This document shows positions 1-64,000 of a DNA stretch of 64,000 nt, one piece after another. The stretch covers positions 1,612,001 to 1,676,000 of the forward strand of contig CDLV01000008.1 in NCBI GenBank assembly GCA_001244265.2, in the 5' to 3' direction. Source of the stretch: Microbotryum violaceum (lineage: Eukaryota). Both the position numbers and the translations under genes were made by a program. The notes under the pieces were generated by a model. The model searched no databases. It worked only from the letters and a program-made list of their open reading frames with translations, and had not been told where the DNA came from. Positions within the stretch are counted from its first letter, which is position 1. Each line of letters starts with the position of its first letter.

Positions 1-39
1 CATTACCTCGCCGTGCTCGCCTCGTCGCCGTTCGCTCAG

Positions 40-3000
40 GGCTTGCTGGGCATGCTCAAGGAGATCCAGACGCCGACCCATGTCAGCGAGTACAAGGGCA
101 AGACCTTGGCCGTGGATGCCTATGTAAGCACTGGAGCTGGCTGCGGGTGACGTCGCGTCGCGTGGGGGCTCGGGCAACTGATGACGGCGTCGAGCTTGTT
201 TGTCCGTTCCCGTTCGGTTCGGTTCGGTTCGCAGGTGTGGCTCCATCGCGGCGCGTACGGGTGCGCTCAAGAGCTCGCGACCGGCGTCACCACACTCAAG
301 TGAGCATCAAATACCTCTGCTGGGGATGCAGAATCGACTGCTTCAGCTCGTTCCGATCGCCCTCGCTCCGCAGATACGTCAACTACGCGATGCACCGTGT
401 GCGCATGCTCAAGCATTACGGCGTCACGCCCCTGATCGTCTTTGACGGCGGCTACCTCCCGAGCAAGATGGGCACAGAGGAAGAGCGAGAGAAGTGGGTC
501 AACGATGAATATAGATATATACATGGAGCCCTACGGCATTCAATAACACTCGTGAACGTGGTTGCCACCCTCGCAGTCGTCGAAACGAAGCTCTCGCCAA
601 GGCCAACGCGTGTCTCGCCGAGGGCAAGCTCACCCAAGCTCGAGAAGCGTTCGTCAAGGCCGTCGACGTCACACCGGCCATGGCCTATCAACTCATCAAG
701 GTCAGTCTCAGCATTTCGCTGCTTGGTGTGGGCTCATTCAGCCGGTGCACTTGCTGACTCTTGCTTCCTTCCGTCGCGATCTCGATCCGGGCATCTGCTC
801 ACATGACGTCTGGGTAGGCTCTCCGACGCGAAGGAGTCGAGGTTGGTTTTGGCGTCGTCCTCACGTAGCAAGTCAGACTGGAGAGATTGACACGTGCATA
901 TTTAACCAACAGTACATTGTCGCACCTTACGAAGCGGATCCCCAACTAGCCTACCTTGAACGCGAAGGCATCGTCGACGGCATCATCACCGAGGATTCCG
1001 ATCTGCTCATCTTTGGCTGCCGCACGGTCCTGTTCAAGCTCGACGGCGACGGACACTGCGTCGCGATCGAGCGCGCCCGCTTCTCGCAGTGTCGAGAGTA
1101 CAATTTTGCCGGGTGGGGCGACAACGACTTCCGCCACATGGCCATTCTCAGCGGATGCGACTACCTCCACAGCGTCGTTGGACTCGGGTTAAAGACGGCG
1201 TACCGGATGCTGAAAAGGTACAAGACTCCCGAAAAGGTCCGTCTTCCGCCGCGGTCATTTGTTGGAGGTGTCGATACTAACCTCTGAGTGTGACGACGCA
1301 GGTTATTCAATTCGTGCGACTCGAGGGCAACCTCACCGTCCCTCGCGACTACCTCGAACAGTTCAAGCGTGCCGAAATGACCTTCCTGCACCAACGAATC
1401 TTCTGCCCGATAGCTCGCGCGCTCGTCCATTTCACCCCTCTCCCTCCGGGTATCACCGACGCCGCGACCGAAATGCCCTTTGTCGGAGCTCCCTTGGACG
1501 AAGATGTGGCGCAGCGATTGGCCGAAGGGGAGATCGACCCCATCACCAAGGAACCGATCGTCGACCTCAATCCGAGCCAAGTCCCCGCCGACTTTGACCC
1601 CGATATGCTGCAGGGTGGAAGCAAGGGCAAGACGGAGTTCTCGTACCAGCGCAAGGCGGCGGCTCCGGTCTCAGTTGCGAGAGGCAAGAGCTCGATTCTC
1701 AACTTTTTCAAGAAGGAAGTTGTCCCCTCGACGTCCAAGACGGACGGTGCAAAGCCCAAGCTCGGGAACAGGTCAGTGACTGCGACGGTGGAAACGGCCG
1801 TGACCGAGGAAAAGTTGCTCGGCGGTAAAGTCAGTCGGTTCTTTGGTGGAGGTAGCAAGAAGGGCAAGGAGAAGACGGTCGAGATCGATGAGGATGAAGA
1901 AGCCATGATCATTGACGAGGCGCAGGAAGCGGAGTTTGAGAAGGTAGCAAGAGGCGACGATTCCGACGACGATGACAAGGAAGGGATGGCGGCGATGCGC
2001 GAATGCGAGATGGAGACCGGTGCGCGGACGGAGTCGCTCACGGCACCACGCCAAGACGAGCCACTGCCTCTACCTCCTTCGACCCCTGATTGCATGTTCA
2101 GTCCCTCCCCGACGCCAGCGCAGGCCCGGGACAAAGCGCGCCATATCTCTTCGCCACCAAGGGATGTCGGCGTGAGCAGTCCCCCTCCCATCGACGAGAA
2201 CGAAGATATCGAAACCCCTCATCAAGATGACGAGATCGACGACGACTTACTCCCGCCCCTCCCTGCCCTTTCTGATGACGACACGATGCATGAAGACGAC
2301 GACGACGATGCGGACGTTATGTCCAGTCCCGTCACCTCGCCAGTTCACACCAAGGTTATCTCGAGGCTACCCTCTCGCTTTGCACTAAAGGGCCAGACAC
2401 TACCGAGCAAGAAGGTAGTGGACTCGATTGACAAAACGTTTGATCTCTCTTCGGATCCGATCGGCCCGTCGTCCGAGCTCGACGGGGAAGCGACGCCTCG
2501 CCCGCGCGCCAACACAGGATTCAAGATTTACGAGGACGTCAAACCGACCCTCGCCGGGCCTTTGAACAAGAAGAAACGACCATCCCAAGAGCGCGTCGAA
2601 GAAGAGGTCGAGAGCGAGCAAACGACTGTCGCGGCGGTGATTGGGTCCATGTGGAGATCCAAGTACATGTTGCCCGTGGGCAACAACAAGGCGATGAAGA
2701 TGTCGACGCCGATTGCTGCGCTTTCGGGACCCAAGCCGATCTCGCGTACGTTCACAAGCGTTAACAAGAAGGTATCGTCGTCATCCAAGGGTGCCACGTC
2801 GTCGACGACCGTCAAGCAGACCTCTTCGACGTCCAAATCGACGCCCACACCGGCGCGTGTCCCGCTTTTGCCGCGCAAGATGAACCGAGTCCCTGCTCCG
2901 CCTTCCGTCTCATCCTCACCTGCTCTGCCCAAGCCTCTGTCATCCGGAAGCTCGACTCTGACGACCTCAGTATCGGTGTCGACGTTCACATTCGAGCACA

Positions 3001-3119
3001 AGTCGTCGTCGCCGGTGATGATCACAAACCCGTCGCTCCTCAAGTGGAGATTTCAAGGCGCGGTGAGAGGGAATCGTCCCTCGGGCCCGCATCCGATCGA
3101 ACAACAAGAGGATGCGTGA
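40..3119 (+). CDS. EXO1: Exonuclease 1 (XPG/FEN1 family), multi-exon; first coding exon lies upstream of the window
   Basis: Spliced exons (about 40-123, 235-299, 374-492, 577-700, 818-841, 913-1236, 1302-3119) read GLLGML..KTLAVDAY/VWLHRGAY/..LIVFDGGYLPSK/..VDVTPAMAYQLIK/ALRREGVE/YIVAPYEADPQLAYL..ITEDSDLL..ILSGCDYL. These are XPG-N, XPG-I and H3TH motifs, followed by a long disordered tail. Confidence 0.93.
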
Positions 3120-3324
3120 AATTTGGCTCCCCTCTCTTCGGTGCATCCCGTTGTGATTCGGTTTTGGTTTCCCTCGTTTCACTTGTCGAGTTTCATATAT
3201 GGTTATTGGTCATTCGTACACTGTTGTAACCCCCTCGCACTTGTCTAAATGCATGCAATGTGCTCGCCTTCAACGCTCGCTCGTCCTTCGGTTTAGACCC
3301 CGACTACAGGGCCATTGACCTCCT

Positions 3325-4383
3325 TCAATCTTCATCCTGCATCGGATCATCTTCCAAGCCTGGCCCATCGTCGGCGTCTTCATCGAGCTCTTCCTCGTCA
3401 TCGACGACTTCGTCCTCTTCGTCGTCCGGTCCCAAGTCAATCTGATCCTCGTCCTCGTCCTCGGTCTGATACGGGTCCTGTTCGGCAGCTTCCTCGTCCT
3501 CTCCCAAAGATCCAACACCATTGGGTTCGACGACCTGCAGAGCAGCGGCAGCTTCGACCTCGTTCTCGGCCTGTTGAGCGGCGGCGACCGTCTTTCTCGT
3601 CGTCCTCGTCTTTCGAGCCGGTTCCTCGGACCCTGCCCCGACCGGCACCGCGATCGGTCCTGCTGCAGCTGAGCTAGGTTTGGAAGTTGTAGGTCTGACG
3701 ACGCCATTCTTCTTGTCCTCGACGTTCTTGCGGAAGGCGCGCAGGTGCACGGCGAGATACTTGTTGAGCGCCTGCTGGTCGTCCCAGCCGAGTTCCTTGA
3801 TCGCTTCGAGGACGTGCGTCGCGCTGATGGTTTTTTGGTTCTTTTCGTGCGCCGCGTCGTGGGAGCTGCGCGGGGATTGAGCCAAGTTGAGCTTAGTAAA
3901 ATTTTGGAGGTTTGAAGCTCTCGCCGGCGTCAGGGAACAGCTTGGGGTGGGGGGTCAGTCGATAGGGCTGGCTTGCGGACGTACAGAGCTGCGAGGTAAT
4001 TTATGAATATGGTACTGGATTTGACGAGGGCCAAGGGCATCTCCCGTTGTAGCTGAACGCCCGCGGGGACCTGGGTGAGGGTTATCATACGCAAGGGCGT
4101 TAGAGCTGTTGTGTGTTGAACTCGACGACTGAACTGGCCATACCGAAGCTTTGGCTATCCGAGTGACTGCGAGATAGGGGAGGAGGTGGGTGAGCAGTTG
4201 AAGGGACCGAGTGCTTGCTCAAGAGTACAGACCAAGTGCTTTGGGCAATTCAAACTGAGCGAGTCCGAGCGTGTCGGCGCTCGAAGCATTAGCAGCAGCA
4301 TCGTCGGTCGTCGTCGTCGTGGGGTTCGACGTGGCGGCGGCAGCAACGGCGGCAGCTCCAGGGACGGATGCCTTGCGTGGCAT
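3325..4383 (-). CDS. DPB4: Histone-fold protein, DNA polymerase epsilon subunit Dpb4/POLE3-like, multi-exon
   Basis: ATG at 4383 (MPRKAS..), then FELPKALV/..VQLQREMPLALVKSSTIFINYLAAL/SHDAAHEKNQKTISATHVLEAIKELGW (H2B-like histone fold) and an acidic C-terminal tail. Confidence 0.8.
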
Positions 4384-4674
4384 GATTGGGGACAGAGTGG
4401 GGACAGAGTGGGGACGAGGGGAGCGTCGACGCGTCGGAAGCGCGTGACAGCCGAGCGCGTGGAAGCGAAAATGACGATATACTTGTGACGATTTGTCGAT
4501 TTTTGATTAGGACGATCCACGGCCGGGCTGCACACGCGGGGCGACTCCTCCTTGCCGAGCCTTGCCGTGCCACCCCGCTCCCTGGGCCCTGTGCGCTCAG
4601 CTAGCTCAGCTCCAGGGCGAATTCTGGCTCATGACCGCCGCTCAAGCCGAAGAAGGAGAGCATCAGCTGCGAAT

Positions 4675-6719
4675 ATGACGACACCACTTGCCTCCGCAGC
4701 CGCCGTCGCCGTCGATTCGGTGCTCACGGACCGCATCAAGCCACTGCTGGCCACATATGATCCCACCACGACCACGGCAACGACATCGGTGAGTTCATCT
4801 TGGGGCCCTTCTCCAACTTGTCCCCCCCCCCAGCTGAGCCCGCCTCTTCTCTCGCAGGACCGCTCCTTGCTCGTCTCGCTCGCCGGTCAAGTCGACCACG
4901 CCTTGCCCGACTCTGCAGCGACTCTGGTCCAATCTCGACTGCCGCATGAGCTTTTGATCACCATTTCCGCCCTTTTAAAGTTCCCGCCTTCCGAGGAACA
5001 GGACCAAGACACGCAAGGTCTGTCGCTGGCCACCTGCTGCCCAAGTCGCACGGCGCGAGAACTCATGCGGGACCTCTCCTTCCATTTGTCACAGCAGATG
5101 TGACCTTGACGAAGGTCAATCGGCACCATGAACCGCTCTTGCGCATCTCGTCATCAATAGCCGCATGTTTAATACATACCGAGGACCAGATTAACTCCAG
5201 CCTCTCCGAGACAGTCGCTGTCCGAGCTCGCTTGATCATGGTTTTCGCAAAGTTCAGCCATCAAGACCCGGCAGCACCGAGGCTATGTACGGCACAAGCT
5301 GTCGAGTATGCTACTGGTAAGTTTTCTCGCCCTCTAGAGCCTCGAACCCAACTTGACCCCGCCCCATTATCAGCAACCTTGAGCCACCTCCTCTCGAACC
5401 CACCCACACTCCGACTCCCCATCCTCGACCACCTCCTCTCCAAACTATTGCCGCCGATATTCAAGCCCCATCCTCATATCAACCCCACAACTGGGAGAGC
5501 CGTCGCTCGACCTGCAGGAGGCGTCAATGCTCTACTAGACTGGTTCGATTCGAATCGGAATCATTCCACTGGCGATGGCACTGGCGCTTCGGACTGGCGC
5601 ATCGATGTGGGGTTGCACAATGTCGTGCGGTTCGTGGTCGCATCCCTGGAGGTACGTCACTGAACCGTGTTCCGATTTCTGGACGACTACTGATCATCCT
5701 GCCTTCGGCGCATTACGTCTGCAGAAGGAAGACATCGAATCAAGATGGCATCTCGTCCTCCCTCCTCTACTGACCTACCTCGACGACTACTCGCCCCTCA
5801 ACAAACTCTTGGGTGTCGATCTCCTCTCCGCCTTACTCGAACGTACGAGCGTTCCACTTTTGACCAAGACCGGTGTCGGCAAAGTGTTTTCGACGGTGCG
5901 TAAAAAGAACTTGGCGCGCTGCGAAGCACCCGCGAGCTGATGCAAAGATCGGCTCGATCCTCCAGTCCCTCGACGCCTGTCTCTCCTCCCTCTCCTCCCC
6001 TTACTCCCCTTCCCTCCTTCTCAAAACCCACCAAGTCTACCTCACCCTCCTACACCAAACCTACCCTGCCCCTTCCCCCACCCAAGCATCCTCCCAAGCC
6101 CATCTCCCCCTCCTCCAACTCGGTATCATCAGGGTATGGGAATTTCACCCCTCCCATATCGCTTTGTTTAAAGCCACGATCGAGGGATTGGGACCTTTGT
6201 TGAGGTCCAAGGGATTTGGAGCGATGGGGACGATCAGGTTCTTGGGTGTGCTGGTGCCGCATCTGGTCGGGGTCTTGGAGACAAGTTGTAGGACGACGAT
6301 CGGAGCTGGCATTCGGACAGGAAGAGGTTTGGGCGAAGGGAATCGGGAGGTCATCGAGTATGCTCTGAGGGGGCTGAAGGAGGTGGTGGGGAATGCCGAG
6401 GAACGGATTAGGGAGAGTGCAAAGTGGAAGGGGATGGTGTTGATGCAACTGGGGAAGACTTGGGTCGTCACAAGGGAGGATGAGGAGGCGCAGGGGGACA
6501 AGGGGGAAAAGGAGGAGCTGGAAACGTTGTTGAGGGAACTTATGGCAATGATTGGCGATGAGGTCGGTCCCCGAAGTGATCATGCTTCCGCCGCGTCTAC
6601 GTTCAGGTAGCTGATTCCCGCGGTATCGTGTTTCTTGATCCCGACAGACTGATCAACAACGTTTCCTCGAGCTCGACGAGGACATGTTCGCACCCCTATT
6701 CGCCAATGACAACCCATGA
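4675..6719 (+). CDS. TTI2: TTT complex subunit Tti2-like (HEAT/ARM repeat), multi-exon
   Basis: Motifs PIFKPHPHINPTTGRAVARPAGG and WHLVLPPLLTYLDDY..KLLGV..LLTKTGVGKVF resemble fungal Tti2. GT-AG introns link the ORF pieces, and the last exon ends ..APLFANDNP*. Confidence 0.7.
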
Positions 6720-7068
6720 TCCACGAAACATCGTATGCGGAGAATAGTATTGCAACCTAATCGACCCAAAAACAATAACCAAAAAACGAGAAGATCAAAC
6801 GAACCCTTCTACGTGTCTCTTGACTCTCCCCGGGCGAAGACGAGAATGGAACCGATGCGGTGAGAAATGGATTAAATGGAACGACGAGAGACGAGAGACG
6901 AAAGAGATGGCCCAAAGTGAGGAAAATGGAAGATGCGAGATCAAGCAAAGCTGAGAGAAACGAAACAAGTCAAAAGGCACAAGCCGATGGGACGAAATAT
7001 GTAGATCCGAACAGGGATGAACATTCTGACGAAGAGCGAAGGAGAAAGACGCATTCGCAGGAACAACA

Positions 7069-9179
<2,111 letters not shown>

Positions 9180-10420
9180 CTGTGTTGCCAATGCCACAAC
9201 ACCAAATTCTGGAGCGGGAGGCTCACAAGGGTTCGATGTCGAAGCGGGCTGGGGTACAGAGGCACGTGCTACGGCTGCAGACGCCATCGTGTCGTTCGGT
9301 TCTCACCGCTGGGTCGTGGCGCGACGGGTCCGGGTCGGCGGGGTGGGGCGTCGCAGGGCAACTGAGCGAGCAAATGATCTGGTGACGTCAACAGGCTGGA
9401 GGGCGAAATACCAAGTACCCGTGGGGTCGACGAGCTGTGGTAGGAGCACTTAAGAGGGCAGAGTAAGGGAACAAGCTGCACGACAACGAGCGTTGCGTTC
9501 GAAATCACCGCCCGCACCCTCGAGTCGAGAGTCGCTGCTCATCAATGGTCGCTCCACAAGCGCCGCCGCCGGTGCTGCGCTCAGGCTCCCCCTTGTTCAA
9601 CCGCTTCACGTCCAGGTTCGTCAGGAGGCTCGAGCGTCGGGTCCGGGTTAGACGCGTCGCCACAACACGTTGATGAGCATCGCAGCACTAGTGACCACTA
9701 ACGTCCCGTCGTGGACTTTTATTCGTTTTTTGTTGTGTTTTTTTGTTTCGTGTGTTGTACCATCTACTCATTTTAACTGCACGCCATGCGGCCGAAGCAA
9801 GGTTTTACCCGCCAGCAACCGTCGACGTGGTCTGAGACATTCAAGTCGCGCTCATCTCGATGTGGGGGCTGGGACGAGCACCCGCGTCGGGAAACCTTTC
9901 TCGATGAAGCATGGGGTTTTGCTTACTCGCCATCTACGATATCTAGGATCTAAGGAAATCGCAAGAACGACAAAAGTCAGAGGTCGTACCAGCTCGGCGA
10001 TAGCTCCAGTCTCAAGTACTCGGACCACGCTCGGCGATGGGGAGCGACAGCGGGAGCAAAGCGGGGAGACGTCGGCTCAAAGAAAGGGAACCCTGCTCTC
10101 AGCTCGAGCCTTCAGCTTCAAACGCTTGCGCTCCCACGCTACGAAATTAAAGTTTTGGACCCACTCAGATCAGATTTGCAGAGTGGTATGCCATATGATG
10201 ATGTTCGATGCAGGTACTGCATCGTCCCAAAGTATCGAGTCATCTTTGCCACAGAGTATCATGCACAGCTATCATGTGAAAATCCCCACTCCGCCGAGCC
10301 TCAAGCACAATTCCGACTGGTGAAGGTGCTGCTCATAGAGTCGGTTTGACGTCCGGATTCGGATTAAGTGATGACTCGAGATGGCACTCGAGCCCTCGTG
10401 CCTCGCACACAATCTACAGG

Positions 10421-11411
10421 TCATCCCCTAGACCCTTCGAGGAACGCTAAGGTGACCCGGCGCTTCCTCTCCTGGGTTCTCAGTAACCCCCCGTCCTCGG
10501 GCTCCTGCGACAACCCCCTGGCACGGGGCAAGAGTTCGGATCTGGAAGCATAGGCCCGCTTCATCGAGATGCAGATATGGCAGTAATGGAGGTGGGCGTC
10601 CTCCGCCGCGTCGATGGCCGTCCTTAAGTCTTGGACGCGGGCGAGTCCGTGGGCCTCGGAGAGGACGGCGATGCGAACGTACAGGTGCTTGAGAGTTGGG
10701 ACAGCCTTAGAAGTGACCTCTAGCCGATCTACGAAAGCCTCGATGTGCACCATGTCGATCGCACGGAGCAGATTTAGGCTGAGCTTGGCAAGCTAACTGC
10801 ACAAGTGGATCCGCTTGACCAAAGCTAAGAGAGGACCATAGTTGTGGTCGGACCAAACCCAAGGAAGAAGAGCTCTTCCAGATCTGCACCACCAAGGTAA
10901 GACCTCCCGTGAGCTGAACCCGCTTGATTTAGCACAAAATTAGACCGCCTCATTCTCGTTGACCTTCTATTGAGCGTGTCGACCAGTTCCTCCTCCTAGG
11001 GAAGGGAGCACGGTAAACCTGGGAGTGTCTAGAGACCTCGACAATCTCGATGGTGCTGACGGAGCTAGCGCAGGGTTCCTTCTACTTCCTTGGCGAGTTG
11101 AGGGCTTCAGATGGCCAAGGAGCAATGAAGTTAGAACCCTGACGGGGTATAGCACCGCTGAGCTCGACTTGATGAACAGACCTACCTGAGGCTCATCCTT
11201 GAGGCGTACGATAATGCACACTGCAGCCGGTGTTGGAACGAGCACGCCACGTACGGCAGACCAATGCACCGCGACAAAGATCGGGGCGAACCTCACGAAT
11301 CGTCTTGAGGTCGATTCCGTCCGAGACACATGATCCGATCATAATAAAGACCTCGACGGGTATCCGGCGCGCGCTTGCGAATTCGGACACTGATTGACCA
11401 TTTCGAGTCAT
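10421..11411 (-). pseudogene. Possible degenerate F-box-like gene
   Basis: RRIPVEVFIMI..DLCRGALVCRTWR resembles an F-box motif. The frame breaks soon after, and downstream coding-like segments (10421-10895) cannot be confidently spliced to it. Confidence 0.35.
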
Positions 11412-12288
11412 CGCAACAGGGAACACCATGCGGCGGCGGGGCCCAAGCATAGGGTTTGGGTGTGGGTGTGGAGGCGCCGACGAGTGAGATATAGATTTCT
11501 AAAAAAAGCGCCCTTGGGTCACTGGGGAAGGGAGTGCATCGGAGAGGGTTTTGCCCGGCTGATGCGATCGCGCGGCGGTGACACGGCCAAACTCAGGATC
11601 TCAGGAGCCTATCCAACTCTCGCGCCGCGCGCGTCGAGGAAGCTCGAGCGCAGCGCACCGCGCACCGCGACCCCCAAGTTATTTCACTTAGTACCGTACC
11701 AAAGTATTGTTTGTCCAACCCTGCGGGTCTGTTTGTTTCGGCCCAGCCTCCACCACTTCGCCAGAGCTTACCTGCCCTACCGCTTGCATTTTGCAAACCC
11801 CTCGGTAGTACGTGAAGCGGAACTATAAGCTATGCGCCTCTGTATGGAAAGTAGCGAGGGAAACTTGGAGAATTTTTCGTCCTTTTAACTCTCGAAGAAT
11901 TTTGAACCTTCTCTCCAGATTTTAGAAGCAGCACAATGATGGCAGCGGGGGCAAAGGCTGTGCCTAGGTCCCAAAGATAATCAGACTTTTCGAGCTGAAG
12001 GACCCTCAAGGCCACTTCTCTCCCTCGAGTTTATCGTGAAATCTGCTCGGTGATTTGCAAGTTGGGCTTGAGAAACAGGGAAACACGCCGACCACACACA
12101 CTGTACCAGCTCAAGGGGAAGCTCGAGAAAGAAACGCGCCAAAAGAAGAAGAAACAGGAAGGGTAGGACGATTAAACGACTGCAAAGGAAAAACCCAAGA
12201 AAAAGATGACCATGATAGACAGAAAAGAACCATGTTCGGTTCACGGATGCCAAGGCACAAGAAAACTCCTGCTTTTGCTGTTTTTTCT

Positions 12289-14038
12289 TCACGGGAGCGA
12301 GTTCTCGTAGTCGAGGAGGGGCTTGAGGTCGGCCAACAACTTCTCGCCGTCACCGGAGAAAGGGAGGATCGGGCGACGGGGCTCGCCACCGTAGCCGTGG
12401 AGCTTGCTCAAGACGTATTTGGATCCAGCGATTCCAACCTGTGTTAGAAGAAGCGCCAACGTTCAAGTCAGCTCGGAACGCTTTGAACGGCCAGGCGACG
12501 GGGAAGAAGGCTGACCTTGCACATGGTCCAGTCACCGTTCGAGACGATTACCTGGAGCTCCTTGGCAGCGGCGAGGTCCTTGGCAGATCCGTTTAAACCT
12601 GACTCTGTAAGGTTGAAAAGCTTCATGCACGATTTCTGCAAGCAGAGAAGAAAAAGCGTCCACATCAAACAAAGAGGTCCGCGGTGCAGGCTCGGAGACT
12701 TTCAATCCCAGAACTTACAGGAGCGACGTTGCCAAGACCGGTGATGCAACCGGCACCGTTGAGCAACATGGCGGGGGCAAGAAAGTCGACGAAACCACCG
12801 AGGACTAGGAAGTCGGGGCGGAGGTTCACCAATCGGGTGAGCTTGCCGACACTTCCGCATGTGAGTTTGATGCCGACAATGTTGGGGGAACCCTTGGCCA
12901 CTATTGAAGGGGATAGACATCGATGGGGTCAGTTTTGTGGGGCTGGGGTCCGACACTTCTGAACCATGAGCACTCACTGGCAATGATGGTGTCGGTGTCG
13001 AGATCGATACCGGCCGAGGCACCGGGGTAGTTGTAGATGATGATCTTTCACAAGGGTTGAGAATTGCGGATGAGCATGATAACGCAGATACGTGAAATTT
13101 TTCTTCCCCCGCACCAACTCACGGGAATAGGACTCGCGGCAGCGACCTCGGCGAAGTAGGTCTTGAGGGCATCCTTGCTAAGGGCACCGACAAAGTATCC
13201 TGAGCACGTGTAACGCAATGAAAGGCGCCCTTTGTCAGCGTCAGAAAGCAGCGGAGATTGAGCTCTGCTCAAAACTGACCAGGGCTGATGACCATGGCGT
13301 AGTCGGCGCCGGCCTCGGCGGCCTCGCGGGTCAACTCGATCGTCTCTCGAGTTGAGGAAGCGGCGGTGCCGATGATGAGGGGCACCGACGAGAGGTTGTT
13401 CTCGTCCAAAGCCTCCCTGGCGGCCTTGACGATGGTGTTGCGTTCGGTATGGTCCAGGTGGACGGCTGGGAAGAACGCGAGCCAGGTCATAAAGGTCAGT
13501 TACGGCAGCCCCCGCTCCTTTCTGGGCAAGAGACGGCGCGAACGAGCCGACCGACTCCGCCTGCCGGCTCAGTCACTCGATACATCGCACAGAAAGGTCG
13601 ATAGGATTATGCTGAACAACTCACCTTCACCCATAGAGCCCAAAGCAACGAGTCCAACTGTACAAGATCATCATATCGGCAGCATGGTCAGCCGGACTTC
13701 TGGGCTTAACAGCGGAAGCGACGTGGGCATCCCGGCAGCAACGGGCCGGGCAAGCGCCCAGCGCGCAAGCCGGGGCGGTGGAGGCAAGGGATCGGCAGGG
13801 GCTGACGCAGAGGGAGTACGTGATGCAACACATACCACCGGCACTGGCGATGTTGACGGCATGCTTCTTGAAGGTAGGAATGTCGAGGTCCTGGGAGTCG
13901 GGCAGGAAGAAGGTGTTGAGCGGGGCGTAGACGCCTCGGAGGAAGGACTTGGTAGTAGCTGAATGTGCCAGGGGGTAGTCAGCGAGGTGGGTAAGTTGAT
14001 ATGGGCACGGTAGGTAGCGGGTACTCACCGTGAGGCAT
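12289..14038 (-). CDS. DHDPS/NAL-family class I aldolase, probably L-threo-3-deoxy-hexulosonate aldolase (GaaC/Lga1-like), multi-exon
   Basis: GVYAPLNTFF, LGSMGE, AAEAGADYAMVISP, IIIYNYPGASAGIDL, Schiff-base Lys in NIVGIKLTCG, and GCITGLGNVAP. Confidence 0.88.
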
Positions 14039-14537
14039 GATGTGCAAGTTGACTTTCGTGAAAAGTGGGGACAAGATTCTTGGAAGATGGACGCAAAGGA
14101 AAGAAGAGGGCTCCGGCCAAAAGTACGGGGTCAAAGGTCGGGTTCGGGCGTCGCTCGAATTAAAAAAGCGCCGATACTGCCGTGGGCTCGGGTGGGGTGC
14201 CTGAGGCGATCGTACGCAACGCCTCTGTTGCCGAGGGCTCCACTGAAAAAGCTGAGCCTGGTTGGCAAGGGGGCACCACTGCTGAGCGCTGAGCAGCCGG
14301 CGCCGCGTCGGACCAATGTTGGAGCGACGCTGAGCGACGGCACGCTCGGCATCGGAGCCGGCCGTGAGATCGTGAGACGCTTGAGGCCTTGAGGGGCTGC
14401 ATGTATGCACTCCCCACGCGCCGGTTCGCGGCAGCACGGCAGGGTGCCTTTCGGCAGCCCTCGCAGCGTCACAGTGCTGATCCGGCCCCCATCCACGGCT
14501 CCCCTCGAAACGACGGATCGAGGTCATCGCGATCATC

Positions 14538-16194
14538 ATGGCTTCGTCGTCGTCGTCGCGATTGGGGATATGCCAGACGTGTAACGTCACCGCGGCTCGT
14601 TACAGCTGCCCCGCGTGCCAGTTCCCTTCGTGTTCGCTTGGGTGCTCGACTTCGCACAAGGTCCGCCTCGATTGCTCGGGCATCGCGCCGCCTGTGTGGT
14701 CGCTGCCCCTCAAGGCCAGCGACATGTCCTGGGGACCGTTGATGCGTGACCAGTCCTACATCGCCTCGGTCAGCAGAAAGTCCGAACACATCGGCCGCCA
14801 GTTGGTCAAGGACAAGCTCATCCCTTCGCTGCGTGCGAACGACGGCGACCAGCGACTCGACAATCGCAATGACCGCGAGAACAAGATGGTCTATGAAGCG
14901 AGGAAGCAAGGCGTTGACCTGGTGCTCCTGCCCAAGGGGATGACCAGGAGGGTCAAAAATGCGTCAAGGTGGGATCCCAAGTAAGTTCACTCAAGCCACG
15001 CGGGTAACGTCTCCGTGAAGAGCTCTGCTCACCCAATATAATCGATCCGGCCCCACAATCAACAGATCGCTGAGGATGGAATGGGTTCTCGACATGATCT
15101 TTCAGTCGAACCCTGCACCTGCATCTCCGTCCAGCTCTTCGCCTGCACCTGCACCTCCGACGACCTACACGACCGGGCCTCAACCCTCGACCTCGACATT
15201 GCACGCCGCGCTCTCGGCCGCATTCGCACAACGCGACAAGAAGAGCAAGAACAAAAAGCTGAACCAGGAGGACCAAGATTGGATAGCATTGCAAAAGAAG
15301 TGGCTCGCGTCGTTCCAACCCATCGAGATCGAACCCGCGCCATCATGCGAGCCGCCGCCGCCGCCGACCGGTGGAGCTGCGATCGAAGCTACTTCCTCCC
15401 AAGTCGCGCCAGGACCTGTTACACAAGTGGAAGGGCGGGAAGACAGCGTTACTTTGGTTCCATTCACAACAAGCGCCAGGCAGACAGACGACGTAGTACC
15501 ATCCTTGCTCGAAGAGGATGCCGCCGCTGACGCGCTGGGCGAGGATGACGACGAGTACGAAGCCGACGAGGAGGTCGACGAATCCCCTTTCATCCTGCTC
15601 CTCTCCCTGTTCACGCGACCCCCCGAACCCCTCGGGTCCCCGTCCGAAGAAGACCACGATGGCCATGCTCCTCCGCAAACGCATCATCCGACGCCAGCAG
15701 TCAGAGCCTTGACCAATGTGACGCCTCGCCGAGTTTTTGTCATTTCGCCCCACCTCCCTTCGCTGCAGAGTGCGCTTGTCGGCGCCACGATCCTCGAATG
15801 CCCGTGCTTCGAGCTGTGGAGCCGTGAAGCTTTCCTGAGGGCGCGGTTGCAAGGCAAGATCCGAGTTGTTGACCAACCGCGATCACTGGAAGGGGTGCAA
15901 CAACCGGACTCGGGTGGCCGATGGGAGAGGGGTCGAGGCAGAAGCGGAGGCCGAGGGAGAGGCGGGAGGGGCGGGCGAGGAAGGGGAGGATCGAGTCAGC
16001 GAGGCTTTGGGAGTACGAGCGGGCGAGGTCGTAGGGGCGGTGGCGGTGGCGGTGGAGACGGTCGCGACGGTCACCCGCGAAGGGAAGAGGGGTCTGCCAT
16101 GAGTCGTGGGCCCGATAATGGCTGGGGCAAGCGCGCGGCCGCCGCCTCGGGGCACGACAAAGGTGGGTCGATGCCAAAGAAGGCCAGAGAATAA
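14538..16194 (+). CDS. BCD1: Box C/D snoRNP assembly factor Bcd1-like (zf-HIT), 2 exons, RGG-rich tail
   Basis: N-terminal CxxC..YSCPAC..SCSLGCxxxHKxxxxCSG zf-HIT, LMRDQSYI, LLPKGMTRRVKNASRW, LVGATILECP. Intron about 14981-15065. Confidence 0.8.
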
Positions 16195-17013
16195 TAATTA
16201 TGCTGAATTGCCAAAGATGAATCAGACGAGAGGGTCGGGTTTGCTTGAATATGCGTTTGCGCATTACCAGGGTGCCCGCTGAATTTGAGGGGCCCCGGAG
16301 CAGGGAGCTGTCCCGTCCCGACGGACATTTGGGAGAGCCCCTGTGCGAGACATTCTGGGGAGCTGAGCTAGCTGAGAGCTAGCGCAGCCAGGCACCGCGG
16401 GCGTGAGCCACAGCGTTATGTGACCTATTTGGCACGGCGAATCGGATACTTCGTAGGTCCGAGCTCGACAGCACGAATTATGTTGTGCAGAAGCGAGCGA
16501 GCGCATGGCGCTTTGATTGGTGCGCCGCGCCCCGGACCGGCGCCGCTTGCCGCCACAAGCCGAGTGGTCGCGGACGGGACGGCGGCCCGGTCCAACACCG
16601 CGCCCGCCGCGAGTGCTCGTGAGCGGCGTGGCCGCGCGCCCGGCCTCGGTGTACTCTTGGGCAGAGTCTTGCTGAAGAGCCCTTCTTCTTTGTCTCTCCT
16701 CTCACCACCATCTCGTGTTTTCCTTGTGCCAGCGCATTTGAGCTTGTCACTACTTACTCGAACACTACCTCATTCGTACGTGATCTTCCTATGCCCCCTG
16801 TTCTCGAGCTTCCCGTGTCCGTGTTCCGGAGAAGGACAGTCGTGGCCGCTTGCGGAGCTGTAGCACTTGCTGCGATGGAAGTTGCGATGTTTACGCGGTG
16901 TACCACACAGGCCTGCGACTTGATACTGCTCTGCGCGGAAGATTTCACTGACACCACTGCTCATACTCTGAAACCGCCCCCGCCAGCAGAAATTCTCGCA
17001 CCTTCTTCTCAAC

Positions 17014-18951
17014 ATGACGACCATCACCGGTTTCAAAGTCGAGGATCTCCGATTCCCCACTTCCCTCTCGGGAGATGGTACGGATGCGATGAACAAGACG
17101 TAAGTGCCCTTTCCCGCTGGCGAGAGCGGCTCTGCCGTCCGTTCGCTCGCCCCGTCCCCCCTTTCAATGATCGAGATTCGTACATTTCCGCTCATGCTCG
17201 TTTTCTCGCTCGGCTATCTCCCGATCCCGCTCGATGCCAATCTTTTTGCTACGCCATGTCCTTTCGCGAAACACAGATGCGATTACAGTGCCGCTTACGT
17301 CACGCTCGAAACCAATGGCAAAGATATCGGCTACGGCATGACCTTCACCATCGGTCGAGGCAACGACATCGTCTGCTCGTGAGTCCCCCTTTTCCGTGCT
17401 CGGGAGGCTTATGATCGGGTATTCTCAGTGAGGAGAGCGGCCCCTTTTTGTGTTAGTATTCTGAACCATGTTCTCGTTTTCGCCTTCGTTGCTGTAGTGC
17501 GGTAGAGCAAGTCGCCGAGAAGCTCGTTGGCAAGAAGACGGCCGACCTCTTCGCCAACATGGGGCAAGCCTGGTCGCACCTCGTCGCCGACCCGCAGTTG
17601 CGATGGATCGGCCCCGAAAAGGGTGTAATTGCCCTTGCCACGGCTGCCGTTTGTAACGCTCTTTGGGACAGTGAGTTGCAGCATATCGAACTCGGTGCCT
17701 CGTGCCTGCGTCGGGATTAGCCCGGCTGACTTTGCCAGCCCCACCGCCAGTGTACGCCCGCCACGAGCGCAAGCCCTTGTGGCAGTTGATCGCCGACTTC
17801 ACTCCCGAGCAATTCGTGTCGGCCGTCGCGTTCCGATACTGCACGGACGAGATCACGCCCGAAGAGGCGCTCGAGTGGCTCAAGAAGAAGCAGGTCGGCA
17901 AGGAGGAAAGGATCGCGCGCGTCAAGAAGGAAGGTTACCCGAGTTACACCACCTCGGTTGTGAGTCGTCTTTGTGAAAATACTGTGCTTACTTTCTACTT
18001 TGATTGACACTATCTGCCTTGTTCGTAATTTTCAGGGATGGTACGGTTACTCGGACGAAAAGGTCGCGCGCTTGACCCGCGAGGCCATTGCCTCGGGCTG
18101 GAACCACTTCAAGGTCAAGGTCGGAGACAATGTCGACGACGACTTGCGCCGCCTCGCGCTCGTCCGCTCCATCATCGACGACCCGAAGGAGTGCGCCGGT
18201 CGCAAAACGCCCGCCCCCGAGACGATCAAGGGCAAGAACGCTGGGCCGACCGGTTCGGTCTTGATGATCGACGCAAACCAGGTCTGGGATGTGAAGCAGG
18301 CCGTCGACTACTGCCACAGCTTGGCAGTACACCGCCCTTGGTTTATCGAGGAGCCAACAGCACCCGTGAGTGTATTACTTCGGACCCTTTGATCGTGTAC
18401 GAAGTTTGGCTTGCTGACGATCCTCTCTCTGCTCCCTCGCTCTCTAGGATGATGTCCTCGGCCACGCCTCTATCCGCATGCAACTCAAGGGCGTCATGGG
18501 TGTCGCAACGGGCGAGCATGCGCACAACCGAATGGTCTTCAAGCAGCTCCTGCAAGCCGAGGCGATCGACGTGTGCCAGATCGACTCTTGCCGCATGTCT
18601 GGTGTGAACGAGATTCTCATGGTGCTGCTCATGGCCGCGAAGCGAGGGGTCCCTGTCTGCCCCCACGCCGGAGGTGTCGGGCTGTGCGAATACGTGATCC
18701 ACCTGTCCTTGATCGACTACGTGTGCGTCTCGGGTTCGATCGACACCAATGTGCTCGAGTACGTCGACCACTTGCACGAACACTTCACGGACCCGTGCAC
18801 GATCAACTCGAACGGCCACTACGACGTCCCGTCGAACCCGGACGAAGGGTACTCGATCCAGATCAAGGACGAGTCTAAGGCGCAGTACATCTTCCCGCAC
18901 GGGTCGTACTGGTCCAGTCCGGAAGCCAAGAAGGCCCACGGGCTCGAATGA
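17014..18951 (+). CDS. Enolase-superfamily sugar acid dehydratase (L-galactonate dehydratase GaaB/Lgd1 or L-fuconate dehydratase/ENOSF1-like), multi-exon
   Basis: [61 protein letters not shown] (KxK), [49 protein letters not shown]. Confidence 0.93.
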
Positions 18952-19248
18952 ATACTTCTGACATCGGTTTTCTAGGGAGCTTAGTCGAGGATTACCGAGC
19001 ATCCTGATAAAATACTTTCTACCTCGTCTGTTTGTTCAGTCCTTCTTTACTCCTTGTTCCCTCTCCTTTCTATTCTTCCACGTCTTGCAATGATACCAAA
19101 ACTGGTTTCCTTCGTTCGTGCCAAATTCGATGTGGATAAGCGCAGCATCTCCTAACTTTTGCCAGCCCCGCTCGACATCCAAGGTGCGAGTACAGCAAGC
19201 TATGTAATTACAGGATACTTCGCGCAAAGACTAGTGTCGGAAGATTCC

Positions 19249-20271
19249 TCAGCCGATTCTGGAATGGACGTTGGACCCGATCCCTGGGAGCTTGAGGTGG
19301 TCGGCCGGGTTCGCTTGGGCCTCGTAGACGGTGATCACGGGATCGCGCTACGTATCGAGAGGGAACGGATCAATTCGTGGCGCAACGGCTCACTTTCGTC
19401 TCATCTGGACTTACAGTGAAAGGTTTGTATTCGCCCTTAAAGCCGACGAAGTATATTCGGACAGTGTCTTCGCCCGTTGAAGCAGGGAAGAAGAGGGTCA
19501 AGGAAGAAACGGAAGGAAATTTGGCTGGTCTACGAGACGACAAGGATTGTTCATCGGCGTGCGAAGTGAAGCAGTCGGGGTAGGTTGCTTACTTGACCGC
19601 GTATTCGGTGACGCCTCGAGTTGCGGCGAGGTCGAACTCTTGTGTGCACGCCGTTGAGGTCGCTTCGTCAAAATCAAGCGTTTGGTTGGAAAACTTTGTA
19701 CCAGGCGAAATTGACAGCCCCCGGGAATGAGCATCCGTGTGATGCACTAATTGAGTGTGGGGAGGCCATTCAGAACACTTACAACTTTGACCTTGTCGGG
19801 TGTCCAACCGTGCGGTCCAGCTTTGATGAGGATTGATTTTACTAGGGGCGGACGAGGAAGGTCAGAATTTTTCGCAGCGCGATGAGAAGGTGTACCGAAG
19901 ATTACGAACGTTTGAAGGACGCCGTAAAGGGTATGTGTAGTATGAGTTGGTCGTCCGCATCGCTTTCCAAGAACTGTCAAGGGTTGCAGCACGCAAGATG
20001 CGATCTAGCTCACCGTCAGCCCATCAAAAGACCGATCAAGGGCCCCACTTGTCTGTCCGAGCGTAGCCTATGATTATGAACTGACCTGCTCCTCCTGTTC
20101 CCGCTCGTCCCAAATCCGAATGACACTTTTCCCCTCCTGCCCTTCTTCAGCATTCAATGCGACGACGTGGTCGCGATCGACCTTGTCGTAGAGATAGTCC
20201 TGTACGCCTTCGAGGAGGACGTGGGCATCGTCGTCGCCGCACGAACAGCCGGGAGGGTGATGAGGGGGCAT
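19249..20271 (-). CDS. PITH-domain protein (PITHD1-like), multi-exon
   Basis: LYDKVDRDHVVALN, LESDADDQL, KSILIKAGP, LDFDEA, KFPSVSSLTLFF, TVRIYFVGLRGE and VYEAQANPADH. Confidence 0.88.
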
Positions 20272-20535
20272 CTCGCCGTGAAGAGTTGTGGTGGTCGGAG
20301 TATTTGGAAGACAAAGTTGTTGGCTGTACCAGAGGGGCAGCGGCGGGCGTGGGTTGCGAAACGAGTTCGACCGACGTCGTCAGCGCTTCCATGGGTGACC
20401 AGGCGTGACTACCCCGCATTACAACATGATCCTAACTAATCGGCTTTTCGGCTCTTCCTCTCGGCGCGCGCGCGTGGACGTTCCTCCGCCGGGTGCATAC
20501 ACGGTCCTCTTCACCACCCGAACCTTACCACGAAT

Positions 20536-22447
20536 ATGGCCCGTCAGCCTTCGCGTCGTCACCACTACGACTCGGACGAGGAGCCTACTCTCAAATCACA
20601 CAAGGTCAGTATTCATTGTCATGCGTTCCGTGTTCGTTGGTCTCCTCTCGGCGCGCGACTCGGAAGGGGTCTCGTGTTGCGCGCTGCTGGCGAAATCGCT
20701 CAACAATTTCACCACCGGCCCGAGTCTGACGTTGCGATGCCCCCTCTTTCCTTCTCACAGGAGAATCGACAGCCTCTGATGAATGCCAGCGGTAACTTTC
20801 AGGTACACTTATATCGAGGCTCGTACCCTACGGCTCACATCCTGTACCTTCCTCCCCTTGGCAGCCAAATCGAACGCGATGGGCGAACAACGCGCGTCCA
20901 ACACGACGACGGCGACCAAACGCAAGCCCCAACAGGCGACCGCCCAACAGCGAGGAGCGAACAAGGTCAACAACGCGAATAGGAAAGGTCGCTCTCAGTC
21001 CGAGTCCGAATTAGCAGAGGACGAGGAGGACGACCAGGTGGTGCTGGAGACTCAGGCGCAGGATGACGAGGAGGACGAGATGGAGGTCGATGTTGAACCT
21101 AGAAAGAAATCGACCGCTCAGAAAGGGGGCAAAAACGCAACGACGGGCAAAAAAGGCAAGGCCGCTGTGATCGAACAAGTCGACGAGGACGACGAGGACG
21201 ACGAGGAGCCGAGGTTGTCCACGAGGGAGAAGAGGATGTTGGCCAAGTTGGAATTGGTAAGGATTCACCGTGCTGCTGCAAAAGGCAAGAACATCACTGA
21301 AAATGAGGTTGTACCCTGCAGACTCAGAAGAACCTCAAGCAGACCCAGGAGGCGTTCGCCCAATTGTCGGAACTGCGCACGACCAAAGCCGAGGAATCGG
21401 AAGCGGCCTTGACCCAGCTTGCCTCGGAGCGACAAACAGGTCCGTCCAAACACCTTCCGGCAAACGCCATTCCATTGTACTAACACGGTACCGTTCCCCC
21501 AACCTCAGCCGCCATGTCCACGATCGACAACTACAAGCACGAGAATGACTCGCTGCGTAATGAACTCGCCTCGCTGCGCGCCCGCCGAGCAGCAGGGATC
21601 AACGTCAGCGACGGCGAACGCGTCGAGGAGCTCTTGCACGTCATCGAAGGCCACGCCGAGGAGAAGCAGGCCCTTCAAGCCCGGATCAGCGAGTTGGAGG
21701 AGTACAGCGCGGCGGCGCAGCTGGAGGAGAGGAGGAAATTGCAAGAACGTGACCACAAGTGGCAGAAGGAGATGGACCGGATCGTCAAAGCCAAGGACGA
21801 CGAGGCGCATCGGTTGAACGGTCAGCTCAAGATGGAACGTGAGTACTTCAAACACGCATGGGGGATCCCGACTATCTGATCTGCGGAGCTGACCTCCTAT
21901 TGGATCTCACTGCCTGCAGTCAAGCAAGCCCGACAGGAACTCGAAGCCGAAGTCGAGCATTCCAAGACGTTGCAAGCCCGAGCCAAGAACGTCGCCGCCT
22001 CCGCCGCAACTACGCCCTCTTCCTCCTCTGCCGCGGAACTCAGTCGAACGGCGGACGAGCTGGCGACGATTAAGAAGCAAGTCGCCCTTTCCGAGGACTT
22101 GACGGGCTTCAGCGTCGTTTCGGTCAAGCAGGAGGATGGGTATAGCGTCTATTCGGCGATCTTGAACGATTACCTCACTCAAACCGGAGGTGAGTCGATA
22201 CGAACTCGGCGCGTCTGCGAGAAAAACTCGGAACTGACCCGTGAAACTTGCCACAGGTCTGACGTTCAAGTTGGCGTTCTACGACGACGGCACGTGCGGT
22301 TACAACCCGGATGTGGATCCTGAACGCGACGCCGTGCTCGCCAATGTTTTGCCCGCGGAGATGCAGAGGTACATGAGGTTCGACGCCGATCTGTGCTCCG
22401 AGTGGTTCAGGAGGTTATGGTTCGCGGTCAACAAGCTCAAGGCCTGA
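20536..22447 (+). CDS. Monopolin subunit Csm1/Pcs1-like (coiled coil plus C-terminal RWD-like domain), multi-exon
   Basis: Long coiled coil (FAQLSELRTTKAEE..), then LSEDLTGFSV..LTFKLAF..YNPDVDPERDAVLANVLP..MRFD..WF, matching the Csm1/Pcs1 globular-domain pattern. Confidence 0.7.
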
Positions 22448-22792
22448 ATGCTGATGGTCGGAGTTGGGACCGTCAGAGGTTTGAGAAGTGTGTTTTTTCC
22501 TTTTTTCTTTCGCTTAGCTCGGGATCCGGCTTGCTTGCTTGTATACTGTATCCCCGTTTCCTTTCTTATCCTGTGTTCGTTCTTCTTGCAATTTGGTGTT
22601 GGAATACTTCCCGATCTTGATCCCACTGAATCTGCACGTGTATGTGCACTTGACTTCAATCACGGCGTCGGTTCGACACTCGTCTTCGTGGTCCCGGCGA
22701 CAAAATTGAGCGCTTGTCGCCGTCGCCTTCGCGGTTCGCCCCCTTCGGTCCCGCTCCTTGGAACCCCTGAACCCACCCCGCTCCGAAGCGCC

Positions 22793-23710
22793 ATGTCGCA
22801 CCTACCCCGACTCTTGACCCAGCGCATACTAGCCACATCATCGAGCCCACCCTGCTTCGCTTCCACTAGGATCGTCTGCACATGCCATCAAGCGCGAACG
22901 TCGGCGACCTCTTTCTCGACCTTCGCCAGCTCGTGGAAAGCCAGGGAGGGAGACCGACAGCGCCAATCTGATGATGAGGGTGGACAGCGTCAGAGATGGA
23001 CCAAGCCTCTGAATGGTACACGATCAAGACTGGGTGCGAGGACAACAGGAGGGACGCCGTCCACTGCGGTACGGAAACCGTTTGACCGCTCGTCGACTTT
23101 GACTACATCAGCACCACCTCGATCTCCCTCTGGAGCCCGTTCACCCGCGCCTCTGATTCCTCCCTTCAGCACCTCTGAAACCAGCGCCAAAGATCCCCCA
23201 CTCTGGCTCAAACACCGTCAAGCGATGCGCGAGCGGTACCCCCTCGGCTGGGCGCCTCCCAAACGAATCTCGCGCGAAGCCATGGACCTCGTCCGCACGA
23301 TGCACGCCTCCGATCCCATACGTTACTCGACGCGCGTGCTGAGTAATCATTTCAAGATCTCCCCCGAGGCAGTGAGGAGGATCTTGAAGAGTCGGTTCTC
23401 TTTGGACGTCGAGGAGAGGGAGAGGAGGGAGAAGAAGAGGAAGGAAGTCAAGGCTTTGGAGAGGAGTAAGGCCGTTCAGGCGGGCACGATGGGGGTGGGT
23501 ACAGGTGGGGTCGAAATGGGGTGGAGGGGGGATTTGGTCGGCGAGGTTAAGGAGATCCAAGAGTTGAGGCAAAAGAACGCGGTCTTGGAAGCCGGCTTTG
23601 AGGAGAAGAGGAGGGTCAGGAGGGACGAGGGCAAGAGGACAGGGGTTGCGCGTTCAAGGAATGAGCAACGCGGAGCACCGGCGCGGAGTGGTACGAGAAG
23701 ACCCCGGTAG
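22793..23710 (+). CDS. RRG9: Rrg9/Neugrin family mitochondrial protein
   Basis: W..HRQAMRERYPLGWAPPKRISREAMD..YSTRVLSNHFKISPEAVRRILKS, with an Arg/Ser-rich presequence-like N-terminus. Confidence 0.85.
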   Translation: MSHLPRLLTQRILATSSSPPCFASTRIVCTCHQARTSATSFSTFASSWKAREGDRQRQSDDEGGQRQRWTKPLNGTRSRLGARTTGGTPSTAVRKPFDRSSTLTTSAPPRSPSGARSPAPLIPPFSTSETSAKDPPLWLKHRQAMRERYPLGWAPPKRISREAMDLVRTMHASDPIRYSTRVLSNHFKISPEAVRRILKSRFSLDVEERERREKKRKEVKALERSKAVQAGTMGVGTGGVEMGWRGDLVGEVKEIQELRQKNAVLEAGFEEKRRVRRDEGKRTGVARSRNEQRGAPARSGTRRPR

Positions 23711-23882
23711 AAAGTGGAACGCAAAGCGCCACGTCTTTTAGCAGGGTCACGGTCTTTCAAGAGAAGGGGCTTCGGAGGCTACTGGATTCAATTCTTCGCT
23801 CGATTGGGTAGGACCTAGGTCATCCTCCAGCATTGCATTTCAAATGACGAATACCCTGGACTATACACACCGCGCAAAACAA

Positions 23883-24949
23883 CTAGTCGATGAGATATTC
23901 TGCAGATTACACCCGCAACACAGAGAGCATGTCAGCTTGAGAGATTAGGTTCTCGGTCCTAGTCCCGCGCCCCCTCACTCTTTTTGAAGTAGCTTCGCAA
24001 GTGCAAAATTTGCCAGATGCCTAACAGGATGAGGAGCGTGAACGTCACGAAGAAAAAATTGCGCACTCGGTCGTTGGTCGACTCTGAAAACCCCAAGCCA
24101 GAAGCGCAAAAGATGAAATTTCGTCAGCGTTCTAAAAGTTCGTGCGTGAGCTCACGGTGGCTTCGGTTGGACTGACCGTTCGTATCCCGCATTCGGGCCT
24201 CCCTCCTTTTGAGGTAGTTGAGTTCTTCGACAATCTCCTTGACGACACCTTCGAGCTTGCGCATCTCGACCTCGAGGCCGGAGAGGGATTCCTGCTTGGC
24301 GATGGCGTTGTAGTCGACCGCGTCGGCGCCGATGTCGACGTCGAGATCGATCGCGCGTACGTGCTTGTGCGCGTCACCCTCCGGAACGGCTGGGTGAGGT
24401 GAAAAGGCGAGTCAGTGCGCGGTGTGCCGAGTGGAACGATCGGGCGTGGTGTCGTTTAGCGGGCTCGAGAGCTCTCGACGAGCTACGTCCACAGCGGCGC
24501 GCCGTCCGATTCTGGGGACACTCACAAGGGTCGAGTACGTTCCTGAAACAGACGCCCAAATCAGCATCGGCATGGGTCGTGACCGCCATCCTCGTCTCGC
24601 CCTTGAGGCCCTTCTTGCTTTGGTAGATGTTCCTGCTGCCGGAGCCGTCGACGACCTCCATGTCGAGGCGTTGCATCGAGGTGGCCATCGGGGCCGAGAC
24701 GGAGATGACAACGAGGGTGTCGGTCATGGCGTAGTTCCATAGACATTTTTGTGGCGGGTCGTGGTGGGCTTCGACCTGGAACTTGACGGCCGAGACGAGC
24801 GGAAGGGGGAGAAATGCGAGGACGGCGACGAGCGTCAGGACGACGGTCGGCCTGAACGGGGACAGCGCGCGTCGTGGTGTCCGTGTCGGTACCGGTGACC
24901 GTGTAGGTGGCCGTGTTGGGGTAGAGGGAATTGTGGTACACGGAGACAT
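23883..24949 (-). CDS. ERV25: p24/GOLD cargo receptor, delta subfamily (Erv25/TMED10), multi-exon
   Basis: Signal peptide, GOLD domain, DVDIGADAVDYNAIAKQESLSGLEVEMRKLE..YLKRREARMRDTNE, a transmembrane segment, and a HLRSYFK../YLID* tail. Confidence 0.9.
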
Positions 24950-25651
24950 GGTGGCGGTGCGGTGCGGTGCGGTGCGGAGAACGGCGTTCTTGTTCGAGCT
25001 TGCGCGAGGTGTGGCCGCCGGTGTGGGTGTGGGATTGACGTGTCGCCGCACGGTCGAGGCGAGTTGGGTGCCGCGGACGAGATCAGATGGGGGAGCACGA
25101 TTCCACGCCGTCCAGACCCAGAGAGTCGGGTGGGCGTTCTCCGACGATAGGAGAGGGGGGTATAGATGCGGTCGCGGAGGATGGGATATCGAATCGGCAA
25201 GAACGCAGGAAGCGTACGCGATCGAGTGCCAGCATGCGAGGATTGACCCACGCCACGACACGAGACGACAGCGAGACGACACGCGCAGGCCCGCGCCTCG
25301 TCGCCCGCCTTCCCCGCGCTTGGGCCCCTGCTTGCCCCCTGCTTGCCCCTGCTTGCCCCTGCTTGCCGCACGCCTACTCACGCTACGCCGCCCAGCTGCC
25401 GCCCAGGCCAGTTCACCGCGCCCAACGGCCCGAGCTCACTCCCACTGCTCGCTCATTGGGCATTCGGGGCTTTCGGACCGCGCCACTGCGAGCGAAGGAC
25501 CGGATGGCCTCGATACTGTCCAGACCGCACCAGCGGATGCGCACCCGGACCGTCTCCCTGCCTACACCGTGGTCGATCTCCTGCGCAGGGTGGCCGATCC
25601 ATTTCGCGACCACCCGGTCCATCTCCAGCACATCGCCGACAGCAACGCATC

Positions 25652-28600
25652 ATGGCGCAGAGGTACATGAAACTCGGAGATCGATCGCAATACGAAGCTC
25701 CTCTGCAGCATCGTGTAGGACCGCAGTGCAATCACCACGGACCACGCGCAGCCTCGCTTCGGCCCGTGCGAAGGCCAGCTCGTTCCATCCACGTCAGTAG
25801 CACGCGTCCTCGATTCGCACTGCACACCGCTGAACAGCAAACGCCTGTATTTCAAAACAGCCCGGATACACTCGAGGATGCTGTCGTCGAGCGCACACTA
25901 TGCCATGTCCGTATCCGAGTCGAGATCGTCAGAGTCGGCTTCGACCGCTCCCGCCGCTCCACGTACGTCCCCACCGGAACAGGTCTCATGGTGGCCTAGC
26001 TCACAAGCTAATCCAAAAAAGTGGGTACCACAACTGCAGCCCCTCTGAACGAAGCCCAGGTGCCGCTCATTTCCCCCCACCTCCGGGCCCAGCTCTTTCC
26101 CCCTCGGCGATCGCCCTTTACCCCTCCCCCTCCCTCCCCCGAAGCCATCAAGACCTCCCTGAACCACCTGGTCGAGAACGGCCTCTTGAAAAAGGATCTG
26201 ACCTCCACCTCGAAGCGTTCGCTCGATCCAGCCATCTCCTTCTCCCTCCCCGCGACCCAAGGACCGACCATGTCGCACCACTTCCATGCCCTCGGCAAAG
26301 GCACCGCCGAACCGTACCTCTCCCTCGCCCACTCCTTTGCCGAAACGGAACTGCCCCCGATGCCGGAAAAGGGATCCTGGGCCTGCGTTCCTGGGTGGGC
26401 ACGGTACTCGGCCGAAGACCGGTGCTGGGAGAGCGTCGAATACCCCGACCTCGACGACCAGGCCCTCGTCTTTGACGTCGAGACCTTGCCCCACCAATCG
26501 GGCGCGTACCCCATCATGGCCGTCGCCGTCGGCAAGTCGGCCTGGTACGGCTGGTGCAGCCCCTGGGTGACCGGCGATGACCCTTCGCCTCGGCAACTCA
26601 TCCCCTTCGGACCCCGTGAAGGGGAGCCAGTCCCTGCGTCGGCGGCCGACGACTTTCTTTCGTCGCGGTCCGAACTGTTCGAGCGCCCGACGTCGAAGCC
26701 GCGCCTCATCATCGGCCACAACGTCCTCTTTGACCGCGCGCGCGTCTCGACCGAGTACGAATCCTTGCGTCGCCCCTCGACGCGGTACATCGACACCCTG
26801 TCCCTCCACGTCGCCGTCAGTGGACTGACGAACCCGCAACGACCGCAGTGGATGGCGTGGCGATCGAACGAGAAGAAGAAGGATGCTGCGGCGCTCGCAG
26901 CGGCCGCGGAGGCAGAGCTCGAACGTGAGACCGTCGAGGCGGAGCAGGAAGAAGAGACGGGGACCTTGCTCGTCGCCCCACCTCGACAAGGCACGGCCGC
27001 CAAAGGCAAGAAGGGGGCGACGACGACGAAGGACGGTCCACCGGGTCGCAAGACGTGGGAACAGGTCGCTTCGATGAATTCGCTCGCCGAGGTCGCCCGT
27101 CTCCACTGCGGCATCACGATGGACAAGACGGTGCGCAACGTTCTCATCGACCCCGAGACGACGATCGACGACGTGCGCTCCTCGTTCGATGATCTGATCG
27201 ACTATTGCGCCCGCGACGTCGTCACGACCGCGAAAGTGTACCAAGTTCTGCTCCCCAAATTCCTCGCGACGTGCGCCCACCCCGTCTCGTTCGCCGGCGT
27301 CCTCCTCATGTCCCAACCCGTCCTGCCCGTCGACTCGAGATGGCCGCAGTACATTGAACGCGCCGAAGCGACCTACGTCGAACGCCTGACGCGCGTCAAG
27401 GATGCGCTCAAAGCCCTCGCCGAAGAGGCACGAGCCAAGGTCGACGTCGTCGATCCCGAATCGGGCGAGTTCGTTTGGCAACGCGACGTCTGGTTGAGGC
27501 AGTTGGATTGGAACCTGAAAAAGGCGAGACGGTTGCCCGGTCAGACGCCGTCCAGGATCGCGAACGGTGGTGGGAAAACCGCTGGGGTGGAGCACCAAGC
27601 GCCAGAGGCGGAGGAGCACCAAGAGCTCGATGCGACGAATTCGCGGCCGAGGTGGTTCGACCGCGTCGCGGAGAATGGGCAAGAGGCGCTCGAGATTGGG
27701 CTGCAGTCGCCGCTCGCGGCTGCTCTACTGCGCGCGACTTGGAGAGGCCACCCCGTCGTCTACTCGCATTCGCACGGCTTTCTCTTCGTCGTACCCGACG
27801 ATGTGAGCGCCTTCGAAGCGCAGTCGACCGAGATGCCCATCGGCCCCGCAGAACTCGGGCCCAAAGACTCGGCCCTCGCCGAAATCCAAGACGTGCGCCT
27901 CTACGCCGTTCCGGGAGCCGGGAGTCGTCGCTGCCTCAAGCTCTTTTCCAAGGGGGCCATCACGCGCGTCAAGAAGAAGTTGCTCGAGTGCGATCTGGGG
28001 GCCGACCAGCTCCTCGAAGCGCTGCGCTCGACGACGTCCGGCACGAAAGACATCGCCGCGATCCTCGACGCGGCCGCCCGTGTCGCGTTAACCAAGAGTG
28101 CGGAGGAGCGATCGCAGTCGATGTGGTTGCGCCCGTTGGACTGGACGCCCGTACCTCTTCGGCCGCTGGCAACCGCTGACTCGGCCCCGAACACGACGAT
28201 CCGCACCACGAAGGAGACCAGTTTGATCGACGAGGTTGACGAAGCTTCCTCGAGGGCGAGGGACGGCTCCTTGCTGCAGACGCTGATGTGGCCGAAGTGG
28301 TACTGGGAGCTCGACCTCCCCGGGCTCGGACTCGATGTCTCGGTGCGCAAACGTGCTGTTCCCTTGCTGTTGCGCCTCAAGTACCGCGGGTTCCCGACCG
28401 TGCATTCGAAGCAGCACGGATGGATCTACCGCGTGCCGCGGCACGAGGTCGACGCGCTGATGGCCTCGAACGGGGCGCTCAAGCCCCTCGAGTTCAAGAG
28501 TCTCGACGACACGACGCTCGCCGAAGACGCCGAAGCGACCTACTTCAAGTTGCCTCACCCCGACGGCGAGGACAAGAACGTCGGCAGTCCGCTGTCCAAG

Positions 28601-30375
28601 TCGTTCGTGCAGGCGTTCGAGGACAAGGTGCTGACCTCGGACTACGAGATTGCCCAGGACGCACTCTCGCTCAACGCTTCGTGTTCGTACTGGGCCTCGG
28701 CGAGGGAACGGATCACGAACCAGTTCGTCGTCTGGAGGGGCCAGGCCAAGGTCGAGACGCCGACACCGGCGCGTGTCGCCGAGGACCCGGCGCTCCGAGC
28801 CACGCAGGGGCTGATCCTGCCCCAGGTTATCCCCATGGGCACCGTCACCCGTCGCGCGGTCGAACGCACGTGGTTGACGGCCTCGAACGCCAAAAAGAAC
28901 CGCGTCGGGTCCGAACTCAAGTCCATGGTCCGTGCACCTCCGGGGTACGCCATCGTCGGCGCCGACGTCGATTCCGAGGAGTTGTGGATCTGCAGCGTCA
29001 TGGGCGACGCGCAATTCGGTCTCCACGGCGCGACGGCGATCGGGTGGATGACGCTTGAAGGGACCAAATCCGCGGGCACGGATCTACACTCCAAGACGGC
29101 GAGCATCTTGGGCATTTCCCGCGACGACGCCAAGGTTTTCAACTATTCGCGCATCTACGGCGCCGGCGTCAAGCACGCCGTGCAGTTGTTGCTCAAGGCG
29201 AATCCGACGCTCGCGGCGGACAAGGCGACCGAATTGGCCAAGAACTTGTACGCCCAGACCAAGGGGGTCGTCGATCGTTCCCCGGCCTTCCGGCGCAACT
29301 TTTGGCACGGCGGGACCGAGTCCTTCGTCTTCAACAAGCTCGAAGGGATCGCGCAGTCCGAACGCCCGCGCACGCCCGCGCTGGGCTGTGGTCTCACCGA
29401 TGCGCTGACCAAGGCCTATCTCCCCGCCGATGCGGGTCGTGCGAGCAAAGGTTCAGGGTTCATGCCTTCGCGCATCAACTGGGTCGTTCAGTCCTCTGGC
29501 GTCGACTACCTCCACCTCTTGCTCGTGGCGATGGAGTATCTCACCAAGCGTTACGAGATTGACGCGCGGTACATGATCTCGGTACATGACGAGATCCGCT
29601 ACCTCGTCAAGGAAGAGGACAAGTACCGCGCGGCGCTGGCGTTGCAGGTCGCGAACCTGTGGACGCGGTCGCTGTTTGCGTACCGGCTGCAGATGCCTGA
29701 TCTGCCTCAGGTCAGTACTGCCGCGGACTTTCTCGAGTACCGAGACCTATCAATACTGTGCTGATGCGGCAGCGCACTCTCTCGCAGGGCTGTGCCTTTT
29801 TTTCTGCCGTTGACGTCGACGTGTGCTTCCGCAAAGAAGTCAACATGACCTGCGTCACCCCTTCGAATCCAGATGCGATTCCCTTCGGCGAGTCGCTCGA
29901 CATATCGGCGACCCTCTCGAGCACCCACGGGGGTTCGCTGTACGCCGACGGACGCCCCATGACGCAAGAAGAAGAAGCTCGCTTGCCGCGGTGGGAGTTG
30001 GGGAGGGAGTTGCCAGAGGAAGAATGGAAGGGGGAGGTGCACCGCGTCGATCAAATCGGATTTCTGGTCGCTCAGACGACCAAGGACTCTAATCGCATTA
30101 CGCAGTTGTGGAAGACGACCGCCGCGGAACAGCATATCTCGTCGCCGTCGACGAGGGGCGCAGCAAAGCGGGCCACGCCGAACGCAACGGTCGATCGGGA
30201 GGCGTGGATGCGCGAGGCCCATGACCAAGCGATGGAGGAGGCGATGGGTTCGAGCAAGTCTGCAGGAAGAAACTCTGTCGTGGAGAAAGACGAGGAGGAC
30301 TGCTACGATGAGATCCCAGAAGACGTCGAGCGCGAGTTTTCGACCTATCGACCGGCGACGAGGATTAGTGTTTGA
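25652..30375 (+). CDS. MIP1: Mitochondrial DNA polymerase gamma; start codon uncertain
   Basis: Exo I FDVET, Exo [13 protein letters not shown], Exo III YCARDV, Pol [12 protein letters not shown], Pol [14 protein letters not shown], Pol [10 protein letters not shown]. Introns about 25963-26039 and 29711-29787. Confidence 0.95.
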
Positions 30376-31920
30376 GGGGACAGAGGGGGGGGGGAGGTGT
30401 TCATGAATGTATTGGACCAGATTGTAGCCTCCCCGGTCAGTGCACTCTTTAGCATACGCAGCTTTTCTTGTATCAATGTTGGAGGGAGAGCAGAACAAGA
30501 TGAAGCGGCCACGAGAGATTGCTATCATGGACCCAGCCTCACGACGGCGGCGCTCCTCGACTTTCATTCGCCGCCAGCGCATTTTCTGTTCATCTTCTCA
30601 GCTTGAGCGGGAGCGGCTGGTGCAACCGCACGGGAGTGGAGAGAGGTTTTCTGCATCTTGTATGCGGATGTAGTGGTGTCCTAATGTATTGCACTCTAGT
30701 AGGCGTTCCTACCGATACAGAAGAGAGTCGCCTCACACCTGATCCCTGAAGCTCGTTTGAGCTGAAGGTTTCGTTTCGAAAAATGGGGCGGGGGGGCACG
30801 CCACCGTGGCCTGCCTGGGAAAACGACATCGATTCCAACAAATACCACATGTTCTACAACGCTCGCGAAGGAAGCTACAATGGCCGAAGAGTAGCAAAGT
30901 CTCACGCTACGCCGTAAACGTTGACGGGCATGTTAACCTGTACACGCACCGCACTCTATTTAAGGGTGGGGGACGTGTGTGACGGACTGAAATCGCGGGA
31001 CGCAGAGCTAGGGGCGCTTAGATCGCCTCGTCCGAGCCCGCCACAGCATCCTATCGCAGAAATGGTGCGAGTGCGGAAGTAAAGCCTTCCGATAGGCCGA
31101 GAAGTCAGGACCACAATCTAGAGCGAGTGACGAGAAAGCTACTAAGAAAAAACCGCCGCGCGGGAACAAAGCCCCTAGCACATCTCTCGACTCGTCCTCG
31201 TCCCTCGCCCCTCGTCTCGAGCCCCTTCGTCCGGCTCATCCCTCCCATCTTTGTCCTTTCTGGGACGCACGCGGCTCCCCTGGCCACACCTTCTTCAGGT
31301 CGAGCGCGATCCCGCGCCGCGCGAGAGCGTCGAGGATGAGCTGGAACGTCATGTTCCAGACCTGGCACAAACAAGAGAGGATCCCCATCACCACCGGCCG
31401 CGATACATGTCCGCACATATGCGGACACTTGATTATAGGTCAATACATGACGATATCGTATCCTTTCGATGTCGTAGGACAAATATATAAGTATTTCTAG
31501 GTTGAACCTGCAAGAAGAACATGATACGATATGTGTTGCAAGACTTGTGGTGATTTCAAATTATCATGTGCGGACCGCAGATTTCATGTGCGGACATGTG
31601 TCGGTCAAGTGTCCGCACATGGCGGTCTGCGGTCCGCACTTGGCTCAGCAAAGTGCGGACCCATCCGGGCGCACTCCGAGTCCGAGTCCGCCTGAGAATC
31701 TCGAGCAGTTCAAAGAAGAGACATACTTGCTACTCGGTTGACTTCATGTTGTATAGGGACTTTACTAACTAGACTTTCAGAGTTAAAGTAGATCATGAAA
31801 ATGTCTCTAAAGTTGTATCATTAGCAGGAGCGCCCATTACTACAAAGCTGGCCCAGAAAATCACAACGCTGCAAAGTTGAGACAGACCTATCACGCTTAG
31901 TGGTTTTTAGCATTGCTACA

Positions 31921-34120
31921 TCAAAGGTTCTCTAACTTAACCGATTTGAAGCCCTCGAACAAGACGGAAGCGTCTTGCATCTTCCAGACCCCTTTTCCCT
32001 CGTCAAAGGACCCGTCCAGAGTCCAGCAGCGCATTGAACGAAGGTAGCAAGTCAGCTCGTAGAACAACATAGTCACCAATCCGTTGGTGGTCCTGTTGCC
32101 GGTTGGATAAGCGAGATGACCGCGCATTGCGTCGAAGTGGTAGCGAGCCGCCTCTTCCTCGTAACCGACAATTGCATCCGTAGCGAAATGCTCACCGCTG
32201 AGAATGTAGCGCACCTCTGAACGAAGAGACCAGACGAGCTCCATTTGGCCCGAGACAGCCAAGCGAAGTTCACGCGGGGTTTGCTCGTGGCGAGGATACT
32301 GGTTTTTGATGTTGAACACAAGCACACGAGGAAGCGAGGTGATCGAACGATCTGCGGGGTGTAAGAGCGTCCGATGCAATCGCTCTTGTGATAACGACGC
32401 CCAGTATTTTGTTTCTCTAGGTCCGCCATTGCTGGTTGCCAACAAGTGAGCCGATACCTCCGACAGAGTTGGCTCGCTAAGGTTTAGACTCGATAGTAGG
32501 ACGGGCCAGTCGACGATGAAGTGTCGGCTTGGCAAGATCTCAATTTGTACGCACTGACAAGCCGAGCAATAACCAGCTCGCTGAAAGTGGGTTTCGATCT
32601 GAACTCGGGCCGTCGAGGTTGGCAAGTGATCCCGCGGTATTGGTATTGGTATGTAATCGACCGTAAAGGTGTAAAGCGACACGAGCCAGCTCTGCGGACG
32701 ACAAGAGCGATCAGCCCAATGCGGATTTATGGTAAGCTAAAGAATCTTGATCGACTGACCGATGGGTCGCTGTATGCCCCTCGCTTGAGCGGAGTTGTAT
32801 AATCACTCCTACGTTCCTTTATTAAGACGATCACCGAACTGATAATCCGCTTGCGCAGCTTGAAGTACGCTTCGGATGCATCCTTCAATACGGGTTTCGG
32901 ATCATAGTCGTAGGCTAGCTACCCGCGAATGAGGCTCCAGATCTGGAGGGCCAGTGTCTGACCTTGAAGTGCGATTGTCTCCTCCATTTCCAGCTTGGCA
33001 CACATGGAGGGGTTGGTGATAAAGAGGCAGTCCATGTGCATTAGCCACTCTTTCAGCCCGGTGGCGACCGAGAGCAATCCAAGCAAGGCTGAATCAAGCC
33101 AGCAGGAATGGTTCATAGCAAAAAACCACCCCTGAGGTGGGACGATCCCGGGATGATCCCGAGATCGAGCACCAATTTGAAATCCCGCATCGCATTTGAA
33201 ATCGGCAGAGCGATTTGAAATGCGTTTCAAATCGCTGTGGGATCGCGCCGCGATTTGAAACGCATTTGAAATCGGCGGAGCGATTTCAAATCGGGGCCCG
33301 ATCCCGGGATGATCCCGGGATCGTCCCATTTCAGGGGGGGGGGGCGGGGGTTGCTATGTTGTGCCATGGACCTTGGACAATGGCCATCCGTTTGCTGCAT
33401 TGCTGCTCGGATCGAAGCCAAAAGTCTTCGTGGAGTGTGGCAATCGTGCTGTTTTGGAGTTCGAGGGGCGTCGAACTGGACACTGCCTTCGGCGGAGATA
33501 ATCCCAAGCTTGCTTGAGATGTGGATAAGGACTTTCGTCCGAATCGTCCGGATCGTCCGAATCGGATAGCGCTTGAGAAGTCATGATAGGCCCATTTTTG
33601 AAAACCGCTTTGGCCGGCCTTGATTGCGCACCGCGCAGTTTACTTTTGCTTCTCGGATCGACGGGTTGCTGCCGTGAGCGAGCTAAAACTATCGTGATCA
33701 AATTGTCGATCTCAATCGGTGAGACTGGCATGGGCCGCGACAACGAGCTGGGCGGCGCGTTTGATGACTTGGAAACGCCTGTCCCGGGATAACGAGCAGG
33801 AGAAGCGAACGCAACTGACGCTTCTGGCATGTTGGCGTCACTGATATAAGACGAACGCACTTCTCTGCGTTCCTTGATCGCTTTCATATGAGCGCGGGTG
33901 TTGCCTCGCTCGTGATAGGTCGAGCTCTTGACGTAGCCATCTGCATGGACGGGATGAGAATAAAGTCAGACTCAATGGTGAAGAATGTTCTGATGCAGGC
34001 GCGCCGCACTGACCAGCTGCATGCATATCAATGTTGTCGGTCAGATTCGCGAAGTCAAGAAGCCGCATCACTCCTTCCACCGGGCCATATCGTTCGTTGC
34101 CGCACCGTGCCGATCGGCTA
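31921..34120 (-). pseudogene. Truncated MULE gene remnant keeping the USP-like protease region
   Basis: ERYGPVEGVMRLLDFA, SSYISDANMPE, QGPW..SCWLDSALLGLL, HFQRAGYCSAC, SITSLPRV, GEHFATD..YHFDAM all align with element B. It is interrupted by a MITE and stops. Confidence 0.8.
33114..33358. mobile_element. 245-bp MITE with CATAGCAA..TTGCTATG ends and 2-bp TT TSD (CMC/EnSpm-like)
   Basis: Terminal 8-bp inverted repeat, internal about 45-bp inverted repeat (33129.. versus ..33337), and ATTTGAAA/TTTCAAAT repeats. Removing the element plus one TT restores the frame P-W-H-N-H-S-C-W. Confidence 0.85.
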
Positions 34121-34641
34121 CCGGCGCCCCGGCGCCTGCCTATCTTGAGCATATAGCCCAAGAGAAGAGTGATGTGCTGTGTCGTGTTTTATAGCACGTG
34201 ACTTTCTAACCGCAGGAGCTTCCACAATCCTCCATATTATACCATCTTCAGGGGAGTAGAAGGCTAATCATTCAAAACCTGCATAAGTGCGACTCGGCTG
34301 AGTGTGGCGGGATGGGTCCGCACTTGGCCGGATGGGTCCGCACTTCGCTAAGCCAAGTGCGGACCGCAGACCGCCATGTGCGGACACTTGACCGACACAT
34401 GTCCGCACAAGAGGCTGCGGTCCGCACATGAAATCTGCGGTCCGCACATGATAATTTGAAATCACCACAAGTCTTGCAACACATATCGTATCATGTTCTT
34501 CTTGCAGGTTCAACCTAGAAATACTTATATATTTGTCCTACGACATCGAAAGGATACGATATCGTCATGTATTGACCTATAATCAAGTGTCCGCACATGT
34601 GCGGACATTACCCTAACTAGTTACCCTATTACCCTAACTAG

Positions 34642-37219
34642 CTACTACCTCTATATATATATAAAAAGGTGAGTTAAGGAATGTACCTAAAATCGCTGTT
34701 TTTAACTAGGTTGCGGCCTGGAGGGCCGCCTGTGGTGGATGTACCAGCATACTGTTGTGTCTGCCGCACCTGCCTGTGGTGTCTGGGTTCCGATCAAAAG
34801 TCATGTACAAGCCCTGTGGTGACTTTTGTATTTTCCGCGCCGTTCCAACGAAGCTACAGCGCTCCCAGTATTTTCCTTCTTTTTTTCGCTGACATAAAAC
34901 AAGGCTTCGACTCATATGGTATTTAATGAACCGCAAGCGCGTGGCTTTGCATGATATCGCTTCTACAGCAGAGCTCTGCCTGACGCGCGAGGCGAGGGCT
35001 GGCGTTTGTCACGTGATGCGGTGCGTCGGCGGTGTCAGTGTCATTCCGGCAGTCGACCAGCGGCATTAGGGGCTGAACAACGAATCAAACCACGTAAATA
35101 ATCCTGCGCCACTCCCTCGAACCTTTTCTTTCTCCCTCTCACTCTCATCCAATTTTAGTGACACTCATTCAAGAACAAACCTTCGCTACTGTGTAATGCC
35201 CCGGTCCCAAGGTCGCCAGGGAGGGCCATCGCAACCTCGCCAAGTCTTGGGCACGAGGGTAGCGCCGTACCATGGGCTGCCATGGGCCTGCTCGAGCGCC
35301 CGCTGCGGGGCGCCCCGCGGCTCGACCCTCCTCTTCGTCCCGCTCCGATCAACAGAATCAGCCCCCCGGCGCGTCATGACAACAATGCAACCGATCTTGG
35401 CATTGCGACACGTATACGAGCCCGCCATGCAGCTGTGCAGAACGGACAGCGTGGTCAGCGCGATGGCCAACTCGACGCTGGGCTCGCCCCACCACCACCT
35501 CCTCCGCAAAGGCGAGTGCGCCGGGCTCGAATCGCGCTCAAACCCCTCAAGCCCCACGTTTTCGCAGGGCAAGGTGCGGCTACCTCCCCCTCCCCAGCCC
35601 AATCTCGAGTATCGGCAGCTTCTTCAAGGCTCAGATAGCGGTCAGTTGCTCCGTCCAACAACATCTCTCTGCAGTATGGCCCACATGCTGAACTGTTCTA
35701 CCCACCCACACAGAAGCTAAAGCATTCCGCGAGAATGCCCGGTCGTACAACAACGCGTTGTCGTTCACTTCGCTCGCTGCCCTCTGGGACCAAACTCAAG
35801 TGGGCACGCTAGGACCCACCGTGTTTCGCGTGTTTGGTCGCCTCTACCATCGACTCGGCGCCCTGATCCCTGCCGTGAATCAATGCCCAGCCTTTGCCCA
35901 GACATGGCTGATCGACCCGGCCGAGGCCACCAACACCCGACTTCAAGGACCCGACAGCGCAGAGACTCGCATACAAAGATCAACGCTGACCAAGCTCGAG
36001 TCCATGTTGCGCACCGGCAATTGCTTTGTGAGGGAGTTCGCATCGGCCAAAGGCCGCGCGGGTTGGGATACAGCCAAAGAGTGGGTCCTGCGCCTCTGTC
36101 TGCCACCAGGCCGAGACCGACGCACCCACAACCTTCCTACGTCAAGCTCGGAAACGGCGATGCTTATCTGCGATTCCGACACCAACACGGGAGATCGTGG
36201 ACCGCAAGACCTTATTCTCCAGGTGCACGGTGATCGATGTCCCGATGGTCGGCCCAAGTACCAAATCGTTAGCTCGCTCCATCCGTCCGCGATGCCTCTC
36301 CGTTACCCACTACTTTTTCCTGCAGGGGAAGATGGCTTCCACCCCAACATTCCTCTTTGCGGGGTTCCACCAAGCCAGGCCTCCAATCGCCAGAAACTGA
36401 GAGCAGATCGACAATGGTTTTCCAATTGCGCGAGGTACTTGCCGGTCTCGGTCTGGATGACGAAGACGAACAGGAGGACGTAGACCGCGACAATGAGGAT
36501 GAAGATGGCGAGGAAGAGGACGAAGAGGATGGTGATGGCGAACGTACGCGTCTTCGGCTCTCTCTCTGATGTTCCATTCTACCGAAGGCGCAAGCACAGA
36601 CTGACATTGAACTTTTGAACACCTAGGACGAAGGTCAAGTAAAGGGGTCGAGGTGGCGAGTCTCGCGTTCACAATTCTTTGCGCACTACTTGCCAAACGC
36701 GACGAGCACTTCTCAATCCCGCATTGCACCCAACGTCCCTTCCTGGAGTTCGTGAATTACGGATGTACTCCCAAGTCAAGACCGATTGACTCAACACATC
36801 CGGTTACATCAAGAGAACCTACGCCTCACCACGACCCAAGGCATCAACGGCTTGACCCCGAACCAAATCGCAACATCACGCAGCGATACCAGGATGCGAT
36901 GGCGTGCGTTGTCAAAATGGAAAGCCTCCGCTGCTCATCACGATGACGTACGACCCCGACTCACCGTAAATCAAGGCTGCACTGGGGCCGATAAAGCATG
37001 CAACCGTCCGGATCTCATTGCACGAGTGTTTGAAGCCAAGTCCGGCAACAAGCGACATGCAGGCTGTTTTGGCAATGAATGTAAGATGAATGGATTTTGT
37101 TTCTTTGCTGTATTTCGTATTGTGGTTTCCTAACCTCTGCGCTGATATCATGTAGACTGTTTGATTATCCTGCTATTTTTTGAATTTCATCCTCCCATAA
37201 TTTAACGGGTTCCCACTGG
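34642..37219 (+). mobile_element. Non-autonomous Helitron copy 1 with degenerate Rep N-terminal region
   Basis: 5' CTACTACCTCTATATATA; fragments QGKVRLP, NNALSFTSL, FRVFGRLYHRLG, LHPSAMPLRYPLLFPAGEDGFH, QRYQDAMA, RPDLIARVF; 3' imperfect hairpin followed by CTGG. Confidence 0.85.
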
Positions 37220-37227
37220 TGCACTGG

Positions 37228-37752
37228 TTACTACCTCTATATATATAAAAAGTGTGAGTTAAGGAATGTACCTAAAATCGCTGTTTTTAACTAGGTGGCT
37301 GCCCGGAGGGCCGCCTGTGGTGGATGTACTATCACACTGTTGTGTCCGCCGTACCTGCCTGTGGTGTTTATGTTCCGATCAGAAGTCATCTACAAGCTCT
37401 GTGGCAAGTTTTGTTTCTTTCGCGCCAGTCGAACGAAGCTACAGCGTTCCCAGTATTTTATGTCACTTTTTAATTGACGTAGAACTGTGCGGACACTTAT
37501 ATTGTATTTAATGGACGGCAAGCGCGTGGCTTTGTATGACATTGCTTTTACAGCAGAGCTCCGCCTGGCGCCTGACGCAGGGCGAGGCTGGCGTATGTCA
37601 CGTGATGCGGCGCGCCAACCGTGTCAGGCTCACAATTCTTTGCGTACTACTTGCACGGAAGCTACGATGGCGTGCATTGTCAAACATGGAAAGCCTCCGG
37701 GCTGTTCATCACGGTGACGCGCGACTCCATTCGCGAATGGCCGGAAATCAAA
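37228..37752 (+). mobile_element. Helitron copy 2, head-to-tail with copy 1, internally deleted and 3' truncated
   Basis: About 390 bp homologous to the copy 1 5' end, then jumps to short pieces matching 36669.., 36897.. and 48931... Confidence 0.8.
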
Positions 37753-37843
37753 ATCAGGGGCGGTACCGGTGCTGGGGGGTGCGCTTGCGCTATCAAATAA
37801 ATAAATAAGAAACTCAATTGCGCCAGCTCAGTTTGGCGCGCGC

Positions 37844-37905
37844 GAGTTAGCGCACTTGTGTTGGCGCAGTCGAGCGCCCGAGTTAGCGCACTTGAGTTAG
37901 CGCAC
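37844..37905 (+). repeat. Three copies of GAGTTAGCGCAC
   Basis: Exact copies at 37844, 37880 and 37894, just upstream of the GCM-MULE coding region. Confidence 0.7.
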
Positions 37906-37939
37906 CGGCGACGTCCTCATTGTTCGTATGGATCCAGGC

Positions 37940-40900
37940 TCGAGCGGTGGCTTGTCACACATGTGGGCTTTCTCGGCGTCATCATCTCGAACCGATTCAA
38001 AAGGGCGATGGAAAGGCCCGCGTTTGGATGCAAACGTCGAGTACAGCAAGTACAGCAAAAGACGTTGCATGGGCGTGTTCGTCTGTTGTGATCAATGATG
38101 CCCTGGCAAGCGTCGACCTCACACATCGCTGTCGACAGCGAGTAGGTCGAAGTTGTTTCAGGAGGAGACTCCACAGCTCGTCACAGGACGCCCCAAGAAG
38201 GCTGCAACCCGCAAGCACCTCGCTCCAAACGTTGAGAGGCCTTCAGACGAGTTACCGCCGTGTCCAATCACAAGCTGTAACGGACCGATGAGGCACATCC
38301 TGTGCTCCGCTACGATTGCCCGAGGGCAGCGTGAGGAATGCCCGGGGGAAATATATATCTGGCATTCAGGGTACCATTTACATCCTCCGCCTCTGGTGTC
38401 GCGTCCGTCCCGGCAACATCTGGAAGAGCTGCAACAATTGCGTAAAGCCGCTCCACAAGCATCGGCCGCCGAGCTGCGCATGGGACAAATGACCGCATTT
38501 CCGCAGGACCCTCGTCATCGGCCATCCGCCTCTGAGATTTGCCCTGTATTCGACAGCACTCGATCAATCTCGAGATACGCACCAAGAGTGGGCCACAGTA
38601 AGCGTAATGGAGCCCTTCCCGACACGTTGAGGTCAGCTATTGAAGCTGTTGCCAATGCCGGTTGCCTCGCGTACATTGAAATACCGGGGCAGCGCCAAGG
38701 GCAGCCACTTGCCGAGCAAATACACGATCCTGACCCTCGGAAGCAACCCAGGAACGATGGGTCGCGGTCGAAGTCGAAGATCACCTCCAATTCGCTAACC
38801 GACTCTGAGACGTCATTTGGCATCCAGACTCCTCAGATGAAAGCGAGGCTCTCGGAAACGATTGACGACCGGCTAGTCGAAGGCAATTTAGGATGGCCTA
38901 CCGACGCTCACAACACCTACTTTCGCGACAATTGGGTGTTGCTCGCCGCGGTCTGCTATTCGCCAAGCGCTCGTCGCTGGTTTCCGATCTTGTACTCCGT
39001 CTGCAACCACGAGCGATCGGGCTTCTACCGCCGACATTTTGCGCACCTATTCCAGATTCTTGACGATGCCAATTATAGCGTGGAGGGCATCGTCAACGGA
39101 GTCACATTTGTTGTCGATTATTCAAGCGCGCAGATTTCGGGTCTTCGCCAAGCCATTTCGGATTGGTATGTGGCACGCAAGACCGCAGATGTGGGACGCT
39201 TGAACGTCACACCCAATCAGGTGTCACAGTGGACTGCAGAGGCTATTCAGATTGGCGAGAAGGCGGCAAGCGGGTGCGCCTTTCACTTCATTGAGCAGGT
39301 CAGGAGGTTCGGGGTCCAACATCTCAGTACGCAAACGGAGCGCGAACGATTTGCAATGCTGGTCAACACCATGCGCAACGCGAAGTCCCATGCATCGATT
39401 GAGTCCATGGCAAAGCGCACAATCGATGAGTTTCCTGTGTCAGAGAATTGGATCAAATAGTGGACACGACCGGCGATTCAAAATGTGGTATTCAAGGAAC
39501 TCAATGGATCCGCAGAAAGATGTGTGGCTACCACAACAAATGCGGTGGAATCTTCCCACTGGCTCCTAATCCATTCATGTGGTGGCGAACGCTTTGGACC
39601 GGTGGAAGGGGTGATGCGACTTATTGACTTTGCGAGAATGACAGACCGAATTGAAAGTCATGCGACCGGTAAGGGCCTGGCATAGCGTTACCACCAACCC
39701 ATTATCCTCATCTAAAACTATTCTCGCCTTTGCTTTGAAAACAGACGGCTATGTCAGGAGTTCCACTTATCACGAGCAAGGCAACGTCCGCGCTCATATC
39801 AAAGAGATCAAGTCACGCAATCGGGTACCTTCATCCTACGTCAGTGACGCCAACATGCCTGAGCCTTCGATCTCGTTCGCTGCACCTGCTCGTCTAGCTG
39901 GCATCGGGTTTTCTGAGTCACCACAAGGACCTTCAGACCTGTCAAAGGGTCCTGCAACACCACCACTGAGCGAATCAACCAAATTACCTCCTTCCACGTC
40001 AAATCGTTCCCGGCAGCAACCAAAGAACCGGTCAAGGCAGGGCAATGGGCCCACTGCGCAGTCGATAGCCTCCAAAAAGGGCTCAACACGTGTTGATTAC
40101 CCCCAAGCGCAAGATTCCTGACCCGCCGTCTGACGAGCATAGTTCGAGCGAATCATCAGACGACGTTGGATTGACCCCCTCAATTCATTTCAATTCATCC
40201 GAGGCCATTCTCCCGACGGATCGCTCCATCAAGCTCCATCAAACGTCCAATTCCAAATCGAAAGGTAGTCCTCCCCGCTCAGCTTTCAGCGGCCAATCGC
40301 GACGAGTCCCCGTTGTCCCTATGGCTGTGAGGGCGCTCAATGAAGAAACGGAGTTGTCCCAAATACGTACGCCTCCGCCCCAGACTGTTGACTGAGTGCA
40401 GAGGCGCTGAGGCCTGGCTGACGGAATCCCTGCTCTGATTTATCCACCGTCTCACAGGCCTTGCGCAGCACAATGCACGAAATTTGGAAGCCCCCAGTGG
40501 TCGAAAATACCGGATACCTCGAAAACGATTGGCCTTCCTCTTGTCGGAACCTGAATCACAATCGGAGGCAAAGAGGGCATGTACGTCCGTATTCGACATT
40601 CCCCTGTCCATGGTTGCATCCAAGTCGGAGTTGGCGCCATCGAAAACTGCAAGAAAGGTAGAAATCGCCACGCCAAAACCTGCTTCGACGTCGACGTCAC
40701 TCGAGCGCACCAGTGACAAGCTCCCAGAGGACTCTAGATCTGCACCAAGGGTAAAATTCGCTCCGCCCAAGACATCGACGTCGACATCGCTCGGTAGCAC
40801 GATTGTGCAGCTCCACGCAGACTTCTGGCTTCGATCAGGTGAAGACGGGCCAGTCGTCATTATCCAAGGCCCGTGGAGCGATAATTCTTGCTGGATTGAC

Positions 40901-42767
40901 TCAACGCTTATCGCATTGCTCTCGGTCGCCAACGGATTGGAACCATGGCTGCAGTGTCTGGATATCCTTAACACCCATACGGCCTACGTGATTCCTCCAC
41001 TTGGCGATGAGATGGTGTTGAGGCTCCGCCCTCGATATTTGGCACTCGAGCTATGGGATGCGATTCGCGAATACACAGCATTGGCTCGAAAGTTTGATAT
41101 GAAACCGGCAGCGAACGCAATTGAAGCATACACACAATTACGAGAACGGATGATTTCCACTGTGGTTGGGATGTCGAAAGAGCGCGGAAGCCATTTTACA
41201 ACTCCATTTGGGCGAGGGAGTTATAGTAGCCCAGTAGTCAGTCAATCACTTAGCGAACCCCGCCCTCCCAAGACGATTGAAACTGGACGCTAATCATCAC
41301 TTTTTTCGGCAGACCTGGCTCGAGACACTTCACTCGTTCACCGTCGATCATCCGGTTCTGCCAAGCGCTGTCACGTTGAATGATCCCGACCGAACTCTCG
41401 TCGAATTACATCTCCAACGAGCCGGGTATTGCACTGCCTGCAACTGCATTCAGATTGAGGTGTCCCCAAGACGACAGTTTGTGGTTGACTGGCCCCTTCT
41501 CATCTCAAGTCTTTACCTGCCTTCGCATTCGCTGGAAACGTTGTCGGACGTCCTCGCCTCAATCGTTGGGCAACCGTTGAAATTGTACAGAGGCAAAGAA
41601 CTCAGGCCGTCGGCATCACAAGCGCAATTGCCCCGGAGGCTCTTACGTGCAATTCGTTTCAATCACCTCGCTCCCCCGTGTGATTGTGATCAACATCAAC
41701 AATATTTACCCGGAACATTCACTGGCCCCAGCTGAGCTACGCTTCGGTGTTTCGGACCAAATGCCAGAGATGGTCTGGCGCCTTCGGTCAGGAGTGTACA
41801 ACATCAACAATTCACATTTCGTTACGAACGCGACGGTTGGATACGGGCAAGAGGCCGCATGCTATCATTTCGACGCAATCAAAGGCTCTCTCGCTAGGCC
41901 GACAGGGGACAGGAACGCTGGCGGATTAGTTTCCGTTCTTTTCTACGAGCTAGAAGAGGAGTCATTGAACTTCTTGCAAGCCTTCGACCTAATGCTAACG
42001 CGGCAGTGGCACGAAATGTGGAGTCTATACCATGAGCCCTCTGATCCTACCGATATCGGCATTAAAGTGTCAAGTCTACCACCCAAAGGGACTCTTGAAG
42101 AAGGACAAGGTGTCTGGAAGATGGAAGATGCGTCGGCTTTTATTCATGAATGCGAGATAGTGAGTGTCGGGAACGCCAAAAAAGCAGATCAATAGAGCTG
42201 ACGATGCTCTCCTCTTACAATGTTTTCCAGCGGTGCAGTGCTCCTGGAGGAAATGACAGTGGGGAACATTCATGTTGATGGCAAGTTTGACTCACAAAGT
42301 TGTGCCCCAGTGGTCCAGTGAAGTTTTGGCCTTGTCAATCACTAATGTAGTGTACAGTAGGGGCTATGATAGCGGTCAGCAATAGTATGTATAACTAAAA
42401 TTAGTGCAAAAATGGGCATGGCGATACTTTGACAACCACTGGTGTGCGGAAAGAGTCAATTATTCACCAGCAGCAGCCAGTGCTCTTTGCGCGCGAGCGT
42501 ATCCTTACGCATGTCACGTGCGCGCGCGGGCGTATCCTTACACATGTCGACACATGTAAGGATACGAGGGTGCGGTAAGGATACGGGAGGTGCGGTAAGG
42601 ACACAGAAGTTTTGAATCACTACAAGTCTTGCAATACACATGCTATCATGTAGTCCTTGCAGACACCATTCAGAAATAGTTATATGTTGATGTTACAATA
42701 TCAAGATGAACAGATTTGGTTGTGTATTGACCTTAACTCATGTGTAAGGATATATCCTTACATGTAT
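37940..42767 (+). mobile_element. Mutator-like element B (GCM-MULE-USP); right TIR about 42490-42767, left TIR not found
   Basis: Transposase pseudogene, plus a right end whose backbone (cacaagtcttgcaa-like segment, gtattgacct, terminal acatgtat) is homologous to the TIR of element A. Confidence 0.8.
37961..42195 (+). pseudogene. GCM-domain + MULE DDE transposase + USP-like cysteine protease, inactivated
   Basis: GCM-like WAFS..KRRCMGVFVC..C..RP..CPITSCNG..C..WHSGYHLHPPP. MULE D (WPTDAH), D (VVDYSSAQ), CxxH (GCAFH), E (TTNAVESSH). Cys box WSDNSCWIDS and His box SHFV..YHFD. In-frame stops at 38096 and 39458, frameshift near 41.6 kb. Confidence 0.8.
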
Positions 42768-43469
42768 ACAAGCCGCCGCGAGCTCGGCCCACTTCATGCG
42801 AAAACCTTTATCTTCGAGACCTTGAATGCCGACCATTACACACCGTAAGTGGTACACGCCGTCGTGTCTACTAGTGGGCCGGAAAGTTGCATCAGGGGCA
42901 ATTGCGGGGCCACGCCCGCGGCGCCACCGATCGTTGCCACCGGCGACTCTGCAGAGGAGGGCGCGGCGTGGTCGTTGGTTGAGGTCGAAGCAGTCGTCAT
43001 TACCGGTACCAATAGGGTCGAAAAGTTTCGCGAGTGTAGAGGCAATGAGCACTGCCGTTCGAGCGAAACGAATAAGGTGCAGGGGCGAACAGGCATTTCT
43101 CTCGCCTACTCCACTCTAAGCGCATGCGCGCCACCCCCAGCAGGACCCCCGAAAGCCCAGCCAGAGGCGGCCCGCAAATTTGGACATTTTGGGAACCCGA
43201 AAATCGGCTAGGCAGCCCGCAAATTTGGACATCTTTGGCTCAAAATGGGTCGAGCCTCACCTCATTTTTGGACATTTTCGTCCCTCCGGTCGAACTTTGA
43301 AGCGCAGACCAGGGTAGCGGAGGCTGGAGGCGCAGGCTGCGCGCGCGTAACAGTCGCGCTGTTTGCGATTTGAGCGCGTTGGTAAGTGCTGCATTTGCGA
43401 TCAATCATGAAATCCTATTCGAGTCCATTTCAGTTTGACGCCCGACACGCCAACGACCGCGGTCGTGGC

Positions 43470-46423
43470 ACCCAATCACTGGCACTCTATACTCTACACA
43501 CGTGTCTACAAAGGTGTTGAAAATACCTGTGATCATTAATATCGAACCGAGCTTTGCTCTCACCTCCGAGGAATTTGCAATCTTGAGCCCTGTTGCCGAC
43601 CTACGCCTCGTTGACCTACTCGCGTACGACTGACTACCTGCGCCCGACGCTTCTCTCCGACTTGCTCTATCGAAAGATGACCCTCGACATTTTGACGAGC
43701 TGCCACGCCCCTTGAAGCAAGCTATCGGAAAGTTTTCCAATCAAAGCTTTCTATCCTTGGCTTATCTCGATGGCAATCGATCTGTCGCCGTATCGGGGTC
43801 GTCAATGCGCCTTCCTCTCGATGCCTCGGCGTTATGGGCCCATCTCGACAAGGCAGAAAAAATTCGATATATCATCCACAACATTTAAGAATGGATTCCT
43901 CGATTAGCTAACGCCGACACGATTCGGGAGCGTGAGCTTGCCAGTGCTCGTCATCACCTCACTCGCATACGTTGGACAGCTGTCGACCGCGTCTATCTCC
44001 GAGGTCGATCTACACGCCTCCAAGACTTTCTACAGATCCTCAGTGAGTTTGCATCCTCTTCATTCATGAGTCGATCCTGGATACTGATGTGGGTAGAATC
44101 TTGCGTGTGTCTGCAGGCTCCGCCTGGTACTCCGAAACACACATGGATTGGATGCTCGAGAGCGTCCTAGCAGCACCATCGTCTCTTCGATTCGTTGCCT
44201 TGCCCGCCTGGTTCTTATCCGATGCCATCAGGTTGAACCGACGAGGAGCGCGGATCGACCATTTTGGCAATGTCAAATTTGACGAACTGCATCATTTGGG
44301 GCTTGCCTCGCTGTCGGATCTGCGCCGACTCATTGAAAGGGACAACGATATCATCTGCTTCGTTCCCATTTGCCAAAAGGAGCGTTGGTATCTCTTCCGC
44401 ATCAACGCAAAACAGCAAGCCTGGAGTCTGGCCAACTCGATGCCCAGCCTGCCGCCAGCTTCAGATCTCGTTACTGGAGTACTCGATCTCATCGCCTACC
44501 TCGGGATCGCACTCAAACACAAAGGCTTTCAAGTCCTACCGATCGCCGTCCAAGGCGATTCTCACTCGTGCGGTCCTGCATGCATCAGTGTGGTCAAGGA
44601 AGAACTGCTCCGACTTGAGCCCTTTGACCCTCGGCACTCAAAGATGCTGCGTCTTCGCCAATTCAATCGGATTGCTCAGCAAATACTCCAAGAAGCGGAC
44701 GAGGATGATGACGGTGATATTGAAATGTACTCCCTGGACGTCTTGGAGAGTTATCAAGACAACACCTCGGAACTTGATGACAAAGACGTGATTATGTCGC
44801 ATTTCCATTGACTCGACAGCCGTTCAGTTCCCCCCTCTGCCTTCGTTGCGAGCTTCAACTTCGTCGTCTCCGTCACCTCCTACATCGCCATCAGCGTCAC
44901 CGTCAACGCCACCGTCGAATGCGGCAGCTGTAGTTACAGCGCGGAACCTTTGCGCGGACTGGTCAAGTGTTTTTGGTAACACGGCAAATACTGCATTTGA
45001 TGTTGCACTTCCGGGTCGTCCTTTACGAGCACAGCCATCAATCCCACTACCGCCGACTGTAGCTTCTGCACCTGTGGCAAAACTTCGTGGAGATTGGTCA
45101 AGGCTGTTTGAAACACCAACAATGCCGGTTGTAGTCAGGCCTCCCATGTAAGGATCTGAACACCTCCGACTCCTGACATGAGCAACTGCAGGCGCACTTC
45201 TTTCAGAGGTTCAACATCTCTCACTTTTGGTCTGGATCAGCACTGTCAGGTATCAAGTCCGTGCCTTGGGTTTGGGATTCATTGGGATCAGAGACTGGGA
45301 GAGGAGAGGGGGTTGGGTTGGAGGAATTGGTTGCCAAGTGGAGTTTATTGAGCTTGGACCCATGCTTAGTTTGACTGGCTCTCTTGTGCTCGCTTGCCCC
45401 TCTGGTGAGAATCACCTCTCATCACCGCCTAGTTTCTTTCGTATCTCGTCATCGACCCCAGCTTCATTGCTGCTCTTCTCTTGATTGCAAGGTAGTCCTG
45501 ATACAGCGTATACGTTTGGGTCTTCGTTGGGAGCAGCGCCTCGTGCTTTCACCTTCGCGTTCGAGTCACATATTTGACTCCGCATCCTCACCTCGTATCG
45601 AGCTCTTGTGTGCTCTCCTGGGTGTTGTCCTTTGGTCATCGACTTGCTTTACGGCTCAAGTCGATCGTCCTCCCTGCTTGCTGTTGAGTCTTCCCAGCCA
45701 GCTCTGTATCCCGTTTCGTGCGGTCCGTCTCACCCCGTGCAGGTTGCCCTGCCTCGATCTCGACTACAACACTCGACCTCGAGGGAGTGGTCCTGTCATC
45801 CCAAGTATCCCGTCGATGAATCCGAGATGCGAAAAAAAAGAGGTTTGCGAGCCGAAGCCCGCACGCAAAGCGCAATGGACGATGCGGCAAAGGCGCTGGA
45901 GCTTCAAGAGAAGTTGACTCGGTATACCCGCGAGATCGAAGAGGCATGTCCGGGCTCAAAAGTCTCCAGTACCAACCTGCGCGTCGTAATCTGTGGTGCT
46001 TGCCGCAAGCACATCAGGGTCAAAGGGAGTTTCCAACCATCTCGATTCAGGGACCACCTCAAAGGAGCCAGCTGCCGCACCAACCGTTTGAATCCCCGCA
46101 TCACTGGGTTACTACCCAAGGTTTCCGATTTCTCGACACGGCGAAGACTCGTGACGCCATCACGCCTTGCCCAGGTCTTACAACTCCCACTGGTCTGGAT
46201 TACCTAACGCGCACATCCGCTCCAGGAGGTGGTGCCTCAAGACGAAGGGATCTCATCATACAGGTGTATCCAGCCAAAAAAGTCGAGAAAAATATCCTAC
46301 TTGACAAGGACGAGGGGACACAGGTGAATCTTCACGAGAGGGACGTTCTAGAATGGCGTAACGACCATGTCTTGCAATGCGTCAAGAGCAGGACATGTCT
46401 GGGAGCAGCAGGATACAGCCCAA
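43470..46423 (+). pseudogene. N-terminal part of the P-like gene: Ulp1/C48-like domain, S/P-rich linker, Cys/His zinc-binding region
   Basis: ICFVPICQKERWYLFRINAKQQAWSLANSM..QGDSHSCG; ICGACRKH..FRDHLKGASC; PCPGL..YLTRTSAPGGG..WRNDH..C. Several stops and frameshifts. Confidence 0.6.
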
Positions 46424-46647
46424 TTTTTTGTTTTTGTTTTTGATAGACTTCATTAACAGCATAATTATATTAATACCTAGAAATCTTCGGAAAAGCCGGA
46501 GGGAATGCTGTTACGCACACTGGCAGAAGCCAGTGGTGTAGGACTCATTGACCCTGAACCAGGATCAACCATACCCACTAAAACCCCCTTTGGTCCAGTG
46601 GACTACGGGCCAATCCTTGTAAGGAATGCCTCAAGGGTAGCCGGCAA
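46424..46647 (-). mobile_element. Poly(A)-tailed retroposon (LINE/SINE 3' end) remnant
   Basis: The coding frame is abruptly replaced by TTTTTTGTTTTTGTTTTT (an antisense A-rich tail) and about 200 bp of AT-richer non-coding sequence, cut off by the Helitron. Confidence 0.45.
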
Positions 46648-49209
46648 TTTACTACCTCTATATATAAAAAAAGGTCGATCCGCGACCATGTACCTAAAAT
46701 CGCTATTTTCGAGGGTGTTGCGGCCCTCTGGGCCGCCTATAGTGAATGTACCAGTACAGTATTGGGTCTGCCTCACCTGCCTGTGCTATTGGCGTCGCGA
46801 CCAGAAGTCATGTACGACCCTTTTCGCATTTTCTGCACCATAAAAGTCGAGCTACAGCCCGAGGAAAATTTTTGTTGATTTTTGGCGGGGTGCCCAACTA
46901 TTGAGCAGTTTGTGTGAGATTTAATGTATAGCAAGCGCGTGGGTTTGCGTGACACTTCTTCTACAGAGCTCAGAGGTTGTCCCGCTGTCTTTGCGGGCGC
47001 GGCTTACGGATGCGCCGTCAATCACGTGATGTGTATTGTTTACAACGCGACACCGGTTTTAGGGGCTGAACAACAACATGATCTTCCAGGGGCTGTAAAT
47101 AGTCCCGCGATACTCTCTCTAATTCTTTCCTTTCCCTCCCACTCACCGAATTTTTGTGACAACCGCGCCGAGTCTGGCGCGAGGATAGCGTACCGCCGTG
47201 CCATGGGAGACCATGGGCCTGCTCGAGCTTACTCGAGCGCCTGCTGCTGGGCCCGCTGCTCGACTCTCCTCTTTGTCCCGCTCCGATCAACAGAATCAGC
47301 TCCCCGCGCACAATGACAACAACTCAACCGATCTTGGTATTGCGACCCGTATAAGCGCCGCCGTACAGCTTTGTAGAACGGACAGCGTGGTCAGCGCGAT
47401 GGCCCGATGGCCGAACCGACACTGAGCTCGCCCCACCACCACCTCTTCCTGCGCAGAGCAAGTGCACAGGCCTCGAACCCCGCTCAAACCACTCAAGCCC
47501 CACGTTCCCATCCGCGACTACCTCGGCCCCAGATGGCCGTGTGTGCCCACTGCAAGGCTTGATACTGGGAGTGCAAAGGACGAACCGGACACTTGAGCAC
47601 GTGCTGCTCGCAGGGTAAGGTGCAGCTACCTCCTCTCCGGCCCAATCCCGAGTATCGACAGCTACTTGAAGGGTCGGATACCGGTCAGTCTCTCCAGTCC
47701 GTCGTAGGCCCACATGCTGAACAGCTCGACCTACACAGAAGCGGTTGCATTCCGCGAGAATGCCCGGTCGTACAACAAGTTGAACGCGCTGTCTTCACTT
47801 CGCTCGCTGCCCACTTTGACCAGACTCGACTAGGCACTCAAGGACCCCCCAGGTTTCGGATTTTTTGACGCCTTTACCATCAACTGGGCCCACTCTCGGC
47901 GCCCTAGTTCCTGCCATCAATCAGCGCCCAACCTTTGCCAAAACATGGCTCATCTGCCCGGCCGAGGCCACCGACACTCAACTTGGACCCGACGGCGCAG
48001 ACAGTCGCATACAAAGATCTACTTTGACCAAGCTCAATTCTACGTTGCGTACCGGCAATCGCTTGGTGAGGGAACTTGCATCGGCCAAAGCTCGCGCAGG
48101 TTAGGCCAAAGAGTGGGTCCCGTGCCTCTGCCTACCAGCTGGCCGAGACCGACGCACCCACAACCTTCCTACGTCGAGCACGGAAATGGCGATGCTCATA
48201 TGCGATTCCGACACCAACACGGGAGATCGTGGACGTCAAGACCTTATTCTCCAGGTGCACGATGATCGATGTCCCAATGGTCGGCCCAAGTACCAAATCG
48301 TTAGCTCGCTCCATCCGTCTGCGATGCCTCTCCGTTACCCACTACTCTTCCCCGCAGAGGAAGATAGCTTCCACCTCAACATTCCTCTTTGCGCGTTCAA
48401 CCAAATTGGGCCACTCTTTGCCAAAAGACCGCGACGAGGAGGAAGGGGACGCAGAGAATGGTGATGGTGAACGTAAGCCCTTTCGGCTCTTTCTCGGATG
48501 TTCCATTCTGTTAAGGCGCACGCACAGACTGACATTGAACGTTTAAACGCCTAGGACGAAGCTCAAATAAAGGGGATCGAGGTGACGAGTCTCGCGTTCA
48601 CAATTATTTGCGTACTACTTGCACAAACGCGACGAGTACTTCTCAATCCCGCATTGCACCCAACGTGCCTTCCTGGCGTTCGTGATGACGGATACTCCCA
48701 GGTCGAGACCGATCGACTCAACTTACCTCCAGTTGGATCAAGAAAACCTCCGCCTCACCACGGGCCAAGGCATCATCAGCTTGACCCCTGATCAAGCTGG
48801 ATGTTCGGTGATTTTGGGCTCAACGTTCAAGAATAGACCGCGCGAGAACACACAGCGTTACCAAGATGCGATGCCGTGCGTCGTAAAACATGGAAAGCCT
48901 TCGCTGTTCATCACGGTGACGTGCAACCCCGAATGGCCTGAAATCAAGGCTGCACTGGGACCGAACGACCAAGCATGCAACCGACCGGAACTCATTGCAC
49001 GAGCGTTCGAAGCCAAGTTGAACCGACTCTGCGACAACGACGTTTTTGGCAACAAGCAACGGGCAGGCTGTTTGGCCGATGAATGGAGAACTGTTTATTT
49101 GCTGTACTTCGTAGTGTGCTTATTTAACCTCTGTTGAAATCATGTAGACTGTTCAATTGCGCTGCTATTTAAATTTCACCCTCCCGTTAATTTAACGGGT
49201 TCCCACTGG
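46648..49209 (+). mobile_element. Non-autonomous Helitron copy 3, nested in the P-like element
   Basis: 5' TTTACTACCTCTATATA after an A; CCSQGKVQLP, SVILGSTF, QRYQDAM, HGKPSLFITVTCNPEWPEI, RPELIARAF; perfect hairpin CCCGTTAA-T-TTAACGGG at 49183-49199, then CTGG followed by T. Confidence 0.9.
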
Positions 49210-49210
49210 T

Positions 49211-52200
49211 GTCTCTTTACAGCGGTTCTTCGTCATAAAGCGGTGCCCACGGAGACGCAGAGGTTCACCAACAAGTGGTTCTGCGCTGGGGACACGCTCA
49301 TCACGTCGATATATCGACGGTGCAATGGTCTGGAGGAACTCTTTAACTCGCACGACAAGCCAAACCTGTTCCTCCGATTTGCGCAGAAGATGGCGTCCGG
49401 TCAATTGCAAGGCCACGCCATTATAGATGGCATGATCCGTGCTGCGGTTACCAAGAGCGAACGAACAGATGCCGGCAAGACGATGCGTGGATTTGTGCGA
49501 ACCCAAGCTTTGGTCAACTTTGAGCAAGCCATTGCAATGGCATCGCCTGCCGCCCTGCGAGTCCTGCAAATGTCTATCGGCGCGTCATCAAATCGGAAGC
49601 TTCAGTGAGTTGTACAATGAGCTGATGTTGTTGTCTGCTGTGAGCCAGGTTATTGAATTCGTACATCGCCTGCCTCAATTGCTCGTATCACAGACACGTT
49701 CGGAACACGGTACACAAACTACGATTTGGACAGGACCTTGAACACATTGCTGCTGTTGCCAGTGAAATCTCGGCCGGCGCTGCAACATTCAACCTCCATG
49801 TGGACGATACTTGTTTGAGACCCCGGATTCGGACCATCCCAATCTATGACAACTTCACGTCCGAAGAACGGCACACTGTGATTGGGGTCGAAGGAGGTTC
49901 AATCACCTATTCAACTCAAGAAGAGCTACAGGCGATCTTCAACTCCGATGATCTGTAATACCCCAGGCCCTTCACGACTAGGTTACACAGTCCAAAAGAC
50001 TGACAATTTCAATAGATGCATATTGAAACCAGAAGGGTAGTTAAATAGCGTAAGGCAACCGAGCCTTACATGATCCCCCAATTGCGGGCACCAAGGTAAG
50101 TTCTGCGTGATTTAACTGTGCGTCGTGAACTGAAGGCCGACTAATTTCTTCGGCACGTCTTCTAGGTTCGCACGTACATGATAGCTTCAAACGCGGTCGG
50201 CTCGACAGCAAAACCCCTTGCGGCTTTTGTGATCGGCGAGAAGACTGGCACCACTGCCGCCGCGGTGGAGCTCGGTGGCTTGCTTGAGCTCCTCGTGAAT
50301 TTCGGAGTGGCACACTTGCTGGTATCAATTTCCGCCGATGGGGCCGCAACAGAAGGCGTTATTCAACGCAAGACAATGGAGCGCTTGAACGAGATTGAAC
50401 CATTACCGGTATCGTGCACATACATTCTACCTCGTCCACAGAGCAACGACATCTTCTCCGCAATCGTCATCAGATCGGCGCTAATGGGGGGCACACTCGT
50501 CGTCTTCTGCCGCGATGAGAAACACGTCGCCAAGAATTGTGCAAACGCCCTCGACACAGGTGCACGTTGCATCATTGGCGGCATGGGATGCTTCACTTTT
50601 CGGGATCTCCTGAAGTTAGTTGATACGACACTGCCTACGGAACTTCGTACTTTGTATCGACGAGATGTGCTTCGCCGCGATCGACAAGACGACAATGCGA
50701 CACGTCGAGCCTTTGGTTTTGAGACACTTGACACTGTCATACGGCTCGCGCGTGGTGGCAAGATAGATTAAGAAGGGGTCATCATACTCTTCCTTTTTGG
50801 CGAGATGCACGACGCAATTCATAATCGCGATCTACCACATGCTGAACGGGTTCTTATGCTCTTGACCGTTCGTTATGCCCTGGAGGGATGGACGAAATTC
50901 GCGGAGTCCCAACCGCGCAGTTCTCCCAACAACTTCCTCAGTCCTCAGACACTGGATGGCATCTATCGAGTGGTCGAGGGCTACATAGCACTTGTTCGGA
51001 ATTATCGGAACTATTGGCCGCAGGAGGCGTTTATTCCCTGGAGACACGGGACCGAGATGGTCGAACACTTCTTTGGAACATTGCGCAAGATTGTGAAGGA
51101 GTTTGATGCTCTGGACTTCCTCCAAGTACGTCTTCCTCCTTGACAAATCACTTGCAAGACTAAACCTATCTATGGCTTTCCTTTCCTCAGTCATATGCCA
51201 AAGTCGAGGTACTACAGCGTGCGATGCATCAACTTGGCACAGATGCGGCTGGCTCCGCGCAAGGTTATCATCACACCTACCAAAACCTGCACAATCTCAA
51301 TTTGACTGCGCTCGGTACCTATCCGGGCGATGGCGACATCGAGGCCATCGCTGTTAAAGCTGCGCTTGCGGCAAACGACATTCTCAAAGGACTTCGCATA
51401 TGGGACATTATCGAGGAACGGAACATCGAGAAACGCAAGCAAGCTCCTCTCCCTGACATCCTGGTCGATGGTTAAGTCTCAGTCATTTTCATTTATCTCA
51501 TCTTGTGCGAGTGACATGACACTTACAGGTCGTTTAACTTGCTCTCGATAGATGAGGCAACATCGACCGTTCGCCAAGGTGTCCCTCCGAACGTGGACGA
51601 GACTGGTCTGAACCAAGTCCTCGTTCATCTCCGTCTTGTCGGATCGGAGCCATTACCGTGTATTCTGCGACGCGAGGAACGCGACGCGATTTTGAGCGCG
51701 CTTCTTTCGGTGACTGCGCTTGACATTGACCAGGAAGGTCTCATGTACGTAGCTTGGTGTTTGAGAGCAAAAACCGATCACAAACAACCGTATATTGAAC
51801 CCTCAGCGATGCTGTTGATGCTGGCTTCGATCAAGCCGATGCAGAAGAAGAAGATCGACAGCTTCAAACGATCCTGGCCGAAGCATGCCATGAGCATGAG
51901 CAATCCGTGAGTGAACAAAATTTTCGGTTGATCGATGCATTTACTGATACAGACCCATGTTCCCAACCAGTGGGAAGCGCCCCCGTACCCGCGTCATCTT
52001 GGGGGCCCCTCTACTCTGTCCCCACACTCGACTTGGACAGCTTGCTCGCTCGACGACGTGCACACCAATGCCGACACCTCGAGAAGATCAAGTTTAAAGG
52101 TGGCGCGCAGAACGTAGCGTCAGATCAACCCTTTGCCCAAGACCGAACCGAGCACCGCGGCAACGTGCATTCTGCCGCACTTCGACGGATAGTCGAGACG

Positions 52201-53017
52201 ATGGAAATGGACAGGTATCGACAGTTTGTGGGGAACGAGAGGAACCTTCGCTTCAGCAATTCAGGGGCAAATATCCGGGAGAAGACGTTGCACGAGCAAG
52301 CGACAACTGCGATCATCACCGAGGGACGATCTCACGTTAGTCGCTGATTCGTGATGTATCATGACCCAAGCTGGGGCGTGCCTTTTCCTGCGCTGACGTT
52401 TGACTCCGACGCCACAGGACAAAATGAAAGGACGACGAGAGGTCTATGGTTAGATGTCGAACCACGTACTCGTCCGAGCTGTTGATGGTGATGTGTCTGC
52501 ACTCCGTCCTCTCAAGGTGGACACACTGGTCGTGTATGAAATCCCAGAAGAACCTATGGGTTTGCCTTCGGGTGAACAATGCGGGGAACGACTGGCAATC
52601 GGGATAGGTATGCCAAACTACTACTTGTGTGGGAAAACTCCACATGACTGACTGACTAGCACTGCGCATTTTACTTGTCACGTTCCCTGCAGTGAAGAAT
52701 ATTTACAAGAAGTCAAGCACAACTTACGAAAGAGTTGAAAGTCTTGACTCTCTTGCTCTTGTCGCAAATTGCAAGTCGATGGGCGCTGTATCATAAATTC
52801 GCTCGAACCAGACTTGTCAAGCATCAACTACGAGGTCAAGGACTCCACACGATCTAACTGGCGTGATGAACGGGAATTTCACATCACCGTCAATCAAGAA
52901 AAACGGTACAGGCTTTTGCAGAACATCAAAGGAATTCGAGCAGCATCCCTTGCTTGTCTTGCACCAGGAGACCGTTCACAGACGAAGACGAAGGGCGTTA
53001 ACAATGATGAAAAATGA
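49211..53017 (+). pseudogene. P/THAP9-like DDE transposase catalytic region, spliced and inactivated
   Basis: LHVDDTCL (D1), SISADG (D2), RDEKHVAKNCANAL (DxxH), DRQDDNATRRAF, PWRHGTEMVEHFFGTLR (E). Premature TAA at 50769 and a solo-LTR insertion. Confidence 0.75.
49954..50070. mobile_element. 117-bp solo LTR
   Basis: TGTAA...TTACA termini flanked by a 5-bp TSD, TGATC (49949-49953 and 50071-50075). Removal restores the frame NSDDPPIAGTK followed by a GT donor. Confidence 0.88.
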
Positions 53018-53511
53018 AGGTCAGCCTAGCTCATGCTCGTATGCGGTAAGCTTTGTCAGAGCTTGGCCCATCAAGCGCAGCGGTGGATCGCGGCGGGGTG
53101 GGTGTGGAGCGGAGCGCTGGCGGCGCTCTTGGTGTGCGCGCGCGCGACCTTTCCGGCCCGCGCGCGGCGAAAACGCAGTCTGCGCGCAGCGCAGAAAAAA
53201 TTGTGAGCATTGTAGAGCTTATAGATTAGTTTTCAAAAATTATTCAACACTAGGCGGCCCTCATATTTGGGCATTTTCAATCAAAATCTGGAGAAAAAAT
53301 GGACATTTTGCCTCGAAAAAGGCCGTTTTTAGAGGGCCGCCTATGGCTGGGCTTTCGGGGGTCCTCCCCCAGCTCAGAGCTGGCAGGGGAGCCAGGGGGC
53401 GGCCCACCCGTCGCGCCGCGTACTGCCCAACTGCTGTGCATGGCACCGCTCGCTCCCAATCACGCTCCACCCAAACCCTCGTCGAACACGACTTCGACCT
53501 CCCTCAGCGCG

Positions 53512-53558
53512 CCACCACCACCACCCACCACCCACCACCCACCACCCACCACCCACCA
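53512..53558 (+). repeat. (CCA)n/(CCACCCA)n simple repeat upstream of the GET5 start
   Basis: Tandem ccaccca units read directly from the sequence. Confidence 0.8.
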
Positions 53559-53586
53559 CAAAGCAAACACTCAAGCACAAAGAACC

Positions 53587-54840
53587 ATGTCGGAACCTTT
53601 GCTCTCGGATGCGCGCCTGGCGAGCGAGTTGGACTTCTTCAAGCACCACGCTGACTCGATTGCGCAGAACAAGATCAAGCTGCCGTCGGGCTACGTGCCA
53701 GCGGTCAAGGACCGACCGAGGAAGCCGACGCTCGTCAATGTAAGCGCCCAGATCCTGACCCAGACGTGTTGTCGTCCTTTCCGAGTCCGGCTGGGACGTG
53801 TCGCTGTCCAGTGCGAGACCGCATTGGCCCCCACCCCGCCCGTGCACACTCCACGACCAGCTTGCACGGCGCGGACACGGAGACCACTGGCTACGAACAC
53901 GCGTACCGTCCCCCCTTTTGTACTCGCCAGCGGTACTTGTCCCAAACACGGATAACGATCATCCGTGTGATCTGACAGCTGACCAGTTCCTCGTCCCCCT
54001 TCCGACATCAACGTCAATCTACAGGTGCCCGTCGTCGAACCCCCCACCGCTTCGATCGAAGACGACTCCACCCCTACGAACGACGAGATCGAGTTGACCA
54101 TCAAGTCGCTCAAACCGGCCCTGTCCTTCTCGCTCAAGGCCTCGCCGACATCGACGATCCAGACGTGCAAGATGCTGCTCGTACAGCAGAACCCGACCGC
54201 GCCCGCTCCCGAGCAACAGCGATGGATCCTCAAGGGCAAGTCGATGGGCGACACTAAGCTCCTGCGCGAGTTTGCGGTCGAGAACGGTTCGGTCGTCAAC
54301 CTCATGATCACCAAAGCTGCTGCACAAGCCCAGGTCGCCGATCCTGAACCGATCGAAGCATCCGTGGCGTCGAGAGGAGCATCAACGACGCTGGCTTCGA
54401 CCTCGACCGCACTCTCCCCACCTTCTACCCCAGCTCATGGAGGGACCGCATCGGGTCGACATTCTCGTGTCCCCTCCCTCACCCTGTCCGAGCCACCAGA
54501 ACCCTACACCCCATCAAGACGGGGTTCCAGCGCAGACTCGCATCGTTCTGTCCCTTCCCTGAGCATCACGACCGACCTCCTCTCCTCCCCCTTGTCGCTC
54601 GATGCGCACCAACCCGCCTCGGCACGTTCAGCCGGATCAGACGAGTTCATCGCCGGTGTTTCGAACCCTGACTTGTGGACCGAGGCGTTTGAATTGTTGA
54701 AACGACACTTTGAGGGGGACGAATCCAAGGCGCAGAGCGTGTGGGAGAGTTGGTTGTCCGGATCAAGGGATTGGATCTCGCCCGGAGACAAAGCGTTGAT
54801 TAGAAGTAAAGCTGGCGTTAGCGCGATGGGTGGGTACTAG
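53587..54840 (+). CDS. GET5: Get5/Mdy2-like ubiquitin-like protein, 2 exons
   Basis: N-terminal SELDFFK..KIKLPSGY segment, UBL domain (IELTIKSLK..QRWILKGKSMGDTKLL..VVNLMI) and C-terminal LWTEAFELLKRHF..A..VWESW dimerisation-type motif. Intron about 53740-54024. Confidence 0.75.
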
Positions 54841-55162
54841 AGGCGTCTTGTCATCTTCTTGTTTGTTCTTTCTTTGCAGGGTTCGGCCCCGCTTGTATTG
54901 CATACCACTTTGTTCTCCCTTCATCCCTGTTGGCCTGCCGGCATGCGAAGTGCTTTCGTCGCGATAGAGGAATTTCCGTCTGACGATTGACAAATGATCT
55001 AATCCTCTCTCAGCCACACGGACCATAGGTCTCAAAGTTCATGGTAATTATTCCTTCTATATATTCATATTACAGTCCTCGTTCTACAGCCCCAACTTGC
55101 GTCCTCCTGCCGAGTGATAATCGCCTACCCCTCTACAAGTCAAACGTCCGCACCAGGCCCCT

Positions 55163-55738
55163 CTAAGCCTTGAGTAAGGTCTCCTCGGCGGGTAACGGGT
55201 CCTTGGGGTGCTATGAGAGCAAAGAACAATCGATCTCTCGAGTCAGTCGTCGATCGCGCGTGAATGAAATCGACCGGGCCTTGGTGTGCACTGTGCACGT
55301 ACCTTGGCCTCGAAGTGTTGCTTGAACGTCTGTGTGACCGATCATAGGAGCTGTCAGATCTCGACTGGATAAGAGATCGGATCAGTATTGTATGTTCTTA
55401 CCTTGTAGTCGACCAAGCCGATCATGCACTGAAATTTCGGGGCAGGTTCGGCATGTTCCGTGTCGAGGCAGAGAGGACCAACACGTGATCAGTCATCGGC
55501 TGCAGAGCCCACCTACGCATCAGCGGGAGCCTCGGTCCACTTTACCTTGGGGCACGAGATCTATTCGGAAAAAGATAAAATCGGCTCTCGGATCTCAGAA
55601 GAACAACGCCAAGATAGTGCCGGGACCAACCTTGAACGCGGCGGCCCTCTCCTTCAGGTTGGATTTCCCTCCCGCCTTCTTGGCCGCGGCTTCCTGCGCC
55701 TTCTTTTGCGATTCGGCCTTTTGTAATCCACGAGCCAT
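55163..55738 (-). CDS. Small ZNF706-like C2H2 zinc finger protein, 5 exons; not in the ORF track
   Basis: Exons 55631-55738, 55546-55560, 55402-55428, 55303-55329 and 55163-55210 splice to MARGLQKAESQKKAQ..AAAFK/ISCPK/CMIGLVDYK/TFKQHFEAK/HPKDPLPAEETLLKA*. Confidence 0.88.
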
Positions 55739-56046
55739 ATTTGATGTTAGAAGAGAGTTGAGGGTAACGAGGATTGAGGTTGCAGTGATACGGGTGACGG
55801 GGTCAAGGCGTCAATGATACGGAGGCGCTCGGGGCAGCGCGCCTCGTGCGAAGTCACCTCGTGCCAAGTCGTCCCTGCTCCGCTCGCACGGTCCTCGTCG
55901 TCGGGGATTCGCACCACGGCGTCGTGCTCGGTACCCCGGCGTGCACCCAAGTCGCCGTGATCCCACAGTGCACGAGGCCGCATCTCCCTCCTTCTCGCCC
56001 TCTCTCCATCCCCCGGGTACCTTGCCCCATCCTAGCAGTGACAAGT

Positions 56047-57181
56047 ATGACAACGACCAAGTCCGCCCTCCCTGCCAAAGCACCTCCTCCCTGGGACCTG
56101 ACCGGATCAGGCTACATCTTTGTCATAGAACCGCAACCGTTCTCGCCGACCCAAGCGGTCCCACTTCCATCCGGCAGTTACGACCCGTTCGCACAGGGAA
56201 CGCCCTTTGATCAGTCGTCCAACTTTCATGGTGGTGTTGGCGCCATCTTGGTCGTACGGTATACTACTTCGGATGTTGGTTAGTCTTGGCTACGAGTCTC
56301 TTGTCACGGGCTGAATGTGGGGGCTGCCCCCCGAGTCACCGGCCTCCGACTCCTCTTTGTCAGGAGGTGTGGGGCTCCTCAGCACCCCGTCGTCGGACAG
56401 AACGTTGACGCCGGCGACTTTTTCCCTCGTCTCGCGAAATCCACAGGTCCCTACGACGAACTCATGATCATTCCTGGCAACTTCAAAAACAAACTCAAAG
56501 ATGGCACGACTTCATTCGACCTCGCCATCACTCGTATCTACGTCTCGACCAAGGAGAGCGTGTACAATGGTCGGCAGAACTGGGGGATCCCGAGTACGTC
56601 TCTGCCCGGAGCTGACCGAATGCCCCACCTTGAGCATTCTCAGGTCCCGGAATTTTTGGCGACATCATGAACTCAAGATGTGTCTTCTCTCTTACACAGA
56701 ACACCACGCCGACTTTTCCTTCACTCCCGTCCAAGACCGGCCCAGATCGACAATGCTGACGGTCTCATCACCAGGCGCAGAAGACTCTTTCTTCTCTGCG
56801 ATCCTGACTCGTAGCCGCTGGACCCCTTTCGCATTCCCCGTCTCGACCAAGCTTGCTTCCACTTCATTCATGCGCTCCATATTGCGAGGCTACCGACCGA
56901 CCCTCGTCCAACCTGCCTTATCGACCCAAATCGATTCTTCTAAACTCAAATCCGTCACCTCGGAAGACGCCTCAAACCTCGTTGGCTCAAGCGCCAAATT
57001 CGCCGTCACCCCTACGTCTACAGGATGGAGTAAAGCGTGTACGATCTCCCCCGTTTCGAAGGCAAGGAAGGGGTACGGAGATGGGGTCGGGTTCCCCGAG
57101 TTCAAGCCTTGGTGGGGTGGTTTAGGCGTCGAGTTGACAGAGTTCAATATGGTGTTTCCTGTGCCCGAGGTCGTCGAGTAG
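56047..57181 (+). CDS. Acetoacetate decarboxylase-like (ADC fold) protein, multi-exon
   Basis: APPPWDLTG, VVRYTTSDVG/PYDELMIIPG, ITRIYVSTKESVYNGRQNWGIP(K). Confidence 0.75.
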
Positions 57182-57359
57182 ACGAGGTCACGGTCTTTTT
57201 AGAGAGTTTTTATCAGTAAGAAGTTTTTATGGTTTGCGAGTAGTCTGTGTAATGTATCGCGTCCTTCAGTGCGCAGGTGCAGCCACTCTAAATACGTACG
57301 GCAAGAATCCCTCAAATCACGGATCTCCAACGATTAATCTCCAACATGCCTCATCCACC

Positions 57360-58491
57360 TCAAGCGAGCCGTATCCCTTTATCCCCCTTCCCTTCCTGGT
57401 ACGTTCTTGACAAATCATTATAAGCCTCCTTGACGGACTTGACCTTGGCTTCAAGGATCGTTCGTTGTTCCGACCCTTCGGGTAATGCTTGGACAAGGTC
57501 GCTTATGGATTGCGAGGTGAAGAATTTGTTAACCTTGTTGTACAACGGTCGATTGGCAAGTTCGGTAGCGCTTTCGAAAGAGGATAGGGAGGGCACTTTG
57601 AAGACTTGTTCGACCGCGGAGGTGGAAGAAGAATAGAATATCGATGCCCGTCGGTTAGTTGGAGATCTTACAGGGCTTTCAGACGAGGAAGTGTACGCAC
57701 GGATGTCGATGTCGTGAGGGATCGCGAATGTGTCGCGCATTTCTTCGTAGCTGAAAAGGTAGGTAAAATTATTCCAGCCGCACCAGGTGATACCGCTGCA
57801 GGAAACGGCGAAGTGAAGTCAATGGTATGCCCAAAATGAAAGCTTTTCAGGAGAAGCCTCCTCACGATAAGCCTAGGAACGGAGGACGCGAATCCGGACA
57901 CATTTGGTTAAGTCAGCATATCACAAAACAAAAAAGAAGACGATGCTTTACGCTTTGAAACTCGACGTACATAAAGAGCAAGGCTCATGAGTCGCGAAAA
58001 AAATGGTGTCTTTGGCCTTCGGTCGTGATTCGGCCGAGATTTGGGTGTAGAAGTTTTGTACTGGCACCAGGCAAACTCGGGTACGTCATTCGATTCAAGT
58101 TTGAATCTGGGAACGCGACTCACTGCAGGAAATTTCGCCGTGCTTCGGGACCAATTCGAGAAATCAATCGGACAAATGCCAGGGAGCAAGCGGAATCCGT
58201 TATCAGGTTGAGCTGAGCCGAAGAAGCTCACTCTCGGTGGTCTCGGGGCTCATTTGAACATAGCTTCCACCCATTTAGACGACGCAAAAATATACATGGA
58301 CCGTATGGACTGACCATCAGAGGTGAGTCAGTTTCGGTGTTCGTGGCGACCATACAAGGTTCCAACGTGTCCTTGCGCAAGATCGCGGCCCCAAAGACCT
58401 TGGCACCCGAATCGACGCCGGCTCGAGTCAAAGGGATGATCGAGTTCAATGTGGTGTCGAGTAGGGTGTGAACGAGTTTGATTTCTGCCAT
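57360..58491 (-). CDS. Cytidine/dCMP deaminase-family zinc protein, multi-exon
   Basis: KVFGAAIL, SPLM/HGEISC (HxE), ATHEPCSLC (PCxxC), YLFSYEEMRDTFAIPHDIDI. Confidence 0.82.
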
Positions 58492-58945
58492 GGGTCTCGT
58501 GGGTGTAGTTGGAGGGTGGACTGGGTGATGCGAGTAGGGTTGAGCGTTGACCCGCGGCTTCCGACGGGGAAAGCGGAGGTCGATCGAATCGCCAAGCTTC
58601 GCCGGAGGGCGTCGGCACGTGACCTACAATATATCAAGACCGATGGCACTGATGCAATTATTTTTTCTCCCGGTATAACCTGTTCTAAACTTCAAGTAAC
58701 ACATCCTCGCCTGATGAACCGGTACCAATTTACGATGCGTCGCAGAGGTTCAAGTCACATGACCGCTCGGATGATACTTGTTGTGGGCTTCGACTTTCGC
58801 CGGTGACTTGCTTGACGACGCCTCCGAGTCTTGACGGCTAGTCGAAATTGCGACCGTTGACATCGCATCCGGGACATCAACCACCGCCTCAACGGGCATC
58901 TGCGGTACTTGTCACCTATTTTGCGTCTCTTCCGAGGCTCCCATT

Positions 58946-61520
58946 ATGGTCCAAGCGGTTCCTGCATCATCACCAGCTGCACAGCCAGCCGATCTGGCGT
59001 TGCGCACGGTCCATGTCGACGACTCGGATGAGAACATCTCACCCAGCTGGTCACGCCGGATCGTGCTCGTTCAGGCCGAGGCGACCGAAGAGGGCGAGTG
59101 GGAAGAGGGTGGAATGGTCAGTAAGGTCTCAGTTGGACTTCGAATTTTACGTTAAAGAACTCACTTTAGCTGATGGTTTTTTTACAGGCATCGCAACCGT
59201 CGCTGTCGCCCGTCAGTGCACGGCCGATTGAACTACCCAATCGGGACGGCCCTCGAGTGTTGCCGTCGGATCGTGGCAACATGCCATCACAAGGTGGAGC
59301 TACCCACCAGCCCAAGTTTCGACCCATTTCACCTGTGAAGATACTGCCACCAGGCCCAACCCAAACTGAGGCTCGCTCATTAATCTGGACCTTCGAGCTC
59401 CGCGGCGCCGGCAGCGATCTCGCCGCCTATCAGCCCGATTACCGTGACTTTCCCGACCCCGCGACCCCGCTCACTCCAACCCATCGCTCGGCGCGTGCCC
59501 CTGAACTTTCTCGTGCGGTCTCCGTCTCCCGGCTCGCCCTCATTTTCTCCATCACAACCACCTCAAAAGGTGTCTCATTCTCCTCCAAAGCTTACAAAGC
59601 GAGTACCGGCGTTCTTGTCGACGACGACAGGATCCGAAATAGAGACTAGCAAGTCGATTTGGCCTACGCGAGGTCGACCAGGCGACCCGAGGTCCAAGCT
59701 TCAACGCGCCAATAGCAACAGTAGCAGCTCAGCACTATCTGCGACACCTCGAGACACTTTCCCAGCGTCTCCACCTTCACGGCACAGTCCTCTGACCCAA
59801 CGTCGTACTTTCCCTTCACCACCTCCCTCTTGTCAGTCGGAAAGGTCACTCTACCCACCGGATGACCGTCGCCTGCTTAGGCTGTCCACGACTTTGACCC
59901 CGTCGTCGTCCAATCGCCGCATAGCCCCCTCGTCCTCCCTTCCTCGAAGGAGATCGCTCTCGCCTTCTCGACCGCCTCCGCTAGCAGCAGTCCCTCAAAG
60001 GTCTTTCACGTCCTCGCGATGCAAGCCTCCAGCCGAGCAACAGCAAGATGGACTTCCCGCTTCCAAGCCTTCGCGCGGACCGCTGGCCCCTGGAGGCGCC
60101 AACCTGTGTCAGCCCGTGCGGGGAAGGTCAACCAGCCCTCCACGTCGTGGTGGCTCGCCTTCGTGTGGCATCAAACACCCACCACCCCGTGAAACCTATG
60201 ATGCAGGTCACCGCCGAGATCGTTCGCCAACTGCGGGACCGAAGTCAGACCTGGGCCGACGATGGAAGCAAAACCGCCAGTGCGACCCTGTCCATTATGA
60301 CGGCTTTTCCCACGACCCCCACGAGCTGGGCAAGCGGGGGCTCCGTATAACAGAGGAGGAGGAGGAGGAGGAGGAGGAACGAGTTGCCGAGCTGGGTTCG
60401 CGCCACCCAAGCGGTCGCCGTGAAGAGTGTGTCGCCGCCCGAATTTAGGACATGCGAACGACCATTTTGCGCTCGTTCAGTCCATGACTTTGGGCTGTAC
60501 AAAACCGTAATCTGAAAGTACTGGGAGCTAAAAATTGCGTGTCCAAAAGGGACGCGCTGTACCTATGCACACGGCCCCAAGGAATTACGACCGCATGTGT
60601 CTTCCCACGCGAAGCAAACCTCGCCCAGGAGGAAGGATCATCGCGAGCTCGTCGCAGTATACGAGCATGCACATCAAAAGCGGCGAGCATCTCGGGTTCG
60701 AAACAGGTCTAATCGATCCCTGTCACCCACGGAGACGAGGTCTCATGATGAAGAACGCCGTCGCCTTGGAGGGGAGTTCCGATACCGAGCTCGTTCGAAC
60801 TCGCCTTCCGCTTTGATGACACACTCCAGTGCGGCACCTGCAACGATCAGAAAGCGACGTCGATCGATCGATCTACCATGGGGGAGAGGTCTTCGCAATA
60901 TCTCCAAGAAGCAACGCAAGCGTCGACTCTCGGCGAGTTCGACCGGATCAGGATCCTCGGGGCTTGCGGGTACAGACCCAAGGCGTCGCGATCGTTCGTT
61001 GAACCCGTCGGTACCGCCTCGGGTAAAGCGGGATGAGTCGAACGATGACAACTTTGATGACGATGACCACATCATGTATTCATTCGTGGAGCCTATTGTG
61101 GAAGACAAGGATGATTCGGTAGCAGGTGATCAAGACGAGGATCCGTACTCGCCACTTTACTCATCCTTTTCGATCATCGAAACCGATTCGGAGCCGACCC
61201 CTCAATCTCGAGAGCGATCGACCGTTTCGCCCTTCTTGGAAAGAGTTTGTCGGCCAAGATCACTGCTCGCACCGATGTCTTCTGTGGTACCAGTACAGAT
61301 TCAACCACTTTTCCCACCCTTCGCACCAACGGAAACTGCGTCTGCATCTGCACACGCGCCAGCGCCCGCATTTCCACTTCCCCCGGCGCCTGCACCCCAA
61401 CCTCGACCGGCCAGCCCTGTCGTCATCGAGAATAGGCTCGTGCCTTCGGACCGCGACTACTTCCGCACTTACTTTGCCGAGATCGCGCGTCGCAAAAAGA
61501 CCGTCCGACCCATTCTTTGA
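58946..61520 (+). CDS. Hypothetical Arg/Ser/Pro-rich protein, paralog 1; exon structure uncertain, may be disrupted
   Basis: Successive + ORFs (58946, 59173, 59444, 60597-61520). The C-terminus NRLVPSDRDYFRTYFAEIARRKKTVRPIL is shared with the downstream paralog. Confidence 0.45.
60353..60379 (+). repeat. (GAG)n microsatellite (poly-Glu in frame)
   Basis: Eight GAG units followed by GAA. Confidence 0.85.
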
Positions 61521-62305
61521 TCCCTCAACTTGGTACGCTCGATTTGTCCGTTGAATCAATTCTGCGATTTGACGATGCTCTCGTTGTCCGTGCGATTCGA
61601 CGTATCGTCCCTGTACTATTACCACTTCAGGTTTTGTTGCGATTGTTTCGTTGTGGTATGTACTCTTGATTTACATGCAATTGTAACTGTGAGCTTGTTT
61701 TTCAGCCCTGCATTGATTGAGTTGCTCGGATTGACCGCGAAGTGCGGTGGGGTGGGTGACCACTGAACAGCTGAGGAGCTCTGATCTGCAAAGAAGCGCC
61801 GCCTTAACTCACGCGATGTTTGTGATGACCACGTTAAAGAGGACCTGAGAGATACTGGACTTTTCACAACCGATTGTGCATTGCTGCTGGCATGTTTTGC
61901 AACTTTTTGATCACGTGATTTTCCGAACGCGCACGGCCATCCGTTGCGAAGTCGTTGAACGCGAGTCAAGGCTTCACAATTCATAACCTAACCTGCCCGC
62001 AACACTTCATGGGCACCCCAATCGGGAAGACATCAAGCGCGAGGCTTGCTACCATGTACGATGATGTTACAGCTTCTATCTCCGGTCAGAGACAGTTATA
62101 TCGCTCGGAGGCCACTGCCGCCGGAGCCAGGCAGATGGCAGACGGGACGAGGGACGATGGCAGAATGGTCAGTTCGATTTCATGCACGCAGTGACTCCGG
62201 TTGTATTGATGCTGATACTGTCACCTTCACCTTCGGCCCTCGCGAAACCGTCCTTCACCCCATAAGGTGTGGGGCATAGTTGGCTATCCAAGCGACGCCT
62301 TACGT

Positions 62306-63686
62306 ATGGAAATGAATGGTGCGGGATATCCGCGGAGTGGCTATGGAGACGCGTCAACGATGGCGCCACCTCGTCACGGTCGCGCTGGGGCAGAAAGGAG
62401 GGTTGCGAGGGATATCGTACCCCTACCGTCATCGCGTAATATCCCCCGTCTTCATCCGTCAATACCGCTGCCCCCGAATTACGCTCGTGCTCGTTATCAC
62501 GATCTTCCATCTCGCCCAGCAGGCCCAAGTGCCGAGCCCAGGGCGCGGAAGCGCGAGTCTCCTCTAGGCTGGCGATGGGAAGAATGTCGAGCTCAACGCC
62601 CGCCTCTGCATCTTTCACCTCCATCCCGAATACGACGAGAATCTCGTTCACCGCCGCTGCAATCATACGAGCTGGTATCGCGACCCTTTAGATACGATCG
62701 CCCGCCGTTGCGTCGATTTTACGCATCGGACGACCGAATCACTTCCAGCTCAAGCTCGTACTATCCCCAATCGTACGCGCCACAACATTCGTCTCCTCCG
62801 CGCCGGAGAAGGTCCCTATCTCCCGATGCTTTTCCAGCCATAAGACGGCCTCCACGGCTCTCCGCAACGTCGAAGAAGCCTTCTCCTGCTGGGCCAATAG
62901 GTAACCGCTTGTCTCAAATCTCACGTCCCGGTACTGGGTGCGACACCGCTGTCTCAACCGGCTAGGGCACAATTCGATCAATCGGATCTTCCTATTAAGA
63001 GCAAAGCCCAACAGGAATTGAGTATACCCGTTGAGAAAAGACGCTCCGAACCGCCGACCGACCCTTTGTCGACCACGGTGACGGTGACGATGGCGCTGAA
63101 AACCAAGACCAAGGCGAAATGGATTCCGAGAACGAAGGCGAACGTTTTGCTAGGATTGTGCGAACCCAAGCCGGTGAAGGAACCGGTCATACTCGATCCG
63201 AACGATCAACGACCACCGAGGCTTTCTTGGGGAACAGGTCTCAGCCAAGTCGCTCGCAAGCGGCGACGAGCGAGGGAAGCTGTGCAAGTGGCACGTGCGA
63301 AGAGATTGGAGGCGCGAGGGGTCACGGGCAAGGAGAAGGTGGACAAGAACCGAAGTCGTCGTTCGATGAGCCCTTCGTTACCGGTTCATGTGAAGCAGCA
63401 CGATTCTGGTGATGAAGGGGTCGCCGCAGAACTTGTGCTGCAGCCTGCCTTGGATCCACTGGAGGAGGGAATGCAGGAGAACGTTTCGGCGACCTGCGGC
63501 GACAGTCCTGACCCGCCCGTCTACTCGCCGTCGTCACCATCGTCGCCGTCGTCATCATCGTCGCCGTCGTCACCATCGATCCATCTCAACATGAAGGATC
63601 GGCTCGTACCTTCTGACCGCGACTACTTCCGCACCTACTTTGCCGAGCTCGCACGTCGAAAAGTGACCGTGCGAGCGATCCTCTGA
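62306..63686 (+). CDS. Hypothetical Arg/Ser/Pro-rich protein, paralog 2; structure uncertain
   Basis: ORFs 62267-62965 and 63018-63686; ends DRLVPSDRDYFRTYFAELARRKVTVRAIL*. Confidence 0.5.
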
Positions 63687-64000
63687 ATCTCGTCGCCTCG
63701 GTCCGCTCAATCTGCACATCGAATACATTCAACGGTCTGGCTTGGCTCTCGTTACTCGTCCTGTAGGACTTGTAGTATCTACTCAGTCGTATTTGTAATC
63801 CTATCCGTTATCTTTGCAATTTTAGGCCCTTGACTGCGCAGCAATTCATCCTCCCATCGACGCGCGATAAGAAGATATGTGAAGACTTCCTTGTTGGTCT
63901 TCATTTCAAGTCGGCACAAATACATGCAGTGAATCAACACAGCAGAAGATTGGAAAATAAGAGGCGCGAGAAGCTGAGAGGGGATTGTAGAGGAGGAGTT

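Follow-up and report, generated by a model that had tools for sequence, protein, structure and literature searches.

What kind of gene lies near the middle of a 64,000-nucleotide stretch of Microbotryum violaceum DNA (the whole analysed stretch, here called the window), and does a transposon there carry a peptidase of the ubiquitin system in frame with its transposase? A sequence-only reading had described the locus as a Mutator-like transposon fusing a GCM DNA-binding domain, a MULE transposase and a USP-like protease. Positions 37907-42767 (plus strand) are a 5'-truncated, degenerate DNA transposon copy (family 1), and we propose, with moderate confidence, that it is the dead copy of an autonomous Mutator-like cut-and-paste element whose intact form would make one large spliced protein. 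In such a protein the 9-mers of the long inverted repeats are probably bound by an insert-containing WRKY-GCM1-type finger, DNA cutting and pasting is probably the task of an RNase-H-like DDE/CxxH core, and a long flexible linker would lead to a C-terminal domain that is most likely a very divergent USP-type (clan CA) thiol peptidase. The putative peptidase may serve the element by removing ubiquitin or ubiquitin-like tags from the transposase or from nearby chromatin proteins, or by cutting the polyprotein. The main features of this copy (copy 1) are as follows.

37907..42767, plus strand: copy 1, family-1 element, matching residues 233-1550 of the database protein P0009
38096..38098, plus strand: in-frame TGA stop, TCA (Ser) in other copies (38097 G>C in run X1)
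39458..39460, plus strand: in-frame TAG stop, TGG (Trp) in other copies (39459 A>G in runs X1 and X2)
39668..39743, plus strand: intron 1, 76 nt, GT..AG, skipped by an X8 contig, junction the same as in P0009
39744..40873, plus strand: Ser/Pro/Lys-rich linker, approximately P0009 residues 800-1130
40367..40457, plus strand: intron 2, GT..AG, skipped by an X8 contig, within the linker
41237..41312, plus strand: intron 3, GT..AG, skipped by X8, X2 and X7 contigs, within the C-terminal domain
42160..42230, plus strand: intron 4, 71 nt, GT..AG, skipped by X8, X2 and X7 contigs, close to the ORF end
42500..42767, plus strand: right terminal inverted repeat with 7 GTAAGGATA subterminal repeats, a terminal palindrome among them

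The search for intact copies recovered P0009 (1561 aa) and P0011 (1513 aa), with relatives in Microbotryum, the anther-smut fungi, only. Each is encoded by one ORF, in the order N-terminal region (absent from copy 1), Cys/His zinc finger, D-D-CxxH-E, linker (~330 aa) and Cys...His...Asp domain (340-420 aa), and P0009, P0011 and P0014 (1002 aa) all read without a stop from the core to the end of the C-terminal domain. P0009 aligns with copy 1 as six colinear exon pieces at 93-98% identity. Upstream of 37907, which corresponds approximately to P0009 residue 233, the window and the contigs of other copies part ways; copy 1 is without the left inverted repeat. The gene start had been placed at 37961, which the comparison does not bear out, as similarity to full-length copies begins at ~37907 and the first ~232 codons are missing. 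The element end given as 42767 is indeed where the right inverted repeat stops, and the two predicted stops, at 38096 and 39458, are both present and in frame. A frameshift had also been predicted; copy 1 has two rather than one, both 2-base deletions, the first after 40103 in the linker (2 additional bases in contigs of other copies, runs X1 and X8) and the second after 41586 in the C-terminal domain (2 additional bases, runs X1 and X2). The gene is spliced, as had been proposed: four GT..AG introns, each located where one was expected, are missing from contigs of public sequencing runs, with support from 1 to 3 runs per interval. X8 contigs identical to the window skip all four, and X2 and X7 contigs share the last two joints. 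All motif strings named in the earlier reading were found on the plus strand, in the order given.

A second copy in the window places the C-terminal domain inside the element.

31407..34608, minus strand: copy 2, family 2, 3.2 kb, internally deleted
31407..31668, no strand assigned: copy 2 inverted repeat on the gene 3' side, with GTCCGCAC subterminal repeats
34328..34608, no strand assigned: copy 2 inverted repeat on the gene 5' side, pairing with 31407..31668
31927..32736, minus strand: uninterrupted ORF of 270 codons, the domain half from CxxC to His/Asp
32922..33353, minus strand: Cys-box exon piece (NHSCWLDS), with a short internal duplication ahead of it

Copy 2 comes from a sister lineage and has been shortened by deletion, but still holds the linker, the C-terminal domain and the last part of the transposase core; the strings NHSCWLDS, YCSAC, GEHFAT and YHFDA occur on its minus strand (34104-31927), so that the putative Cys-His-Asp residues are found, as claimed, in both window copies. 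Its inverted repeats share 92.2% identity over 281 bp (31407 side versus 34608-34328), and the right repeat of copy 1 matches them at 71.5% over 158 bp and 68.7% over 198 bp. Because the copy 2 repeats enclose the C-terminal domain, the domain belongs to the element and not to a neighbouring host gene, and in the intact copies it is in frame. The terminal inverted repeats measure 260-280 bp and contain subterminal repeats, MULE repeats being typically ~100 bp or longer. The layout of the subterminal 9-mers is common to both lineages and the word differs, the spacings being 33, 23, 19, 20, 149 and 9 in copy 1 and 21, 24, 19, 20, 149 and 9 in copy 2. A MULE would be expected to leave a target-site duplication of about 9-11 bp; the flanks of copy 2 share just ‘TAC’, and a Helitron-like repeat adjoins the right end. 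At copy 1 the left end is missing.

At the N-terminal side of copy 1, a Cys/His region precedes the core.

38057..38392, plus strand: Cys/His zinc-finger region, WRKY-GCM1-like by pattern only
38057-38089, plus strand: KRRCMGVFVCC, Cys/His cluster
38255-38305, plus strand: PPCPITSCNGPMRHILC, Cys/His cluster
38372-38392, plus strand: YHLHPPP, Cys/His cluster

By inspection, the finger consists of a Cys cluster, a basic insert of ~60 aa, CPITSC...C, the Trp of IYIWH, and HLH. In the passages of Babu et al. (2006; PMC1702500) on these families, insert-containing WRKY-GCM1 fingers are described as usual in MULEs and are marked by a basic insert of 20-70 aa between conserved cysteines, a Trp in strand 4 and a terminal His pair. 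The Microbotryum finger, with its Cys cluster, basic insert, C-x4-C, Trp and H-x-H N-terminal to the core, would fit this family by pattern only. The GCM label first given to it was too specific: the Cys/His motifs are there, but Pfam GCM had no match in eight pieces of the window (E≤1) or seven intact proteins (E≤10), and a phmmer search of the finger against all PDB chains (E≤10) gave a single match, 1wvk_A (E 0.68), a chain that does not belong to GCM. Additional cysteines in the finger might provide a further zinc site like the second one of GCM. Against this likeness, GCM proper is reported in animals only in those same passages (Babu 2006, PMC1702500).

The putative catalytic core follows the finger.

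38891..39559, plus strand: transposase core, putative D-D-CxxH-E by motif pattern
38891-38914, plus strand: GWPTDAHN, putative D at 38903-38905
39107-39127, plus strand: FVVDYSS, putative D at 39116-39118
39272-39289, plus strand: GCAFHF, CxxH at 39275-39286
39539-39559, plus strand: NAVESSH, putative E at 39548-39550

The full D-D-CxxH-E set reported earlier is present in copy 1 and also in P0009, where by inspection it comprises D562, D636, C689/H692 and E ~760 (D-74 aa-D-52 aa-CxxH-~68 aa-E); the roles of D, D and E are presumed from the usual pattern and not from alignment to a MULE profile. Pfam MULE/Mutator profiles (PF10551, PF00872) had no match in the eight window pieces (E≤1) or the seven intact proteins (E≤10). 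Among language-model (Atlas) neighbours of P0009 residues 560-900, 22 of 30 fell in one set bearing PF10551 MULE; the top neighbour scored 0.91 with 141 of 256 features, which serves as a lead only. From these neighbours and the motif pattern read by eye we infer the MULE label, and the element appears to be a real MULE-type one with a selected C-terminal domain. The CxxH motif is common to several superfamilies, and the lack of a Pfam MULE match and target-site duplications unreadable at both copies would also suit another C/DxxH superfamily (hAT, P or Kolobok) in place of Mutator. Such a placement is nevertheless very improbable, given the 260-280-bp inverted repeats with subterminal repeats, the N-terminal WRKY-GCM1-like finger and Atlas neighbours that are MULE, not hAT.

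Beyond the linker lies the domain on which the question turns.

40874..41952, plus strand: C-terminal Cys...His...Asp domain, USP-like by motif
40874-40903, plus strand: Cys box WSDNSCWIDS, Cys at 40889-40891
41427-41441, plus strand: finger YCTAC, CxxC at 41430-41441
41809-41826, plus strand: His box NSHFVT, His at 41815-41817
41863-41877, plus strand: Asp box YHFDA, Asp at 41872-41874
41935-41952, plus strand: VLFYEL, domain end

The C-terminal domain is under purifying selection. The dN/dS calculation suggested in the earlier reading gave 0.28 between lineages (copy 1 versus copy 2, 208 codons: dN 0.36, dS 1.26); in the Cys-box exon, dN was 0.70 and dS 2.97 (115 codons). Identity between lineages is 55% (183/335) in the domain and 29% (73/251 aligned positions) in the linker, and all six full domains keep the Cys, the His and the Asp unchanged. 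Relatives beyond Microbotryum were absent among 1.84 billion representative proteins (5 real matches plus 1 weak unrelated one) and from further protein searches and metagenome scans; within the databases searched, we could find the element family in Microbotryum only.

The domain had been called USP/C19-like, and the Cys box, CxxC, His and Asp box do occur in order, but the USP likeness does not rise above chance statistically. By eye the domain resembles USP/C19 (PF00443) in the way its elements follow one another and in their rough spacing, from the Cys box through an acidic helix box, the CxxC knuckle, a hydrophobic P-x-V-L strand and the His and Asp boxes to a terminal LFY strand, and its language-model neighbours are UCH clusters; differences are the lack of a significant profile or HMM match, a second CxxC reduced to a single Cys, and Trp in place of Asn five residues before the Cys. 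USPs usually carry Asn five residues before the catalytic Cys. Pfam UCH (PF00443) had no match in eight window pieces (E≤1) or seven intact proteins (E≤10), and a profile of the domain found 0 matches among PDB chains (E≤10). Microbotryum domains scored negative bits with an HMM built on 41 verified USP domains, and hhalign against a USP alignment of 41 verified domains returned probabilities of 0.24% and 0.3% (P 0.19), with 8 of 36 column-shuffled alignments reaching the real score. The hhalign maximum-accuracy path, which is without statistical support, is colinear with the 41 domains over the entire domain, pairing SCW with TCY, NAIEAY with DAxEFL, YCTAC with CxxC, LPRVIVINI with PxvLIIxLK, NSHF with GGHY, HFD with the (N/D)D box and VLFY with yLFY. 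Best matches to seven USP blocks set independently of the query did not fall in colinear order; each of the four sequences had a longest increasing run of 4 of 7, 3 and 4 being the commonest classes in 500 shuffles, and PxxLIIxLKRF was the sole block in its expected place (4/4 sequences). AlphaFold2, given a 15-row alignment of the domain, reached a mean pLDDT of 30.7 and a second model 31.3, both too low to be usable; in the low-confidence model (pLDDT ~31) the Cys sits at a helix start and the His at a strand start. Of the 30 Atlas neighbours of P0017, 17 were PF00443 UCH clusters (best 0.94), with at most 164 of 256 features matched, which according to the tool is typical for chance or distant relatives. 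With these neighbours as the only tool pointer, a USP fold is somewhat probable; both family labels, MULE and USP, draw on neighbours and on colinear motifs read by eye and are much weaker than the element structure.

A tentative reading, which we hold at rather less than even confidence, makes the domain a catalytically active deubiquitinase or ubiquitin-like-protein protease of extremely divergent USP fold, joined in one protein to a DDE transposase. The chance-level USP comparisons, the restriction of relatives to Microbotryum in protein and metagenome searches, and Atlas feature counts in the range of chance or distant relatives would also be expected of an accessory transposase domain peculiar to this lineage (serving, for instance, in multimerisation, in contacts with chromatin or DNA, or in holding zinc by CxxC and His) that is no peptidase and resembles USPs by coincidence. 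We consider this unlikely, though well worth weighing, since 17 of 30 language-model neighbours belong to the very family predicted from the motifs, the Cys-His-Asp order and the ~285-aa Cys-His distance with CxxC between fit the USP layout, as does the hydrophobic LFY strand past the Asp, and the three residues are invariant (6/6). A further explanation, slightly less likely still in our estimation, is a papain-like peptidase that processes its own polyprotein, freeing the transposase from linker and tail, with no deubiquitination of other proteins. This would suit the 330-aa poorly conserved linker between core and domain and a weak Pfam match of the Cys box to the coronavirus papain-like peptidase (E 0.39), an enzyme that both cuts polyprotein and deubiquitinates. 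Babu et al. (2006, PMC1702500) proposed self-processing for those MULEs of Medicago that end in an OTU domain; on the other side, no conserved cleavage-site motif was noticed, short of a systematic search of the linker, and the Helitron VTDs, the only assayed transposon peptidases of this kind in the sections on them (PMC9741609), are deubiquitinases.

It is also conceivable that the C-terminal region is a host fragment captured passively in Pack-MULE style, with no role in the element, as MULEs often take up host fragments and plant MULE Ulp1 sequences have been discussed as transduplications (PMC2528002, in part). We give this very little credence: in intact copies the domain continues the transposase reading frame, is kept in two lineages with synonymous sites near saturation and dN/dS of 0.28, and has no detectable similarity to cellular protein families (1.84 billion representative proteins; Pfam). 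Pack-MULE membership was likewise rejected, with no host parent found for the in-frame, selected fusion (dN/dS 0.28).

Papain-like proteases (OTU, Ulp1, VTD) are already known in transposons, and the earlier suggestion that a protease cargo is unfamiliar in MULEs was half right: OTU and Ulp1 are documented in MULEs (PMC1702500 and PMC2528002, in the parts on these elements). The Medicago truncatula MULEs whose C-terminus is an OTU papain-like protease (Babu et al. 2006, PMC1702500) would resemble the Microbotryum element in joining a WRKY-GCM1-type finger, a MULE core and a C-terminal thiol-protease-type domain in one protein, and a role in the element was proposed there; the Microbotryum domain differs in lacking an OTU match, in its USP-like order with Cys and His ~285 aa apart, in its fungal host and in the 330-aa linker separating the parts. 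The Ulp1 (C48) MULEs and CACTA elements of plants, KI-MULE among them, are Mutator-like or related carriers of a protease domain for ubiquitin-like proteins, which follows the transposase as the putative one does in Microbotryum, but as described in the relevant passages of PMC2528002, Ulp1 belongs to clan CE with the order His-Asp-Cys (Cys-His-Asp in Microbotryum) and often has an ORF of its own, which may point either way, with recognisable host ULP kin, whereas the Microbotryum domain is fused in frame and has no detected host relative. Zebrafish Helitron VTDs act on ubiquitin chains and were proposed to shield transposition proteins from the proteasome, in the sections of Erven et al. (2022, PMC9741609) on these domains. 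The VTD and OTU domains of Helitrons and Helentrons are comparable with our putative papain-like domain in being transposon-encoded and in having conserved catalytic residues; VTD elements are rolling-circle rather than DDE, and VTD has an Asp-x-His motif (PMC9741609), while the Microbotryum Asp lies 17 residues past the His, as in typical deubiquitinases and unlike VTD. By analogy with these precedents in other transposons, an anti-degradation or anti-silencing role can be offered as speculation.

Thiol proteases of the ubiquitin system have been gained independently in several transposon classes (OTU/Ulp1 MULEs, VTD/OTU Helitrons). If the USP reading is true, a third, USP-type class, in frame and under purifying selection, would support tag removal as a strategy that transposons use generally. 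Within the literature searched, the enzyme would then be the first of the USP class known from a cut-and-paste transposon and would found a subfamily missed by current profiles, and tag removal could be studied in a compact fungal setting. If the domain is no protease, it would still be an accessory part of the transposase that is under selection and has an unknown fold. Should the finger be GCM-like with a second zinc site, its occurrence outside animals would fit an origin of animal GCM from such a transposon finger. The two lineages, with the same layout and a different 9-mer, form a natural pair for following co-change of finger and binding site.

Open frames on the forward strand at ~37.9-42.8 kb, which make up copy 1, contained the full set of motifs named in a sequence-only reading of this DNA (a zinc finger, a D-D-CxxH-E set and Cys, His and Asp boxes). 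A protein search with a 453-aa piece of copy 1 returned eight proteins, all from Microbotryum silenes-dioicae; among them were the long gene models P0009 (1561 aa) and P0011 (1513 aa). Copy 1 consists of six exon pieces colinear with P0009 residues 233-1550 at 93-98% identity, and by this alignment the copy is without its first ~232 codons. Upstream of 37907, contigs from other copies part from the window sequence, exactly at that point. The repeat word of the right end, GTAAGGATA, has zero occurrences upstream, so copy 1 is also without its left inverted repeat.

Splicing and lesions were read from contigs of four public sequencing runs (coded X1, X2, X7 and X8) aligned to 37200-43000. Contigs from X8 reproduced the window letter for letter, minus four GT..AG intervals, and those from X1 retained the introns, as expected of DNA.

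Introns and small deletions of copy 1
39668-39743, + strand: intron 1, GT..AG, skipped in X8 contigs
40367-40457, + strand: intron 2, GT..AG, skipped in X8 contigs
41237-41312, + strand: intron 3, GT..AG, skipped in X8, X2 and X7 contigs
42160-42230, + strand: intron 4, GT..AG, skipped in X8, X2 and X7 contigs
after 40103, + strand: 2-base deletion in copy 1, X1 and X8 carry an extra CA
after 41586, + strand: 2-base deletion in copy 1, X1 and X2 carry an extra AC

With the four introns removed, the frames of copy 1 join as in the database models, as a single open reading frame, except at two places. The sequence-only reading had rightly noted a frame break and had counted one such site, where there are two (after 40103 and after 41586); the in-frame stops it had placed at 38096 (TGA) and 39458 (TAG) were both found, and X1 encodes Ser and Trp at these positions. 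Spliced transcripts are the simplest explanation of the skipped GT..AG intervals in X2, X7 and X8, which could in principle also come from DNA copies of the element that are themselves intron-less. Among the 30 coding differences listed between copy 1 and X1, 12 were synonymous and 18 non-synonymous, with one in the C-terminal domain, and no inference about selection was drawn from them.

A second, diverged copy (copy 2) was identified on the minus strand at 34104-31927 (tblastn of copy 1 pieces against the window; protein identity 38-69%). Self-comparison of the window placed its borders at inverted repeats (31407-31668 and 34608-34328) that are 92.2% identical over 281 bp, and copy 1 is 69-72% identical to them at its right end (42548-42767). 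In the 3.2 kb of copy 2, all that remains is the transposase core's tail, the linker and the entire C-terminal domain, with an uninterrupted 270-codon ORF. Because the domain of copy 2 lies between the inverted repeats, the C-terminal domain belongs inside the element; this rules out a separate host gene outside the TIRs. The target-site duplication could not be read, as copy 1 is single-ended and a Helitron-like repeat adjoins the end of copy 2. Immediately upstream of the Cys box, copy 2 carries a short internal duplication (33100-33353, - strand; ...SRDHPGI... and ...FQI.ARS... repeated), which stands in place of a QGPW lead-in conserved elsewhere.

Subterminal 9-mer repeats, terminating in a palindrome, were found in both lineages.

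Subterminal repeat regions compared
42500-42761: copy 1, word GTAAGGATA, successive spacings 33, 23, 19, 20, 149, 9
34356-34606 and 31409-31660: copy 2, word GTCCGCAC(A), successive spacings 21, 24, 19, 20, 149, 9

The changed word within a kept layout suggests that the finger and its putative binding sites were altered together.

Between P0009 (lineage 1) and P0015 (a lineage 2 protein), the C-terminal domain was 55% identical (183/335 aligned positions) and the linker 29% identical (73/251, with 69/320 positions unaligned). Comparison of copy 1 with copy 2 gave dN 0.36, dS 1.26 and dN/dS 0.28 for the half running from the CxxC to the end (NG86, 208 codons), and dN 0.70 and dS 2.97 for the Cys-box exon (115 codons); as dS is close to saturation, the dN/dS ratio is overestimated, if anything. 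The Cys, His and Asp residues did not vary among the six aligned full-length domains, in keeping with the earlier claim of a putative Cys-His-Asp triad in both window copies. The low dN/dS and the invariant residues therefore indicate that selection has maintained the C-terminal domain during divergence of the two lineages, which speaks against the alternative that the domain is a passively captured fragment.

Several related proteins are derivatives of the element. P0015, P0001, P0016 (M. saponariae) and P0004 are deletion derivatives from which the zinc finger and core are absent, the N-terminal region of the element being joined straight to the linker and C-terminal domain or to the second half of the domain. 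No full-length lineage-2 transposase was found in any protein search made. Two M. silenes-dioicae proteins, P0008 and P0013, represent element copies broken by a Copia-type retrotransposon (precomputed Pfam: PF07727 and PF00665 among those of P0008; PF14223 only in P0013). Full-length copies open with a conserved ~135-aa region (P0009 residues 1-~135) that is absent from the window and retained in the deletion derivatives, for which a low-pLDDT model hints at a strand-helix-strand pattern.

Relatives of the element lineage were found only in Microbotryum, within the searches made. Searching the 270-aa ORF against 1.84 billion representative proteins (phmmer) gave six matches, five from Microbotryum and one a weak match to an unrelated repeat protein, and word-indexed protein searches returned only M. 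silenes-dioicae and M. saponariae proteins. Two metagenome scans yielded 71 and 212 pattern matches, of which none was confirmed. Pfam MULE, UCH and GCM were matched by none of eight window pieces (E≤1) or seven intact proteins (E≤10); the single notable Pfam match was a weak one of the Cys box to a coronavirus papain-like peptidase (E 0.39). The profile of the C-terminal domain matched no PDB chains at E≤10. AlphaFold2 models of the C-terminal domain (mean pLDDT 30.7; alignment A1, target protein P0017) and of the N-terminus, finger and core of P0012 (mean pLDDT 31.3; alignment A6) were both unusable because the alignments were so shallow.

The finger region (38057-38392, + strand) comprises a Cys cluster, a ~60-aa basic insert, C-x4-C, a Trp and H-x-H, and its additional cysteines could form a putative second zinc site. 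Its spacing resembles that of GCM, the label under which it was first described; GCM was matched neither by Pfam (E≤1 for the window, E≤10 for intact proteins) nor by a PDB sequence search, in which the finger gave one irrelevant match. Judged on residue pattern, assignment as a WRKY-GCM1-type finger is defensible, following the pattern set out in Babu et al. 2006 (PMC1702500). The same authors report GCM proper from animals only, and propose that it arose from the insert-containing finger family when a zinc ribbon was inserted (Babu et al. 2006, PMC1702500).

Protein language model neighbours in the Atlas pointed to named families for both the core and the C-terminal domain. For the core region, 22 of 30 neighbours fell in one PF10551 MULE set (top score 0.91). 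For P0017, 17 of the 30 nearest clusters bear PF00443 (best 0.94, at rank 6), with feature counts of ≤164, in a range (<170) where, the tool warns, chance hits and distant relatives are usual; the remaining 13 were unnamed, the top ones being basidiomycete clusters. Because the Atlas returned the families predicted beforehand from motifs, the element is very probably a MULE, and a USP fold for the C-terminal domain is somewhat favored. The finger, the spacing of the D-D-CxxH-E residues and the length of the inverted repeats further back the MULE label. In the C-terminal domain, the ~285 aa between Cys and His with an intervening CxxC are presumably USP-like and unlike OTU, UCH or Ulp1. In the unusable low-pLDDT model, the Cys opens a helix and the His opens a strand. 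The hhalign maximum-accuracy path against USPs was colinear over the entire domain, though not significant, and on that non-significant path the Cys box, acidic helix box, CxxC knuckle, P-x-V-L strand, His box, Asp box and terminal LFY strand were matched to the corresponding USP elements.

For statistical comparison, 120 giant-virus loci recovered by a Cys-box DNA pattern gave 94 ORFs of 280-700 aa, which were reduced to 43 at 55% identity; PF00443 was confirmed in 43/43, and 41 were aligned after L102 (partial match) and L056 (truncated) were left out. Against these 41 USPs, hhalign returned a probability of 0.24% with a fragment-rich alignment and of 0.3% (P 0.19, score 17.3) when a clean alignment of six sequences was used. 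The score of the real alignment was equalled or exceeded by 8 of 36 column-shuffled controls. An HMM of the 41 USPs gave negative bits on the Microbotryum domains. In a block-order test using seven 12-column blocks picked from the USP alignment alone, the longest increasing run was 4/7 in each of four sequences, like shuffles. USP homology thus had support from no statistical test; power was low (narrow set, query effective depth of ~1.2 sequences) and was reduced because every member of the set shares the exact Cys-box word. What favors the proposed USP-like protease is the Atlas family and the motif order along the non-significant path, with Pfam, PDB profile, hhalign, HMM and block order at chance.

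In the mechanism that we propose, the finger would bind the 9-mer subterminal repeats, the DDE core would carry out cut-and-paste transposition and the C-terminal domain would act as a putative thiol peptidase, an activity we consider somewhat more likely than not. Such a peptidase might strip ubiquitin-type tags from the transposase or from chromatin; polyprotein self-processing, also putative, is somewhat less likely than tag removal. Protease domains are also described in other elements: Medicago MULEs carry a C-terminal OTU protease for which polyprotein processing has been suggested (Babu et al. 2006, PMC1702500), Ulp1 domains occur in plant MULEs and CACTA elements (PMC2528002), and Helitrons have VTD and OTU domains, with zebrafish Helitron VTDs cutting ubiquitin chains and a proposed role in shielding transposition proteins from the proteasome (PMC9741609). 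Whereas the Medicago MULEs have an OTU protease at the C-terminus, the Microbotryum element has a candidate USP-class domain there. The literature searched, which left out supplements, subscription journals and Repbase, yielded no description of a USP-class or deubiquitinase domain carried by Mutator elements or other DNA transposons. If confirmed, the domain would add a further protease class, in a fungal MULE lineage found only in Microbotryum.

The two copies lie in a nest of transposon remains at ~31-50 kb that includes Helitron-like repeats, and ordinary genes occupy the left half of the window.

Genes in the left half of the window
3-1284: XPG-type nuclease (XPG_N/XPG_I)
22448-23707: Neugrin/MRP-L20-like ORF
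24377-25435, - strand: p24/GOLD protein
26012-29761: mitochondrial DNA polymerase gamma

Another repeat is present as three copies or fragments (34637-37221, 37223-~37906 and 46650-49211; 74-83% alike over aligned segments), of which the first adjoins the right end of copy 2, the second stops at the truncation point of copy 1 and the third runs on into an ORF (48586-49134) with Helitron_like_N (PF14214, E 8.8e-23). A 254-aa open frame at 44047-44811 (+ strand), for which Pfam gave no match, reads ...RWYLFRI... and then ...QGDSHSCGPAC...; these motifs are reminiscent of the His and Gln/Cys boxes that characterize Ulp1 (C48) proteases, though the His and Asp positions are altered, and the frame may be what is left of another element with a protease. 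The element is separated by 11 kb from an open frame at 53983-54837 (+ strand) whose residues 39-111 match a ubiquitin-family domain (PF00240, E 9.1e-11); the product is probably a host ubiquitin-like-domain protein.

What the first reader, a model, noticed from the sequence alone, without database searches (positions are those of the whole stretch)
43134..53373. Structurally complete 10-kb fungal P/THAP9-like transposon with 32-bp TIRs, an exact 8-bp TSD and a Ulp1-like domain
Seen: TIR AGGACCCCCGAAAGCCCAGCCA(G/T)AGGCGGCCC at both ends and CCCCCAGC duplicated on both flanks. The internal gene has VDDT, SADG, DEKH..K..N.L, DRQD..A.R.F and E..EHFFG..R. Known: this motif order, TIRs of about 31 bp and 8-bp TSDs are hallmarks of P elements. 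Unusual features are termini starting AGG rather than CA, no recognisable THAP finger, and an N-terminal Ulp1-like domain plus a different Cys/His region. Inference: it may define the boundaries of a poorly described basidiomycete P-related family.
Basis: partly seen in the sequence, partly recalled or inferred. Interest (0 to 1): 0.8.

Follow-up and report, generated by a model that had tools for sequence, protein, structure and literature searches.

The report
Broken fungal P-type transposon with protease domain
This is a decayed copy of a jumping gene from the P element superfamily in an anther-smut fungus, and it belongs to a large, barely described mushroom-and-smut branch whose enzyme is fused to a Ulp1-type protease.

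Summary
A 10,224-bp element (43142-53365) has 32-bp terminal inverted repeats (31 of 32 paired) and an exact 8-bp target duplication, CCCCCAGC.

Its single multi-exon gene (about 43425-53014, + strand) encodes four parts in order. These are a Ulp1-like protease domain, a coiled coil with a CxxC..H..C finger, a helix-turn-helix, and a split RNase H core with an insertion domain.

An AlphaFold model of a 51%-identical Microbotryum relative matches the Drosophila P element transposase at Z 25.1. The next fold scores 11.2-12.1 (Tn5, Transib). Hermes (hAT) scores 9.5-9.7.

Six of 10 related complete elements from metagenomes have exact 8-bp duplications, and 9 of 11 elements (window included) start AGGACCCC.

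This copy is dead. It has two frameshifts, a TAA stop, a His-to-Arg change at the protease catalytic histidine, and three nested inserts.
- A 174-bp high-copy repeat lies at 46420-46593.
- A 2,561-bp Helitron-like element lies at 46649-49209.
- A 122-bp repeat lies at 49948-50069.

Contigs from four sequencing runs hold copies without these inserts, plus internally deleted derivatives.

P elements with 8-bp duplications were reported in rust fungi in 2011. I rate this a new variant of a known kind, of moderate interest. Repbase could not be checked.

The parts
43134..43141 (.). Left copy of the 8-bp target site duplication, CCCCCAGC
   Evidence: Read directly; 0 mismatches to the right copy.
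43142..43173 (+). Left terminal inverted repeat, 32 bp, starting AGGACCCC
   Evidence: Contigs from another copy join a different flank exactly at 43142 (joint 42765->43142).
43165..43281 (+). Three direct subterminal repeat units, each containing TTGGACATTTT. They are candidate transposase-binding sites (inferred).
   Evidence: Family D1. In one search, all 5 window matches of the 11-mer lie in the two subterminal regions, with 0.89 expected by chance.
43425..53014 (+). Span of the single, broken, multi-exon transposase gene
   Evidence: tblastn of Microbotryum relatives P0004-P0012.
43523..44802 (+). N-terminal region and Ulp1-like (C48) protease domain. The catalytic His position reads Arg in this copy (KERWYL, against KEHWYL in P0004). 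Gln and Cys are kept (QGDSHSCG).
44800..44806 (+). Frameshift: one extra base in a T run
   Evidence: Frame 1 changes to frame 2 between contiguous residues of P0012.
45142..45798 (+). 657-bp block, present in some copies of the family and absent from others. Not a high-copy repeat.
   Evidence: Joint 45141->45799 in 4 of 4 runs; other contigs run through the block.
45800..46138 (+). Predicted long helix followed by a beta-hairpin-plus-helix CxxC..H..C zinc finger. It sits where animal P transposases carry THAP.
   Evidence: AlphaFold model, pLDDT 83.8. C68, H86 and C92 are at least 90% conserved. No significant fold match.
46130..46140 (+). Frameshift: one base missing
   Evidence: Frame 2 changes to frame 1 against P0012 and P0004.
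46141..46419 (+). Conserved PCPGL / Cys-rich module. It continues at 46594-46648 after the nested repeat.
   Evidence: Consensus; tblastn.
46420..46593 (.). Nested 174-bp very high-copy repeat, of SINE- or MITE-like size
   Evidence: A contig in X5 joins 46419 to 49210 through only 57 nt. Summed depth at 46496 is about 30,000 against about 56 for single-copy flank. No tRNA or Rfam hit.
46649..49209 (+). Nested 2,561-bp Helitron-like non-autonomous element with a truncated Rep ORF. It ends in a hairpin plus CTGG.
   Evidence: Helitron_like_N, E 8.8e-23. Joint 46636->49210 in 4 of 4 runs. A second copy lies at 34643-37219.
49210..49947 (+). Helix-turn-helix region and start of the RNase H core, with the first catalytic Asp (VDDT)
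   Evidence: fold match.
49948..50069 (.). Nested 122-bp high-copy repeat, flanked by ATGATC on both sides
   Evidence: Joint 49947->50070 in 3 of 4 runs; depth 2,934 at 50029 in X1. Sequence. Removing it restores the frame.
50097..50165 (+). Intron (GT..AG), kept in genomic contigs
   Evidence: contigs run through it (records 4, 11, 25).
50166..51125 (+). RNase H core with the second Asp (SADG), the insertion domain (DEKH..K..N, DRQDDNA) and the catalytic Glu (EMVEHFFG). An in-frame TAA lies at 50769-50771.
   Evidence: fold match.
51176..53014 (+). C-terminal region of the protein, conserved in the family, fold unknown, with at least three putative short introns
   Evidence: tblastn of P0002, P0006, P0012; low model confidence there.
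53252..53333 (+). Right subterminal region with two TTGGACATTTT-like sites, in the same + orientation as on the left
   Evidence: (D1, I4).
53334..53365 (-). Right terminal inverted repeat, 32 bp
53366..53373 (.). Right copy of the 8-bp target site duplication, CCCCCAGC

Best explanation
Window 43142-53365 is one inactive copy of a cut-and-paste DNA transposon of the P element superfamily, in a Microbotryum genome.

Shown here:
- The ends are intact: 32-bp inverted repeats and an 8-bp duplication.
- The single gene encodes a Ulp1-like protease, a coiled coil with a C2HC-type finger, a helix-turn-helix, and an RNase H core split by an insertion domain.
- The core folds like the Drosophila P transposase.
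- The gene is broken by two frameshifts, one stop codon and three nested repeats.

Inferred mechanism:
- A transposase made by an intact sister copy binds the subterminal TTGGACATTTT repeats through its N-terminal finger.
- Its helix-turn-helix binds the inner half of the inverted repeats.
- It pairs the two ends and cuts them with the Asp-Asp-Glu site.
- It joins them to target DNA at cuts staggered by 8 bp, which gives the duplication.
- Aborted gap repair gives the internally deleted derivatives seen in sequencing contigs.
- The fused protease probably removes SUMO or a ubiquitin-like modifier from the transposase or from host chromatin factors. This step is a guess.
For: Ends.

Family: the window core is 53% identical to a 1,375-aa M. 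silenes-dioicae protein (E 2.5e-99), and 95% identical over 53% of the query to MVLG_06693. phmmer against 1.84 billion representatives gives 517 hits at E<=1e-3.

Fold: the model of P0003 has pLDDT above 90 across most of residues 40-530, with dips at about 150-170 and 270-310. Best matches are 6p5a/6pe2, at Foldseek E 2.3e-13 and Z 25.1, rmsd 4.1, 399 of 442 residues, chain 134-566. The runners-up are Transib at 12.1, Tn5 at 11.2-11.4, ISCth4 at 11.1-11.3, RAG1 at about 10 and Hermes at 9.5-9.7.

Other sequence evidence:
- Pfam PF12017 (P transposase HTH) is above its cut-off in 1 of 26 relatives and below it in 1 more.
- ESM Atlas gives feature score 0.95 to an arthropod P transposase cluster, and TM 0.71-0.78 to THAP9 and P clusters. 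This is a lead only.
- D138/D139, D261 and E507 are at least 90% conserved.

Target duplications: exact 8-bp duplications in 6 of 10 distinct metagenomic relatives. AGGACCCC termini in 9 of 11 elements.

Mobility: all 4 of 4 runs hold contigs that lack the 2,561-bp insert, and a 44141->51563 internal-deletion form.

Ulp1: family profile against 1EUV, E 2.5e-18. Pfam C48 is above its cut-off in 10 of 26 relatives and 4 of 9.
Against: - No Pfam P-transposase RNase H or GBD model (PF21787/8/9) hit any of 16 window ORFs or 35 relatives.
- A 60-sequence family profile did not find the P transposase among PDB sequences at E<=1. Superfamily placement therefore rests on predicted fold, one HTH hit and element anatomy.
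- The folded protein is a relative, not the window's own broken product.
- Four of 10 metagenomic relatives show no duplication.
- No clean empty site was seen. The only flank-to-flank joint (43135->53395) has 26 letters on one side and also occurs in the run that may be the source.
- GTP binding, DNA binding by the finger and protease activity were not tested.
- No whole genome was held, so copy number and other insertion sites in this genome are unknown.
Confidence: 0.9

Rival explanations
1. It is a hAT superfamily element. hAT elements also make 8-bp duplications and have an RNase H core with an insertion domain.
For: 8-bp duplication. Hermes appears among fold matches at Z 9.5-9.7. The N-terminal CxxC..H..C finger weakly resembles a BED finger (2ct5, E 1.9).
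Against: Hermes scores far below the P transposase (9.5 against 25.1), with rmsd 7.2. No hAT dimerisation or other hAT Pfam domain appears in 16 ORFs and 35 relatives. The BED match is not significant.
Confidence: 0.02
2. It is a Kolobok element, a superfamily related to P that has no solved structure.
For: Kolobok cannot appear in a PDB fold search, so the fold result does not exclude it. This is my own reasoning, not a call.
Against: Recalled: Kolobok makes TTAA duplications. All 7 duplications seen here are 8 bp and none is TTAA. PF12017 hit and P/THAP9 clusters in the Atlas.
Confidence: 0.03
3. It is a Kyakuja-Dileera-Zisupton (KDZ) element. That group is basidiomycete-rich, and I recall its members having 8-bp duplications and Ulp1 domains.
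For: Ulp1 domain, 8-bp duplication and basidiomycete distribution.
Against: No KDZ transposase or CxC Pfam domain at the thresholds used in 16 ORFs and 35 relatives. The core fold is P-like.
Confidence: 0.02
4. This copy is still autonomous, and the interruptions are only introns.
For: Ends and duplication are perfect. Some interruptions are true introns, for example 50097-50165.
Against: Genomic contigs from 3-4 runs lack the three inserts, so they are insertions and not introns. In addition there are two frameshifts and a TAA stop relative to sister copies, and a His-to-Arg change in the protease.
Confidence: 0.02

Closest known systems
Drosophila P element and its transposase (PDB 6P5A/6PE2); animal THAP9
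   Same: Terminal repeats of about 31-32 bp, 8-bp duplication, subterminal repeated sites with asymmetric ends, and internally deleted derivatives. The transposase core has the same order, HTH then split RNase H with an alpha-helical insertion domain, at Z 25.1 over 399 residues. P element features are from passages of PMC7776569.
   Different: - Termini start AGG, not CA.
- No THAP domain. The same review states THAP is restricted to animals. A coiled coil plus C2HC-type finger stands in its place.
- A Ulp1-like protease is fused at the N-terminus.
- Full-length relatives are about 1,500-2,000 aa. I recall the Drosophila transposase at 751 aa.
- Elements are 5.6-7.7 kb instead of 2.9 kb.
- Sequence identity to 6P5A is 14%, and Pfam RNase H/GBD models do not hit.
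Rust-fungus P elements in Repbase (P-1_PSt, P-1_MLP, P-2_MLP, P-N1_MLP, P-N2_MLP; passages of PMC3164196)
   Same: P superfamily, subphylum Pucciniomycotina, 8-bp duplications, and both autonomous and non-autonomous forms.
   Different: Unknown. The sequences and domain content of those entries could not be seen. None of the 27 relatives with an organism name (of 30 looked up) is from Pucciniales.
Ulp1-carrying transposons of other superfamilies (Ginger2 per the search listing of PMC2836005; plant MULE/CACTA and Zisupton, recalled)
   Same: A C48 cysteine protease domain encoded by a DNA transposon.
   Different: Here the protease is fused in the same reading frame to a P-type transposase. I found no paper describing that combination.

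Membership tests
P element superfamily | DDE RNase H-fold core closest to the P transposase | tested here: met
   6p5a_A at Z 25.1, against 11.2-12.1 for the next fold. Foldseek E 2.3e-13 against 3.5e-4. Tested on relative P0003, not the window's own broken product.
P element superfamily | Helical insertion domain between the second Asp and the Glu, at the position of the GTP-binding domain | tested here: met
   The alignment spans chain residues 134-566, which includes the insertion domain. The family has 246 residues between D261 and E507.
P element superfamily | GTP as cofactor | not testable with these tools
   GTP-contact residues are listed in PMC7776569, but no residue-level structural alignment was available. 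An acidic residue 3 positions before the catalytic Glu (E504) parallels D528 by spacing only.
P element superfamily | P-type helix-turn-helix (Pfam PF12017) | tested here: inconclusive
   Above the cut-off in 1 of 26 relatives (P0040, 25.9 against 23 bits) and below it in 1 more. No hit in 9 Microbotryum/Mycena relatives.
P element superfamily | Sequence match to Pfam TNP-like RNase H / GBD models (PF21787, PF21788, PF21789) | tested here: not met
   No hit in 16 window ORFs (E<=0.1), 9 relatives (E<=0.1) or 26 relatives (E<=0.01). The family lies outside these profiles by sequence.
P element superfamily | 8-bp target site duplication | tested here: met
   The window copy, plus 6 of 10 distinct metagenomic relatives, are exact. 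Four of 10 have none.
P element superfamily | Terminal inverted repeats of about 31 bp with subterminal binding sites | tested here: met
   32 bp, 31 of 32 paired. Five TTGGACATTTT-like sites lie only in the subterminal regions. Binding itself was not tested.
P element superfamily | N-terminal THAP zinc finger (typical of animal members) | tested here: not met
   No THAP hit. The modelled finger gives no THAP match. PMC7776569 states THAP is absent from fungi, so I treat it as an animal trait and not as defining for the superfamily.
Ulp1 / peptidase C48 | C48 fold with a His-Asp-Cys triad and an oxyanion Gln | tested here: met
   The family profile hits 1EUV at E 2.5e-18, with the HW, D and QxDxxSCG columns aligned. 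In this copy His is Arg. The Asp position reads Asn here and also in P0004.
hAT superfamily | hAT C-terminal dimerisation domain and a Hermes-like core | tested here: not met
   No hAT Pfam domain. Hermes scores Z 9.5-9.7, far below P.
Kolobok superfamily | TTAA target duplication (recalled) | tested here: not met
   7 of 7 duplications are 8 bp and none is TTAA.
KDZ / Zisupton | KDZ transposase and CxC domains (Pfam) | tested here: not met
   No such hit.

The most novel reading that the evidence does not exclude
Basidiomycota carry a large, essentially unannotated clade of P-superfamily transposons. The 50%-identity representative library holds 517 hits at E<=1e-3. In this clade the animal THAP finger is replaced by a coiled coil plus C2HC finger, a Ulp1-type protease is fused to the transposase, and the termini are a conserved AGGACCCC. 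This would make the P superfamily far commoner in fungi than the 11 copies found by a Pfam-based survey. Some Microbotryum copies may still be active.
Probability: 0.5. Interest if true: 0.55.

Novelty: new variant of a known kind. Interest (0 to 1): 0.45.

Why it matters
P elements are a model for transposition, and they are the only transposases known to need GTP. They are usually treated as animal elements.

Passages of the fungal survey PMC5751038 report 17 fungal Repbase entries and only 11 copies with a detectable P domain. Here one phmmer search finds 517 representatives at 50% identity. All 27 relatives with an organism name (of 30 looked up) are basidiomycetes.

A defined element with ends, duplication length, conserved termini and candidate binding sites has three uses.
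- This family could be annotated in fungal genomes. Its proteins are now labelled 'hypothetical' or 'ubiquitin-like protease domain-containing'.
- It offers a natural test of whether the GTP-dependent mechanism predates animals.
- It is a further case of a protease fused to a transposase.

For Microbotryum, whose non-recombining mating-type chromosomes accumulate transposons, it adds a DNA transposon family with signs of recent movement.

Tried and rejected
- No whole genome was held, so other copies in this genome could not be collected.
- phmmer of the two window core ORFs against PDB sequences gave nothing, or only chance antibody hits.
- The family profile against PDB sequences found only Ulp1/SENP proteases and no transposase at E<=1.
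- Word-based protein searches returned only Microbotryum and one Mycena protein.
- The first structure job was too large. A smaller alignment was used instead.
- Two alignments were too diverse for the metagenome scan. A five-sequence Agaricales alignment worked.
- The modelled zinc-finger region gave no significant fold match. The best was E 0.38 to spliceosomal fingers, and BED scored E 1.9. Its class stays open.
- No tRNA or Rfam family was found in the element.
- No clean empty site was found. The joint 43135->53395 skips 10,259 bp, has 26 letters on the shorter side, and was seen in X1, X6 and X11. It does not restore a single CCCCCAGC. The left flank is itself repetitive, so this may be a paralogous copy of the flank.
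- Contig depths hint at more end copies than interior copies, but the tool warns that depth is not copy number.
- Literature searches for a described P-plus-Ulp1 fungal family found none.
- The THAP9 preprint 10.64898/2026.09.03.748810 does not mention fungi (term search only).


Full report
**Observation**

The left end reads CCCCCAGC|AGGACCCCCGAAAGCCCAGCCAGAGGCGGCCC. The right end is its reverse complement, followed by CCCCCAGC. The repeat finder gives arms 43142-43178 and 53329-53365, 37 nt at 92%. The first 22 nt occur only at these two places in the window, with 0 expected by chance. A direct comparison shows 31 of 32 positions paired and 0 mismatches between the 8-bp flanks.

**Organism and family**

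No genome is held for this window.

The core ORF was read through its one in-frame TAA as X. It finds Microbotryum proteins:
- a 1,375-aa M. silenes-dioicae protein, 53% identity, E 2.5e-99;
- MVLG_06469 of M. lychnidis-dioicae, 51% identity;
- MVLG_06693, 95% identity over 53% of the query;
- a Mycena protein, 27% identity.

phmmer of MVLG_06469 (P0003) against 1.84 billion representatives gives 517 hits at E<=1e-3, 341 at <=1e-10 and 52 at <=1e-30. Many are 1,500-2,000 aa long.

Of 30 relatives looked up, 27 carry an organism name, and all are Basidiomycota. They include Microbotryum, Phenoliferia, Naganishia and many Agaricomycetes. None is from rust fungi. Sources label them 'hypothetical', 'ubiquitin-like protease family profile domain-containing' or, once, 'THAP9-like helix-turn-helix domain-containing'.

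**Superfamily**

Pfam does not recognise the core. There was no transposase hit in 16 window ORFs or 9 close relatives. Among 26 long relatives, only the P transposase HTH model PF12017 hit. It was above its cut-off once (P0040, 25.9 against 23 bits) and below it once. A 60-sequence family profile found no transposase among PDB sequences at E<=1.

I therefore folded P0003 with a 99-sequence alignment. Mean pLDDT is 77, and above 90 across most of residues 40-530, with dips at about 150-170 and 270-310. P0003 is 51% identical to the window's core.

- Foldseek ranks the Drosophila P element transposase first, at E 2.3e-13 and TM 0.68 by target. RAG1, Hermes and ISCth4 follow at about 4e-4.
- VIA-align gives Z 25.1, rmsd 4.1, with 399 of 442 residues aligned (model 37-539 against chain 134-566). 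Runners-up are Transib at 12.1, Tn5 at 11.4 and Hermes at 9.7.
- An exhaustive run over 48,161 representative chains gives the same first hit. Tn5 is next at 11.2.
- ESM Atlas look-alikes agree. The feature score is 0.95 to an arthropod P transposase cluster, and TM is 0.71-0.78 to THAP9 and P clusters. This is a lead only.

The conserved D138/D139, D261 and E507 fit D230, D303 and E531 of the P transposase by the offsets of the aligned ranges. The P residues are from passages of PMC7776569. This was not checked residue by residue.

**Element anatomy across the family**

A metagenome scan with five Agaricales relatives returned 63 loci. Ten distinct loci hold a complete element with both flanks (L008 and L009 counted once).
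- Six have an exact 8-bp duplication: L007, L016, L034, L041, L043, L044.
- Four have none: L003, L008/L009, L035, L037, with 5-7 mismatches.
- With the window copy included, 11 of 11 termini start AGG and 9 of 11 start AGGACCCC.
- These relatives are 5.6-7.7 kb long.

The AGG terminus and the 8-bp duplication are therefore family traits.

In the window, TTGGACATTTT (up to one mismatch) occurs five times, with 0.89 expected by chance. All five sites are subterminal and all are on the + strand, three on the left and two on the right. I take these as candidate transposase-binding sites. That is an inference.

**Other domains**

The family profile hits yeast Ulp1 at E 2.5e-18, followed by many SENPs. 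The His, Asp and Gln..Cys columns align. Pfam C48 is above its cut-off in 10 of 26 and 4 of 9 relatives.

No THAP, BED or KDZ domain was reported in those scans. The stretch 45800-46138, folded with 38 relatives, has pLDDT 83.8. It gives a long helix, then a beta-hairpin and a helix carrying the conserved CxxC..H..C. It has no significant fold match.

**State of this copy**

Compared with sister-copy proteins, this copy has:
- one extra base near 44803;
- one missing base near 46133;
- a TAA at 50769-50771;
- Arg in place of the protease catalytic His.

I laid contigs of four runs from four studies on the element. One run may be the window's own source.
- All four runs hold a form that joins 46636 to 49210 through TAGCCGGCAAT. 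So 46649-49209 is an insertion.
- One contig also lacks 46420-46593, a repeat with very high summed depth.
- Three runs hold a form without 49948-50069. That segment is flanked by ATGATC on both sides.
- 50097-50165 stays in the genomic contigs and has GT..AG ends, so it is an intron.

The 2,561-bp insert carries Helitron_like_N at E 8.8e-23. It ends in a hairpin plus CTGG. A second copy lies at 34643-37219, 76-82% identical.

Without the three inserts the element would be about 7,367 bp.

**Signs of mobility**

All four runs hold three further joints:
- 44141->51563, skipping 7,421 bp with six filler letters. This is the pattern of internally deleted non-autonomous derivatives known from P elements (passages of PMC7776569).
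- 43190->53300, which leaves a mini-element of about 115 bp.
- 45141->45799, skipping 657 bp.

Contigs that meet a different flank exactly at 43142 support the boundary.

No clean empty site was seen. That point is listed under what was tried.

**Comparison with what is known**

Passages of PMC3164196 report P-superfamily elements in rust fungi, with 8-bp duplications, deposited in Repbase in 2011. Passages of PMC5751038 count 17 fungal Repbase P entries ('only Pucciniales & Allomyces') and only 11 copies with a P domain in their survey. Passages of PMC7776569 state that THAP domains do not occur in fungi.

I found no paper describing a P transposase fused to Ulp1. Repbase and Dfam could not be consulted, and I did not try to read the supplements of these papers. 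The rust entries may already show this architecture.

**Verdict**

This is a real, well-bounded but dead copy of a P-superfamily transposon. It belongs to a large basidiomycete clade with a distinctive domain set and conserved termini. It is a new variant of a known kind, of moderate interest.

Noticed in passing
window 34643-37219 and 37228-37751: A second full-length copy (76-82% identical) of the 2.56-kb Helitron-like unit nested in the P-like element. It is followed head-to-tail by the start of a third copy. The ends are shared: TACTACC ... hairpin ... CACTGG.
   Followed up: partly
window 46420-46593: A 174-bp repeat with very high summed contig depth in all four runs (about 30,000 at 46496 in X1, against about 56 for single-copy flank). 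One end is T-rich. No tRNA or Rfam match. It may be a SINE or MITE.
   Followed up: partly
window 49948-50069: A 122-bp high-copy repeat flanked by ATGATC on both sides, with short TGTAA-type inverted ends. It looks like a MITE with a 6-bp duplication.
   Followed up: partly
window 53983-54837 (+): A host ORF with a ubiquitin family domain (PF00240, E 9.1e-11) lies about 600 bp downstream of the element's right end. The insertion may sit in its upstream region.
   Followed up: no
window 42485-42608 and 42634-43141: The left flank is itself repetitive (summed depth 1,100-2,700) and contains short palindromic and tandem repeats (D2, D7, I2, I11). The element may have landed inside another repeat.
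   Followed up: no
P0012 (M. silenes-dioicae, 1,763 aa): This gene model fuses Helitron protein parts on both sides of a full copy of this transposase. That suggests a copy of the P-like element inside or beside a Helitron in that genome, the reverse nesting of the one seen here.
   Followed up: no
L055 and L058 (metagenome loci): Both contigs are near-perfect long palindromes around the transposase match. They are probably assembly foldbacks and were ignored for the duplication count.
   Followed up: no
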